Shown: piece after piece, positions 1-57,538 of the stretch
Layout: every line of letters starts with the position of its first letter
Numbering within the stretch: the stretch's first letter is position 1
Assembly (NCBI GenBank): GCA_036507075.1
Contig: DASXQR010000124.1
Location: 1-57,538 of the forward strand
Source of the DNA: Acidobacteriota bacterium
GTDB lineage: Bacteria; Acidobacteriota; UBA6911; JACQSX01
Length of the DNA stretch: 57,538 nt
Direction: 5' to 3'
The notes under the pieces: model-generated
Database searches by the model: none
What the model was told of the DNA's origin: nothing
What the model saw: the letters and a program-made list of their open reading frames with translations, nothing else
Position numbers and translations under genes: made by a program

Positions 1-97
1 TGTGACACTTCTGATTGGCAGTAATTGTTAACTGGGAGGGTCCGCTTGCTTACGCGCGCGGTTCAGCTGTGTCTTTGTGGTGAAAATTTCTTGCTTT

Positions 98-931
98 TCA
101 GGAATAAAACACATTTTCCGTGCCGCACACCGGACAGCGATAAAATTTCCACAGCACAAACCGCTGCAACAATGGAACCAGAGTTGGAACCGGATGACCC
201 GCTCCGCACGAAAAGCAGACATTCAAATCGGCCGGCATTGGTTCGGGGCGTGCCGCCTTCTTGCCGTATCGCGGCGCCGGTTCAGGTTCCCAGCGAAACA
301 CAAATCCCCAACCATAATGGCTGAACCGGGACCCGGTAAGATCATCCGCCGTTCGCGCCAGGTAGTTTCCCCAGCGCAGCAGGAATTTGAGAAAACGGGG
401 CGGAATGCGCGCCAGCAGCCTCGCTGTGCGAGGGTAGTCGCCCAGCTTTTCCGGGGAAGGAGGGTTCAGATAGACAAAACCGGTGTAGAGCTGCTTGAAC
501 CGGACTGCATGAAACTGCGTGTTGCACTCGACAAGCCTGAGCAGGGAATCGAAGGAGAACCGGTTTACATGACCACCGCCGCTGAACACGAAGCGATAGA
601 GATCGTCGTCAAACGAAAATCCGTTCGGAATCGAGACCCACAAAAAGCCGCCCCGCTTGATGACACGGTTAATCTCAAACAACGTTTCCACGATCTTCTC
701 GAAGTGCTCGAAAGTGTGATTACACACAACCACGTCGATGCTTGCATCTTTCAAGGGCAGCGCCTCGGATCTCGCGATGATTCTTCCCATGCAGGGCTGC
801 CGGCCAACCGGGAAGGCGACGTCAACGGCCGTCACTCCGGCCGCGGTGGAAGGATAGACAAAGCTTCCTCCGCCGGCTCCCAGATCCAGCACGCGCGCCA
901 ATCGAGGCAGATCTCTGATTAGGTCATCCAT
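98..931 (-). CDS. Class I SAM-dependent methyltransferase with C-terminal Cys-rich (zinc-ribbon-like) tail
   Basis: VLDLGAGGG motif I, LPLKDASIDVVVCNHTFEHF (Methyltransf_11-like), C-terminal CFSC...CPVC. Start moved to ATG 931 (MDDL) because the ORF-track extension lies in a repeat arm. Confidence 0.8.
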   Translation of the reverse strand: MDDLIRDLPRLARVLDLGAGGGSFVYPSTAAGVTAVDVAFPVGRQPCMGRIIARSEALPLKDASIDVVVCNHTFEHFEKIVETLFEINRVIKRGGFLWVSIPNGFSFDDDLYRFVFSGGGHVNRFSFDSLLRLVECNTQFHAVRFKQLYTGFVYLNPPSPEKLGDYPRTARLLARIPPRFLKFLLRWGNYLARTADDLTGSRFSHYGWGFVFRWEPEPAPRYGKKAARPEPMPADLNVCFSCGAGHPVPTLVPLLQRFVLWKFYRCPVCGTENVFYS

Positions 932-938
932 ATGGCTG

Positions 939-1160
939 CAACTCCAACAGTACCGCGATCCGTGAGGTCGCGGCGCACCGACAGGGGCGACAGGCAAAGG
1001 ATAAGCCTTGCCATCGCCAAAGACTCTTGCCTTATCGAATGATACAGGATGGCTGGCGCCAATGTCTGGCGCGCCGCGACCCGACGGATCGCGTTACCGT
1101 ATCACAGGGAACTCTGCCTGGTGCGCCGCGACCTTACGGATCGCGGTACTGTTGGAGTTG
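939..1160. repeat. REP/REPIN-like inverted pair (41-bp arms) with a third degenerate internal copy
   Basis: 939-979 CAACTCCAACAGTACCGCGATCCGTGAGGTCGCGGCGCACC is the reverse complement of 1120-1160 with one mismatch; degenerate copy at 1068-1100; each unit has an internal CCGCGA...TCGCGG hairpin. Confidence 0.85.
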
Positions 1161-1404
1161 GCAGTGACAGACGGGCGTTTAAACTGCTATTCTGATCAGT
1201 CTGGAAAGCAGGATCCAGCAAGCTTGACCGGAAGGTGGGCCTCTACGGCCACTTGCCCCCGGTTTTTGATTTTTGCATCCGGAATGTCACAGTCCTCACT
1301 TTCCGGAGGCGCGGATTTATCTAAGATTCCCGGGCTGGATTTCGACCCTTCATGGTCTCCGGCGGCTTTGTTTCCCCTGTCGATCTGAAGCAAGTGGTTT
1401 TTGT

Positions 1405-3729
1405 ATGGCTGATCAACCTTTACGTATTCTGGTCCTCGATGAAAACGAGGCACCGGTCTGGTTCCAGACGATTTTTGAAGCTTCCCGCGACGGAATCGTC
1501 GTGGAGCTGGACGAAATCATTGTTTCGGCCAATACCGCCTTCGCGCGCCTCTACGGATACGATAGCCCGCAAGAGTTGATCGGTCAGCATGTTTCAGTCG
1601 TTCAATCCGACGAAGACAATGAGCGGATGCTGCACCTGGGCCAGCAGAGGCTTCGCGGCGAGGCCGTGCCATCCGTCTATGGCTTCAAGGGGAAGCGAAA
1701 GGACGCCACGACAGTCGAGCTGGAGGCTTCCGTTTCTACCACGTCGATCGGAGACAAAGTTTACATCGTGTCGCTGGTGCGCGACATTTCGGAGCGTCGC
1801 CGGGCAGAAAGAAAAATTCAAAGTACTCTCTCACTGCTGACCGCCACGCTTGAATCGACCGCCGACGGAATTCTGGTCGTGGATAAGAAAGGAAAGATCA
1901 GCAGCTTCAACAAAAAATTTCTGCAGATGTGGCGCATCCCCATGTCGATTGCGCAGTCACTGGATGATTCCAGCGCGCTGGAATTTGCCTTTAATCAGTT
2001 GAAGGATCCGAAGAAATACTTGTCCAAGGTGATCGAGCTGTATAACCGGCCTGATGTGGAAAGCCACGACCTGCTCGAGTTCAAGGACGGGCGCGTCTTC
2101 GAGCGTTATTCACAGCCCCAGCGCATCGGAGATGATATCGTCGGCCGCGTCTGGAGTTTCCGGGACATCACCGAGCGCAGAGCGGCCGAGGAAGCGCTGC
2201 GCGCATCGGAAGAACGCTACCGCTTTCTCTTTGAAAGCAATCCGCAGCCGATGTTCGTTTACGATTCTGAAAACCTCTCCTTTCTGGCAGTGAACAACGC
2301 GCTGATCCGGCAATACGGTTACTCGCGCCAGGAATTTCTCTCCATGACGATTAAGGATATCCATCCTTCCGAAGACATCCCGGCTCTCATCGACAGCGTT
2401 TCGAAAGGCAAGGGCGGTCTCGTTCCCAGCCGGAGATGGCGGCACCGCAAGAAGGATGGGACCGTCATAGAGGTAGAACTCGCCTCCAATGATTTCATCG
2501 TCGGCGACCGCCATGGGCAACTCGTGCTTGCCACCGATATCACCGAACGGCGCAGCCTGGAGGAGCAGCTCCGGCTGGCCCAAAAGATGGAGGGCATCGG
2601 AAGGCTGGCGGGGGGAATCGCCCACGATTTCAACAACCTGCTTACAACCGTCCTCGGGTACAGCGATTTGCTGTTGGAAGAAGTTGGAAAGGACAACCGG
2701 CTTCACTCTGACATCATTGAAATTAAGAGGGCAGGAGAGCGGGCGGCAGGGTTGACACGGCAACTACTGGCTTTCAGCCGCAGGCAGGTCCTGCAGCCCA
2801 CCGTGCTTGACTTGAATACCGTGGTTTCCGAGCTGGACAAGATGCTGCGCCGCCTGATCGGAGAAGATATCGATCTTGTCACCGTCCGGCATGAAACTCT
2901 GGGTCGCGTCAAAGCCGATGCCGGGCAGATCGAGCAGGTTCTCGTTAACCTGATCCTCAATGCCAGAGACGCGATGCCTTCGGGCGGCAAAATCACCATT
3001 GAAACATCCAATGTCGAGTTGGACGAGGCTTACGCGCGCCAGCACGTGGCTGTAGTGACCGGCAAGTACGTCATGCTTTCGGTGACGGATACCGGCTACG
3101 GTATGGATGCTGAGACGACAGCGCGGATTTTTGAGCCGTTCTTCACCACCAAGGAGCGAAGCAAGGGTACTGGCCTGGGATTATCCACGGTCTACGGAAT
3201 CGTCAAGCAAAGCGGTGGGAACATCTGGGTGTACAGCGAGCCGGGAATGGGCACGACCTTCAAGGTTTATCTGCCCAGAGTGGAAGAAGCGATCTACGCG
3301 CCGGAAACTCCAGCAACGCAGCCTAAGGCGACGGGAGGCTCGGAAACCATCCTGCTGGTGGAGGACGAAGATTCTGTGCGCTCCCTGGCGCGGGAGATTC
3401 TGCAGCGCAACGGCTACTTCGTGCTCGAGGCCACTCATGGGAGTGAGGCGCTGGTGATTTGCAAGCAGCACAAAGGATCCATTTCGCTGATGCTGACGGA
3501 CGTGGTTATGCCCGGAATGAGTGGTCGCGAAGTGGCGGAAGAACTGTCCTCCTTGCGCCCGGAAATGAAGGTCATCTTCATGTCCGGATACTCCGACGAC
3601 GCCATTGTGCGTCATGGTATCCTCGAGCCCGGCACACAATTCCTTCCCAAACCCTACACGCCTGATTCGCTCATTCGCAAGGTTCGGGACGTTCTGGACG
3701 AAAACTCACCCGAACGCTCCGCTAAATAA
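1405..3729 (+). CDS. Hybrid sensor histidine kinase/response regulator with three PAS domains (CckA-like architecture)
   Basis: Three PAS/PAC repeats (..RDISERR, ..RDITERR, ..TDITERR), H-box [26 protein letters not shown]-terminal receiver ILLVEDE...TDVVMP. Start at ATG 1405 inferred. Confidence 0.92.
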
Positions 3730-3751
3730 GCACGCCCGCCCCCACCGGCGC

Positions 3752-3795
3752 AGGAACGTGAGAAAAAATCGACGCCACCGGGCTTGCCCCGGTGG
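3752..3795. repeat. REP-like hairpin sharing terminal motifs with the 15805-16093 element
   Basis: AGGAACGTGAGAAAAAATCGACGCCACCGGGCTTGCCCCGGTGG; both GGAACGTGAGAA and AAATCGACGCCACCGGG recur at 15815-15848. Confidence 0.7.
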
Positions 3796-4018
3796 TGAGG
3801 ACGATTATTCACTAAAACGCGTGCCCAAGAATACTTCACGAACACTGGCGTTCCAAGGCCGGTGCGGGCACCGCAACTTCACTCGATATGTTCTAACCGT
3901 ACCGAAGTTTGTTAAAACAATCTCTTCAGGCTACAGTTTTCGTGGATCCGTGTGGCATTCAGTCGCATCAGGTCGCGTATGAGCTTTCAACACAGAGATA
4001 CGAAGCAAGCAGGGTGAA

Positions 4019-7000
4019 ATGTCAAAGCAGAGAGTCATCCTCGCTTATTATCAGGACCCGACCTCCTTTACGGGAGTGCTCCCCAAGCTGCGGAAGAACC
4101 AATTCCGCCGCGTCTCAGTGCTGCGCAAGACTGCACAAGGCGCTCTGAGAATCGAATCAAGTCCCCCCAGCGTGTCCTCGCGCGCCAGCCTGATCTTGTG
4201 GGCAATGGCAGGATTTACAGCCGGCTATCTCCTTATCCTGCTGACCCACTCCCATGTTTCGGCATTCGCGCATCGAATCGACTGGATCGCGATGGCACTT
4301 CTCATGCTTGCAGGGCTGTGTCTCGGCTGGCTCGGCTCCCGGTGGAGCGCGCGGGGAGTCGAGCAGTACTACATCAATAGATATCGCTCTACTGTTTCCC
4401 GCGACGAAATCCTGTTAATGGTACAGGCACGATCAAACGACCTGGATCGCGTTCTGGCCCTGCTGCTGCATGAGGAAGTCACCGACCCGGTCACATTTGT
4501 GGTCCGGCCTCCTGAGACAGTGGATCCAAGACAGCCAGACAGGCCTTTCCACCGCGAGTCGCTCTCCGTGGAAAGGCTGAATCAACATGCCGAAGGCCTG
4601 GCCCGCCGGCAGCAGATCGCCGGCAGCAGGACCCCGGGCTGGTCACTGCTGAAGTGCATCCGCGAAACCGAAAAGGTTATTCAGACCATTCATCAGAGTT
4701 TGAGTGAGGCGGTCCATCTCAAGCAGAGCGTTTCCCTGTCAGGCGAGTGGCTGCTGGATAATGCCTATGTAATCGAGATGCAGATTACGCAGGTTCGAAG
4801 AAATCTGACGCGCGGTTTTTACAAAGTATTGCCGCAACTGCAGAGTGGACCTAATAAGGGAGAGCCGCGCGTCTACGCCCTGGCGCTCGAACTGGTTACC
4901 CACACCGACGCTCAACTGGACGAACGCAACATTGTCGAGTTTCTGAACGCCTATCAGCGCGTTTCGCCTCTCACTCTGGGCGAACTCTGGGCCATGCCGC
5001 TGATGCTGCGCCTGGCACTGCTCGAATACCTGAGGCAGCTTTCGCTGGATGTTTACAAGCGCCACTATGAACGCGAACTCGCGGACCTTTGGGCGAACCG
5101 CCTGGTGGTGGCGGCCCGCCGGGATCCCGACCAGGTTCTGGTGTTTCTGGCCGAGATTGCGCAGCGCCAGGAAATTCCCACATCGTACTTTGCGGTCCAA
5201 CTGATCCGGCAGTTGTCGGACGAAGAAAGTGCGCTTGGCCCCACGCGCGCGTGGCTGGAGCGGAAGCTGACTTCTCCGCTTTCGGAAATCGTGCAGCAGG
5301 AACAGAGCCGTCGCACGGCCGAGCAGTTTTCCATCGCCAACACGATCGGGAGCATGCGGCGGCTGTCACTTCTTGACTGGCGGGACTTGTTCGAAATCAC
5401 CAGTGTGGTGGAAAAGATTCTGCGCACCGATCCGTCGAAGATTTACCCTCGCATGGACTTTACCACTCGTGATTCCTACCGGCACAGCGTCGAGGAGATC
5501 GCGCGCAGCTCCCGTCAAAGCGAGATTCACGTCGCCGAGCAGTCTGTCCTGCTCGCTTCGGCGCTGCAGTTCGAGGAGTCTCTTGCCGATGTCTCCCCAT
5601 CACTGATCCGATCGCATGTGGGCTACTTCCTGGTCGGTGAGGGCCGCGCGGAGCTGGAATCGAGTGTCGGGCATCGGGTGAGTCGCGTCGAAAGAATATC
5701 ACGTTCCATTAAGCGGCACCCCACTCTGCATTACCTTTCCAGCATCGCGGTCTGGACAGCATTCTTTCTGACCCTGTTTGCAGCTCTGGCGATCCGCAGC
5801 GGCGTGACCGGTTATCACCTGCTGTTGCTCGCGGTGCTCGCCCTCATTCCGCTCAGCGAAGTGGCGATTCAGATCATCAACTATATGGCGTCCAATCTGA
5901 TCCCAAGCCGAGCCTTGCCAAAAATGTCCTTCGAAGAAGGGATCCCGGACGCTTACCGCACGCTGGTTGTTGTTCCGATGATGCTGCTTTCGCGAGGCTC
6001 CGTTGAAGCGGAAGTGAGCCGCCTGGAGATCCGGTATCTGGCCAATCCGGAAACCAATCTTCTGTTCGGGCTGTTCGCCGATTTCTCGGATGCGCCTCAG
6101 CAACACATGGACGGAGACCAGGAACTGCTCCAGGCGGCCGTTAACGGGATCGAAGCGCTTCGAACAAAATACAACCCGGACCACTTCTTTTTGTTTCATC
6201 GGGAGCGTCGTTTCAATGAAGGCGAGGGGCAGTGGATCGGCTGGGAGAGAAAACGCGGGAAGATCGAAGAGTTGAACCGTTTTCTTTGCGGCGACGAGAG
6301 CCGTGCCTCAATGCTGCCAGTCGGAAATCGTGAGATGCTGCGAGGGGTTCGCTTCGTGATCACGCTCGATGCGGACACCCAGTTGCCTACGAGCAGGGCG
6401 CGGTACATGATTGAAACGCTGGCGCATCCTTTGAATCATCCCCGCCTGGCTCCGGACGGAGAGACAGTGAGACAAGGATATGCAGTGATCCAGCCGCGCG
6501 TGAGCGCCAGCCTTTGGGGGGCCGCCCCCAGCCGGTTCACCCGCCTCTTCAGCGACCCGACTGGAACCGATCCCTACATGCACCCAGTTTCAGATCTCTA
6601 TCAGGATCTGTTCGGCGAGGGCATATACCACGGCAAGGCGATTTACGATTTGCGAATCTTCGACCAGGTCCTGGCTGAACGATTTCCGGATTCCACGCTG
6701 CTCAGCCACGATCTGCTCGAGGGCGCCTATGTGCGGGCGGGCCTGGCCAGCGACATTGAGCTGTTCGACACGTTTCCGGCTAACTACCTTTCTTTTTGCC
6801 GCCGCCAGCATCGCTGGATTCGCGGAGACTGGCAAATTTTCGACTGGATTCTTCCCACTGTACCTCATAAGACCAAAGGAAGAACCAGAAACCCACTTTC
6901 GGCGATAAACCGCTGGAAGATTTTCGACAACCTGCGCCGCAGCCTGATCGAACCCACGGTGCTGGCGCTGCTTGTGGCATCCTGGCTGCTGGCGCCGGCG

Positions 7001-10000
7001 GCAGGGGCGCTTTGCGCGGCAATGGTGGCGCTGCTGCTGCTGCAACCCGTTTTGATCAGGCTGGTGGAGAAGGTTCGCGCCATGGCGCGCTATCTGCTGG
7101 AACCCGACGTAGCGCCGCTCACATGGCACGAGTTTACCAAGCCGCTGGCGACTGCCTGCATCCGCGCCTTGATACAGGCGTGCCTGCTGCCCCACCAGGC
7201 ATCCTTGTCGGCGGATGCCATCGCGCGGGTCTGGTACCGGCGGTTGGTAAGCCGGCACCACCTGCTTCAATGGGAAACCGCGCAGGCAGCACATCGCCGC
7301 TCGCTGAAAGAACAGTCGCGGTTTCTCCTGCGGATGAGCCTGGTCACGGTGTTTGCTCTCATTTTGTCATTCTTGATTTACCTCTACTCGCCACAGGCGC
7401 TCCCGGGAGCCGTCGCATTTCTGCTCGCCTGGGCCGCAAGTCCTCTGGCAGTACGCTGGATTGACGCCCCTCCACGGGTCGCAGACCGACAGTTGCTCAG
7501 AGAACCCGACTGGAATTTCCTGCGCTCAGTGGCACGCCGTACCTGGCGATATTTCCAGGATTTTGTCACCGAGGAAAGCCACTGGCTCCCGCCCGACAAT
7601 TACCAGGAATCTCTTCGAATTGAACTCGCCCACCGTACATCGCCCACAAATATCGGGTTGGGACTGCTATCGACGCTTGCGGCGCGCGACTTCGGCTACA
7701 TCACGACTCCCGATCTGTTTGAAAGAACTCTGCAGACGCTGGAAACAGTAGAGAGAGTCGAAAAATACCAGGGCCATCTGCTCAACTGGTACAACACCAA
7801 AACGCTCGAGCCGCTTTATCCCAAGTACGTCTCCACGGTGGACAGCGGTAACCTGCTGGCTTGCTTGTGGACCCTGGAGCAGGGCTGGAATGAACTGCTG
7901 GACCAGCCGCTTTGCGGGCCCGAAGTTCTCATGGGCCTGAGCGACACGCTGTTCATTCTGAAAGACGAACTCGGGCAGCATTTACCCGCAGTTGCGGCTA
8001 GTAACGGACCCGTTGTCGCGCCGGACCGCGCCAAGCCTGTCAAAACAGCTTCAACCACCGCGCCCGGCTCCACGCGGGATATTCCCGGCATCATCCCGGC
8101 TCGCCCGGGCGAATCACAGGACGCCCGCTCCGCGGCCGGCGGCGATCCAAAAGTAAAGCTCGGCGGTATTTTTGCGAGCCTTGAAGCGTTGTTCAGTTCC
8201 CGGCCCACCGGTTTGCCGGAACTGCTCAAGATTCTAAAAGACGCCAGCCAGCCGGTCAGCGAACTGCTAAATGATCTGCACCAGCATGAGATGCGGGCTT
8301 TGGACCGGGCCGAGCTGCCGATCGGAGATGGCGTTCCCGAGTATCTATATTGGGCTGACCAGTTGAAAAGACAACTCGATGGTTGGCTTTCACTCGCCGA
8401 TCGCTATCTATCCTGGATTCCGATGCTCGCTTCAAAAAACGAACAGGAGTTGCTTCCGCTGGGAGAAGCTTACGTGCAGTGGCGTGCCGCGGTTCTTTCC
8501 TCGCCCCTCTCGCTGCGCGCCCTTGCTTCCGGAAGCAGCGGCGCTCTTTCCTCTGCGGAAGCCTTCGAAGCGGAGATTTCGCATCTCAACCTTCCGCCCG
8601 AACTTCGCCTTTGGCTGGAAGAAGTGACGGAGACCTCAAGACGGGCCGCCTCTCTCGCCGCTGAGACCTTGGCGCAGGCTGAATCACTGCTGGAGCAAGT
8701 CCAGAAGCTCGGAGAGGAAATGAACATGAATTTCCTCTACAACCCCGAGCGGCGGCTCTTCTCCATCGGATACAACGTGAGCGATCATCGTGAAGATCAG
8801 TCCTACTACGATCTGTTCGCCAGCGAGGCTCGCCTTACCAGCTTCGTCGCCATCGCGCGCGGCGACGTGCCGGTAGACCATTGGTGGGCGATGAGTCGAG
8901 TTTTTGGATCCTTGAACGGCCAGGCGGCGCTTCTTTCCTGGGGCGGAACGATGTTTGAGTATTTGATGCCGCTGCTGATGACCCGTTCATATGAAGGCTC
9001 GCTGCTCGACCAGGCCTGCCGCATCGCGGTTGCAAAACAGATCGATTACGCGCGTCGACTGGGAATTCCATGGGGAATTTCCGAAGCCGCTTTTGCGGCG
9101 CTCGACACCAGCCGGATCTATCAATATCGCGCCTTCGGGGTTCCCGGCCTGGGGCTTAAAAGGGGCCTCGAGGAAGACACGGTGGTTGCACCCTATGCCT
9201 CAGCCCTGGCGGTGATGGTCGAACCTGCCGCCGCGGTAAAAAACCTCCGGCGCATGAAGAGTCATGGAATGTTGGGGCGCTACGGCTACTACGAATCCAT
9301 CGACTACACGCGTCAACGAGTCCGTGAGGGCGAGCGCGGTGTAATCATTCACGCCTACATGGCTCACCATGAGGGAATGACGCTGGTAGCACTGGATAAC
9401 GCCCTTCATGGCGGCGTAATGCAGACGCGGTTCCACAGACTCCCGCGTGTGCGCGCCGCCGAGCATTTGCTGTGCGAAAGCATTCCGCTTGCTCCTCCCC
9501 GTCTGGAAGCTTCGGTGCCGGATGGACTGGCTCCGCGGGTTCTTCCCATCAGCGTGGCGCCGCCGATCGAGAGATTTTATTCCCCCGACACTCCAATTCC
9601 ACGGGTACACCTGCTGTCCAACGGCAGTTATTCGGTCATGGTCACCAACGGAGGAGGCGGTTACAGCCGGTGGCGCGAAATCGACTTGACCCGATGGAGA
9701 CCCGATACCACGCGAGACTGCTGGGGTAGCTTCTGTTACATCCGGGACAGTGAGCTGGGCGCGGTTTGGAGCAACACCCACCAGCCGATGCGTCGCGCGG
9801 CCCGCGATTCAACCGTGGTGTTTACGGCGGAACGCGCCGAGTTCAAGCGGCGCGATCGTGACATCGATACGCTGACGGAAATTGCTGTTTCACCTGAAGA
9901 TGACGCGGAAATCAGGCGGCTCACTCTGACCAATCATTCGCAGCGCGAGCGTCGGCTGCAGCTTACTACCTATTCAGAACTTGCGCTGGCGCCGCACAGC

Positions 10001-13000
10001 GCAGATCGAGCTCACCCGGCTTTCAGCAAGATGTTCATCGTGACAGAGTCTCTTCCCGATCGGAGCGCGCTTATCGCCACGCGCCGCATCCGGGCGAAAG
10101 ACGAGAAGCCGGTATGGATCGGCCAGGTGCTGGCACACGACAGGGACATCGTCGATTTTCAGTACGAGACGGATAGAGCGCGCTTTATCGGCCGCTGCCG
10201 AGCGCTGGAAAGTCCGGCAGCGATACAAACCGATTTGTCCGGGGTTACAGGATGTGTTCTGGATCCGATTTTCAGTCTGCGATGCAATATTTCAATCTCT
10301 CCCGGAGAACGGACACAGGTCTCTTATGTCACCGTGGCCGCTGAAACCCGGGAGCGGGTGCTCGAACTGATTGAAAAATATTCGGATCATCGCGCCGCTC
10401 AACGTGGACTGGAAATGGCCTGGTCCCACGCGCAACTGGAACTGCGCCAGCTCCGGATTCAACTGGAAGAAGGCAAACATTTCCAGCAGCTGGCCGGTCA
10501 CTTGCTCTATCCAAATGCCCAGTTGCGCCCGCCGGCCGAGCGGCTCCGGCAGAATATTTTCGGACAGGCGCGTTTGTGGGCATACGGAATCTCGGGCGAT
10601 TATCCGATCATTGTTGTTACCATCGGTGACACACAGGATACCGACTTGATCCGCGAGGTGCTGGTTGCACATGACTACCTTTGGGTGCGGGGACTTAAAG
10701 CCGACCTGGTGATCCTGGACGAAGAGAAGGACAGCTATACGCAGCCGCTGATGGAGCAGCTTCGAAAGATGGTCCACGCGCACTCGCAGTACACCAGCCT
10801 TGACGTGCCGGGCGGCGTCTTTCTCAGGTCCGCCGATCAGATTCCGGAGCAGGATTTGACGTTGCTTCTGGCCGTGGCGCGTGTCGTGCTCGTGGCTGCG
10901 CGCGGGACGCTGGCGCAACAGTTGACCAGTTCGGTCACCACGCTGAAGCAACCCCCGCCTCTGGTGATCTCACAGCGGTGGGAGGAAGAACCCTCGGCTC
11001 CTCTTCCTTTCATGGAGCTGCCCTACTTCAACGGGCTTGGTGGTTTTACGGGGGACGGCAAAGAGTATGCGATCTATCTTGGTCCGGGTGACAGGACTCC
11101 CAGTCCCTGGGTCAACGTAATCGCCAACCCGAACTTCGGGACTCTGGTGAGCGACTCGGGGCAGGGTTTCTGCTGGAACGGAAACAGCCAGAGCAATCGC
11201 CTGCTTCCCTGGTCCAACGATCCCGTTTCCGATTCGGTTTCCGAAGCAATATACATTCGCGACGAGGACAGCGGCATCTTCTGGACCCCGACGCCTCTGC
11301 CGATCCGGGAGTTGGACGCGTATCGCATTCGTCACGGACAGGGCTACACTGTTTTTGAACATAACAGCCACGCCATCGAGCAGGAACTGGCCGTGTTCGT
11401 TCCCGTGGAGGACGACTCCGGACCACCGCTGCGCGTCCAGCGTTTGCGCCTGCGAAATCACTCGTCGCGACGCCGTCGCTTGAGCGTCACGTACTATGGC
11501 GAGTGGGTGCTGGGAACCGATCGCGAAGAAACACAATTACACGTGAGCACCACCTGGGATTCGGAAGGTCGCGCCCTGCTTGCCAGAAACGCATATCATC
11601 GCGATTACGGAAGCCGGGTGGCCTTCGTATCCTGCTGGCCGGCGCCCAGCAGTGTTTCAGGAGACAGAACCGGCTTTCTGGGGCGTAATGGCTCGACGGT
11701 GAGACCCGTGGCCATGGACCGCCGCGATCTTTCCTGGCGGACCGGCCCGGGCCTGGATCCATGTGCCGCCCTGCAGGTTAAGGTCGAAATCGATCCGGGT
11801 CAGGAATTGGATGTGATTTTTGTGCTCGGGCAGGCACCCACCACAGCCGAAGCCAGATCTTTAGCCAGACAATTTGCCGATCCTGCAATGGTGGAACGCT
11901 CGCTTCAATCTACTCAGCAGTGGTGGGATCGGATGCTGGGCACGATTCACGTCGAAACACCGGACCTTTCCACTAACTTTCTCCTGAACCGATGGCTCCT
12001 TTACCAGACGCTCAGTTGTCGCCTCTGGGCGCGTTCGGCCTTCTATCAGTCAGGGGGAGCCTTCGGATTCAGAGATCAGTTGCAGGACGTGCTCGGCTTG
12101 GTCTACACGGCACCCGCCATCGCGCGGTCCCACATCATTCGCGCCGCTTCTCATCAGTTCGTAGAAGGCGATGTACAACACTGGTGGCATCCGCCATCGG
12201 ACGCCGGCGTACGCACGCGAATTTCCGATGATCTGCTGTGGCTTCCCTGGGTAACCGCCCATTATGTAAAGATCACAGGGGACCAGGAGATCCTCAACAC
12301 TATCATTTCATTTTTGGAAGGGCGGCCTCTCGAGCCACACGAGCACGAGGTGTTCCTGTCGCCTTTGCGCTCGCTCGAAGAAGCGTCGCTGCTGGAGCAT
12401 TGCCGGCGGGCCATTAGGAAGGGCCTGACAGCCGGACCGCATGGCCTGCCGCTGATCGGAGCCGGGGATTGGAATGATGGAATGAACCAGGTTGGGATAG
12501 AGGGCAAAGGAGAAAGTGTCTGGCTGGCATGGTTCATCGCCGACGTGTTGCGCGAATTTGCAGATCTTTTGCACCTGCGGGGCGAAGAACTGGAGGCAGA
12601 CGAATGCCGCGAGCGCGCCGCACGTATTGTCGAAGCCGTCGAAAACGAGGCTTGGGACGGCAATTGGTATCGCCGGGCTTATTTTGACGGCGGAACACCG
12701 CTGGGCTCGCAGCAGAACGAGGAGGCGAAGATCGACTCGATCGCCCAGTCCTGGGCCGTGTTGTCGGGCGCGGCAGATCCGGCAAGGGCGGCGCAGGCCT
12801 TAGAGGCGGCGGATGAAATCCTGGTGCGCCGGGCCGAACGGCTGGTACTTTTGTTTACTCCACCATTCAACAAGTCCGCTGACAACCCGGGGTACATCAA
12901 GAGCTATCCTCCCGGAGTGCGCGAGAACGGCGGGCAATACACGCACGCAGCAATTTGGCTGGCTTCGGCTTTTGCACGCCGGCATGACGGTGACAAAGCC

Positions 13001-13432
13001 GTGGAAATACTCAATCTACTAAACCCGGTGCTTCGATGCCGCAATCGGAAGGAAGTGGAAATCTACAAGGTTGAACCTTACATTCTGGCCGCCGATGTTT
13101 ATTCGCTGGAACATCAAGTGGGCCGCGGCGGCTGGACATGGTACACGGGTTCGAGCGGGTGGATGTACCGCGTGTGGTTGGAAGATGTGCTTGGCTTCAA
13201 GCTGCGCGGGAAATTCCTGCATATCAATCCGTGCATTGCGCGCGAGTGGGATGGCTACAGTTTGCATTACCGTTACGGCGGAAGCCGCTATCACATTCAC
13301 GTGGAGAACCCCGATCACGTTGTTCGCGGAGTGGAATGGATTGAACTGGACGGCCAGAGGAGCGAAGACCAACCCGTCCTGCTGCAGGACGACGGCACGG
13401 ACCATACGATTCGGGTAAAGCTTGGTAGATGA
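4019..13432 (+). CDS. ndvB: Cyclic beta-1,2-glucan synthase (Cgs/NdvB/ChvB family; glycosyltransferase, cyclization domain and C-terminal GH94 phosphorylase region)
   Basis: 3137 aa; EWLLDNAY, GWERKRGK, ITLDADT, LSHDLLEG, RQHRWIRGDWQ, LPPDNYQE, HRTSPTNIG, YYDLFASEARL, QSGGAFGFRDQLQD, GDWNDGMN, GVRENGGQYTHAA, GRGGWTWYTGSSGW. Confidence 0.95.
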   Translation: MSKQRVILAYYQDPTSFTGVLPKLRKNQFRRVSVLRKTAQGALRIESSPPSVSSRASLILWAMAGFTAGYLLILLTHSHVSAFAHRIDWIAMALLMLAGLCLGWLGSRWSARGVEQYYINRYRSTVSRDEILLMVQARSNDLDRVLALLLHEEVTDPVTFVVRPPETVDPRQPDRPFHRESLSVERLNQHAEGLARRQQIAGSRTPGWSLLKCIRETEKVIQTIHQSLSEAVHLKQSVSLSGEWLLDNAYVIEMQITQVRRNLTRGFYKVLPQLQSGPNKGEPRVYALALELVTHTDAQLDERNIVEFLNAYQRVSPLTLGELWAMPLMLRLALLEYLRQLSLDVYKRHYERELADLWANRLVVAARRDPDQVLVFLAEIAQRQEIPTSYFAVQLIRQLSDEESALGPTRAWLERKLTSPLSEIVQQEQSRRTAEQFSIANTIGSMRRLSLLDWRDLFEITSVVEKILRTDPSKIYPRMDFTTRDSYRHSVEEIARSSRQSEIHVAEQSVLLASALQFEESLADVSPSLIRSHVGYFLVGEGRAELESSVGHRVSRVERISRSIKRHPTLHYLSSIAVWTAFFLTLFAALAIRSGVTGYHLLLLAVLALIPLSEVAIQIINYMASNLIPSRALPKMSFEEGIPDAYRTLVVVPMMLLSRGSVEAEVSRLEIRYLANPETNLLFGLFADFSDAPQQHMDGDQELLQAAVNGIEALRTKYNPDHFFLFHRERRFNEGEGQWIGWERKRGKIEELNRFLCGDESRASMLPVGNREMLRGVRFVITLDADTQLPTSRARYMIETLAHPLNHPRLAPDGETVRQGYAVIQPRVSASLWGAAPSRFTRLFSDPTGTDPYMHPVSDLYQDLFGEGIYHGKAIYDLRIFDQVLAERFPDSTLLSHDLLEGAYVRAGLASDIELFDTFPANYLSFCRRQHRWIRGDWQIFDWILPTVPHKTKGRTRNPLSAINRWKIFDNLRRSLIEPTVLALLVASWLLAPAAGALCAAMVALLLLQPVLIRLVEKVRAMARYLLEPDVAPLTWHEFTKPLATACIRALIQACLLPHQASLSADAIARVWYRRLVSRHHLLQWETAQAAHRRSLKEQSRFLLRMSLVTVFALILSFLIYLYSPQALPGAVAFLLAWAASPLAVRWIDAPPRVADRQLLREPDWNFLRSVARRTWRYFQDFVTEESHWLPPDNYQESLRIELAHRTSPTNIGLGLLSTLAARDFGYITTPDLFERTLQTLETVERVEKYQGHLLNWYNTKTLEPLYPKYVSTVDSGNLLACLWTLEQGWNELLDQPLCGPEVLMGLSDTLFILKDELGQHLPAVAASNGPVVAPDRAKPVKTASTTAPGSTRDIPGIIPARPGESQDARSAAGGDPKVKLGGIFASLEALFSSRPTGLPELLKILKDASQPVSELLNDLHQHEMRALDRAELPIGDGVPEYLYWADQLKRQLDGWLSLADRYLSWIPMLASKNEQELLPLGEAYVQWRAAVLSSPLSLRALASGSSGALSSAEAFEAEISHLNLPPELRLWLEEVTETSRRAASLAAETLAQAESLLEQVQKLGEEMNMNFLYNPERRLFSIGYNVSDHREDQSYYDLFASEARLTSFVAIARGDVPVDHWWAMSRVFGSLNGQAALLSWGGTMFEYLMPLLMTRSYEGSLLDQACRIAVAKQIDYARRLGIPWGISEAAFAALDTSRIYQYRAFGVPGLGLKRGLEEDTVVAPYASALAVMVEPAAAVKNLRRMKSHGMLGRYGYYESIDYTRQRVREGERGVIIHAYMAHHEGMTLVALDNALHGGVMQTRFHRLPRVRAAEHLLCESIPLAPPRLEASVPDGLAPRVLPISVAPPIERFYSPDTPIPRVHLLSNGSYSVMVTNGGGGYSRWREIDLTRWRPDTTRDCWGSFCYIRDSELGAVWSNTHQPMRRAARDSTVVFTAERAEFKRRDRDIDTLTEIAVSPEDDAEIRRLTLTNHSQRERRLQLTTYSELALAPHSADRAHPAFSKMFIVTESLPDRSALIATRRIRAKDEKPVWIGQVLAHDRDIVDFQYETDRARFIGRCRALESPAAIQTDLSGVTGCVLDPIFSLRCNISISPGERTQVSYVTVAAETRERVLELIEKYSDHRAAQRGLEMAWSHAQLELRQLRIQLEEGKHFQQLAGHLLYPNAQLRPPAERLRQNIFGQARLWAYGISGDYPIIVVTIGDTQDTDLIREVLVAHDYLWVRGLKADLVILDEEKDSYTQPLMEQLRKMVHAHSQYTSLDVPGGVFLRSADQIPEQDLTLLLAVARVVLVAARGTLAQQLTSSVTTLKQPPPLVISQRWEEEPSAPLPFMELPYFNGLGGFTGDGKEYAIYLGPGDRTPSPWVNVIANPNFGTLVSDSGQGFCWNGNSQSNRLLPWSNDPVSDSVSEAIYIRDEDSGIFWTPTPLPIRELDAYRIRHGQGYTVFEHNSHAIEQELAVFVPVEDDSGPPLRVQRLRLRNHSSRRRRLSVTYYGEWVLGTDREETQLHVSTTWDSEGRALLARNAYHRDYGSRVAFVSCWPAPSSVSGDRTGFLGRNGSTVRPVAMDRRDLSWRTGPGLDPCAALQVKVEIDPGQELDVIFVLGQAPTTAEARSLARQFADPAMVERSLQSTQQWWDRMLGTIHVETPDLSTNFLLNRWLLYQTLSCRLWARSAFYQSGGAFGFRDQLQDVLGLVYTAPAIARSHIIRAASHQFVEGDVQHWWHPPSDAGVRTRISDDLLWLPWVTAHYVKITGDQEILNTIISFLEGRPLEPHEHEVFLSPLRSLEEASLLEHCRRAIRKGLTAGPHGLPLIGAGDWNDGMNQVGIEGKGESVWLAWFIADVLREFADLLHLRGEELEADECRERAARIVEAVENEAWDGNWYRRAYFDGGTPLGSQQNEEAKIDSIAQSWAVLSGAADPARAAQALEAADEILVRRAERLVLLFTPPFNKSADNPGYIKSYPPGVRENGGQYTHAAIWLASAFARRHDGDKAVEILNLLNPVLRCRNRKEVEIYKVEPYILAADVYSLEHQVGRGGWTWYTGSSGWMYRVWLEDVLGFKLRGKFLHINPCIAREWDGYSLHYRYGGSRYHIHVENPDHVVRGVEWIELDGQRSEDQPVLLQDDGTDHTIRVKLGR

Positions 13433-13436
13433 ATTC

Positions 13437-13755
13437 TCACCATAAAGGCACAGCCCGGCGTAGGCCGCATCCAAAGAAAAAGCCGCGGACGGCCACGTTC
13501 ACGAGCACGAAAACGTCCACGTCCACGGGCATGACCACGTCTACGATTACGTGCAATTACGTCTACGATCTTGCCCGGTGCGGCGGAGGCTGCTGGAATT
13601 GAGACTGATCATTTTGTCGTAATCGTTGACCTGGGACGTTGTCGTGCTCGTGAACGCAGGACGTCGAGGTTGACCTGATCGTGCTCGTGGGCGTCAAACG
13701 TGGTCGTGGACGGCTTTTTCGTTGCGCCTGCGGCCGCGCCAGGCCTTTGTGGTGA
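13437..13755. repeat. Composite palindromic element: nonamer-family ends, conserved signature arm and inverted hexamer (CACGTC/GACGTG-like) arrays
   Basis: TCACCATAAAGGC (13437) / GCCTTTGTGGTGA (13743); AAAAAGCCG / CGGCTTTTT; degenerate CACGTC runs 5' and GTCGTG/GACGTG runs 3'. Confidence 0.8.
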
Positions 13756-13774
13756 ACCCAACATTCGAGAATCT

Positions 13775-14818
13775 ATGTCGCCTCGTTGGTTTCTAATCGC
13801 TGCGTTTCTGGGCGTTCTTTATCTTTGTTTTCGAGTTCTGCAGCCATTCTGGATGCCTTTTGTGCTGGCCCTGATTCTGGCCACACTTCTCTTCCCCTTG
13901 AACGAATACCTTGGGAAGAAATGGAAGAACCGTAAGAACCTGGCGGCGTTTTTCATCTGTATGGCCCTTACTGTGGTTCTGCTGCTTCCGATGGTATTCC
14001 TCCTGATCTCACTGGCCCACGAAGCGCTGGGACTCTACGCCGCCGCAAAGGATCCCAAAAAGCTTGAGCAGTGGCGGGCCTGGCTGAGCACGGACACCAA
14101 TCCGATGCTGCAGAAGCTTGAGTATTGGCTCCCGGGATCGTGGAGAATCCGTGATCTTCAGTTGGGACAGAAACTGAGGGAACAGGTGGAAGGCTGGGGA
14201 ATAGGCGTTCTCGCCTATATGACCGCGTTTGCCGGCGGGCTTTTCAATTTCCTGATGAATTACTTCATCATGCTCACTACCCTGTTTTTTCTGCTGCGTG
14301 ACGCGGACTACTTCGCCCAAAAGCTTCGCTCCGTAAGCCCGCTCTCCGAAAAGTACGAACGCATGTTCGTGGAGCGCTTTCGCATCATTGCACGAGCGAC
14401 GGTAATCGGCAATTTGCTTACCGCCGTCGCCCAGGGCGTCACCGGCGGGTTTGTGTTTGCGGTGCTCGGTCTTTCCAATCCGATTCTCTGGGGAACATTG
14501 ACAGCGTTTTTCTCACTGGTCCCTGTTGTGGGAACCGCCCTCATCTGGGTCCCATGGGCCCTGTACCTGCTGGCGATCGGTTCCACGGGCAAAGCGATCC
14601 TGCTGGTGCTATTGGAAGTGCTGGCGGTGGGTTCCATCGACAATGTTCTGCGACCATGGCTTATCGAAGGCAAGGTAAGAATGCATACCATGCTGGTTTT
14701 CTTCAGCATCATGGGTGGACTGAACTATTTCGGAATTGCCGGACTGCTTCTGGGGCCGCTGGTGGTGGCCGTTACGTTGACTTTCTTTGAAATCTATCTA
14801 CTTGAAATGAAGGAGTAG
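13775..14818 (+). CDS. AI-2E family transporter (PerM/YdiK-like)
   Basis: Polytopic membrane protein with FFLLRD, SLVPVVGTALIWVP, IDNVLRPWL, GLLLGPL motifs; start moved to ATG 13775. Confidence 0.9.
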   Translation: MSPRWFLIAAFLGVLYLCFRVLQPFWMPFVLALILATLLFPLNEYLGKKWKNRKNLAAFFICMALTVVLLLPMVFLLISLAHEALGLYAAAKDPKKLEQWRAWLSTDTNPMLQKLEYWLPGSWRIRDLQLGQKLREQVEGWGIGVLAYMTAFAGGLFNFLMNYFIMLTTLFFLLRDADYFAQKLRSVSPLSEKYERMFVERFRIIARATVIGNLLTAVAQGVTGGFVFAVLGLSNPILWGTLTAFFSLVPVVGTALIWVPWALYLLAIGSTGKAILLVLLEVLAVGSIDNVLRPWLIEGKVRMHTMLVFFSIMGGLNYFGIAGLLLGPLVVAVTLTFFEIYLLEMKE

Positions 14819-14820
14819 TT

Positions 14821-15152
14821 AGTCAGTTGTCAGTAGTGTCAGTAGTCCGTTGTCAGTTGTCAGTTGTTTACGGGTTGCGGGTTGCGAGTTTACTGGTTTC
14901 GAGTTAGTGCTCAAAGAATTGATGAATTCAAATATTCAAACATTCTCGGAATCGAACCCGTAACCCGAAAACTCGCAACCCGTAACCCCGAAACTCACAA
15001 CCCGTAACCCGAGAATTGCAACCCGTAACTCCGAAAACTCGCAACCCGTAACCCGTAAACCCGCAACCCGTAACCCGAAAACTCGCAACCCGTAACCCGA
15101 AAACTCACAACCCGTCAACTGATTACGGACCACGGACAACTAACTACGGACA
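14821..15152. repeat. Nested inverted heptamer arrays (TCAGTTG/TCCGTTG outer, CGGGTTG/CAACCCG inner)
   Basis: Outer 14821-14866 pairs with 15115-15152; inner G-rich arm ~14869-14905 and C-rich arm ~14955-15114 with a ~22-nt higher-order unit AACCCGTAACCCGAAAACTCGC. Confidence 0.9.
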
Positions 15153-15251
15153 ATCCCCCCGTTTTACTCCCTTGCTAAACTGATCTCAGGGGCGAGTACT
15201 GCAAACTGGTAATTTCGGCCCCTGAAAACTTACAACTTGAAGGAGTTGCAG

Positions 15252-15770
15252 ATGGCAGAGGATGATAAGTTGGCAGTCGATGAAGCGCGCCGAATTTCCC
15301 AGCATGAGTCGGTTAAGTCACGGCTCGGTGAAGGCGTTCAGTCTGAGATTACCAGAAGTGCGGATGACCTGACGCGCGAGGAACGGACGCGCGCTGACGC
15401 CGTGGCCGAGAAACTGAAACATAAAGCGGTCAACGAAGTCGTCGAGACGGAAAGCGAATTGGAGCGCGCCCGCGGTGTGGCGCGCATTTCGCAGGTAATC
15501 GATTATCTGTTCTATCTGCTCTACGGCATTCTCAGCCTGGAAATCATTCTCGAGTTGATTGGCGCCAGGCAAGGCAGCGGCTTCAAGCAACTGATCGACA
15601 CACTCGCCGCGCCGTTTCTGGCCCCCTTTCGGGGTCTGGTTCCCGATCCGGGCAGCGGAACTTTTCAGTTCCGCATGTCCTACATCATCGCGTTGATCGT
15701 TTACGTGCTGGTCCATTTGGGGATCAACGGGCTGCTCCGGATTTTTGTGCACAAAAAGACGGAAGTCTGA
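15252..15770 (+). CDS. YggT-like membrane protein with charged N-terminal region
   Basis: AGGAG RBS before ATG 15252; C-terminal half IDYLFYLLYG..LELIGA..FKQLIDTLAAPFLAPFRGL resembles YggT family proteins. Confidence 0.7.
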   Translation: MAEDDKLAVDEARRISQHESVKSRLGEGVQSEITRSADDLTREERTRADAVAEKLKHKAVNEVVETESELERARGVARISQVIDYLFYLLYGILSLEIILELIGARQGSGFKQLIDTLAAPFLAPFRGLVPDPGSGTFQFRMSYIIALIVYVLVHLGINGLLRIFVHKKTEV

Positions 15771-15804
15771 GTGTCGTAGCCGAGGATGTCAACGCCGGCT
15801 AGGA

Positions 15805-16093
15805 GCCTGTCCGAGAAATCGACGCCACCGGGCCTGGAACGTGAGAAGAAATCGAAGAGGACTTGCGGCTTTGCCGCTCATCGTGCGGAAAGGCTCTGCC
15901 TTTCCGGGCGATGCCCTCCATCCTTTCTCCGCAAACCGAGGCTGCGCCTCGGTTTGCGGAGAAAGGAAAAATGTGAAGAATGGCGCTGCCGGAAAGGCAG
16001 AGCCTTTTCGCACGAGGGGCGGCAAAGCCGCAACTCGAGTAACCAATTTTTTCTCACGTTCCTGCCCCGGTGGCGTCGATTTCTCAGACAGGC
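15805..16093. repeat. Four-layer nested inverted-repeat element (~290 bp) between convergent genes
   Basis: 15805-15832/16066-16093; 15836-15852/16046-16062; 15863-15907/15989-16033; central perfect 22-bp stem 15921-15967. Confidence 0.9.
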
Positions 16094-16095
16094 GG

Positions 16096-16965
16096 CTAGC
16101 GCCGCCGCGGCACGACGCCGGAATCCACCGTTGCCCCCGTTCGGGAGATCGTCTGGAAGTAAAGATTGTCGCCGGCGATTTCTATCAGCATGAAGTGATA
16201 ATCCCGGTCGAATCCAGCCAGGGAAATCTGGCTTTGCCGGATGTCTCCCAGACGCAGCTTTGCTGATCCTCCGGAAATGAAGTATTGAATTCCTTTCTGC
16301 GGCAGAAGCCTTTGATAGAAATGGTCATGCCCGGCAAGGACCGCGCTTACTCCATACCTCACCATCAGTGGTTCCAGCAGCGCGCGCCGCGCCTCGTCGG
16401 GCTGATGCCGGGTTCCCGAAGTGTACAGCGGGTGGTGAAAAAAACAGATTTTCCATTTCTCTGAGGCACTGGAAAGGGCACGGTCAAACCAGCGGAGTTG
16501 GGCAGGGTCGAGCAGATTGGTATCCAGGGCGAAGAATCGCACGCTCTGCCGTGGCGCCTTAAATTCATAGTAACGGTCCGCCATATTGAAGGGCTTGTAA
16601 AAACGCTCGGACGGCTCGTCATGGTTTCCCAGCACCGCATAGAATTTCACTCCGGCATCGAGAAATGCACGGTATGGGTCCTCGAATTTCGTCCGGTAGT
16701 CGGCGGACTTCTTGCTTCCGTAGAGGTTGTCGCCCAGCATCAGAACCATCTCAAATGGAAACCGGCTGCGCGCAGCCGTCATCCGCCGGGCAACCTGATA
16801 TTGAGCGGTTCCGCCCGTCCCGCTGTCACCGATGACAGCCAACCGGAGAGAGCCGGGAATCAAGGGGAGCCTTATTTGGAGATCCGGGCGGCTGCCGGAG
16901 CATGACGACAGCAGTGCGAATACGAGGCCAAGGCTTATGTTTGCTATGCGCCGCGCGAAATTCAT
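16096..16965 (-). CDS. Metallophosphoesterase (calcineurin-like / acid phosphatase type), probable lipoprotein
   Basis: IGDSG, LGDNLY, LGNHD, FHHP, AGHDH motifs; N-terminal LLSSC lipobox. Confidence 0.9.
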   Translation of the reverse strand: MNFARRIANISLGLVFALLSSCSGSRPDLQIRLPLIPGSLRLAVIGDSGTGGTAQYQVARRMTAARSRFPFEMVLMLGDNLYGSKKSADYRTKFEDPYRAFLDAGVKFYAVLGNHDEPSERFYKPFNMADRYYEFKAPRQSVRFFALDTNLLDPAQLRWFDRALSSASEKWKICFFHHPLYTSGTRHQPDEARRALLEPLMVRYGVSAVLAGHDHFYQRLLPQKGIQYFISGGSAKLRLGDIRQSQISLAGFDRDYHFMLIEIAGDNLYFQTISRTGATVDSGVVPRRR

Positions 16966-17046
16966 AGAATGTCATTCGAAGTGTAGCAGGGCTTGAATTT
17001 GGCGGTAATTGTATTGAATTGGGAGTGTGGAGACGGCCACGTTGTA

Positions 17047-17140
17047 TTCACCGCCGAGTCGCTAAGTACGCCGAGATTGCGCAGAGGCTGAGATTGCAGA
17101 CTCTGCGAAACCTTAGCGATCTCGGCGTCTCGGCGGTGAA
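17047..17140. repeat. Inverted nonamer-type palindrome (CACCGCCGAG.../...CTCGGCGGTG)
   Basis: TTCACCGCCGAGTCGCTAAG...CTTAGCGATCTCGGCGTCTCGGCGGTGAA with 9-nt periodicity. Confidence 0.8.
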
Positions 17141-17186
17141 AGCGGTGTCCCGTATCGAGCAGCCTGGTAGTGGTGATGGGCACATC

Positions 17187-18155
17187 ATGAAAAAGACTCT
17201 TACATTCGCCGCCTTGGCACTGATAGCAGTTTTCGTTCTTACTTTGCCGGCGCCGGGCGAATCTGCAGTTCCCGAGACCCGCGATAAGGTCCTGCTTGAT
17301 ACCGACATCGGCGGCGACATCGATGACGCCTGGGCTTTGGCCTTTGTGCTTGCACATCGGCAATTCGAGCCCCTGGGCATCACGATAACCGACGGCAACA
17401 CACCGGCTCGCGCCAGGATTGCCTGCAAATTGCTGAAGCTTACCGGACGCCAGCGTATTCCCGTTGCTGTGGGACGCAGCACAAACAGCGAGCAGGAGCA
17501 CCAATTCGCGTGGGCGGATGATTTCACCGGCATCAAGCCCATCACACAACATGCCGCTGACTTTATCGTTGAGCAAGTGCGAAAGCATCCAGGCGAGATT
17601 ACCCTGATTGCCGTGGGGCCGCTGCAAAACCTGGCCGACGCGTTAAGAAAAGAACCCGCACTCGGGAAATATGTGAAGAGAGTGGTTTTAATGAGCGGTT
17701 GCATTTACGGCACGGCCTCCGAATCCAAGCCAAAACCGGAGTGGAACGTAGTTGCTTCCACTCCGGACTCTCAGGTGGTCTACGGCGCCGGACTGCCTCT
17801 CACCATCGTGCCGCTCGACTCAACTACTCTGGTGCGTTTGAAAGACGAAGAGCGCCGGAAGGTCGCCGCGTACAAATCACCCCTCACCTTCGCCCTGGAG
17901 TCGCTCTATCGGTTGTGGCTGGCTTCGCCGGAAAGCAGAATGACCCTGCATGACCAGCTCGCAGTGGCGGAGACTGCCCGTCCAGGAACTTTCTTTGGAA
18001 AGCTGGAGAAACTGCCGCTGATTGTCGATGACAAGGGATATACGCGTGTTGACCGTGATCGAGGGAAAATGGTGACTGTGTGCCTGCAGCCAAAGCGCGA
18101 CGAGTTCATGCAATACTACATTTCCGAGCTGGTCAGCCAGCGCCTGGGAATGTGA
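17187..18155 (+). CDS. Secreted nucleoside hydrolase family protein (IU-NH fold)
   Basis: LLDTDIGGDIDDAWAL Asp cluster, VGPLQN, PEWNV, LHDQLA; Sec signal peptide from ATG 17187 (MKKTLTFAALAL). Confidence 0.88.
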   Translation: MKKTLTFAALALIAVFVLTLPAPGESAVPETRDKVLLDTDIGGDIDDAWALAFVLAHRQFEPLGITITDGNTPARARIACKLLKLTGRQRIPVAVGRSTNSEQEHQFAWADDFTGIKPITQHAADFIVEQVRKHPGEITLIAVGPLQNLADALRKEPALGKYVKRVVLMSGCIYGTASESKPKPEWNVVASTPDSQVVYGAGLPLTIVPLDSTTLVRLKDEERRKVAAYKSPLTFALESLYRLWLASPESRMTLHDQLAVAETARPGTFFGKLEKLPLIVDDKGYTRVDRDRGKMVTVCLQPKRDEFMQYYISELVSQRLGM

Positions 18156-18185
18156 CCGTGAGCCCGGGTTACTCACGCGCTTCTG

Positions 18186-19367
18186 TCAGCTCGCTCCGCC
18201 GGGGCCTGCTACGGCCCTCAATCGGGGAACGCGCGCCTCGGCTGAAGGCAATTCCGGAAAATCGGTGAACGGGTCGGTCTGATACCAGTAGCAAACTGAA
18301 TAAAAATTATCCGCCCGGTGGTTGGCGTGGCCGTGCTCCATTGTGTGCTTCATATATCGGCTGAACGTCACCGGATTGTCCGCGTGCCAGCGATACAGGC
18401 AGTACCGCCCTCCGGTGCGTTCCGGTGTGGTAATGAATTGCGCGCCATTGTACAAATGCGCAAACGGGATAGCCGTGTCGCGTCCTCCAAAATCCCACGC
18501 CCCGCAGAAATAATCTTCCGATCCAGTTCCGATGATCACGGGTTTTGTTTCATCATCCACAAAAATCATGTCATCGCCCTCACCCATCCAGAACTCCTGG
18601 TTCTGAAGGACGCCAAGCGTTACCCCCATCAGGTGTCCCCTGCCGCGGGTCTCCGCATAGACATAGTTGTTTTTTCCCTCCGGGTTCAGCAGTCGATTGG
18701 CATCGCCGTTATTCGTCCAGTCGTTGGTGGTCGCAGCCGCCGGAGCGGCCTGGCGGTATTGCGCGTGGAAGTAAACAATGTCGGCCGGAAGAGCGGGGAC
18801 CAGTTGATAGTCGATGTTGGAATAAAATGCGCCCACGTCCTGTTTGCCCTCATTGCTGGCGGTAATGCGAGCCGACTTTCGAAACGGCATGGCAAAATAG
18901 GAATTGAGCGCCTTCACCGACGAGCAGTTCAGGAATGCCGACTGATAGACAAAATATTGACCGAGGTTCAGGCCGAAGAAGTCACCCACGGGAACTTCCA
19001 CGCTTGGCTTGGCATTCCCTTCCCAATACATTCGAATCACGATTTCCTTGAGATGATTTCCGCTCTGCGCCGCGATGGTAAACCAGATATGCGTGATCAC
19101 ACCCGCGCCGGCGGCATTGAACACCTCCTGCGTCTGGCCTGCCTTGATCTGGAAGCGATCGGCATTTCCTCCGGATCGGTCGAAGCTCGACTGCTTCAAT
19201 GATTTGTAATTCTGGGCCCGCGCATACAACGGAAGGAATTCGAACGCCCTTTCGTTTTGTGCCTGGGCTCCTAAAACAGCCGGCATTGCCGCCATAGAAG
19301 CTCCGGAAAAAGTCGCCATTCTGCGCAGGAAACCGCGACGCCCTCCCTGTCTGGACGTTTTCAGCAT
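18186..19367 (-). CDS. DUF2961 / glycoside hydrolase family 172 protein with Tat signal
   Basis: RRGFLR twin-arginine; SSFDRSGGNAD, GVITHIWFT, VPVGDFFG, MPFRKSARI, WMGEGDD, GTGSEDYF, EHGHAN, SVCYWYQ. Confidence 0.88.
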   Translation of the reverse strand: MLKTSRQGGRRGFLRRMATFSGASMAAMPAVLGAQAQNERAFEFLPLYARAQNYKSLKQSSFDRSGGNADRFQIKAGQTQEVFNAAGAGVITHIWFTIAAQSGNHLKEIVIRMYWEGNAKPSVEVPVGDFFGLNLGQYFVYQSAFLNCSSVKALNSYFAMPFRKSARITASNEGKQDVGAFYSNIDYQLVPALPADIVYFHAQYRQAAPAAATTNDWTNNGDANRLLNPEGKNNYVYAETRGRGHLMGVTLGVLQNQEFWMGEGDDMIFVDDETKPVIIGTGSEDYFCGAWDFGGRDTAIPFAHLYNGAQFITTPERTGGRYCLYRWHADNPVTFSRYMKHTMEHGHANHRADNFYSVCYWYQTDPFTDFPELPSAEARVPRLRAVAGPGGAS

Positions 19368-19433
19368 AAGATTCTCCTTTCAAAAAAAGGACCAAGAGTT
19401 TGAGCGCGATTCTAGCACCCAGGCGCACAACTT

Positions 19434-19483
19434 GGCTTGGTGCCTTGGTGGTTTATTTTTTTCAACCACCAAGGCACCAAGCC
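19434..19483. repeat. Perfect 20-bp inverted repeat (CTTGGTGCCTTGGTGGTT family)
   Basis: GGCTTGGTGCCTTGGTGGTT - 10 nt - AACCACCAAGGCACCAAGCC; related copies at 21446, 35851 and 43592. Confidence 0.9.
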
Positions 19484-19586
19484 AGCCCGAATCCCGCTTG
19501 CAAAACCCGCGCCATTGGATAAGATGAAACTGATAGTGCCGGAGAGTTGATCGACTGGCTCACCGGAGATATTTGAGGAAGTCATT

Positions 19587-20231
19587 GTGAGAAAAAACCG
19601 GATTGCGCTTGTCTTTGTTTTCATGATGGTTTGCGGTATTTGCGGGACTCTTGTTCGGGCCGGAGGAGAACAAGCGTCACCTCCTCAGGGAACGCCTTCC
19701 GCATCAAGCCAACCGGGCTCCGACCGGCCGCTGAGCCCGGGCGCCAAATTCAACTATGCCGTGCACCATTCGATTCTGTCGCCGCTGGCGTATGCGAAAT
19801 CTGCCACACTCGCCGGCTTCAGTATGGCCGTCGATTCCGAAGCCGATCGGCCCTATGGAATGGGCGCGGAAGGCTTTGGCAGGCGCTGGGCGGATCGGAT
19901 GGGAAGAGGCACAATCAAAGAATTCGTCGGCTCTGGAACAGCCGCATCGCTGCTGCATGAAGATCCCAGGTATTTTCATTCCCCGAATCGGGCCTTCGGC
20001 GCCAGAGTTCGTTATGCTCTGACTCGTGTCTTGATTACTCGAACCGATGGCGGTACGAATCGATTTAACACTCACAATGTCATTGGGATTTTTACGGCTG
20101 AGGGAATTGCCTATAGCTGGCGTCCGGACAGCAGCCAAAGGAACGTGAAAAACTATTTCCAGCGGGTAGGACAAACGCTTGCCTGGGACGGTCTCAGCAA
20201 GCTGCTAAAGGAGTTCCGGGGTAAGCAATAA
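19587..20231 (+). CDS. Hypothetical exported protein
   Basis: GTG start after GAGGA RBS; signal peptide, P/S/Q-rich linker, YGMGAEGFGRR and LHEDPRYF segments. Confidence 0.75.
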   Translation: MRKNRIALVFVFMMVCGICGTLVRAGGEQASPPQGTPSASSQPGSDRPLSPGAKFNYAVHHSILSPLAYAKSATLAGFSMAVDSEADRPYGMGAEGFGRRWADRMGRGTIKEFVGSGTAASLLHEDPRYFHSPNRAFGARVRYALTRVLITRTDGGTNRFNTHNVIGIFTAEGIAYSWRPDSSQRNVKNYFQRVGQTLAWDGLSKLLKEFRGKQ

Positions 20232-20252
20232 AACGAGTTATAAGCGCTCTTT

Positions 20253-20522
20253 TACCACAAAGGCCCAGCGCAGCCGCAGGCCGCAACCAAAGAAAAAGCC
20301 GTCCACGTGCTACCGAACCGTGAGTTCTGGTTTTTTTTTAACCACATTTTTCATTGCACATTAGGAAGCGGAGAGACGGCCTGAGGGCCGTCTCCAGACC
20401 GCGAAGCGGTCAAGGAGAAGCTCACCGGGGGCGGCGCGCAAAAAACGCGCTTGCCCCCGGCTACTCTATTTGACGCTTTCAGCGTCCAGACCGGCAATTC
20501 GTCTTTGATGTCTTTGTGGTTT
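20253..20522. repeat. Composite repeat: nonamer ends, hexamer-family signature arm and a cluster of REP-like hairpins
   Basis: ACCACAAAGGC...TCTTTGTGGT ends; signature 20266-20301; hairpins GAGACGGCC/GGCCGTCTC, GACCGCGAAGCGGTC, CCGGGGGC/GCCCCCGG, GACGCTTTCAGCGTC. Confidence 0.75.
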
Positions 20523-20536
20523 CAAATACTGATTTT

Positions 20537-21385
20537 TCAGCCGCGCAGGCCGGCCAGCACTCCCCGCATATAGGCAAAGGATTGCTTCATCCCGGGCAGG
20601 GGGTCGTCGGCGTCAATCTCGTATTCGAGATTCACGAAACCCGCATAGCTCATCTTCTTGAGCTGCTTGAAAATGCCAACTATAGGCATGGCTCCTTCAC
20701 CGACAATGCATTGGCTTTCTTTCGCGGATAAAGAGCGGAGATCCTTAATGTGCATGTCCAAAAGGCGGCTGCCGGCTTCGGAGATTGATTGCACCACGTC
20801 CGCGCCGGTTCTGGCCGTGTGGCCGACGTCAATGCATAATCCTACGCGCGGATCCATTCCTTTGACGGCCTTGAGCACATCCTGGGGAGCGGGGAAATGC
20901 TTGTCCTCCGGGCCGTGATTGTGGACGGCCACTTTGATGTTGTATTGCCTTACGAATCGTTCAATCCTCGGAAGAGTCTGAGCGGTGGGCGCAATTACCA
21001 TCAACGGCATGCCGCACATTTTGGCGTAGTCAAAGTACTTGCGCACGTCTTCATCATCATCCTTCTGCAGAGAGACGGTTCCTCCACCTACGATTTTAAG
21101 GCCCGCGTCTTGAAATTCCTTCCGGGCGGCCGCTATTTCCTCGGGAGTGCTTTTGTAAGGTATGTGAAACTCCTTGATATTCACGTAAGGGGTTCTCAGC
21201 TCTTTAATGGCTGCAATCGCTTTGTCGCGCGGCAACTTACGCAGTGAGTAGCTGGCCACTCCCAGCCGGACGTCCGCGCCGGCCAAGTCAGCGGTTCCAG
21301 CAAAAGTGAGTTGCACGTTTGACAGGGCCGCCAGCCCGGCCGTGCCTGCCAGAAAGCTCCGCCTGTTGATTCGAGACCGTCCCAT
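20537..21385 (-). CDS. Sugar phosphate isomerase/epimerase (xylose isomerase-like TIM barrel) with Tat signal
   Basis: NRRSFL twin-arginine; VASYSLR, VHNHGP, CIDVGH, MHIKD, LEYE; GGGAGG RBS before ATG 21385. Confidence 0.88.
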   Translation of the reverse strand: MGRSRINRRSFLAGTAGLAALSNVQLTFAGTADLAGADVRLGVASYSLRKLPRDKAIAAIKELRTPYVNIKEFHIPYKSTPEEIAAARKEFQDAGLKIVGGGTVSLQKDDDEDVRKYFDYAKMCGMPLMVIAPTAQTLPRIERFVRQYNIKVAVHNHGPEDKHFPAPQDVLKAVKGMDPRVGLCIDVGHTARTGADVVQSISEAGSRLLDMHIKDLRSLSAKESQCIVGEGAMPIVGIFKQLKKMSYAGFVNLEYEIDADDPLPGMKQSFAYMRGVLAGLRG

Positions 21386-21445
21386 AGCTTCCTCCCTGTT
21401 ACAAGTGCGAAAATGTGAGAATACCACAGGTTCCTAACGTTCGAG

Positions 21446-21496
21446 AGCTTGGCCCTTGGTGGTAAGAAAAAATTTGAACCACCAAGGCACCAAGCT
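21446..21496. repeat. Inverted repeat of the CTTGGTGCCTTGGTGGTT family
   Basis: AGCTTGGCCCTTGGTGGT...AACCACCAAGGCACCAAGCT in a divergent intergenic region. Confidence 0.8.
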
Positions 21497-21590
21497 AGTT
21501 TTCCGCTGCGGGTTTTTTTTGCTCTTGGCGGTAATTTTTTCGCAAATTTCAGGGCTGCTCTGTTATGTATGAACGAGGCCCGCTCCCGCC

Positions 21591-24383
21591 ATGAGAGATG
21601 AGTGGTTTCAGGTTCTGAAAGAGAGGTTTCACTTCTCCGACTTCCGGGAAGGTCAGGAGGAAATCATTAGTGCTCTTCTGGGCGGGCGCGACGTAGTGGG
21701 CGTCATGCCCACCGGAAGCGGCAAATCTCTCTGCTATCAGTTGCCCGCTCTTCTCCTGGACGGCATCGCTCTGGTCATTTCCCCCTTGATTGCTCTGATG
21801 AAGGATCAGGTGGACAACCTTACGCGCAATGGCATCCCGGCCAGCTTCATAAACAGCGCCCTGGACCAGGCCGAGCAGCGTTCACGGCTGCACCAGTTGC
21901 GCAGCGGCCGCTTTAAGCTGTTGTATGTGGCGCCGGAACGATTCCGCAGCGAAGGTTTTATGGAAACGCTCCGGTCCTGCAATGTGCGCCTGGTGGCAGT
22001 AGACGAGGCACACTGTATCTCGGAATGGGGGCACGACTTTCGACCCGACTATCTGCGAATCAAATCGGTTATCGCCGGTCTGGGACACCCGCCGGTCGTG
22101 GCGCTCACTGCGACGGCCACACCCGAAGTACGCGGCGACATTGTCGAGCAACTGGCGCTCAAAAAGCCTCTCACTCTCGTTACCGGCTTTGACAGGCCGA
22201 ATCTGAGGCTGGCAGTTGAGCATTCCGACGGCGACATTGGAAAGGTCAAGGCGATCCTGAAGCTGCTTGGGATTGCGGGCACCGGATCGCGCGACGCCTC
22301 TCTTTCCGGAAGAGTGTCTGCCGGAATCATCTACGCTGCGACTCGCAAGAATGTGGAAAACATCGCCGCCCAGCTCAACGGTGCCGGAATCGAAGTGGGC
22401 GTCTACCATGCCGGAATGCAGCCGGAAGCGCGCCGCAGGGTGCAGGATCGCTTCATGCAGGGAGAGCTTCCGATAGTGGCGGCGACCAACGCCTTTGGAA
22501 TGGGCATCGACAAGGCGGATCTGCGCTTCATCGCGCACTATGACGTCCCCGGCTCGCTGGAGGCTTACTATCAGGAGATCGGAAGAGCCGGGCGCGACGG
22601 GCAGCCTGCAACATGCCTTTTGCTATTCAATTATTCCGATGTATTCACTCAAGAGTTTTTCATCGATTCGAGCGCGCCTCCCAGAGAGTTGGTTCAGGAA
22701 GTCTATGCCGCGCTGTGCAGCTTCGGCACAGACGAGGTGCAGGTCACTATCAAGTCCCTGGCCGCATCAGTTCCCACCAGGACCAGTGAGATGGCAGTCT
22801 CTGCCTGCCTGAAGATCCTCGAGAAGGCAGGCCACATTGAGCGTGGCATCGAAGGCGGCCATGCCAGGATAAGGCTTCTGGAACAATCGAAAGCGATCGA
22901 CGAAGATGATGAACCCCCCCATGCAAAAGAAGTTCTCGCCTACTGCGCCGAAGCGCTGACCGGCAAGCCCGGCGAGAGCATGTCGGTTGCGCTGCAGGAC
23001 ATGGCGGAGGCCCTTCAGATGAAGATGGAACGGTTAAGCCGCACGCTTTCAGCGATGCAAAGAGAAGGCTTGATCGACTTTAAACCTCCGTTTCGCGGCC
23101 GGGGCGTCAGAATTCTCGAGCGCGTGCCGGTTTCCAGGATCAACGTGAATTTCGCGGCGATCCAGCGGCGTCGCGAGTTTGAAGAACGCAAGCTGCGGCG
23201 CATGATCGAGTATGCATACAGCCGTCAATGTTTGAGGAAATTCATTCTCGAATACTTCGGAGATCGGGCGGGTCACAATTTCTGCCACAACTGCAGTCTC
23301 TGCGAAAGTGCAGGCGAGAAGGCGAGCCCGCGTGTTCTCACCGAACAGGAAATGACCGTCGTGCTAAAGGTATTGAGCTGCGTGGCGCGCATGAAGGGTC
23401 GCTACGGCAAGATGCGGGTGATCCAGGTGCTGACCGGCTCTCGTGACAAAGCCATCGAGTACCTGAAGCTGGATCGACTTTCCACGTTTGGAATCCTGCG
23501 CGAGCTTAAACAGACGGAACTGCGCGAGATCATCGACGCACTGGTTGAATTTCGACTGCTGGAAATCGAAGGTCTCGAATATCCGCTGCTCAAGCTCTCC
23601 AGTCTGGGAAGCGACTGCATGCTCGATCGGGTCAGGCCGGAAATGATTTTCCCGCTGGATCTGGAGTCCAGGGCGGCGGCAGAGGTCGCAAGGAACGAAC
23701 GCAAAGGCGCTCGAAATGCCGCCTCCGAGAAGCAGTCCTATGCCCGCAACGCCCCATACCATGCCGGTCTATTTGAGGACTTGAGGCGATTGCGGCGCAG
23801 CGTCGCATCGGAGGCGCAGTTGCCCCCCTATATCATCTTCCATGATGAGACGCTCAAAGAGATCAGCCGGCGTCTTCCCGGAACGCTTCAGGAACTTTCG
23901 CGGATCTCGGGCATCGGCGGAAAGAAGATCGAACTGTACGGTGGTCAGGTCATCGCCGCAGTGCAGCAATTTCTGCAAGCGAACCCGCAGGCCACTCCGG
24001 TGCTGCAATACGGGGGCACAGAGATCTCAGTGATCGCGGACCGGAAGGGAGCTTCGACAGCGGAACTCACGTGGACTCTGTGGCAGGATGGCAAAACCAT
24101 CGGGGATATTGCGACGGCGCGAGGTTTGTCCTGTTCAACAATCACGGGGCATCTCGTGGAACTGATCCAGCAGGGACGAAACATCGATCTGGACAGGATT
24201 TTGACTGCCGAACGCCGGGCAGTGATTCTTCGGGCAGCCGCACAGGCAGGCGGAGACCGTCTCACGCCGATCAAAGCGCTGCTTCCTCCAGACGTGAGCT
24301 TTGATGAAATCAGACTCGTGCTGGCGCAGCAGCAGGCGAAGACCGGCGGGGAATGCAGCGCTTCTCCGCCGGCCTCTGTGTAA
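21591..24383 (+). CDS. recQ: RecQ-family ATP-dependent DNA helicase with RQC, HRDC and C-terminal HTH domains
   Basis: MPTGSGKSLCYQLP, VDEAHCISEWGHDFRP, TATAT, YHAG, ATNAFGMGIDK, QEIGRAGRDG, CLRKFILEYFG..CHNCSLC, PPYIIFHDETL (HRDC). Confidence 0.92.
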   Translation: MRDEWFQVLKERFHFSDFREGQEEIISALLGGRDVVGVMPTGSGKSLCYQLPALLLDGIALVISPLIALMKDQVDNLTRNGIPASFINSALDQAEQRSRLHQLRSGRFKLLYVAPERFRSEGFMETLRSCNVRLVAVDEAHCISEWGHDFRPDYLRIKSVIAGLGHPPVVALTATATPEVRGDIVEQLALKKPLTLVTGFDRPNLRLAVEHSDGDIGKVKAILKLLGIAGTGSRDASLSGRVSAGIIYAATRKNVENIAAQLNGAGIEVGVYHAGMQPEARRRVQDRFMQGELPIVAATNAFGMGIDKADLRFIAHYDVPGSLEAYYQEIGRAGRDGQPATCLLLFNYSDVFTQEFFIDSSAPPRELVQEVYAALCSFGTDEVQVTIKSLAASVPTRTSEMAVSACLKILEKAGHIERGIEGGHARIRLLEQSKAIDEDDEPPHAKEVLAYCAEALTGKPGESMSVALQDMAEALQMKMERLSRTLSAMQREGLIDFKPPFRGRGVRILERVPVSRINVNFAAIQRRREFEERKLRRMIEYAYSRQCLRKFILEYFGDRAGHNFCHNCSLCESAGEKASPRVLTEQEMTVVLKVLSCVARMKGRYGKMRVIQVLTGSRDKAIEYLKLDRLSTFGILRELKQTELREIIDALVEFRLLEIEGLEYPLLKLSSLGSDCMLDRVRPEMIFPLDLESRAAAEVARNERKGARNAASEKQSYARNAPYHAGLFEDLRRLRRSVASEAQLPPYIIFHDETLKEISRRLPGTLQELSRISGIGGKKIELYGGQVIAAVQQFLQANPQATPVLQYGGTEISVIADRKGASTAELTWTLWQDGKTIGDIATARGLSCSTITGHLVELIQQGRNIDLDRILTAERRAVILRAAAQAGGDRLTPIKALLPPDVSFDEIRLVLAQQQAKTGGECSASPPASV

Positions 24384-24435
24384 CAAGTTGGCAACTTCTC
24401 GTTTTTTCGACAAGATTCCAGAAGACAAGATCGAT

Positions 24436-24652
24436 CACGTCAACGTTTAGGGTCTACGTCCAGGTGCACGTCAATGTCCACCAGATACGTCCAAATACTG
24501 CTTGAAGGATTCAGAGCTTGAACATCTTGGTCAACGGCAGGCAGATTCGTGACTTTTTTTCGTGAGCCTGGACGTAGTCGTTGACGTCTATCGTTGACGT
24601 GCACGTGCACGTGGTCGTCCTCGGCTTTTTTGTTGCGGCCTGCGGCCTGCTG
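24436..24652. repeat. Inverted hexamer (CACGTC/GACGTG) element with signature arm
   Basis: CACGTCAACGT..CTACGTCCAGGTGCACGTC then GACGTAGTCGTTGACGT..GACGTGCACGTGCACGTGGTCGT and CGGCTTTTTTGTTGCGGCCTGCGG. Confidence 0.8.
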
Positions 24653-24658
24653 TGTCGA

Positions 24659-26011
24659 TCAGAAATAAATCGTGAACTGGGTCGGCCCCCCGGGCTTTCC
24701 CTCCAGCGCGAATTCAAAATCGTGGCGCGTCAGAATCTCCTGGATGACCGTCAGGCCGATCCCCTGGCCGTTCTCCTTGGTGGTAAAGAACGGGCTGAAC
24801 AGGTTCGCCTTGACTTCGGGAGAGATGCCGCAACCCGTATCCTCGATTACCACTGATCCCCTGGGGCCCTTCTTCTCGGTACGGACATTGATCGTGCCTT
24901 CCGCGTCGATCGCTTCCATCGCGTTCTTCAAAATGTTGATGAATACCTGCTCCATTTGATGCCGATCCATGGACACGGGCGGAAGCTGCTGCTGCAGATC
25001 GATCCTTAGCCGGATGTCCCGCTTCTCCGTCTCGGCCTTCATCAGGTGACAGACATTTCCCACTACGTCGGCAATATTACAGGGCTCGCGCCGTGCCGCC
25101 TGGAGGCGGACCACATCGGCAAAGCCCTTCATAAATGAATTCAGGTGATCCGTCCTGGAGATAACCACATTTAACGCCGTCTCAAAGTCTGATCGGTCTT
25201 CCCTGGCCAGTTGCTCCCTGTAATTGAGACAGGACTGGAGCAGCGAGTTCACCGCCGCCACCGAGTTGTTTACTTCATGAGACATCATCCGGATCAATTT
25301 TTCGTAGGCCGATTTCTCCGATTGGCGCAGTTCCTCTGTCAACTCGTCAATAATGATAAAGTCGCGGGAGAAGCCCTGATCCAGAAACTGCGATTTGTAG
25401 CATTTGAGTCGCCGTCTTCCCTGCAGCGGTATCACCTTCGACTCGCCGGAGTGGAGATGCTCCAGATCATCAGCCAGTGGCACGCCGATTTCAGACAGCT
25501 TCCTGCCGGCCATGTCCAGGCCCGCGAGCTGAAAGATCTTTTCGGCGCTCGGGTTGACCATTGCAACTCTCTGATCGAAGTCAAAGGTAATCACCGCCGA
25601 GGGTGAAGCCTTTAGAATCTTATCCAGAAAGTAATGCTGCTCCTGCTGTCGCACGCGCTCTTCCCTGAGGTTGTCCACCATTCGGTTATAAACACCGATC
25701 AACTGATCCATCTCAGGCTGGCCCACTTCCCGGATGCGCGAGGTGAAATCACTCTCCTGAATGAACTGAGTGCCTGTGCGAATCATGTCCAGCGGCACAA
25801 AAAAGCTTCTCACCAGTTTGACGCCAAGCAGGATCGACACGGCAAAGATCGCCTCTATGGCGAAGAGCCAGAGCTTGTTCTGCAGCAGCACGATGAAAGC
25901 GACAACTCCGAACAGAAGGTGGATCAGCAACAGATAAAGCAAAATCTTGCTGCGAAGGCTGGGGTGCAGGGTGCGCTGCCTGAATCTGCGCAGGGATATG
26001 AGGAAGTTCAT
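24659..26011 (-). CDS. Membrane sensor histidine kinase (HAMP-PAS, NtrY-like)
   Basis: Two N-terminal TMs, LIRMMSHEVNNS H-box, INILKNAMEA, DTGCGI, FFTTKENGQGIGL; start approximate. Confidence 0.9.
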   Translation of the reverse strand: MNFLISLRRFRQRTLHPSLRSKILLYLLLIHLLFGVVAFIVLLQNKLWLFAIEAIFAVSILLGVKLVRSFFVPLDMIRTGTQFIQESDFTSRIREVGQPEMDQLIGVYNRMVDNLREERVRQQEQHYFLDKILKASPSAVITFDFDQRVAMVNPSAEKIFQLAGLDMAGRKLSEIGVPLADDLEHLHSGESKVIPLQGRRRLKCYKSQFLDQGFSRDFIIIDELTEELRQSEKSAYEKLIRMMSHEVNNSVAAVNSLLQSCLNYREQLAREDRSDFETALNVVISRTDHLNSFMKGFADVVRLQAARREPCNIADVVGNVCHLMKAETEKRDIRLRIDLQQQLPPVSMDRHQMEQVFINILKNAMEAIDAEGTINVRTEKKGPRGSVVIEDTGCGISPEVKANLFSPFFTTKENGQGIGLTVIQEILTRHDFEFALEGKPGGPTQFTIYF

Positions 26012-26015
26012 AATT

Positions 26016-26171
26016 GACACGGATGGAACTAGCCGCTGATTTACACGAATCGCCACGGATAGAAGCAGGCCGCTGATTTACACGAATTAACACGGAATAG
26101 TATCGGCGTAATTTGCGTAAATCGGCGGCCTGTTTCTATCCGTGTCAATTCGCGTAAATCGGCGGCTGGTA
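26016..26171. repeat. Inverted repeat element with duplicated GCCGCTGATTTACACGAAT units
   Basis: Two direct copies (~26032, ~26069) followed by two inverted copies (GCGTAAATCGGCGGC); arms pair over most of the length. Confidence 0.85.
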
Positions 26172-26186
26172 TGCGCCACGATCTGG

Positions 26187-27617
26187 TCACGGTTTGACGC
26201 CATATTTTTCAAAGCGGCGGTAAAGCGCTCCGCGGCTCAATCCCAGGGAATCGGCCACCTTGCTCACGTTGCCCTTGTGGTATTGCAGGCATTTAAGGAT
26301 CATTGCCTTTTCAATTTCATCCATCGTCATACTTCCAACGTTGGGAAGCGGGTCGCGTCGAACCTCTTTCGGCTCCATTCCCTCCGCCAGACCGAAACCT
26401 TCAATTTCAAGCGTCTCCCGGGTGGTTACAAGCACCGCTCTTTCGATGAGCTGGCGCAGTTGTCGGATGTTCCCCGGCCAGAGCTGGTTCTTGAGCCAGG
26501 CGAGCGCCGATTCGCTGATTGCCATCTTGTCCCTGCGGTAAATCTGCGCCATGGTCTGCAGAAACTGCGCGGCCAGCAGCGGGACGTCTTCGCGCCTTTC
26601 GCGCAGCGGCGGCAGATGCACCGAGATCAGGTTCAAGCGGTAGAGCAAGTCCTCCCGGAAACTCCCCTTGTCCACCAATTCGGCAAGATTGCGGTTGGTC
26701 GCCGAAATCACGCGGATATCCAGAGTGCGTGTCGCACTGGACCCAAGCACCTCGTACCTGCGGTCCTGCAGCACCCTGAGCATTTTCACCTGTGAACTGA
26801 GGTCCAGTTCACCGATTTCATCCAGGAAGACTGAGCCGCCGTTTGCCAGTTCGAATCGGCCCTTGCGGTCGCTCCGCGCATCTGTGAAAGCGCCCTTCAC
26901 ATGACCGAACATCTCGCTTTCAAACAAAGAAGAAGGGATTCCGCCCAGATTGACCTTTACAAACGGGCCGCCGCATCGCCGGCTGTTGCGGTGAAGCGCC
27001 TCGGCGATGAGCTCTTTTCCTGTTCCGCTCTCGCCGGTAATCAAAACGGAAGCATCGGTGGCGCTGACGCGACCGATCACCTCGAGCACTTTGAGCAATT
27101 TCGGATCGCGCCCAATCAGGTTGCTGAAATCATATCTTTCGTCCAGGTCGTCGCGGCTCACTTTTGACTTGGAAGCATCGCGGCCTACCGCTGCAAGGCC
27201 CAGCACCGTCTCGATCGACTGCAGGAGCTGCTGATTACTCCAGGGCTTCGTGACAAAATCCGAAGCTCCCGCTTTCATCCCCTTGACCGCCAGCGAAATC
27301 GATCCCCAGGCGGTAATGAGAATAACAGGCACAGAAGGGCGGCGACGCCGGATGTCGTCAAGCAGCTCCAGGCCTTCTTCACCGGTGGTGCGGCGGGAAA
27401 AGTTCATGTCCTGCAGAACCAGCGCGATATTGGGCGTCTCAAGCCGCAGTAAAGCTTCGGCTGGGGTGGAGGCGGTCTGGGAGCGGTATCCCGTCTGTTT
27501 TAACAACAGGCCAAGCGAAGCAGTGATGGAAGGGTCGTCGTCGACGATCAGGATCATCTCGTTCCCTGTCTGGGGCCTTGAAGAAGAACGAGACTCGCTG
27601 CTGGTTTGTTCCATCAT
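26187..27617 (-). CDS. Sigma54-dependent response regulator (NtrC family)
   Basis: Receiver ILIVDDD..QDMNF, GESGTGKE, ESEMFGHVKGAFTDA, FLDEIGE, WPGNIRQL, C-terminal Fis HTH; start at 27617, 27614 or 27557. Confidence 0.93.
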   Translation of the reverse strand: MMEQTSSESRSSSRPQTGNEMILIVDDDPSITASLGLLLKQTGYRSQTASTPAEALLRLETPNIALVLQDMNFSRRTTGEEGLELLDDIRRRRPSVPVILITAWGSISLAVKGMKAGASDFVTKPWSNQQLLQSIETVLGLAAVGRDASKSKVSRDDLDERYDFSNLIGRDPKLLKVLEVIGRVSATDASVLITGESGTGKELIAEALHRNSRRCGGPFVKVNLGGIPSSLFESEMFGHVKGAFTDARSDRKGRFELANGGSVFLDEIGELDLSSQVKMLRVLQDRRYEVLGSSATRTLDIRVISATNRNLAELVDKGSFREDLLYRLNLISVHLPPLRERREDVPLLAAQFLQTMAQIYRRDKMAISESALAWLKNQLWPGNIRQLRQLIERAVLVTTRETLEIEGFGLAEGMEPKEVRRDPLPNVGSMTMDEIEKAMILKCLQYHKGNVSKVADSLGLSRGALYRRFEKYGVKP

Positions 27618-27678
27618 TGGATCGCGTATGAAGTTTTTCACCGCAAAGGTCGTAGGCCCCCAAAAACGGTGCGCAACG

Positions 27679-27826
27679 CGGGCACGCGAAGCACAGAGCC
27701 ACGTCCCCGCAAGGGCGTGGCGGAGATCATGCCGGTCACTTGTCCGTGGTCCGTGGTCCGTTAAACTGACCGGCGTTGTTCCCGCCACGCCCTTGCGGGG
27801 ACGTGGCTCTGTGCTTCGCGTGCCCG
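27679..27826. repeat. REP/REPIN-like perfect 45-bp inverted pair
   Basis: 27679-27723 is the exact reverse complement of 27782-27826; each arm contains GCCACGTCCCCGCAAGGGCGTGGC; the loop holds TCCGTGG heptamers. Confidence 0.92.
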
Positions 27827-27829
27827 GCT

Positions 27830-29059
27830 TCACTCGTAGTGCAGCGCCGCGGCAGGCTGTACTCTGGTGGCCAGCCAGCTCGGATAAAGGCCGCACAACA
27901 GAGTGAGCAAATAAATCAAGCCCGCTGACAGGGCCAGACTCGCAAAATAGACCTTGGAATCGATAAAACCGACCAGGTTGAGAAGAGGGAATTGTATGAT
28001 GACCACGACTCCGATTGCCAAACCAAGAGAAGTAATCACCAGCAATTCACCCAGGATTTGCCTGCGCACGTCGCTTGCTGTGGCGCCTTTTGCCCGCCGC
28101 AGCCCGATTTCCTTCGTCCTCTGCGTCACGTTCTGCCACAGCACACCGGTCAATCCCAAAGCCACCATCAGCATCAGAAAGGCTGCAATCAGACCCACGG
28201 CAATCACGGGAGCAAGCCGCAGCTTCAAAGATGATTCCCGTTTGTCGGCGAGCGGCTCGATTTCAAAGGACCAGTTGCGGGCCACTGCCTGTAGCTTGTT
28301 TATCAGTTTTTCTTCAAACGCACGCGTCGTACCCGGGTGCAGTCTTAACAGAAGGTTCCGGGGAGGTCGGTAACGTCGCACGTCAATCTTTGCGACATCA
28401 GCGCCGGCGGGAAGATCCAGGCTTTTGCGCACAAAACTGAAATTTTCCGGTGATGAGAATTCACCGTCCTGGCGATAGTCCGTGATCACGCCGACAACTT
28501 TCAGCGCCTCGGCCGGATTTGATGGCGTTCCGATGATCTTTCCCACGGAGTTATCCGTTCCAAAGAATTCGCGACTGAATTTCTGGTTGACCACTACGGT
28601 CTGCCAGTTGGCGCCATCGTCTTCTTTGCCAAACCAGCGCCCGTGAACTAATTGAAGATTCATCACATCTCTGAACGCATCACTGACCTCATTCACATCG
28701 CACCTGACCCGCTTGCCGCCGTTTTCATAGATAGTGGTGCTCCTGCCCATTCCATAGGGGATGGTGGTCGCTCCGGCCACACCTTCCACCTCATCGAAGC
28801 TTCGCGCAGCCAGTAGTAGCTGCTTCGTAGTCTCGACCTGTTCCGCTGTGAAGTAATCATCCGATCGTTGCTTAACGTCAATGGAAACGTGCCACACGTT
28901 CTGATACGAAAAGCCCAAAGGACGCCGATAATTCTCCCCGTAATAAATGCCCAGCGCAGCGACGACAAAGAGCACGAGAAAGGAAAAAAAGATCTCAATC
29001 ATGACCAGCAGGTTGGTTCTTCTTCTGTTCCAAACCAGCTTCAGCAAATGCTTGATCAT
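27830..29059 (-). CDS. ABC transporter permease (MacB/FtsX-like)
   Basis: MIKHLLKLVWNRRR start overlapping the upstream stop (ATGA); QRTKEIGLRRAKGA; YPSWLATRVQPAAALHYE. Confidence 0.92.
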   Translation of the reverse strand: MIKHLLKLVWNRRRTNLLVMIEIFFSFLVLFVVAALGIYYGENYRRPLGFSYQNVWHVSIDVKQRSDDYFTAEQVETTKQLLLAARSFDEVEGVAGATTIPYGMGRSTTIYENGGKRVRCDVNEVSDAFRDVMNLQLVHGRWFGKEDDGANWQTVVVNQKFSREFFGTDNSVGKIIGTPSNPAEALKVVGVITDYRQDGEFSSPENFSFVRKSLDLPAGADVAKIDVRRYRPPRNLLLRLHPGTTRAFEEKLINKLQAVARNWSFEIEPLADKRESSLKLRLAPVIAVGLIAAFLMLMVALGLTGVLWQNVTQRTKEIGLRRAKGATASDVRRQILGELLVITSLGLAIGVVVIIQFPLLNLVGFIDSKVYFASLALSAGLIYLLTLLCGLYPSWLATRVQPAAALHYE

Positions 29060-30300
29060 CGCGATGCTCCTTTCAACGCCTCGACGGGATTCAGTCGTGA
29101 CATCCTCCACGCCGGGTAGACCCCTGAGAACAGTCCGAAAAATACGGCCACCAGCACTCCGTACGCAAAGATTCGGTAATTGATGTGAAATTCGGCGTAT
29201 GGAATCAAGCCACTCTGACTGATTGCCTGCAGCACGCCGATGGCCAGCACAAAGCCAATGGCGGCTCCCAGCAGCGTCAACAGCACGTTTTCCACGATGA
29301 ACTGGCCAACCAGCGTCCATGAAGAAGCGCCGAACGCCTTCCGCACGCCGATTTCTGAAGCGCGCTCCATAATGCGGCTGATGTTTATGTTGATCAGGTT
29401 CACAGTCGGCAGCAGCATGAAAAGGATGGCGGCGATCAGGATGGATGCCAGCAGCCTGCCGGCATGACTTTCTTCGTCCCTTCGACCGCTGAAAAACATG
29501 CGTGATACGGCCTCGAAAAAAGTATCGGTCGAGGAAAAAACCTGACTGAACGTGGTCGGATCTGTCATTTCTACGTGTCCCATGCGGGAGCGAAACTCAT
29601 CTTTGATCATTTGAAAATCATTGCGACTGCGCGCGAGTACGATCGCCATAAAACCGCCTACCAGCTCCGAGCGATAGGAATCGGTCTTAGCGGTACTGAT
29701 CGGTACCCAGATATCCGAAAACGGCACAATACGAAAAATGGGAACATTGGACACGACTCCCACCACGCGGAATCTCTGGCCGTCGACTTCAATTGTCTTG
29801 CCGACAGCCTTGGCGTTCCCGAATAACCGCGTACGTGTCGCTTCGTTGATGACCGCCACGAAGTTGGCGTTCTTCTCATCTTCTACTGTAAAGGGGCCTC
29901 CCTCCAGGAATTGAAATTTCAGGATTTGCCAGTATTCGCCGTCTGTGCGTTTCAGGAAAGACTTGACCTTTTCTCCTTTTATGAACGAGTAGCCAAAACC
30001 CGGCTCAGAGAGGATCGAGTACTTTTCAACCCTGGGAAGGTTGCGGCCGTAGTGGTCAAGGAGTCTGTACCCTGCGTCGCCACTGCGACTCGCCCTCGGG
30101 CCCCACATGCTGGCAAAATAAATCCCGAGCGTTCGATCCAGGTTTACCTCCGGCGGCATGATGCCGAAGATGTGGTCAAAGAAAGCGGTGGCCACCATCA
30201 GAACCACCAGCGTAAAGCTGATGGCAAACAGGCTGATGAAGGTAAAGAATTTCCGCCTTAGAAATACTTTGATGGCGATCTTTAGATAATTTTTCAGCAT
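29056..30300 (-). CDS. ABC transporter permease (MacB/FtsX-like)
   Basis: MLKNYLKIAIK, ERASEIGVRKAFGA, YPAWRMSRLNPVEALKG; GGGAG RBS. Confidence 0.92.
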   Translation of the reverse strand: MLKNYLKIAIKVFLRRKFFTFISLFAISFTLVVLMVATAFFDHIFGIMPPEVNLDRTLGIYFASMWGPRASRSGDAGYRLLDHYGRNLPRVEKYSILSEPGFGYSFIKGEKVKSFLKRTDGEYWQILKFQFLEGGPFTVEDEKNANFVAVINEATRTRLFGNAKAVGKTIEVDGQRFRVVGVVSNVPIFRIVPFSDIWVPISTAKTDSYRSELVGGFMAIVLARSRNDFQMIKDEFRSRMGHVEMTDPTTFSQVFSSTDTFFEAVSRMFFSGRRDEESHAGRLLASILIAAILFMLLPTVNLININISRIMERASEIGVRKAFGASSWTLVGQFIVENVLLTLLGAAIGFVLAIGVLQAISQSGLIPYAEFHINYRIFAYGVLVAVFFGLFSGVYPAWRMSRLNPVEALKGASR

Positions 30301-30314
30301 GGAAACTCCCTCAG

Positions 30315-30422
30315 ATTGCGGAATTCGGAATGCGGAATGCGGAATTTCGTCCGTTGTTTGTTGTCAGTGGTCCGTTGTCAGAGCCATCCGCATTCCCCAT
30401 TCCGCATTCCCCATTCCCCATT
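30315..30422. repeat. Inverted heptamer array (GCGGAAT / ATTCCGC-ATTCCCC) with internal TCCGTTG/TCAGTGG heptamers
   Basis: Directly visible tandem 7-mers in opposite orientation inside the ABC operon. Confidence 0.9.
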
Positions 30423-31088
30423 TCAATTCACCTGCCGGCCATCAAACAGCCGCACCACGCGCTGGGTTTTTTCGGCCTGACGCTGCTCGTGCGTGACCAT
30501 TACAACAGTGGTTTTCTCCCGGCGATTGAGATCGGAGAGTATTCCGATAATTTCATCTCCCATCTGGCTGTCCAGATTTCCCGTCGGTTCGTCCGCTAGC
30601 AGGATACGGGGATTGCCCACAATGGCTCTGGCTATGGCCACGCGCTGCTGCTGCCCGCCGGAGAGCTGTGAGGGAAAGTGATGCACGCGGGAAGTGAGTC
30701 CCACGCGGTCCAGAGCGCGCAGCGCGCGCTTGCGGCGTTCCGAGCCGGACATGCGACGATAGAGAAGTGGGATTTCCACGTTGTCGACTACGCTCAAGTC
30801 GCTGATCAAGTGAAATGTCTGGAAAATAAACCCGATTTGTTCGTTGCGGATCTTCGCCAGGTGCCGGTCCCCGAAGGAATTAATCTCGCGCCCGTTGAGC
30901 GCCACCTTGCCTTTCGTAGGGACGTCGAGCAGGCCGATCACGTTCAACAGCGTGCTCTTGCCGGAGCCGGAAGGGCCCATCACGGATATGAATTCTCCCT
31001 CCTGGACGTCCAGATTGATGTTGTTCAGCGCAACGGTTTCAATTCTGTCGGTGCGATATACTTTTTCGATGTTCTCGAGTTCGATCAT
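30423..31088 (-). CDS. ABC transporter ATP-binding protein (LolD/MacB-type)
   Basis: GPSGSGKST, LSGGQQQRVAIARA, ILLADEPTGNLD, VTHE. Confidence 0.95.
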   Translation of the reverse strand: MIELENIEKVYRTDRIETVALNNINLDVQEGEFISVMGPSGSGKSTLLNVIGLLDVPTKGKVALNGREINSFGDRHLAKIRNEQIGFIFQTFHLISDLSVVDNVEIPLLYRRMSGSERRKRALRALDRVGLTSRVHHFPSQLSGGQQQRVAIARAIVGNPRILLADEPTGNLDSQMGDEIIGILSDLNRREKTTVVMVTHEQRQAEKTQRVVRLFDGRQVN

Positions 31089-31107
31089 TGAGACTCCTCA
31101 GAGGGCA

Positions 31108-31164
31108 TTCACCACAAAGGCACAAAGGACACGAAGGCTTTGTGCCCTTTGTGTCTTTGTGGTT
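31108..31164. repeat. Inverted nonamer palindrome (CACCACAAAGGCACAAAGGACAC family)
   Basis: ACCACAAAGGCACAAAGGACACGAAG / CTTTGTGCCCTTTGTGTCTTTGTGGT; touches the stop codon of the HlyD gene. Confidence 0.9.
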
Positions 31165-32411
31165 TATTTCAGTTTCACTTCCTTCAGATGCATGTAGTCA
31201 CTCATGTCTGAGATGATCACTTCATCTCCGGCCAACAAGCCGCCCGCCACTTCGTATTCATCGAAGCTGGAGATTCCAATGCGGACCAGTGTTTTCACCG
31301 CTGCATCCCCTCGAATCACAAATACCTCGTAAGAACCTTCTCCACCGTTGATGAACGGGCCCTTCTTGATCCTCAATGCTGCCGGTTTTCTGTCGGTAAT
31401 CAGTAAAACGTCCGCGCGAAGGTTTGATCGCAGCAGTGGGCTGGACCTTTCATCCAGTGCCACCTGCAAAGTGATCACACCGTCCTTGATCGTCGGAAGA
31501 ATGTTGGAGACGGCCCCTGCAAGATATTTTTCTTCGATCTTGACGCGGGCAGGCAAACCGACGCGAATGCGATTGGCGTGCACATCGGAAACGGCGGCGT
31601 CCACTCGGAACGTCTTCAGATCTGCGATGCGAGCCACTACCTCGCCCCTGTGTACGGTGCCGCCCTCCTCCGGGAACACCCAGGTCAACACGCCGCTGCG
31701 GTCCGATTTGGTGGTGCCAAGGTTCAATTGGCGCCTGGCTTCCTCGCGCTCTTTGTTCAGTGTGGTCATTTCCAGCTCAAGCCCTTCGCGCTGCGTGGCA
31801 CTGGAGCGCTGAGCGTTGAGTTTGGCTGCTTCCAACTTCTTTAATTCGATCGCGGCCTTGGAAGCATCGAGTTCCGATTTCCGAAGGACCTCTTCGGACG
31901 TCAATCCTTCCTTGAGAAGGCTCCGGTTGCGCGCCACTTCGGATTTGAGCGACTGCAACTCGAGGTTCTTGACATCCCACTGGCTCTGAAGGTCAATCAG
32001 GGTATTTTCGAGATCGAGCTTCGTCTTCGACTGCTGGTTTTGCTTCAACGCCATACTCTGACTGAGCCTTTCAACCGCCAGCACCGATTCGCTCAAATCA
32101 AGTTGCAGGATCGGTTCCCCTGCGGCAAGCACGGCTCCCGGGCGCTTCAGGATCTTGATCACCCGGGCGTCGACAGGGCTGGAAAGCACCTGTTCTATTT
32201 CCGGCACCACGGTCCCTGAAGCAGTGATGCTGGCTTCGATCGGCCCGCTGTCAACGCGAGCGGTTCGGATGCGATCCCGGCTGATGGAAGGGCGAAGCCA
32301 GTTTGGCCCCCATATGAGAATTGCAACCAGCATTGACACGGAGAGGCCGGTGGCGGTGGCGCGTTTAAGAATGGTTCGCCGTCGGAAAGTCGGGTCGAGG
32401 GGCCGGTCCAT
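31164..32411 (-). CDS. Efflux periplasmic adaptor subunit (HlyD/MacA-like membrane fusion protein)
   Basis: N-terminal TM, ITASGTVVP, lipoyl-like SSPVDARVIKIL, long coiled coil, GLLAGDEVIISD; start at 32411 (MDRP) or 32420. Confidence 0.9.
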   Translation of the reverse strand: MDRPLDPTFRRRTILKRATATGLSVSMLVAILIWGPNWLRPSISRDRIRTARVDSGPIEASITASGTVVPEIEQVLSSPVDARVIKILKRPGAVLAAGEPILQLDLSESVLAVERLSQSMALKQNQQSKTKLDLENTLIDLQSQWDVKNLELQSLKSEVARNRSLLKEGLTSEEVLRKSELDASKAAIELKKLEAAKLNAQRSSATQREGLELEMTTLNKEREEARRQLNLGTTKSDRSGVLTWVFPEEGGTVHRGEVVARIADLKTFRVDAAVSDVHANRIRVGLPARVKIEEKYLAGAVSNILPTIKDGVITLQVALDERSSPLLRSNLRADVLLITDRKPAALRIKKGPFINGGEGSYEVFVIRGDAAVKTLVRIGISSFDEYEVAGGLLAGDEVIISDMSDYMHLKEVKLK

Positions 32412-32423
32412 GGCCGGCATTAC

Positions 32424-32438
32424 GCAAGTTCGTTGCCA
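32424..32438 (-). promoter_or_regulatory. Sigma54 (-24/-12) promoter for the HlyD-ABC operon
   Basis: Minus strand TGGCAACGAACTTGC: GG-N10-GC with TGGCA and TTGC consensus; the operon encodes a GAFTDA-type activator. Confidence 0.75.
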
Positions 32439-32491
32439 ATCACAAAGAGATTGAACCGCGGGAATTTAGCGTTTCAGCGGATGCAGAAACC

Positions 32492-32527
32492 CGTTCGGCC
32501 ACGCACAGCAGTGTCCGAAAGTGGGCA
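32492..32527. promoter_or_regulatory. Candidate tandem enhancer (UAS) sites for the sigma54 activator
   Basis: Imperfect palindromes CGTTCG-N4-CGCACA (32492-32507) and TGTCCG-N4-TGGGCA (32512-32527), 20 bp apart, ~80-115 bp upstream of the predicted TSS. Confidence 0.5.
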
Positions 32528-32535
32528 ATGAAAGA

Positions 32536-33669
32536 TTACCATCCCAACAGGACGATGCCTTGACCGTCTTCCCACACCGCTACCGGCTTTGGCCGATATG
32601 GCGATCCCACGATGGAGGGGAAGGCTCCCTTTCCCATGTTGCTCGGTTCGCCGTTGCCGGGGGCCAGCAGGAAAATAGATCCGTTGGACTGCCACAGCAT
32701 GTACGCGGCGTCGCGGGAGTACGCGACCACCGGCTGGCTTCCCTCTCCCAAAAATTTTTCACCGGCTGAAAGTCCCGGCATGTAAAAAAGATTCCCCTCG
32801 CGTCTCCAGACGGTTCCGATTCCCTGTTTTGCGCTTGCCGCCAGGGATCCACCGTCCATGGGACAAGCCTTCAGCGGCCAGGAGCCGGTCCCCAGTTTGA
32901 CGGCAGGACCGAAGGTTGCGCCTCCGTCCCGGGAAACCGCAGCGTACATATCGCGGGCGCCGTTCAGCCAGTTTCGCCACATCACGTAGATACGACCCGT
33001 GCCGTCTGCCACGGCCGAAGGGTGACAACATTCGCAGATGTGTCCGTCGGGAGACTGATAGATCATGGAGTTTTCCGACCAGGTTTTTCCTCCATCGGGG
33101 GATCGCGCCTCGGCTAGTTCTGTTTTACCGTGTCGAAGATCAAGCCACGCTGCAAAGACGCCGTCTCCCTTGACGGCACAAACTGTATGCAACCCTTCGC
33201 GTGCGGTAGCTTCCCGATCATTCACATTCACCGGACCAGCCCACGAAATTCCGCCGTCTTTGGACCGCCATGCCTGCAGGTTTCCGGCCTTGCCAATCGC
33301 AGACACGATCACGTAATTGTTCGTCACTGCCAGTCGCGGACCGCGCCGTTTGCCAAGCGCCAAGTGGTCCAGTTCCGCTATTTTCTTAGGCTCCGAGAAT
33401 GGCTTACCCGGGGCCCGGGACACCTGTATGAATATCGAATTGCCCTCTCCGAACACAACATAAGTCTCGCCACCCGGCCCCAGCGCAATCTGTGGCTGCT
33501 GGCCAAAGGCGGAAATCCGCACCGGCGTGCGCCCATCGGCAAGGCTGTCAATCGGGAATAGCAATAGCACCACAAAGACACAAAGGACACAAATAGTCCT
33601 TAGTGTCCTATGTGTCTTTGTGGTGAGAGAAATTTTCGCCCAGAAATCGCTCTGTTTCGTTTCCTCCAA
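32536..33669 (-). CDS. Exported BNR/Asp-box (sialidase-fold) protein
   Basis: Asp boxes SKDGGISW, SPDGGKTW, SRDGGATF; ICECCHP and WPLKACPMDGG; TTG start 7 nt after GGAGG at the end of the upstream gene. Confidence 0.85.
   Translation of the reverse strand: MEETKQSDFWAKISLTTKTHRTLRTICVLCVFVVLLLFPIDSLADGRTPVRISAFGQQPQIALGPGGETYVVFGEGNSIFIQVSRAPGKPFSEPKKIAELDHLALGKRRGPRLAVTNNYVIVSAIGKAGNLQAWRSKDGGISWAGPVNVNDREATAREGLHTVCAVKGDGVFAAWLDLRHGKTELAEARSPDGGKTWSENSMIYQSPDGHICECCHPSAVADGTGRIYVMWRNWLNGARDMYAAVSRDGGATFGPAVKLGTGSWPLKACPMDGGSLAASAKQGIGTVWRREGNLFYMPGLSAGEKFLGEGSQPVVAYSRDAAYMLWQSNGSIFLLAPGNGEPSNMGKGAFPSIVGSPYRPKPVAVWEDGQGIVLLGW
33568..33625. repeat. Nonamer-family palindrome inside the 5' end of the BNR gene
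   Basis: CACCACAAAGACACAAAGGACAC - 12 nt - GTGTCCTATGTGTCTTTGTGGTG (23-bp arms, 1 mismatch), same family as 31108. Confidence 0.9.
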
Positions 33670-33671
33670 CT

Positions 33672-34685
33672 TTACACCTCCAGCATCGCCTTCACCACCC
33701 GATTGCCAGGATCGAGCCAGGAAGGGAATTTTTCAATCAAGTCTCCAAAGTCCGCCCGATGTGTGATCCACGGCTTGGTATCGATCTTTCCATTTTCGAT
33801 CAAGTGAATAATCTCTATAAAGTCATTCGAGGTTGAATTGCGGCTGCTCAGTAGAGTCAATTCGCGGCGATGAAAATCGGGATCATCAAAACTTATATCT
33901 CCCTTGACCAGGCCGACGAATACCAGCTTTCCTCCATGCGACACATATTGAAATGCGTTTTTCATTGACCGCGCGTCGCCGGTGGCATCGAAGACCACTG
34001 AAGGAAGCTGGCCGTTGGTGATCTCGCCGAGAATGGAAACCGCCCGCTCGCCATTGGAAATGGAGGCTTCCACTTCCATTTGGCCGCGGCAAAAGTTGAG
34101 GCGCTCCGCATTCAGATCCATGGCAATCAACCGAGCTTGAGCGATTCTGACAAACTGCATCACCGCCAGTCCAATGGGGCCGGCGCCTATGACGAGAACC
34201 CAATCGCCCGGCCGCACCTCCGCGCGCGCTATGGCGTGGGCCCCGATAGCGAGAGTTTCCACCAGCGCAAGCTGATCGAGTGAAAGCTTTTCCGATTTAT
34301 GCAATTTCGCAGCGGGAACCGTGATGAGCTCGCGCATTCCGCCGTCCACGTGCACTCCCAATACGGCAAGCTTTTCGCAGCAGTTCGTTTTCCCGATATG
34401 GCAGGCAAAGCACTGGCCGCAGTTCAGGTACGGTTCCACTGCGCATCGGTCTCCCGGTTTCAAATCGAACTGACCGCCTGCGGCCAGGAGCTCTACTCCG
34501 AGCTCATGCCCGAGGATGCGCGGATAGGAAAAAAACGGTTGATTTCCCCGATAAGCATGAAGATCCGTGCCGCATATACCAATGCGGCGAACGCGTACTA
34601 CCGCCTCGCCGGGACCGGGCTCCCCGGGCACATTCAACTTGATACGGGCAAATCTCTCCGGTTCCTGAAGGACGATTGCTTCCAT
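33672..34685 (-). CDS. Zinc-binding alcohol dehydrogenase family protein (sugar-acid dehydrogenase, YjjN-like)
   Basis: GICGTDLH, ILGHE, CGQCFACHIGKTNCC, GAGPIG, DATG, FHRRELTLLSSRN. Confidence 0.92.
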   Translation of the reverse strand: MEAIVLQEPERFARIKLNVPGEPGPGEAVVRVRRIGICGTDLHAYRGNQPFFSYPRILGHELGVELLAAGGQFDLKPGDRCAVEPYLNCGQCFACHIGKTNCCEKLAVLGVHVDGGMRELITVPAAKLHKSEKLSLDQLALVETLAIGAHAIARAEVRPGDWVLVIGAGPIGLAVMQFVRIAQARLIAMDLNAERLNFCRGQMEVEASISNGERAVSILGEITNGQLPSVVFDATGDARSMKNAFQYVSHGGKLVFVGLVKGDISFDDPDFHRRELTLLSSRNSTSNDFIEIIHLIENGKIDTKPWITHRADFGDLIEKFPSWLDPGNRVVKAMLEV

Positions 34686-34713
34686 GCAGTGCTCAAAATC
34701 TTTATTTTACAAC

Positions 34714-34922
34714 AAAGCCGTCCGCGTTTAGACCACGTCAACGTCCACGGCTACGTTCACGAATACCTCGACTGTGCGGCTTCTCTCGTGATTCCAGTCA
34801 ATCAGTGCTGTGCGGTTTTCACAGTGGACGTGCACGTGATCGTTTCGTGATCGTGGTCGTTGACGTGCACGTGCACGTGGCCGTTCTCGGCTTTTGTTTG
34901 GTCGCGGCCTGCGGCTGCGCTG
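34714..34922. repeat. Inverted hexamer (CACGTC/GACGTG) element with signature arm
   Basis: AAAGCCGTCC..CACGTCAACGTCCACGGCTACGTTCACG / GACGTGCACGTG...; 34888-34922 is a near-identical reverse complement of 20266-20301. Confidence 0.85.
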
Positions 34923-34933
34923 AGCCGTCGGAG

Positions 34934-35725
34934 CTAAAGAACCAGCCGAACTTCGCCCTTCTCCTCTTCGGTGCGGTATGTCTTGATCGGTTTTTTTGCA
35001 GGGCCGTATTTGACTTCGCCGTTGTCTACATCAAACTGAGACCCGTGCCACGGGCACTGCACCGTGGCACACGCAAGGGATCCCCCTGCCAGCGAACCAC
35101 CTTTATGGGTGCAACGGTCATCGAATGCAACATATCCTTTCTCAGTCCTCGCGACCACAATTCGTTTGCCATTGACTCTCACCAGCTTCATCTGGTTTGG
35201 CTCAAGCTCATCGGTCCTGGCAACAATCAGCGGTTCGCCAGGGCGCTTGTGAATCGTTTCATCTTTCCATTTTCCCGCTCCCGCGTACCGATGATCGATG
35301 CTGATCTGGTTTCTGGAAACCAGTGTTCCGCCCATGTAACCGGCGGTGTTCAGCATTGCAAAGCCGATCAGCTCCATGCCGAGAGTGAGCAGCGTTGGCG
35401 GCTCTCCGGAGCCACCCCTTACCCACCAGGCGCCTGCAAATAACAGCAGCGATCCTATGTTCAACAGCCCATGTTTGGCGGCTCGACTCTTGCCCGAGCT
35501 GTTTGGTGGAACGGTGTACAGATAGTCGACAAACCCGGGAACCGCTGCGATCAGGGCGGTTGCCATACCAGCAAGCGCCACGTAGCCGCCTGCAATCCAA
35601 AGCGGCGGCCGGTCGAAGTACCATCCGGCTAGATTGAACAAAAAAGCGCCCGAAAGGAACGCAAACGGATAAGGAATCAAGGCAGGATGAATCGGATGAC
35701 CCTGAAAATGCGCCGTGCTTCTCAT
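34934..35725 (-). CDS. DUF2231 membrane domain fused to a Rieske [2Fe-2S] domain
   Basis: GHPIHPALIPYP, KHGLLN, GYMGGTLV; Rieske CTHKGG...CPWHGSQFD; start at ATG 35725. Confidence 0.88.
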   Translation of the reverse strand: MRSTAHFQGHPIHPALIPYPFAFLSGAFLFNLAGWYFDRPPLWIAGGYVALAGMATALIAAVPGFVDYLYTVPPNSSGKSRAAKHGLLNIGSLLLFAGAWWVRGGSGEPPTLLTLGMELIGFAMLNTAGYMGGTLVSRNQISIDHRYAGAGKWKDETIHKRPGEPLIVARTDELEPNQMKLVRVNGKRIVVARTEKGYVAFDDRCTHKGGSLAGGSLACATVQCPWHGSQFDVDNGEVKYGPAKKPIKTYRTEEEKGEVRLVL

Positions 35726-36025
35726 ATTAATTGGACCCCTGTTTCTGAATAAAGGCCCGAAGCATTTCAATGTCAACAGCGGTAAGGTTGTGACGTAGTA
35801 AATACTTCCCTTCAAACAGCCGAGTCGCGGCAGCCAGATAAAAATTCTGGTTTGGTGCCTTAGTGGTTCAATTTTTCCTGATACATCCCCCCTCCATTGC
35901 GAGATCAACGAAATCATTATTAAATCAAAAGAGGATCTTCGGTGCTGCTGGAGCGCCGGAATGACGCAAGGAATCTTAGTATCCGCGCCGGCTGAGGTCG
36001 GCACGGCTGAAAAGGAGGAATAATA

Positions 36026-36799
36026 ATGAATAAAGCTTTGGGTTTCATTACCGCCACCGGCTTGGGCGCAGGATTGATGTACATCATGGATCCGGATATT
36101 GGAAGGCGCAGGAGGGCCTTGGCTCGCGACAAAGCGGTTCGAGGCTGGCACAAGACCGAAGACACCATTGAAATGACTTCCCGTGACTTCAGCAACCGGG
36201 CTTACGGAATGCTCGCCCGCGCAAGTTCGGCATTTTCACCAAGAGAGGTGAGCGACGAGGTTCTAACCGAACGGATTCGCTCCAGAATGGGTCGTTACGT
36301 GTCCCACCCGGGCGCGATCCAAGTTTCGACAAACAATGGTCAGGTTACACTTCAGGGTGACATTCTTTCCAAAGAAGTTGAGAAACTGATCGCCATCGTC
36401 AAGGGAATACACGGTGTGGAACGTGTACACAACCGGCTTCAGGTGCATGACAGCGCCGAAAACGTACCCGCCCTGCAGGGGCATTCTGGAATCTCAGGCG
36501 AACGCTTCGAACTTTCCCAGCGGAACTGGTCGCCCACGGCTCGCCTGATGATCGGTGCCACGGGAGGAATGATGGCCCTTTATGGGATCCGGCATGGCGG
36601 CACTCTGGGAGGTGCCATGGGCACTCTGGGCCTCGGATTGATCGCCCGCGGACTGCTGCACGATCAATGCTCGCGTTCTGAAGCGCGTGTCGGTTCGGGC
36701 CAAAAAGAGCGGCAGGACGACCAGACGCCGTGGGGCCGGAGCGAGGAACCGCGGTTCAGCCCGGCTTCAAACGAGGCGATTACAGAGCCTGCAACATAA
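36026..36799 (+). CDS. BON domain-containing protein
   Basis: AAGGAGG RBS; GLGAGLMYIMDPDIGRRRRA N-terminus; VSDEVLTERIRS...VTLQG...GVERVHNRL BON domain. Confidence 0.85.
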   Translation: MNKALGFITATGLGAGLMYIMDPDIGRRRRALARDKAVRGWHKTEDTIEMTSRDFSNRAYGMLARASSAFSPREVSDEVLTERIRSRMGRYVSHPGAIQVSTNNGQVTLQGDILSKEVEKLIAIVKGIHGVERVHNRLQVHDSAENVPALQGHSGISGERFELSQRNWSPTARLMIGATGGMMALYGIRHGGTLGGAMGTLGLGLIARGLLHDQCSRSEARVGSGQKERQDDQTPWGRSEEPRFSPASNEAITEPAT

Positions 36800-36814
36800 A
36801 TCGAGAAACGACCT

Positions 36815-36870
36815 GTGTTCTTTGTGCCTTTGTGGTGAAAAAAATGTCACCACAGAGGCACCAAAGACAG
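36815..36870. repeat. Nonamer-family palindrome (arms in reversed order) between convergent genes
   Basis: CTTTGTGCCTTTGTGGTGA - AAAAAATG - TCACCACAGAGGCACCAAAG. Confidence 0.8.
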
Positions 36871-36877
36871 AGGGATT

Positions 36878-37285
36878 TTAGCGCCATCCAAACAACTTTC
36901 GATCCAGAGACCACGGGCCTGAGCCGAGCAGGAACAAAGCCACCATGGCCCCCATGAGCGACAACGCCAGCTCGTATCCGCCCACCAGACCCTGATGCAG
37001 GTATAAAATGTGGAATTTCACGACGGCGACGCCCATCTGTATCGCCAGCAGCAGCGATGCGAGCCGCACCAGCAGGCCGAAGAACAGCAGCATCGCGCCC
37101 AGAAATTCGACCAGCTCGCCGACGTAGAGAAAATAGTAGGGGAGATGGATGTTGGCAATGGTCGCGGCAAACCGTTCCGTGCCGCCGAATACCTTCAAAT
37201 AACCATGCACCCCGAAAATCGCGGCGCCGGTCAGCCGCAGCGCCAGCGACGCGTAATCTCGCATGGAATCCAGGCGCCTGGCCAT
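36878..37285 (-). CDS. DoxX family membrane protein
   Basis: LALRL..IFGVHGYLK, VEFLGA, GGYELAL, GSGPWSLD; ATG 37285 overlaps the upstream TGA. Confidence 0.9.
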   Translation of the reverse strand: MARRLDSMRDYASLALRLTGAAIFGVHGYLKVFGGTERFAATIANIHLPYYFLYVGELVEFLGAMLLFFGLLVRLASLLLAIQMGVAVVKFHILYLHQGLVGGYELALSLMGAMVALFLLGSGPWSLDRKLFGWR

Positions 37286-38304
37286 CACGACCCTAGTTTC
37301 TCCGCCAGAATCTTCCTCAGTTCGGCGCCCCGCATTTCCTTGTAACGGATCTTGCCTTCCGGATCGATCAGGAAAGTATCCGGAATACTGGTGACCCGAT
37401 ATAACTGCGAGATGCGATTCTCCCATCCTTTGCCGTCGAAATACTGCGGCCATTTCATGTCCAGATCTTTAAGCATCTTGAGCAGGTCATCCTTGTTGTG
37501 ATCCAGAGAAATGCCGACCATTGCAAACCTCCCGTCACCGCCAAACTCCGCATGAATGGCTTTCATGTGGGGGATCTCGATCTGGCAGGGCCCGCACCAG
37601 GTGGCCCAGAAGTCAAGCAGCACCCACTTGCCCCGCAAGTCCTCGAGGGCGATCTTTCTCCCTGCCAGATCGGTAAAATCGAAAGCCGGCGCTTTCGCTC
37701 CGACGCCGGTGAGCTTGAGTTCTTCGATCGCGCTGCGCGCTTCACCCGCAATCTTTGTATTGCCGTAGGATGCCAGAAACTTGTTCAGCGCTTCCACCCG
37801 TCGCGTATCGTCTTGCTCGATGTTGGCCAGCATCAGCCGGGCTGCGGCCTCATTCTCCCTGTTGTGCGTTGCGCTTGCAATTCTGGACAGCTCATCCCGC
37901 GTGGCCTGAAGACCGAAAGCCTCCAGATGAAGCGGGACTGAAGCGCTCAGGATCTCGGGAACTGCGTGGTTGTCAGGATAACGGGACGCGGTCTTGAGGT
38001 AAGCTGCCAGGCCTTCTCCGTCCTGAAGGCTGTTCATCAGCGTCAGGATCCACAGATGGGCTTTGGTTGAGTCCGGCGAGTCGGGATACTTCAGGGCAAA
38101 ACCCTCCCACATTTTCTTCCAGCGAAGCCGCGCATCAGCGCCTTTGTTTCCGTCTTGCTGCCACTGCGCAAACTCGGCTTTCATCGCCTTCTCCATATCC
38201 GCCGCTTCTCTTGCAATGTGGGCCGAGCCGGGATGCGCGATCCACCACATTCCGCCGAGCAGAAGAACGGCTGCGGCCATCAGGAGGCCTATCTTGAATT
38301 TCAT
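37285..38304 (-). CDS. TlpA-family thiol:disulfide oxidoreductase with helical N-terminal domain
   Basis: APAFDFTDLAG, LDFWATWCGPC, GISLD, SIPDTFLIDPEG; N-terminal signal/anchor. Confidence 0.9.
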   Translation of the reverse strand: MKFKIGLLMAAAVLLLGGMWWIAHPGSAHIAREAADMEKAMKAEFAQWQQDGNKGADARLRWKKMWEGFALKYPDSPDSTKAHLWILTLMNSLQDGEGLAAYLKTASRYPDNHAVPEILSASVPLHLEAFGLQATRDELSRIASATHNRENEAAARLMLANIEQDDTRRVEALNKFLASYGNTKIAGEARSAIEELKLTGVGAKAPAFDFTDLAGRKIALEDLRGKWVLLDFWATWCGPCQIEIPHMKAIHAEFGGDGRFAMVGISLDHNKDDLLKMLKDLDMKWPQYFDGKGWENRISQLYRVTSIPDTFLIDPEGKIRYKEMRGAELRKILAEKLGS

Positions 38305-38358
38305 ATCATTCTCAGATTCAAATGGCGCAGTGTACTAGCCTGGATTATTCAAAAGCAT

Positions 38359-38527
38359 TAACCGCAAAGAACGCCAAGAACGCTAAGAATAGCGCACAGG
38401 ACGGAGCTGAAGCTTGAAGTATGAAGGCCATCAAAGCCGCATCAAATGTTGGGATGGTGCCTTCATACTTCAAGCTTCAGCCCCGTCCTGTGCGCCATCT
38501 CGGCGTTCTTGGCGCTCTTCGCGGTTA
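38359..38527. repeat. Nested palindrome: nonamer outer arms and heptamer (TGAAGTA-like) inner arms
   Basis: TAACCGCAAAGAACGCCAAGAACGC..GCGCACAGGACGGAGCTGAAGCTTGAAGTATGAAGGC pairs with GCCTTCATACTTCAAGCTTCAGCCCCGTCCTGTGCGC..GCGTTCTTGGCGCTCTTCGCGGTTA. Confidence 0.9.
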
Positions 38528-38547
38528 GTTCTCTTGAACGATCCAGG

Positions 38548-41500
38548 CTAGTAGTCACGCTTCACAATTCGAGTATTGTACTTCGCCAGCAGCGGATTTG
38601 TTCGGAATCGGGAAACGTCGGGGTAACTTTTCATACCATGAAAAGGCAGGGGGCCCACCGAGTCAGGGCGCGCCGAGTGAATGTCCATGTCCTTTCCAAA
38701 ACCGTCCGCGTAAATCAAAAAGTCTCTTTTCCAGCCTTGCCGCAGCGGCGGCAGCGCCGATGCGTCAAAGTCGAGCCGGATTTCATCGCCGTGGAGCATC
38801 ACGACGGGGGCATCATCTCTGTTTCTGAGCAACTCGCCCACTTCCCCGTAACGGGTAAAAGCTCCGCTGTGCGATTTCCAGTCAGCAAACGGTGTCGCCA
38901 GACTGTAGTAATAGGTGGACGGATTTCGTCCATCGGGCGAATCCGATGCCGGATAGCCTTTCCAGCCAAGGCGCGCCTGCCGCAACGGAAGCTGCCGATC
39001 GCTGTGCGAAGGCGTGCTCCGGTCGCCAATCAGGATCTGGTCCCAGTAAATGCGCATGCTCGTTACAATCCGCACTTCCCGCGAGTCGCTCAGAAACCTG
39101 CCATCCAGATCCACTATCATGGTTTTTGGCAGTCCTGCGGGAAAACCCATCTGCTGGATCACCGTCTTCCACTCGCCCTTGCCGTCGCGCACCTGCAGCA
39201 GGGGTGGAAGAAGCTTCAGGCCGGCCTGTGACGCGGCCAGATTGGAAGTGGAGTCTGCGTAATCGATCCACGCATGCATCATCAGAAACGGATGACGGGC
39301 GCGATCCCCGATGTCGAAAACAATGGCGTGTTCTTCGGCGTACCCTTTTGGGCTCAGGTTTCGGAACCCCGTGACATAAGTTCTATCGATTCGGGAAATC
39401 TCCGGCAGTATATCGCGGCCTTTATCGTCGCGCGCGCTCACCGGCAGCCAGGTTTGATTTGAAAAATACAGCTTCTTTTCGGGGAAAGGAGGTCCGGGCA
39501 TGAGCCGTTCATTGGGGAACATCACCCAGCCCTGCGGGTAGTCCACGGCATAGAGCGCCGCCTTGTCGATCATGATCACTTCTTCCAGTTGATCATTCAT
39601 CGTGAAGGAAAGCGTGCCGTTTCGGATCTGAGGGACTGAGCCGTCGATCTTTATGTATTCATCAGTGTCCGGCACGTTGTAGTGACCCGGCCCCAGCAGG
39701 TACCCCAGCGCGCTTCCGCCAAGAAAATCTGTAATAAAGCGGTAGTTCCGTCCATCCCAGACATACAGAAGGGGGCAGGAAGTCCCCTTGCGATCCAGCT
39801 CGCGAATGGTGTGGGTCTTGTCGACGGCAAGTGAAATCTCCGACTGCAGAACCCCGGTGGGCCACAAAAAGCGCACCACGTCGACGCTCGTCTGCCGGCC
39901 GGCGCCGAAATGCAGCGTCAGCGGCTGGATGGCGAGGGCGCCGGCAGTAGAAACCAGCTCTTTTTTGAAAATGCGACCGCCCGTCTTGATTTCAACTTTG
40001 GTGCCAAGCGCGAGCTTGCTGTCATTGACTCCGACTTGGAGGATATCAATCCAGTGGTTCTTATTGCCGCCGTCATTCCGGAGCAGACGCGGCTCTGCGC
40101 CGGCAATGAACAGATCCAGATCTCCGTCGCCATCCCAGTCTCCCGCGGCGATGGCGCTGCCGGGCACGCGAAGGCTTTGGCCGAAAACGACGCCGGTTAC
40201 ATCGGAGAACTTTCCATCACCGTCATTGCGAAACAGGCGCGCGGAGCGAGTTTCCTGCTCAATGGCAAACACGTCTTCGTCGCCGTCGTTGTCGTAGTCG
40301 ACAAAAGCGGCGCTGGCGAGGGCCTTGTCACAGGGAAGGGGAGCGGCGGTTAAAACCGCGTTGCGGTTGATCCACAGCGTCTCGGAAGCATTCCTTCCTC
40401 CGACCAGAAAATCCATGTACCCGTCGCCATTCACGTCGCCGGCGACAAGAGAACGAGCGGCGCCGGAAATCCGCGCCAGGCGCGTAATGTCGGCAAACGC
40501 GTTCGTCCGGAGATTGCTGTAGATACGAATTTCTCCGGGCCCGCCCAGCAGAAAATCAACATCACGCGAATTGTTGACGTCCGAAAAAACGATCGATGCG
40601 GCTGCTTCGATGGGCTGCAGCCCGGCCGCTTCCGAAATATCGCTGAATGCGCCGCTGCCGTTGTTGATCAAAAGAGCGGGGCGCTGCCGCCCGCGCGCCG
40701 TTACCAGAAGATCGAGATCTCCATCATGATCCACATCGGCAAAGGCGGCCGCCAGCGCCGGCCATTCTGTTTTTGCCTTGGTGGTCGACGTAACATCGGT
40801 GAATTTTCCCTCGCCTGCGTTGTGAAACATCCTGCCGCCGTCGGGCGTGCAGGCAAAAAAATCCGGTTTGCCGTCGTTGTCGAAATCACCCCAGGCAAGC
40901 GAGGACGCTCCTGACAAGGAGATCCCGGATGCCGGGGTGGCATCCTGAAGGCCCGAACCGGTGTTGCGCAGCAGGAACACATTCCCCGAGGAGTTGATGA
41001 AAACCAGGTCGATTCGTCCGTCTCCGTCCCAGTCAATCATGCCTCCGCCGGCCGGATTTCCCTTTTCGGCGCCGAAGGCGGGAAGTTTCAAATCTGCCGC
41101 CACGTCGCGGTACGCTACGTCGATCGGAGGCGCCGGAGCGACCTTTTCCAACTCGAGCGTGTCAATGGCAATCGAGTATTTACCCTGCTCCTGGTAGTCG
41201 CTTCCCACAGAAGATCCCGACCTGGCGCCCATCTTTTGCCGGAATAGAGCGAGCTCCTTTTCACCTTCCTCCCTCTTGCCGCTCCGGATCAGCGTGGTGC
41301 CCAGGTTGTAGCGCGCCGAGGTATTGTTGGGGTCGGCCTCCAGCGCGCGCCGGAAGTACTCGATGGCCGCATCATAGTTCTGCTGGCGCGCATGCAGCGT
41401 CCCCAGAAAGTAGAGCGTATGCGGATCGCGAGGATCCACTTCTTCCACTTTCTGAAGCTCTGCAATGGCTCCGGGCACGTTGTTTTCGTTGCGCAGCGCC

Positions 41501-41874
41501 AGCGCCTTCATGAAATGGGCATGCGCCAGGCGATTGTCAATGGCCAGCGCCTTCTGGAATTCCGCGCGCGCCGCCCCAAATTGAGAATTGTTGAAAAGCG
41601 CCAGACCGAGATTGAAGTGCGCTTGCGCCGAATCGGGCAAGCGCTTAATCACTTCCTGAAAGCGTTTGGCCGCTTCCCCGAATTCGTGCTGTTCCATAAA
41701 TGCGACGCCCAGATTATTCAACCGGACGGCTTCTTCCCTGCTCGCCTGCGTGGCACCCGCCGGACCTTGCAACGGCACAAGACCCAGCGGCGCCTCCCGA
41801 CCGCAGGCGCAAAGAAGCAACAAAAACAGCGGGCTGAACCGGATTCTGTCGAGCATTCGGATTCTGTTGGACAT
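38548..41874 (-). CDS. TPR + FG-GAP/VCBS + ASPIC/UnbV (CRTAC1-like) lipoprotein
   Basis: LLLLLCACG lipobox, ~5 TPRs, multiple DxDxDGxxD repeats, NHWI..ALGTKVEI..LHFGAG..WPTG, SCPLLYVWDG C-terminal domain; start at 41874 or 41856. Confidence 0.88.
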   Translation of the reverse strand: MSNRIRMLDRIRFSPLFLLLLCACGREAPLGLVPLQGPAGATQASREEAVRLNNLGVAFMEQHEFGEAAKRFQEVIKRLPDSAQAHFNLGLALFNNSQFGAARAEFQKALAIDNRLAHAHFMKALALRNENNVPGAIAELQKVEEVDPRDPHTLYFLGTLHARQQNYDAAIEYFRRALEADPNNTSARYNLGTTLIRSGKREEGEKELALFRQKMGARSGSSVGSDYQEQGKYSIAIDTLELEKVAPAPPIDVAYRDVAADLKLPAFGAEKGNPAGGGMIDWDGDGRIDLVFINSSGNVFLLRNTGSGLQDATPASGISLSGASSLAWGDFDNDGKPDFFACTPDGGRMFHNAGEGKFTDVTSTTKAKTEWPALAAAFADVDHDGDLDLLVTARGRQRPALLINNGSGAFSDISEAAGLQPIEAAASIVFSDVNNSRDVDFLLGGPGEIRIYSNLRTNAFADITRLARISGAARSLVAGDVNGDGYMDFLVGGRNASETLWINRNAVLTAAPLPCDKALASAAFVDYDNDGDEDVFAIEQETRSARLFRNDGDGKFSDVTGVVFGQSLRVPGSAIAAGDWDGDGDLDLFIAGAEPRLLRNDGGNKNHWIDILQVGVNDSKLALGTKVEIKTGGRIFKKELVSTAGALAIQPLTLHFGAGRQTSVDVVRFLWPTGVLQSEISLAVDKTHTIRELDRKGTSCPLLYVWDGRNYRFITDFLGGSALGYLLGPGHYNVPDTDEYIKIDGSVPQIRNGTLSFTMNDQLEEVIMIDKAALYAVDYPQGWVMFPNERLMPGPPFPEKKLYFSNQTWLPVSARDDKGRDILPEISRIDRTYVTGFRNLSPKGYAEEHAIVFDIGDRARHPFLMMHAWIDYADSTSNLAASQAGLKLLPPLLQVRDGKGEWKTVIQQMGFPAGLPKTMIVDLDGRFLSDSREVRIVTSMRIYWDQILIGDRSTPSHSDRQLPLRQARLGWKGYPASDSPDGRNPSTYYYSLATPFADWKSHSGAFTRYGEVGELLRNRDDAPVVMLHGDEIRLDFDASALPPLRQGWKRDFLIYADGFGKDMDIHSARPDSVGPLPFHGMKSYPDVSRFRTNPLLAKYNTRIVKRDY

Positions 41875-41952
41875 AAAGTAATTATTTTAACCCAAGCCAG
41901 GCTTCCCCCGGCTTCTGGTGCCCTAAACAAAACTTTTCACCACAGAGGCACC

Positions 41953-42204
41953 GAGGGATGGAGGGATGGAGGGATGGAGGGACGGAGGGATGGAGGGACG
42001 GAGGGATTGAGAGATTGAGGGATGAGAGATGGAGATTGAAGGATGGAGGGATGGAGAGATTGAAGGATGGAGAAAACCAAAGGACTGTGAGACCGTTGGG
42101 TGCCTGCAGAAGAGACAGTCACAGCGCTCTCTTCATGCCTCTATCCCTCTATCCCTCCATCCCTCCATCCCTCCATCCCTCCATCCCTCCGTCCCTCCAT
42201 CCCT
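41953..42204. repeat. Inverted octamer array (GGAGGGAT / ATCCCTCC) with conserved core, copy 1
   Basis: Tandem 8-mers on both sides of core 42084-42130; preceded by a CACCACAGAGGCAC nonamer-family end at ~41938. Confidence 0.92.
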
Positions 42205-42850
42205 ATTTCTTGGCCAGCAACGCTTCGCGCACACCGTTGCGGAGAAAGTAGAAATTCACCACGGCGAAGCGGTCCATCATTTTTACGATTTCGTTGTTGG
42301 TGAAATTGGGAGCGGTTCTCTGATTCTCGGGGTTGGAATCGTACTGCAGAGTGTTGGTATCGATGACACGGTAGATCAGCGGGACGTCAGGGATGGTCTT
42401 GGATGAGGAAAAGAAGGCTAGCAGCACTCCGCCCACCTTCATTTGAAGATAAAGCCGTCGCGCCAGCGTGTTTGCGTCCTTGGGAGGAAGGTAATTGAAC
42501 ACGTCCCACGCCAGGACGCCGTCGAAGCTGTTGTTTGGATAGGGGAAAACCCGATCCAGGAAACCTTCAAAGGAGAACCCCTGATCGGCAGTGGTGTCGC
42601 GGCGGGCCTGCCGGAGTTCTTCGAAGAAATCCTGGATGTAAACTTTATAGTTCCGGCCGCCCAGGTAGTTGATGTTCTCCTGCAGCGCCGGCCCCATCTC
42701 CAAAAGATGGACCTTTCCTCTGGTCTCAAGGCGGGCCAGGAACTCTTTCAGTCCCAGCGTCCTGTGCAGGTTTTCCTGTCCTTCGACCGGAGAGAGCTCC
42801 TGAGCTCCCTTCTTGAAGAAGCCTTTCAGCCCCGAAGGATTGGTTCCCAT
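42203..42850 (-). CDS. Class I SAM-dependent methyltransferase-like protein
   Basis: LLEMGPA, YPNNSFDGVLAWDVFNYL, MKVGGVLLAFF; ATG overlaps the bactofilin stop codon. Confidence 0.75.
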   Translation of the reverse strand: MGTNPSGLKGFFKKGAQELSPVEGQENLHRTLGLKEFLARLETRGKVHLLEMGPALQENINYLGGRNYKVYIQDFFEELRQARRDTTADQGFSFEGFLDRVFPYPNNSFDGVLAWDVFNYLPPKDANTLARRLYLQMKVGGVLLAFFSSSKTIPDVPLIYRVIDTNTLQYDSNPENQRTAPNFTNNEIVKMMDRFAVVNFYFLRNGVREALLAKK

Positions 42851-43356
42851 CAGCTAAATTCTAAATTGGTGCTTTTTTCCCGAGCGTCCGTTGAACCCAA
42901 CAAGCCCTTGCCGGCGTTGTCCTTGCCGCCGATCTTGGGGGCTTCCACATTCTTCTCCATGTCGATTGTGCCTTTGAAGCGCGCGCCGTCTTCCAATACC
43001 AGTCGTGGGGCCACAATGTTGCCGTTCAGTCGACCACTCTTTTTGATGATCAACCTTTCCGAAGCGTAGACGTCACCGCGAACATCTCCTTCAATGGTCA
43101 CTGTCTTGGCGTAGATCTCGGCGCGGATCCTGCTCTTTGGTCCGAGATGAAGATTGTTGTCCTTCAGATTGATCTTTCCTTCGATTTCGCCTTCGATTGC
43201 CAGATCTTCAGTCCCTTCAATATCGCCCTTGAAAAAGAGACTGGCTCCGATGTTGACAAAACCGTCGGCGGTTGGGCCTGCAAACGCCTTGTTTTCCATG
43301 GATGGCTCCGTTGTTATTTCCTGAGATGGGTATTTTGAATCCTTGCGGTCCCACAT
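42850..43356 (-). CDS. Bactofilin (polymer-forming cytoskeletal protein)
   Basis: NIGASLFFKGDIEGTEDLAIEGEIEGKI...IEGDVRGDV...LNGNIVAPRLVLEDGARFKGTIDM; AAGGAG RBS before ATG 43356. Confidence 0.92.
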   Translation of the reverse strand: MWDRKDSKYPSQEITTEPSMENKAFAGPTADGFVNIGASLFFKGDIEGTEDLAIEGEIEGKINLKDNNLHLGPKSRIRAEIYAKTVTIEGDVRGDVYASERLIIKKSGRLNGNIVAPRLVLEDGARFKGTIDMEKNVEAPKIGGKDNAGKGLLGSTDAREKSTNLEFS

Positions 43357-43469
43357 GGGAAATCGCTCCTTTGACATTAAATGAATACCCCATTGTACCA
43401 CCCATGAGTCAGCTCCGCAGTAGCAGCGGTTACAAACGAACTCACGGCGAGGATGGTAGTGGGAGCGGT

Positions 43470-43787
43470 GATGAAGGGTGATGAAGGGGACGAAAGGGTT
43501 ATGAAGGGGAACGGAAGGGTTATGAAGGGGACGGAAAAAGTTGTGAAGTGAATGGAGGCGTTAGAATGAGGTGAAAGCATTCTTAATTGTTGGCTTGGGC
43601 CTTGGCGGTTCAATTTTTCCTTGAACCACCAAGGCACCAAGCTACCAAACTTCTGTTCCTATTTTCCGATTTCACAACACCCTAATGCTTCATCCCCCTT
43701 CATTCCTTTCATAACCCTTCATTCCCTTTCATAACCCTTCATAATCCTTCATGACCCTTCATAACCCTTCATAACCCTTCATAACCC
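43470..43787. repeat. Inverted decamer array (GTTATGAAGG / CCTTCATAAC) enclosing a CTTGGTGCCTTGGTGGTT-family hairpin
   Basis: G-rich arm ~43470-43535, C-rich arm ~43688-43787, inner hairpin 43592-43643. Confidence 0.88.
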
Positions 43788-43814
43788 CAGAAGCTTGATC
43801 TAAACTGCCTGCTT

Positions 43815-44495
43815 ATGAATCCAGCACGACTAGCTGTCTGTCTGGTGTCGGGCGGAATGGATAGTTGCGTTACGGCGGCAATTGCGGCCCGCGAAAACGA
43901 GGCGCTCGCCTTTTTTCACGCCAGTTATGGGCAAAGAACGGAGAATCGCGAGCTGCGAGCGTTTCATAACATTGGAGACTTTTATGCCGTCTCGCTACGA
44001 CTGGCCTGCAGCCTGGCCCATCTGTCGCGCATCGGCGGATCCGCTCTCACCGATCCAAATATTCCTCTTCCGGAAGCAAAGCTGCATCGAACCGAGATTC
44101 CTGCTTCATACGTTCCGTTTCGAAACGCCAACATGTTGAGTGCCGCCATCGCCTGGAGCGAGGTACTGCACGCCCCGCGAATCTACGTCGGCGCCGTGGA
44201 GGAAGACAGTTCCGGCTATCCTGACTGCAGAGAAGAATTCTTCCAGGCGTTCCAGAAGGCGGCCAATCTGGGAACCCGACCTGAGACCCAAATTGAAATC
44301 CGCACTCCGTTGATCCATATGACCAAAGCGGAAATCGTGAAGAAGGGAGTGGGGCTTTCCGCGCCCCTGCACCTTTCCTGGTCCTGCTACCAGGGAGAAG
44401 ACCTGGCTTGCGGCCAATGTGACAGCTGCCTGCTGCGATTAAAAGGATTCCGCGAGGCGGGCATTCCCGATCCGATTCCGTACGGGCGTGAGTAG
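43815..44495 (+). CDS. queC: 7-cyano-7-deazaguanine synthase
   Basis: VSGGMDS, SYGQR, GGSALT, YVPFRN, GYPDCR, SWSCY, CGQCDSCLLR. Confidence 0.97.
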   Translation: MNPARLAVCLVSGGMDSCVTAAIAARENEALAFFHASYGQRTENRELRAFHNIGDFYAVSLRLACSLAHLSRIGGSALTDPNIPLPEAKLHRTEIPASYVPFRNANMLSAAIAWSEVLHAPRIYVGAVEEDSSGYPDCREEFFQAFQKAANLGTRPETQIEIRTPLIHMTKAEIVKKGVGLSAPLHLSWSCYQGEDLACGQCDSCLLRLKGFREAGIPDPIPYGRE

Positions 44496-44723
44496 AGATT
44501 GAGGGATGGAGGGATGGAGGGATGGAGGGATGGAGCGACGGAGATTGAAGTACTGAAAAACTGAAGCACTGTGAGACCGTTGGCTGCCTGTAGAAGAGAC
44601 AGTCGCAGCGCTCTATCTCTTCATGCCTCCATCCCTCAATCCCTCCATGCCTCCATCCCTCAATCCCTCTTTCCCTCCATCCCTCCATCCCTCCATCCCT
44701 CCATCCCTCTGCCCCTCTGTCCC
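44494..44723. repeat. Inverted octamer array with conserved core, copy 2
   Basis: (GGAGGGAT)n - core 44568-44614 - (ATCCCTCC)n fills the gap between two convergent stop codons. Confidence 0.92.
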
Positions 44724-44724
44724 G

Positions 44725-44925
44725 TCAGGCGTTCGGCGTTCGCTCCAGATGGCCGTCGATGGAAAGCAGGATGAAGTATATGGCCGTCAGAAATCCAAGC
44801 GCAGCCACAAACAGCCAGGCACGCGACGTGATAAAGATTCGATTATCCTGGATAATCGAAACAAAGCCGATCAGGGCCGCAACAAAAGACCCGAGTACCG
44901 CAACGTAGGAAATGTTCTTGAGCAT
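44725..44925 (-). CDS. Small hypothetical membrane protein (66 aa, 2 TM)
   Basis: ATG preceded by AAGGGGG; two hydrophobic segments; occupies otherwise empty space. Confidence 0.65.
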   Translation of the reverse strand: MLKNISYVAVLGSFVAALIGFVSIIQDNRIFITSRAWLFVAALGFLTAIYFILLSIDGHLERTPNA

Positions 44926-44949
44926 GGAAACCCCCTTACAAGTGGACAG

Positions 44950-44996
44950 TTTTCAGAAGCAAGATTTACCAGTTTTTCAGAAGCAAGATTTACCAG
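44950..44996. repeat. Tandem duplication (23 bp, 24-nt period)
   Basis: TTTTCAGAAGCAAGATTTACCAG at 44950-44972 and 44974-44996. Confidence 0.85.
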
Positions 44997-45022
44997 CCGG
45001 GTCGAATCGACCCGCACGGGCA

Positions 45023-46408
45023 TCAGTGATTTCGGTGCCCGGCTCGCTCCCGCGGGGACAAATCCACCTTCCAAAAGGGGCTGAAGCTGTCAAGATTGGT
45101 CTTTGCAAGACCCGGGCTTCCGCTCGAATTCTCCGAATCCAGTGTGAAGCTGAGAAAAGCGATGCACATTTCATCGCTTGTGTTCTCGCCCCAGCCCACG
45201 TCCTTGGGTGGATTGTTGGGATTGTTGGGATTAGTGGCAGAATTATCGAAGTGCGCTATCAGATCGAAACGCGTCCCTGCCTTGAGCGCAATCGGCTCTT
45301 GATAAAAATAGGTGGACTGCCAATGGAAATCCCAATCGGGGACGTCCGCCAGACAGACCTTCTTTCCATCCAGGGTCGTGGCTGTTACGCTCATCGTCCG
45401 CCCCAAAAGATGCATGTGGGGAGTGATCGCATGCAGGTGGACATCATAGGGCAGGAACTTAAATGAAGCCGTCACAGGATGGTTTTTCGCACCTGCAGGG
45501 ATTTTGAAATTCAGGTTGATAAGGGGCAGCGTCAACAGTGTTTTCTGCACCGGCTTTTGGGCAAAGTAAAGACCGATTTCCGTTCGATCGGCTTCGACCA
45601 CGCCGCTGCGCGCGCTGTAGTGCACCTGCATTACGATGCGTGAGTTCTTGGGCAGAAACAGGCCGATGCCGTCAGGTAAAAACTTCGTCTTGTTTCCCGG
45701 CGCCCATCCACCCAAGGCATACAAAAAGGTGAATCCGGGACCCCCAAAGCACGTGTAGCCGGGGCCGGGATCCGCATTGTCCAGACGCACCGATTCCATG
45801 GTGGTATCGATGAACAGGAGCACGTGATGAACCATGGCGCGGCTTCCGGGAAGAATTTCAACCGCGCTGACATAGCGGTTCTCTCCCAGATTGGTGGGAA
45901 ATACGAAACACCGATAGACATCCCCCTTGGAAAAGTTGGGCGTCATCGGTTCTTCCATTTTGAAAGTCATGTCCGGCTGGCCCAGAGACCAACCGCTGGC
46001 AAACTTGAGCGGGGGCGGCAAATCGCCTGGGTTGCCCTCGGGAGCTTCCGAGTCCACCCACTGGCGAATGGCGTGCAGTTGCTCGCCCGTCAGCGAAGGA
46101 TCATCCTGAAAACCGCCGCACTCTGAATTAACATGCCAGGGAGGCATTATTCGATCTGTGGTAATGCTCCGGATCTGATTACGCCGGTTGTAGGCGTCCT
46201 GGTAGGTGATAAGCGAAAAAGGTGCGATATCGCCCGGATGGTGGCAGGACTGGCAGCGGTCCTGCAGGATACGGACGATCTGTTTGTTAAAAGTCACGGG
46301 TTCTTCGTTTTCCACAGTAACCGGCCGCCGGAAGGAACCCTGCTGCGCCCACGCAAGCATGCCCGCAATTATTGAAAAAGCTGCAATAATCCCCGCCTTT
46401 GCCTTCAT
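45023..46408 (-). CDS. Exported type II copper monooxygenase-like (PHM/DBH fold) protein with N-terminal c-type heme motif
   Basis: Signal peptide; CQSCH..MPPW; VHHVLL and QVHY (CuH-like); PHMHLLG and DEMC (CuM-like); GGGAG RBS and TATAAT upstream. Confidence 0.82.
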   Translation of the reverse strand: MKAKAGIIAAFSIIAGMLAWAQQGSFRRPVTVENEEPVTFNKQIVRILQDRCQSCHHPGDIAPFSLITYQDAYNRRNQIRSITTDRIMPPWHVNSECGGFQDDPSLTGEQLHAIRQWVDSEAPEGNPGDLPPPLKFASGWSLGQPDMTFKMEEPMTPNFSKGDVYRCFVFPTNLGENRYVSAVEILPGSRAMVHHVLLFIDTTMESVRLDNADPGPGYTCFGGPGFTFLYALGGWAPGNKTKFLPDGIGLFLPKNSRIVMQVHYSARSGVVEADRTEIGLYFAQKPVQKTLLTLPLINLNFKIPAGAKNHPVTASFKFLPYDVHLHAITPHMHLLGRTMSVTATTLDGKKVCLADVPDWDFHWQSTYFYQEPIALKAGTRFDLIAHFDNSATNPNNPNNPPKDVGWGENTSDEMCIAFLSFTLDSENSSGSPGLAKTNLDSFSPFWKVDLSPRERAGHRNH

Positions 46409-46483
46409 GGAATTACTCCCCGCTCTGGCCATTATACGAGTGCCGGCGGCCGTTGGGTGCACGAAAAGTAACCACCACGATTC

Positions 46484-46606
46484 AGGGATGGAGAGATCGA
46501 GGGATGGAGAGATGGTCGAGATAGCCCGCTCCGCTCTTTACGTTTTTCCCTCCATCCCTCCGTCCCTCCATCCCTCAATCCCTCTATCCCTCTATCCCTC
46601 CATCCC
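46484..46606. repeat. Inverted octamer array, copy 3 (different core)
   Basis: AGGGATGGAGAGATCGAGGGATGG...(ATCCCTCC/ATCCCTCT)n; overlaps the last codons and stop of trpD. Confidence 0.85.
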
Positions 46607-47686
46607 ACTCTCACCCGCAGCCTTCTGGCTGAATGAGACCAGCGCATCGAGCTTCCCCCTGGCCGTGCCTGTATCGATCGCCTCGGCGGCAAGCCGTACG
46701 CCCTCCTTAAAATCGCGGGCGCGATTTGCCGCCACGATTGCGGCGGCCGCGTTCATCAGGACGATGTCGCGCCTGGCTCCCTTCTCTCCATGAAGAATGC
46801 GAACAACCAGATCGGCGTTTTCGCGCGCCGTGCCACCCTTCAGATCTTTGACGTCCGACCTGGCCAGAGAAAAGTCCTCCGGAGTTACTTGATACGTCCG
46901 GACGCTGCCATCGGAGACTTCCGATACCCGGGTGGTGCCGGTGTTGGAGATTTCGTCCAATCCGTCAGCCCCATGAACCACAAAAGCCCGCTGCGTTCCC
47001 AATTCCTTCAGCACATGCGCCAGAGGCTCGGTCAACTGCGGAGCATACACTCCCACCACCTGTGAAGAAGCGCCGGCCGGGTTGGTAAGCGGGCCGAGCA
47101 TATTGAACACGGTTCGGATCTTCATTTCGCGGCGCACCGGCATGACCGCTTTCATGGCGCGGTGAAGCAGGGGCGCATACAGAAACCCGATCCCTACCTC
47201 GTCAATGCAGCGAGCCACCAGCCATGGCGCAAGCTGAATGTTGATTCCCAGGGCTTCCACCACGTCAGCGCTGCCGCACAAACTGGAAACGGAACGGTTG
47301 CCATGCTTGGCTACGCGCAGGCCCGCTCCCGCCGCCACAAATGCCGTGGCGGTGGAGATGTTGAAAGTATTGCTGGCATCTCCGCCCGTTCCGCAGGTAT
47401 CAACCAGCATCTCGCGGCCGGTTCCGGCGATGGCAGCACCCACTTCCTTATGCGGCCAGATGGGAGCGGCCCGGCCGCGAATTACCTGCGCAAAGCCGAT
47501 GAGTTCTTCTACCGTTTCCCCTTTAATTCGCAGCGCGGTCAAAAAGGCCGCGATTTGCACGTCGTGGGCGTTGCCCGACATGATGTCTTCCATAACCGAC
47601 TGGGCTTCCTCACGGCTTAGACTTTGACGGTCCACCAACTTGCGGAGCGCAGCTTCAACCAGGGCGGAGTGAACGGAATCTGCCAT
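46592..47686 (-). CDS. trpD: Anthranilate phosphoribosyltransferase (stand-alone copy)
   Basis: DTCGTGGD, FNISTA, KHGNRSVSSLCGSADV, RTVFNMLGPLTNP, GLDEIS; start approximate. Confidence 0.95.
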   Translation of the reverse strand: MADSVHSALVEAALRKLVDRQSLSREEAQSVMEDIMSGNAHDVQIAAFLTALRIKGETVEELIGFAQVIRGRAAPIWPHKEVGAAIAGTGREMLVDTCGTGGDASNTFNISTATAFVAAGAGLRVAKHGNRSVSSLCGSADVVEALGINIQLAPWLVARCIDEVGIGFLYAPLLHRAMKAVMPVRREMKIRTVFNMLGPLTNPAGASSQVVGVYAPQLTEPLAHVLKELGTQRAFVVHGADGLDEISNTGTTRVSEVSDGSVRTYQVTPEDFSLARSDVKDLKGGTARENADLVVRILHGEKGARRDIVLMNAAAAIVAANRARDFKEGVRLAAEAIDTGTARGKLDALVSFSQKAAGESGMEG

Positions 47687-47737
47687 GGGGAGTGATGTTA
47701 CCACCCGCGAGGGGGAGAGCGGGAGCATCGTGAGATC

Positions 47738-47839
47738 CGAATGCCGAATGCGGAATGGGGAATGCGGAATGAAGCGCGATTTTGCTTCAGATTTGGACAA
47801 TTAAGTTAGTATGTTCCGCATTCTGCATTCCGCATTCGG
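47738..47839. repeat. Inverted heptamer array (GCGGAAT / ATTCCGC)
   Basis: CCGAATGCCGAATGCGGAATGGGGAATGCGGAAT ... TTCCGCATTCTGCATTCCGCATTCGG. Confidence 0.9.
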
Positions 47840-47859
47840 AAGTCGGCGAGGCTTCCCCA

Positions 47860-47889
47860 TTGACTTCAAAACGCGCCCTGTAGTAGCTT
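47860..47889 (+). promoter_or_regulatory. Candidate sigma70 promoter of the his/trp/aro operon
   Basis: TTGACT (47860-47865) - 18 nt - TAGCTT (47884-47889) just upstream of the leader ORF. Confidence 0.55.
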
Positions 47890-47901
47890 TACCCCGTCAC
47901 G

Positions 47902-47979
47902 ATGAAACCGAGCGGGAAGCAGTTCTACAACTGGCACTGGTATTACGGATCGATCAAGGTCCGCCCGCTGCCTTTGTAG
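47902..47979 (+). CDS. Attenuator leader peptide [25 protein letters not shown]
   Basis: ATG..TAG 25-codon ORF with F-Y-N-W-H-W-Y-Y cluster at 47923-47946, followed by antiterminator and terminator stems, upstream of his/trp/aro genes. Confidence 0.8.
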
Positions 47980-48005
47980 ACTTTTCAGCTTCCTGGAAAA
48001 TTTTC

Positions 48006-48038
48006 AAGGCCGTGGGCAAGTCCCACGGCCTTTTTTTT
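48006..48038 (+). terminator. Intrinsic terminator (attenuator) ahead of hisF
   Basis: AAGGCCGTGGG-CAAGT-CCCACGGCC-TTTTTTTT ending 12 nt before the hisF ATG. Confidence 0.88.
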
Positions 48039-48050
48039 GTTTCAATAAAG

Positions 48051-48816
<766 letters not shown>

Positions 48817-48827
<11 letters not shown>

Positions 48828-49431
48828 AGACTTCCTCGTCCCTACAATCGCCCAGGACTCGGAAAGCGGCCAGGTGCTGATGCTGGCCTATTCGAACCGG
48901 GAGAGCCTCCACAAAACCTTTAAAACCGGCGAGGCACATTATTGGAGTCGTTCGCGAAACTCGTTGTGGAAGAAAGGGGAGACATCGGGTAATACCCAGC
49001 AACTCATCACAGTCGCCCTGGATTGCGATGCCGATGCGCTTCTGTTTCGCGTCAAGCCCAGCGGCCCGGCGTGCCACACCGGCGCAGTCTCATGCTTTTT
49101 CACCAGGGTTGAAGACGCCCAAATCACGATCGAAAGCCGCCAGTGGTACGATGATTTCTTTTCACAACTTTTCGAGCTGATCGAAAGGCGCAAAATCGAG
49201 AAACCGGAAAACTCGTACACCAGGCGTCTGCTGTCGGAAGGTGTGGACCGCATTGCCAGGAAAATAGCGGAGGAGTCGGGCGAAGTGATCATCGCGGCAA
49301 AGAATGGAGCAAAGGCGGAACTACTGTGGGAATCGGCCGATTTGATTTACCACCTGATGGTCCTGCTCGCCAGCCAGAATCTGACGTGGAACCAGGTGAG
49401 CGAAGAGCTGCAGAAGCGGAGCGAAAAATGA
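48817..49431 (+). CDS. hisIE: Bifunctional phosphoribosyl-AMP cyclohydrolase / phosphoribosyl-ATP pyrophosphatase
   Basis: [51 protein letters not shown]. Confidence 0.96.
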
Positions 49432-50945
49432 AGCCTGATTTTGACCAGTTTCTGAGAGCCGCGGAGGAGGCAAACGTAGTGCCGGTTTATGACTTCGTGA
49501 TGGCCGATCTGCTCACGCCCGTATCAGCATTTCTGAAAATGAGGGGCCATCATCGAAACTGCTGTCTTCTGGAGAGCGTCGAGGGCGGAGAAAAGATCGC
49601 GCGCTATTCCTTCCTGGCATTCGATCCCATTGTGCGCATTGAAACCAAAAACGGTTCAACCGTGGTGCGCCGCGGCCCGGAGAGCGCCGCGCAGCACGCA
49701 GCAGGGGATTTCTGGCGGCTTCTGGAGGAGGAGTTCAGCCGCTATCGAACCTTCCATTCACCCGATCTGCCACCATTTACCGGCGGCGGTGTGGGCTTTT
49801 TTTCTTATGACGTGGTGCGAACTCTGGAAAGAATCCCGGCGCATCCGCACGACGACCTGCGCCTGCCAGACGCTTCCATCGCGCTGTTTCCCACCGTTCT
49901 CGCCTTTGATCATCTCAAGCATCGCATCGTCATCATCGAAAATGTTTTCACTTCACAAAAATCGAAGCAGCAGTTGCGGGACCTCTATGACCGGGCCGCC
50001 GTCCGTGCCGAAACCGTAAAGCAGCAACTGCTCGAGCCGCTCGGTCCGGAGGAACATCTGGAATTCAACCAGCCGGATCCGCTTCCACTGGAATCCAACA
50101 CCACGCGCGAGAAGTTTATCGAGTCGGTTGGGAGGGCAAAGGAACACATCGCGCAGGGCGACATTTTCCAGGTGGTCCTTTCGCAGCGCTTCCACACGCA
50201 TTTCAACGGCGACACTTTCGACATTTACCGGTCTCTCCGTTTCGTGAACCCTTCGCCTTACATGTTTTACCTCGACTTTGACGACATCCACGTGGTGGGA
50301 GCTTCGCCCGAGATGCTGGTGAAGGTCCAGGACCGAAGACTTGAATACCGGCCGATCGCAGGCACGCGAAGACGGGGGCGAGACGACGAAGACGACCGCC
50401 GCCTGGAGGAAGAGCTGAAAAACGACGAGAAAGAACGCGCCGAGCACGTGATGCTGGTCGATCTGGGGAGAAACGATCTCGGCAGGGTTTCCGAATTCGG
50501 ATCAGTTAAGGTCGAAGACCTGATGTTTGTCGAGAAGTACTCGCACGTAATGCATCTGGTTTCGTCGCTTTCCGGAATTCTGCGGCCGGACATGACGCGA
50601 TTTGACGCCTTCCGGGCATGTTTCCCGGCGGGCACGGTGACAGGCGCTCCCAAGATTCGCGCCATGGAAATAATCAATCAGTTCGAGCCGACACAGCGCG
50701 GAATTTACGCGGGCAGTATCGCCTACCTGGATTTTTCCAGGAATCTGGATTCCTGCATCGCGCTGCGTACCATCGTGATTCAGGGAGAAAACATTTACGT
50801 ACAGGCGGGCGCCGGGATTGTGGCGGATTCGAATCCCGAATCGGAATACCAGGAGTGCCTGAGCAAGGCCCGCGCGCTGTGGAAGGCCATCGAACTGGTG
50901 CACTCAAGGCAACCGACGAGCACCTCGTCGGTTGGCGCTCCTTAG
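49428..50945 (+). CDS. trpE: Anthranilate synthase component I
   Basis: LLESVEGG, GDIFQVVLSQR, NPSPYM, ASPE, RPIAGTRRRG, AEHVMLVDLGRND, FPAGTVTGAPK, GAGIVADS; ATGA coupling to hisIE. Confidence 0.96.
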   Translation: MKPDFDQFLRAAEEANVVPVYDFVMADLLTPVSAFLKMRGHHRNCCLLESVEGGEKIARYSFLAFDPIVRIETKNGSTVVRRGPESAAQHAAGDFWRLLEEEFSRYRTFHSPDLPPFTGGGVGFFSYDVVRTLERIPAHPHDDLRLPDASIALFPTVLAFDHLKHRIVIIENVFTSQKSKQQLRDLYDRAAVRAETVKQQLLEPLGPEEHLEFNQPDPLPLESNTTREKFIESVGRAKEHIAQGDIFQVVLSQRFHTHFNGDTFDIYRSLRFVNPSPYMFYLDFDDIHVVGASPEMLVKVQDRRLEYRPIAGTRRRGRDDEDDRRLEEELKNDEKERAEHVMLVDLGRNDLGRVSEFGSVKVEDLMFVEKYSHVMHLVSSLSGILRPDMTRFDAFRACFPAGTVTGAPKIRAMEIINQFEPTQRGIYAGSIAYLDFSRNLDSCIALRTIVIQGENIYVQAGAGIVADSNPESEYQECLSKARALWKAIELVHSRQPTSTSSVGAP

Positions 50946-50949
50946 AACA

Positions 50950-51200
50950 GGTTGGCGAGTTACGGGTTCTCGGGTTGCGGGTTGACGGGTTGACGGGTTG
51001 ACGGGTTGCGAGTTGACGGGTGGCGGCGTGGCGGGTGGCGGGTTGGGCGGGTTTGCCAGCGGATTTGAGAAATTCAAAACCGCAAGCAGAGGAATTGAGG
51101 AACCCGGAACCCGGAACCCGAAAACTGTTTTTATGAACCCGCAACTCAAAAACCCGAAACTGTTTTTATGAACTCGTAACTATGAAACTCGAAAACTGTT
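50950..51200. repeat. Inverted 7/8-mer array (CGGGTTG / AACCCG) between trpE and trpG
   Basis: G-rich arm 50950-51054, C-rich arm 51101-51192, with three copies of AAACTGTTTTTATGAA. Confidence 0.88.
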
Positions 51201-51203
51201 TTT

Positions 51204-51773
51204 ATGAAAATCCTAGTCATCGATAACTATGATTCGTTCACATTCAACCTGGTGCAGCTCTTCGGTCTGATCGAGAAGAACATAGAAGTGGTACGCAACG
51301 ATGCGCTTGACGTGGAAGGAATCCGAAGCCGCAAGCCGGATGCGCTGGTGATTTCTCCGGGCCCGGGCCGGCCAGCCGAGGCAGGGATCTGCAACCGGGC
51401 GATTGCGGCTCTGCACGCAGAGCTGCCGATTCTCGGGGTTTGCCTGGGCCATCAGTGCATCGGCGAGGTCTTCGGTGGAAAAATCATCAGGGCGCCTTCG
51501 CTGATGCACGGAAAAACTTCACCTGTCTTCCATGAGAACGGAGGGCTGATGAGGGGCTTGCCCTCCCCGGTGCAGGCAACCCGCTATCACTCGCTGGTGG
51601 TGGATCGGGACGCCTTTCCCGAAGCGCTGAAAGTGGATGCCGCCACAAGAGATGGCGTAATTATGGCCGTGCATCATAAAATTTACCCGGTATTTGGGAT
51701 CCAGTTCCATCCCGAATCGGTGATGACGCAACAAGGCGAAACGATCATCCGGAACTTCCTTGACCATTGTTGA
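51204..51773 (+). CDS. trpG: Anthranilate synthase component II (glutamine amidotransferase)
   Basis: IDNYDSFTFNL, ISPGPG, GVCLGHQ, RYHSL, QFHPES. Confidence 0.95.
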   Translation: MKILVIDNYDSFTFNLVQLFGLIEKNIEVVRNDALDVEGIRSRKPDALVISPGPGRPAEAGICNRAIAALHAELPILGVCLGHQCIGEVFGGKIIRAPSLMHGKTSPVFHENGGLMRGLPSPVQATRYHSLVVDRDAFPEALKVDAATRDGVIMAVHHKIYPVFGIQFHPESVMTQQGETIIRNFLDHC

Positions 51774-51776
51774 TTT

Positions 51777-52790
51777 ATGCTGCAGGACTTTTTGAAACGC
51801 CTGATCGTGCGCAAGGACCTCACTTCGGCGGAAGCCGAAGAAATGATGCGTTACATGCTCGACGAAAGGACGCCGGATTCTCAAATTGCCGCCCTTTTGA
51901 TTGCCCTGATTCACAAGGGAGAGATTGTCGACGAGATCGTGGGCTTTGCGCGCGTCATACGGGATATGTATGAGCCCATCCATTCCAATAATCCTCAACT
52001 GCTGGATATCGCCGGAACGGGCGGTGACCGCGATACCTTCAACATCTCCACCGCGGCCGCTTTCGTCATTTCGGGAGCGGGGCTTCCGGTGGCAAAGCAT
52101 GGCAATTATGCAGTCACTTCCTCGTGCGGCACAGCAGAAGTGCTGAATGAACTGGGAATTCGCATCGACACGCCGACCCACGTCGCCCAGCGCTGCCTGG
52201 ACGAAGTGGGGATCTGCTTTGTATGCGAGCCGCTGTTTCACGCGCACATGAGTCGCATCACGCGCATCCGGAAGGAAATCGGCGTGCGAACCGTCTTCAA
52301 CCTGCTCGGCCCGCTTACCAATCCGGCTCGGGCGACGCATCATCTGGTCGGAGTGTTCCATGAAAGCCTTACTGACATGCTTGCCCAGGCTCTGCGGCAG
52401 CTCGGATGCGAGCACGCCTGGGTGGTGCATGGAGCCGACGGGCTGGACGAAATCACCCTGAATGGGACGACACGGGTTACCGAGGTAAAGAACGGCGGCA
52501 TCAACACATTCTATCTGGCGCCCGCCGAGATCAACGGCGCACCCCGCAAAGCGGACAACGTGGCAGGGGGCGATGCGAACCACAACGCCGCCATGCTGAT
52601 GGACGTGCTGGAGGGCAGGAAAGACGCCCCGCGCATGATCGTGGCCATTAATGCCGCCGCCGGTCTTCACATTGCCGGCCGCGCTCCGGATCTTGGCGCG
52701 GGGCTGCAGATGGCGCTCGAATCGATCGACAGTGGAGCGGCGCTGGCCAAACTCGAGCAAGTGCGCGAATTCACGCAGAGGACGCAGTGA
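51777..52790 (+). CDS. trpD: Anthranilate phosphoribosyltransferase (operon copy)
   Basis: [45 protein letters not shown]. Confidence 0.95.
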
Positions 52791-54817
52791 CCATCCTGGA
52801 AACAATCGTACGCAGGAAACGCGCCGACTTGGCGTCCGGCATCAAAACGGGTGAGCCGCTGGCCCGAAAGCATACTCCTCAGTCCCTTCTGGCGGAGCTT
52901 CGTCGGCGCGATCTTTCTGTGATCGCGGAACTCAAGAAGAAATCGCCGTCCAAAGGACTAATCCGGCGGGACTACAGTCCGGCTGAAATCGCCCGCGGTT
53001 ACGCGTCCGCCGGCGCGTTTGCCCTTTCGGTCCTGACGGAAGAGAACTTTTTCAGCGGCTCGCTGGAAGATTTGCGCGCGGTGCGCACGGCCGTAGATCT
53101 GCCGCTGCTGCGCAAGGACTTTATTGTTTCACTCCAACAATTGAAAGAGAGCGCCATCCATGGGGCCGACATGGTGCTCCTGATCGCCGCCTGCTTGAAT
53201 GAATGGGAACTGCCTGAAATGATCGCGGCGGCAAAATCAGAAGGCCTGTTGCCGCTCGTGGAGGTACACACCGAGGCCGAAGCAGACACGGCCATCACCG
53301 CCGGCGCGGATCTGATCGGAGTCAATAACCGCGACCTGAGGTCCTTTGAAGTCGACCTTCAGACCGGCATCCGCCTGGCGCGCTACATCCGCAGCACCTT
53401 CGGCGCTGACATCGTCCTGGTAGCCGAGAGCGGTATCCAGTCGGCCCGCGATATCGAATTACTTGCCAGCGCAGGTTACGGAACTTTCCTCATTGGGGAG
53501 TCCTTGATGCGCGCTGAAGATCCAGGCAAGGCCCTTCTGGAACTGCTGCAAGAGCTTGGCAATGGAGCCGCCGACGTCCCGTACAGTGCCTTAACTCCGG
53601 GGCCGGAACCCTGCAAGGGGCAGCCCGCAGGCAAGGTCACTTCGCAACCGGACGCGGAGGGCCATTTCGGCGTCTACGGAGGCAAATACGTTCCGGAAAC
53701 GCTGATGGCGCCGCTGGAAGAACTGGAGACGGCGTACCACCACTTTTCCAAAGATGCGGAATTCCAATCGGAGCTGGACGCGTTGCTCTCGCAGTATGTG
53801 GGGCGTCCCACGCCTCTTACTTTTGCTGCAAGACTCTCACAGGATCTGGGGGCGCGGATTTATTTTAAGCGTGAAGATCTCTGCCACACCGGCGCCCACA
53901 AAATCAACAACGCGCTGGGCCAGGCATTGCTCGCAAAGAGAATGGGAAAGACGCGGATTGTTGCCGAGACCGGGGCCGGCCAGCATGGCGTAGCCACCGC
54001 CACTGTATGCGCGCTGCTTGGATTGCAATGCCGCGTCTACATGGGCGTCGAAGACATGGGACGCCAGGAACTGAATGTTTTCCGCATGAAACTCCTTGGC
54101 GCCGAGGTGGTTCCGGTCGATTCCGGCACACGTACTCTGAAAGACGCTATTAACGAGACGATGCGGGATTGGGTCACCAATGTAGGCGCCACACACTATC
54201 TGCTCGGTTCTGTGCTTGGCCCCCACCCCTACCCTCAGATGGTGCGTGATTTCCAGAGCGTCATCGGGCGGGAGGCCCGTCGGCAGGTCATGGAGCACGA
54301 ACAGCGTCTTCCCGATTATCTGATTGCCTGCGTGGGTGGGGGAAGTAATTCGCTGGGCCTGTTCTACGACTTTCTTGCGGAACCCGGGGTCGCCATGATC
54401 GGGGTCGAAGCCGGAGGACGCGGCAGGGGCCTGGGCGAACATGCCGCACGATTTGACGGCGGCAGGCCGGGCGTGCTGCACGGGTGTTACACGTACGTGC
54501 TGCAAAACAAAGAGGGCCAGATCTCGACGACCCACAGCGTAAGCGCCGGCTTGGATTACCCCGCCGTCGGACCGGAGCACTCACGGCTCCACGATGAAGG
54601 GCGGGTCCAGTTTACCAGCGCCACCGATGATGAGGCTCTCGAGGCCTGCAGGATATTGAGCCTGACCGAAGGACTGATCCCCGCGCTGGAAAGCGCGCAT
54701 GCCGTCGCCGAACTGCTGCGCAACCGTGACAAGTACCGGAACAGGCTGGTGATCGTCAACCTGTCGGGCAGAGGCGACAAGGACATGCCGACGATGCAGC
54801 GCCAACTTCGCTTCTAG
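52787..54817 (+). CDS. trpCB: Indole-3-glycerol phosphate synthase :: tryptophan synthase beta chain fusion
   Basis: N-terminal [39 protein letters not shown] (TrpC); C-terminal [50 protein letters not shown] (TrpB); one continuous frame from a GTG start. Confidence 0.93.
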
Positions 54818-54829
54818 GCAGACATGAAG

Positions 54830-54932
54830 GAGTTGCGGGTTTACGAGTTGCGAGTTACGGGTTTCGAGACAGGTAACTCGAAACTCGGTAACCCGAAACT
54901 CGTAACCCGGTAACTCGCTAACTCGAAACTCG
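54830..54932. repeat. Inverted heptamer array (CGAGTT/CGGGTT vs AACTCG/AACCCG) between trpB and trpA
   Basis: GAGTTGCGGGTTTACGAGTTGCGAGTTACGGGTTTCGAG ... AACTCGAAACTCGGTAACCCGAAACTCG. Confidence 0.88.
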
Positions 54933-54948
54933 ACACTAGACATTTTTT

Positions 54949-55746
54949 ATGACGTCCAGCCCGATAACTGAAGCTTTCGAAAGGTGCAGAGCCGAGCGCC
55001 GGCGGGCGTTTATTCCATTCATTGCTGCCGGCGATCCGAACCTGGAAGTCACCGCCAAAGCGCTGCAGGCGCTGGACCAGGCAGGTTCGGACGTGATTGA
55101 GCTCGGACTTCCCTTTTCCGATCCGATCGCCGACGGCCCGATCATCCAGGCAAGCTATCAAAGAGCGTTGGAGGGCGGAGTTGCGCTGCAGCAGACATTT
55201 GAGCTCCTTGAATCTCTCAAGCTTCGGGCTCCGGTGCTTCTTTTTACTTATCTCAATCCGGTGCTCCAGTATGGGCTGGAGCGGTTGGCGGAAAAAGCAA
55301 AGCGGATGGGAGTGTCGGGGCTTCTCGTGTCCGACCTGACACCGGAAGAAGCGAATCGCTATATGCACCCTTTACGCCGCAACTGGATTGATACCGTGTT
55401 CCTTGCGGCCCCCACCACCACGCCGAAGCGCATGGAGAAGATTTTAGGCTGCTGCACCGGTTTTTTGTACTTCATCGCCCGCACAGGAGTGACCGGGAAA
55501 CAGACCAATCTCGATGCCGGCGTTACCAACCAGATCAACTTGATCCGGAGTCGCTCGAAAATTCCGATTGCCATCGGTTTCGGAATGCGAACTCCTGAAG
55601 ACGTGCAAAAGGCTTCCCGCATCGGAGATGGCGTGGTAGTAGGCAGCGCCATTGTCGAGAAACTCCACGCACTGACACAACAGCCGGTATGGGAGGAAGA
55701 TTTTCGCAAGTACATCGCCGCGTTTGTACAGGCTACAAAGAATTGA
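54949..55746 (+). CDS. trpA: Tryptophan synthase alpha chain
   Basis: AGDP, IELGLPFSDPIADGPIIQ, TYLNP, LAAPTT, RTGVTG, IGFG, VVGSA. Confidence 0.97.
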   Translation: MTSSPITEAFERCRAERRRAFIPFIAAGDPNLEVTAKALQALDQAGSDVIELGLPFSDPIADGPIIQASYQRALEGGVALQQTFELLESLKLRAPVLLFTYLNPVLQYGLERLAEKAKRMGVSGLLVSDLTPEEANRYMHPLRRNWIDTVFLAAPTTTPKRMEKILGCCTGFLYFIARTGVTGKQTNLDAGVTNQINLIRSRSKIPIAIGFGMRTPEDVQKASRIGDGVVVGSAIVEKLHALTQQPVWEEDFRKYIAAFVQATKN

Positions 55747-55749
55747 GTT

Positions 55750-55834
55750 TTGAGCACGAATTTCACGAATTTCACGAATCTTCTTAATTAACTTCGTGTA
55801 ATTCGTGTAATTCGTGCTCAACATTCGTGCTCAA
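55750..55834. repeat. Inverted nonamer array (CACGAATTT / TAATTCGTG)
   Basis: TTGAGCACGAATTTCACGAATTTCACGAA ... TTCGTGTAATTCGTGTAATTCGTGCTCAA plus a duplicated terminal ATTCGTGCTCAA. Confidence 0.9.
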
Positions 55835-55838
55835 CCCT

Positions 55839-56117
55839 ATGGACATCACGGACTGGCGCAAGAAAATAGATGAGCTTGATTTGAAGCTGGTACAGTTGCT
55901 CAACGAGCGCACGCACTGTGCAGTGGAAATCGGCAAATTGAAGCGACAGCTTCAACAGCAACTCTATGACCCTGACCGGGAAGGGCAGGTTTTTGAAAAC
56001 GTGCAGCGAGCCAATCGGGGACCGCTCCGGCCCGACGCTGTGCAGCGTCTTTTCGAACGGATCATTGACGAAGCGCGCCGCGCCGCGAGACTGGCGATGG
56101 GAGAGGAAAAGACGTAA
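55839..56117 (+). CDS. aroQ: Chorismate mutase, type II (AroQ class)
   Basis: WRKKIDELDLKLVQLLNER..EIGKLK..YDPDRE..LFERIIDEAR. Confidence 0.9.
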   Translation: MDITDWRKKIDELDLKLVQLLNERTHCAVEIGKLKRQLQQQLYDPDREGQVFENVQRANRGPLRPDAVQRLFERIIDEARRAARLAMGEEKT

Positions 56118-56264
56118 GGGTTGCGGGTTAGCGGGTTAGCGAGTTGCGGGTTAGCGCGTTGCGAGTTGCGAGGGGCGAGGGGCAAGTTGCGAGGGGCGGA
56201 TTCGCGAATTCCAAATTCAAAATTATGCGAAACCCGTAACCCGAAACTCGGCAACTCGCCAACC
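56118..56264. repeat. Inverted heptamer array (GGGTTGC/GGGTTAGC vs AACCCG/AACTCG)
   Basis: Starts immediately after the chorismate mutase TAA; C-rich arm 56230-56264. Confidence 0.85.
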
Positions 56265-56285
56265 TAATTTGGAGACAGCGGAATC

Positions 56286-57296
56286 ATGGTGATCGTGATG
56301 CAGCGTGGCGCTTCCGAAGATCAAATCAGCGCCGTTATCAAGAGACTGACTGAAAAGGGATTTGATGTGCACCGCTCCACGGGCGCCGAGCGAACCATAC
56401 TGGGCGCGGTGGGCGGGAAGGTCGTAGACACGCGTGATTACGAGCTGCTCGGTGGAGTAAAGGAAGTCATCCGCATTACCCACCCCTACAAACTGAGCAG
56501 CCGCACTTTCAAACCCGAGGGTACGCGCATCCGCGTGGGGGATGTTGAAGTCGGCGGCGACAAGGTCACCGTCATTGCCGGCCCCTGCTCGGTTGAGAGC
56601 CGCGACCAGATTCAGCGCACTGCCGAGGCACTGTCCACGCAGGGAGTAAGAATGCTGCGCGGCGGCGCGTTCAAGCCGCGCACGTCGCCCTACAGCTTTC
56701 AGGGTCTGGGTGAGGAGGGATTGAAATACATGCGTGAAACGGCGGACCGCTTTGGGATGAAGGTGGTTTCGGAAATCATGGACCACAACGATCTGCCGAT
56801 GATGCTCAACTATGTGGATGTTTTCCAGGTGGGCGCGCGCAACATGCAGAACTATACCATCCTGAAGGAGCTTGGGAAGATCAAGAGCCCTGTCCTGCTC
56901 AAGCGGGGAATGTCGGCAACGATCGAGGACATGCTCTTGTCGGCAGAATACGTCATGTCGGGCGGCAATCATGAAGTGATTCTGTGCGAGCGGGGTATCC
57001 GAACGTTTGAGACATACACCCGGAATACCCTTGACCTTTCAGCCATCCCCGTTGTGAAGAAACTGAGCCATCTTCCCATTATCGTCGACCCCAGCCACGG
57101 GACCGGCCTTCGCGACAAAGTGATTCCGATGGCGCGCGCCGCGGTTGCGGCGGGAGCCGACGGTCTGCTGGTGGAAGTTCATTGCGATCCGGAGAACGCG
57201 CTCTCCGACGGGGCGCAGTCCTTATTCCCCGAGCAATTCGCCGACTTGATGCGCCAATTGAAACTGATCGGCGAAGCCGTGGGAAGGAAAATCTAG
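56286..57296 (+). CDS. aroF: DAHP synthase, class I-beta with N-terminal ferredoxin-like regulatory domain
   Basis: IAGPCSVE, RGGAFKPRTSPYSFQG, GARNMQN, LKRG, CERGIRTF, DPSH, EVH..ALSDG. Confidence 0.96.
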   Translation: MVIVMQRGASEDQISAVIKRLTEKGFDVHRSTGAERTILGAVGGKVVDTRDYELLGGVKEVIRITHPYKLSSRTFKPEGTRIRVGDVEVGGDKVTVIAGPCSVESRDQIQRTAEALSTQGVRMLRGGAFKPRTSPYSFQGLGEEGLKYMRETADRFGMKVVSEIMDHNDLPMMLNYVDVFQVGARNMQNYTILKELGKIKSPVLLKRGMSATIEDMLLSAEYVMSGGNHEVILCERGIRTFETYTRNTLDLSAIPVVKKLSHLPIIVDPSHGTGLRDKVIPMARAAVAAGADGLLVEVHCDPENALSDGAQSLFPEQFADLMRQLKLIGEAVGRKI

Positions 57297-57300
57297 GTTT

Positions 57301-57538
57301 GGTTCGTTGTCCGTAGTTCGCGTTCCGGGTTGGCGGGTTGCGGGTTGGCGGGTTGCGGGTTGGCGGGTTGCTGAGAGGTTCAGAGTTGTCGAATTAGAGA
57401 TCGAAAATTCAAAATTGGTGAAACAACTCCAATTCTTAATGACAACTTTATTTGCTCAAAACTGTAACCCGAAATTCGTAATCCGCCAACCCGCAATCCG
57501 CCAACCCGCAATCCGCCAACCCGCAACCCGCCAACCCG
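57301..57538. repeat. Inverted 7+8-mer array (GGGTTGGCGGGTTGC)n / (CCGCCAACCCGCAA)n, cut by the window end
   Basis: G-rich arm 57327-57370, C-rich arm 57465-57538, 15-nt higher-order unit. Confidence 0.88.

Follow-up and report, generated by a model that had tools for sequence, protein, structure and literature searches.

Attenuation by leader peptides is textbook knowledge, described chiefly in Proteobacteria and Actinobacteria, and through this mechanism the enterobacterial trpL leader exerts ribosome-mediated attenuation of the trp operon. One leader can also carry the codons of several amino acids, as do the enterobacterial thrL (Thr and Ile) and ilvL (Ile, Leu and Val), while the aro-trp-his supraoperon of Bacillus subtilis, which unites aromatic, trp and a his-related gene in one unit, is attenuated by the protein TRAP. 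The trpL mechanism is summarised in passages of PMC11802643 and PMC1183508. The trp attenuators of Actinobacteria (Corynebacterium, Streptomyces) are described, in the sections of PMC1262725 that deal with them, as having two or three UGG codons, GC-rich terminators and a GGCC-type complementary triple common to antiterminator and terminator. In the account of a review (PMC11802643), the aroR leader of Corynebacterium glutamicum (Neshat et al., 2014) is a Phe-Tyr-Phe leader before aroF that responds to Phe limitation and not to Tyr. The initial annotation of the locus presented here knew of no described leader that integrates histidine with all three aromatics; as far as that account of aroR goes, a mixed-aromatic leader is already in print, whereas neither a His-plus-aromatic leader nor trp attenuators in Acidobacteria were found described in the full-text literature outside subscription journals. 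In the part of PMC4833913 that concerns leaders, the phylum appears only in statistics of leader-gene distance.

This study concerns a compact element of about 140 nt ahead of hisF in the window, that is, the whole stretch of 57,538 nucleotides analysed, which is an entire contig of a 6.1-Mb assembly of 95.7% completeness (genome G000). Based on the uORF, the helices 1:2, 2:3 and 3:4, and the Trp codons kept in two relatives, that is, on sequence, folding and comparison together, we propose that the element is a leader-peptide (ribosome-mediated) attenuator of the trpL kind, which likely controls the row hisF-hisIE-trpEGD(CB)A-chorismate mutase-DAHP synthase, mainly through charged tRNA-Trp (Table 1). 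The sequence parts that make up a ribosome-mediated attenuator are all present, namely a uORF with clustered Trp codons before trpEGD(CB)A, an intrinsic terminator, and both an antiterminator and an anti-antiterminator.

Table 1. The leader element and its neighbouring genes, with positions in the window.
Feature	Position	Strand	Basis and remarks
Second trpD (anthranilate phosphoribosyltransferase) paralog, divergent	46592..47800	-	TIGR01245, 431.8 bits (cut-off 199.05); likely true start ATG at 47686
Candidate promoter: TTGACT (47860-47865), 18-nt spacer, TAGCTT (47884-47889)	47860..47889	+	Three-way alignment
Leader-peptide uORF	47902..47979	+	ATG at 47902, 25 codons, TAG at 47977-47979
Control codons F8 Y9 N10 W11 H12 W13 Y14 Y15	47923..47946	+	Sequence reading, alignment
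Region 1 core, UGGCACUGG	47932..47940	+	Pairs with region 2 as anti-antiterminator; alignment columns 37-44 with 69-76 standard in 3/3
Region 2, GCCCGCUGCCUU, codons R-P-L-P	47963..47974	+	Alternative partner of region 1 or of the terminator 5' arm (antiterminator)
Intrinsic terminator: 5' arm/region 3 48006-48016, loop 48017-48021, 3' arm/region 4 48022-48032, T-run 48031-48038	48006..48038	+	Terminator scan
hisF, sole copy in assembly	48051..48827	+	TIGR00735, 357 bits (cut-off 294.55)
hisIE, sole copy in assembly	48772..49431	+	NF002747, 260.4 bits (cut-off 187); start is the ORF-list start
trpE, sole copy	49326..50945	+	TIGR00564, 567.4 bits (cut-off 517.7); ORF-list start probably too early
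trpG	51204..51773	+	TIGR00566, 210.8 bits (cut-off 121.05)
trpD	51777..52790	+	TIGR01245, 377.1 bits
trpC-trpB fusion, 676 aa	52787..54817	+	NF001377 at residues 1-255, 269.5 bits (cut-off 260); TIGR00263 at residues 292-672, 610.4 bits
trpA	54949..55746	+	TIGR00262, 248.8 bits
AroQ-type chorismate mutase	55827..56117	+	TIGR01807, E 9.7e-19, 67.4 bits, just under cut-off 69.55
DAHP synthase (aroF-type, B. subtilis class)	56286..57296	+	NF006421, 492.1 bits (cut-off 335)

The mixed his-trp-aro row of genes, as first read from the letters, is borne out by family models, since hisF, hisIE, trpE, trpG, trpD, the trpC-trpB fusion, trpA and the DAHP synthase score above their NCBIfam cut-offs and the chorismate mutase falls just under its own, its orthologs in relatives matching Pfam CM_2. 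The start of hisF had been set one base off, at 48052 instead of 48051. The main his cluster of this genome is situated on another contig (C152) and lacks hisF and hisIE; in that cluster hisG and hisA were tested against families, and the four ORFs between them are named by position only. That control by the leader extends to the distal genes is suggested by their common strand, by synteny and by the lack of a strong internal terminator. Four gaps in the row (50946-51203, 54818-54948, 55747-55826 and 56118-56285) measure 80-258 nt and are full of repeat hairpins; they could hide promoters or processing sites. Elsewhere in the same genome, another leader with a terminator, this one Thr-rich, precedes a putative homoserine dehydrogenase gene.

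The 25-codon uORF was reread letter for letter and indeed has F, Y, W or H at seven of the eight codons from 8 to 15; it is missing from the ORF track because it falls below the 60-aa minimum of the ORF list. Both Trp codons, W11 (47932-47934) and W13 (47938-47940), are invariant in the three orthologs, which are the leader of G000 itself and those of G001, from the same family, and of G005, from another family of the same order. A TTGACT box, a spacer of 17-18 nt and a TAG(C/T)TT box are common to the three aligned leaders, the alignment running on to the T-run, and could together form the promoter of the leader; the consensus scan found no promoter-like site in 47600-48200 and did not call this pair of boxes. 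As the candidate promoter ends 12-14 nt ahead of the ATG and no Shine-Dalgarno sequence is visible there, the uORF is probably near-leaderless.

Twenty-six bases past the TAG of the uORF begins the intrinsic terminator noticed in the initial annotation and recovered by the terminator scan, a stem of 11 pairs (8 of them G-C) with a loop of 5 and the tail TTTTTTGTTT, whose hairpin has a folding energy of -20.7 kcal/mol. It is the one terminator-like site in 47600-48200 and the sole strong one across 45000-57538. The proposed antiterminator is present as well: GCCCGCTGCCTT (47963-47974) pairs with AAGGCCGTGGGC (48006-48017) at 11 of 12 positions, one of them a G-U, which was checked by hand and is also the minimum free energy (MFE) pairing. 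The protector helix that had been suggested, AGCGGG (47911-47916) with CCCGCT (47964-47969), could form in G000 and G001, but it has no counterpart in G005 and is not a conserved helix; the anti-antiterminator kept in all three orthologs joins the Trp-codon stretch UGGCAYUGG, which is region 1, with CC(A/G)CUGCC from the P-L-P codons. The fold of 47895-48045 is far more stable than that of shuffled sequences (z = -5.48), none of 200 shuffles folding as well.

Compensatory change across the orthologs, which the initial annotation had proposed to look for in the stems, is found in part. RNAalifold on the three sequences gives 42 pairs, eight of them with compensatory changes, in helices 1:2 and 3:4. 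In the antiterminator, 31 of 32 cells hold standard pairs, against 25-47% in slid controls, and two pairs are altered on both sides; in G005 a G-to-A change in the terminator 5' arm is matched by a C-to-U change in both its partners. However, 86 of 500 shuffles reach as much covariation in the antiterminator, which is not significant with three sequences, and this covariation is consistent with the helix rather than proof of it.

The folds under ribosome masks match the prediction that a ribosome stalled on the control codons frees the antiterminator and that one at the TAG covers it, for a transcript ending at region 3. With the A site at codons 11-14 and such a transcript, the antiterminator 2:3 is the MFE structure in each of the three orthologs. 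Moving the A site to the stop codon hides region 2 and leaves region 3 free, and with no ribosome 1:2 plus the terminator form, again in three of three. When the full-length transcript is folded with a stalled ribosome, the MFE structure retains the terminator in G000 and G001; in G005 it still shows the antiterminator when the A site is at codons 11-13 and the terminator when that site is at codon 14. As the terminator wins the full-length MFE in G000 and G001, antitermination there must be kinetic, as in the classical model.

We propose the following course of events. When Trp is ample, the ribosome would reach the TAG and cover region 2, upon which the terminator would form and transcription stop about 12 nt ahead of hisF. 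When Trp-tRNA is scarce, stalling at codons 11-13 would place the ribosome over region 1, so that region 2 could pair with region 3 ahead of the synthesis of region 4 and the polymerase could read through. F8, Y9, H12, Y14 and Y15 share the stall window, and termination would probably be eased to some extent by a lack of His, Tyr or Phe as well. Contigs of the one RNA run that shares sequence with the locus cover parts of hisF only, mostly at 90-95% likeness, with the leader outside their coverage, and are silent on 3' ends; an independent soil DNA run spans 47825-48574 and differs at a single position, 48101, which is not in the leader.

The expectation that orthologous operons would be preceded by an F/Y/W/H-rich uORF proved right for both relatives, in which its length, W11 and W13 and the three helices are conserved. 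The uORF of G001 has 25 codons (MNSSGKLNQNWHWYNATGGARPLPF) and that of G005 has 24 (MMKRYPNPYFWYWHKPSGGLRPLP), its start being taken as the ATGATG 14 nt behind the shared -10-like box. In both genomes the uORF is followed by the terminator and then by hisF-hisIE; in G001 the gene row is complete and the divergent paralog of trpD is retained as well, and the contig of G005 breaks after hisIE, trpE opening another contig. At the DNA level, G001 was the sole one of 41 related genomes searched to match the leader part. Among 28 loci of 25 genomes for which the 400 bases ahead of hisF were read, an aromatic-rich uORF with a terminator occurs only in G000, G001 and G005, and in the remaining loci hisF mostly follows directly after another coding region, some of these being read as hisA or hisH ends. 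In three further genomes of the same family (G002, G003 and G004, with completeness of 93, 63 and 77%), neither hisF nor trpE was detected at E <= 1e-40, and our model R1 had no match. Across the six genomes of the order that were compared, the leader is present in every one where the hisF and trpE genes were found.

Farther afield, a HisF match was obtained in 251 of 401 genomes of the phylum, and the nearest named HisF records belong to Pyrinomonadaceae and other Acidobacteriota MAGs. HisF scans of metagenome (80 loci) and genome contigs (46 loci) found nothing closer than 67% HisF identity, and the leader architecture occurs in none of these 126 loci, of which seven have an ORF passing the aromatic filter and none of those has a T run of at least 6 within 100 nt of the stop. 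The eight closest HisF loci were read, and in G151 and G419 hisF-hisIE lies within a few kb of trpE with no leader seen.

Model R1 places the element within a wider set of aromatic leaders. Over 137 genomes of the class it scores 122-140 bits only in G000, G001 and G005, and most of its weaker matches (28-34 bits) fall on leader peptides that have in common the terminator GGCCGTGG...CCACGGCC followed by a T-run; in G089 and G055 the weak match is to a terminator, beside which neither a leader nor an aromatic gene was read. Leaders of this kind stand ahead of trpE in G101 (MKIDRSYWRS), G051 (MRVSILLWWPS), G095 (MKVNSSLWHWWY), G069 (MMIDGLFWRGWRG) and G077 (MAIFSFLRYGWRF), ahead of chorismate mutase-DAHP synthase in G015 (MGLAHYFYFYWWHNSNRPPV), G066 (MGFTRIFYLFYHGYRNKLCPPI) and G067 (MGLLRSVYLFFYRHRNKFCPPI), and, in G007 (MALSAFGFGYWYWTMPPRRFVHR), ahead of a histidinol-phosphatase-like PHP gene (NF004981, 274.9 bits) that is followed by trpEGDC. 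A phylum sample of 151 genomes added two more ahead of trpE, those of G021 (MRNNSPLWRWWCN) and of G181 (MNNLFTNSWWWHSSDKGGERPPG), the latter from another class and matched by R1 over its full length at 34.6 bits. In these related leaders region 2 lies within the last codons (RP.P or PP endings), and their codon mixes are W only, W plus H, or F/Y/H. According to Pfam and tblastn, the operons behind them are trpEGD(C/F)BA, in many cases with chorismate mutase and DAHP synthase at the end, and neither hisF nor hisIE was found in the stretches fetched. Since leaders related through R1 occur across the phylum, the element of G000 is one instance of a trp-type leader found phylum-wide; within the order of G000, hisF-hisIE lies between the leader and trpE.

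The initial annotation went further and saw in the locus one attenuator integrating four amino acids. In such a case the His12, Tyr and Phe codons would themselves be regulatory and under selection, and a lack of any one of His, Trp, Tyr and Phe would suffice to open the operon, in keeping with its mixed gene content; this is possible but seems to us rather unlikely. In favour of it, W, H and Y occur in the control region of all three orthologs, with one His and at least one Tyr beside the Trp codons despite swapped positions, and within three codons around and between the Trp codons F, Y and H make up 11 of the 21 non-Trp residues of the orthologs. Each of codons 8-15 falls at a position where stalling of the ribosome leaves region 2 free. 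Behind the terminator are the only hisF and hisIE of the genome, the remaining his genes being on another contig, and a switch for Trp alone would starve His synthesis under plentiful Trp. It is tentatively conceivable that a single 25-codon peptide acts as a four-signal OR gate that couples two PRPP-drawing pathways, in which the His wedged between the Trp codons would free the sole hisF and hisIE when histidine is short, and Tyr and Phe would do likewise for chorismate mutase and DAHP synthase.

However, only the W-x-W pair is positionally invariant, and Phe is kept in two orthologs of three, being absent from the control region of G001. His is a single codon, and Y and H are one transition apart, so that the swap from W-H-W-Y in G000 and G001 to W-Y-W-H in G005 costs two C/U transitions. 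Moreover, in G000 and G001 helix 1:2 takes in the CAY codon (GGCA:UGCC), and RNA structure could explain its retention there. His codons are also found in related leaders before operons in which tblastn detected neither hisF nor hisIE (G181 with WWWH, G095 with WHWWY, G015, G066 and G067), and the control region of G007, a genome with a his-related gene behind the leader, contains no His codon. A codon can be present without being sensed, as is illustrated by C. glutamicum aroR, which, in the review's account, answered Phe and not Tyr (PMC11802643). An attenuator of the trpL kind responding mainly to charged tRNA-Trp is the reading that we prefer.

The same peptide might instead be a TnaC-like arrest peptide (W ... 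RPLP-stop) that senses free tryptophan by stalling the ribosome at the stop codon, which we hold to be very improbable. TnaC is characterised, in the passages of PMC8429421 on its features, by W12, D16, a C-terminal Pro24 followed by the stop, and Rho-dependent termination; the leader peptides here recall it with their 24-25 residues, Trp at 11 and 13 and Pro at 24, and that of G005 ends in Pro24-stop as TnaC does. However, position 16 is G, A or P and never Asp, an extra residue follows Pro24 in G000 and G001, so that Pro is last in one of three orthologs, and termination is intrinsic rather than Rho-dependent. In addition, a ribosome stalled at the stop would hide region 2 and promote termination, the operon is a biosynthetic one, and the conservation of RPLP is accounted for by helices 1:2 and 2:3.

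Searches of Rfam bear on another explanation, in which a stand-alone suhB/mmgR small RNA (RF00519) lies ahead of hisF by coincidence. Although cmscan reports 43.3 bits at 47963-48045, over a gathering threshold of 41, the match starts inside the conserved uORF and depends on the terminator and a CUUCCU stretch that is not kept in G001 and G005, whose regions give no gathering-level Rfam match. The suhB/mmgR family is alphaproteobacterial, and such a coincidence has very little to recommend it. The Rfam Trp_leader RF00513 is unlisted at E up to 10 in 47850-48060 and at E up to 1 in 44000-57538; no T-box or other riboswitch is matched in Rfam, the best cis-regulatory rows being far below gathering. 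TRAP-dependent attenuation was rejected, as TrpBP (PF02081) has no match in G000 (95.7% complete) and the control was positive in B. subtilis.

How rarely the combination arises was counted in the whole genome. Among 65,195 ATG ORFs of 8-40 codons, two have at least 7 of 8 codons for F, Y, W or H, and only the one at 47902-47979 precedes a terminator; the second, on contig C228, has neither a strict terminator nor a relevant downstream gene. The strict scan, which takes perfect-stem terminators, finds 115 in the genome, and among the 170 short ORFs beside them the leader uORF is at the top with 7, the runner-up having 5. That a chance ORF lies beside an ordinary terminator, or that the terminator merely insulates hisF from the divergent promoter region, is the least probable account and hardly credible: the uORF lacks a Shine-Dalgarno sequence and the promoter scan calls no promoter, which would suit it, but the combination of uORF and terminator is unique in 6.1 Mb, the frame, length, Trp codons and alternative helices are conserved at 50-75% HisF identity, and the upstream gene is divergent, so that the terminator ends no gene.

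In conclusion, what is reported here is a genuine classical attenuator that is conserved, comes from a new lineage and takes an unusual mixed form. Attenuation is thereby met in a poorly sampled lineage, among a larger group of aromatic leaders that differ in codon mix according to the operon behind them, and the genome's sole hisF and hisIE come under a Trp-centred switch, which raises the question of whether a single interleaved His codon suffices for cross-pathway control. With trpL the element shares two Trp codons in a short uORF, a region 1 lying over them, the mutually exclusive helices 1:2, 2:3 and 3:4, and a terminator just before the first gene. It differs in having no RF00513 match, in belonging to another phylum, in the probably near-leaderless uORF, in the His and Tyr codons interleaved with those of Trp, and in a gene row that opens with hisF-hisIE and closes with chorismate mutase and DAHP synthase. 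The amino acids of thrL and ilvL form one connected pathway family, whereas here histidine would join the aromatics. The supraoperon of B. subtilis has in common with this locus a mixed gene content and attenuation, but employs the TRAP protein where ribosome stalling would act here. The related leaders of the phylum have the same terminator and the same placement of region 2, but none stands before hisF-hisIE. The actinobacterial trp attenuators offer a complementary triple comparable to CUGCC / GGCCGUGG / CCACGGCC here, but head trp-only operons and are, in the sections of PMC1262725 that treat them, described as Trp leaders only. Finally, aroR resembles the present element as a mixed-aromatic leader peptide before a DAHP synthase operon, and differs, as the review presents it, in having neither Trp nor His codons and neither his nor trp genes (PMC11802643).

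Beyond the hisF-hisIE-trp operon itself, related leaders were found in front of aromatic biosynthesis genes in other genomes (Table). In G007, which belongs to a different family of the class, an F/Y/W leader peptide and trpEGDC are separated by a PHP gene resembling histidinol phosphatase (NF004981, 274.9 bits), and this genome is a second, independent instance of a his-related gene heading a trp operon. In three further genomes, a two-gene chorismate mutase-DAHP synthase operon has an F-, Y- and H-rich leader peptide of its own; that of G015 additionally carries WW, and all three leaders have a terminator of the same type as the leader in the window. The pairing of hisF-hisIE with trpE extends to other families of the phylum, wherein hisF-hisIE lies no more than a few kb upstream of trpE (L204 on G151:C11 and L200 on G419:C139); no leader peptide was seen at these two loci. 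The HisF of the window genome, G000, shares 62-66% identity with that of the G151 and G419 lineages versus ~55-61% with that of most of its own class.

Two trpD paralogs occur in the window, one within the operon and the other divergent from the leader promoter; the two kinds share 43-46% identity (tblastn of the G000 proteins against G001, a same-family relative), and the pair is kept in G001. The operon also carries trpC and trpB fused in a single ORF and holds no trpF, the sole PRAI (trpF) match in G000 being on another contig.

Table. Leaders, repeat arrays and trp genes
Feature	Location	Positions	Strand
F/Y/W leader	L162/L176, G007:C49	~4869-5004	minus
Leaders of chorismate mutase-DAHP synthase operons	L166 (G015), L170 (G066), L168 (G067)		
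Divergent trpD paralog	window	46592-47800	minus
Operon trpD paralog	window	51777-52790	plus
trpC-trpB fusion (676 aa)	window	52787-54817	
PRAI (trpF) match	G000 C23	14953-15561	
Candidate second attenuator	G000 C225	~29040-29210 (reverse-complement coordinates)	minus
Tandem-repeat arrays	window	47737-47846; 50950-51208; 54830-54932; 55755-55835; 56118-56263; 57322-57538	
Further tandem-repeat arrays	window	44497-44709; 46547-46606	

Genome G000 holds a candidate second leader-peptide attenuator, in which the peptide MSNAATTIRMTTASAMWMTTTRRRTVGRSAGVAPT precedes a terminator of 11 bp that carries a T9 run. Judged from the N-termini as read, the genes downstream would encode a homoserine dehydrogenase and, likely, a threonine synthase. 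At the leader in the window, Rfam reports a match to the suhB/mmgR small RNA family (RF00519, 47963-48045) above the gathering score, which is most likely a terminator-driven false positive.

Almost all gaps between the genes of the operon contain arrays of 7-8-nt tandem repeats arranged as inverted pairs. These inverted arrays give rise to long hairpins, scored by Rfam as plant miRNA look-alikes; in one pair, CCGAATGCGGAATG... stands opposite ...CATTCCGCATTCGG, with arms of 33 nt that are 88% complementary. In G001, a similar array of CGGATTG units is located between the leader terminator and hisF. Depth in one DNA run spikes to 663 over 47722-47782, against ~10 nearby, as expected of a repeat common to many contigs. 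The arrays may act as REP-like mRNA stabilisers or as processing sites.
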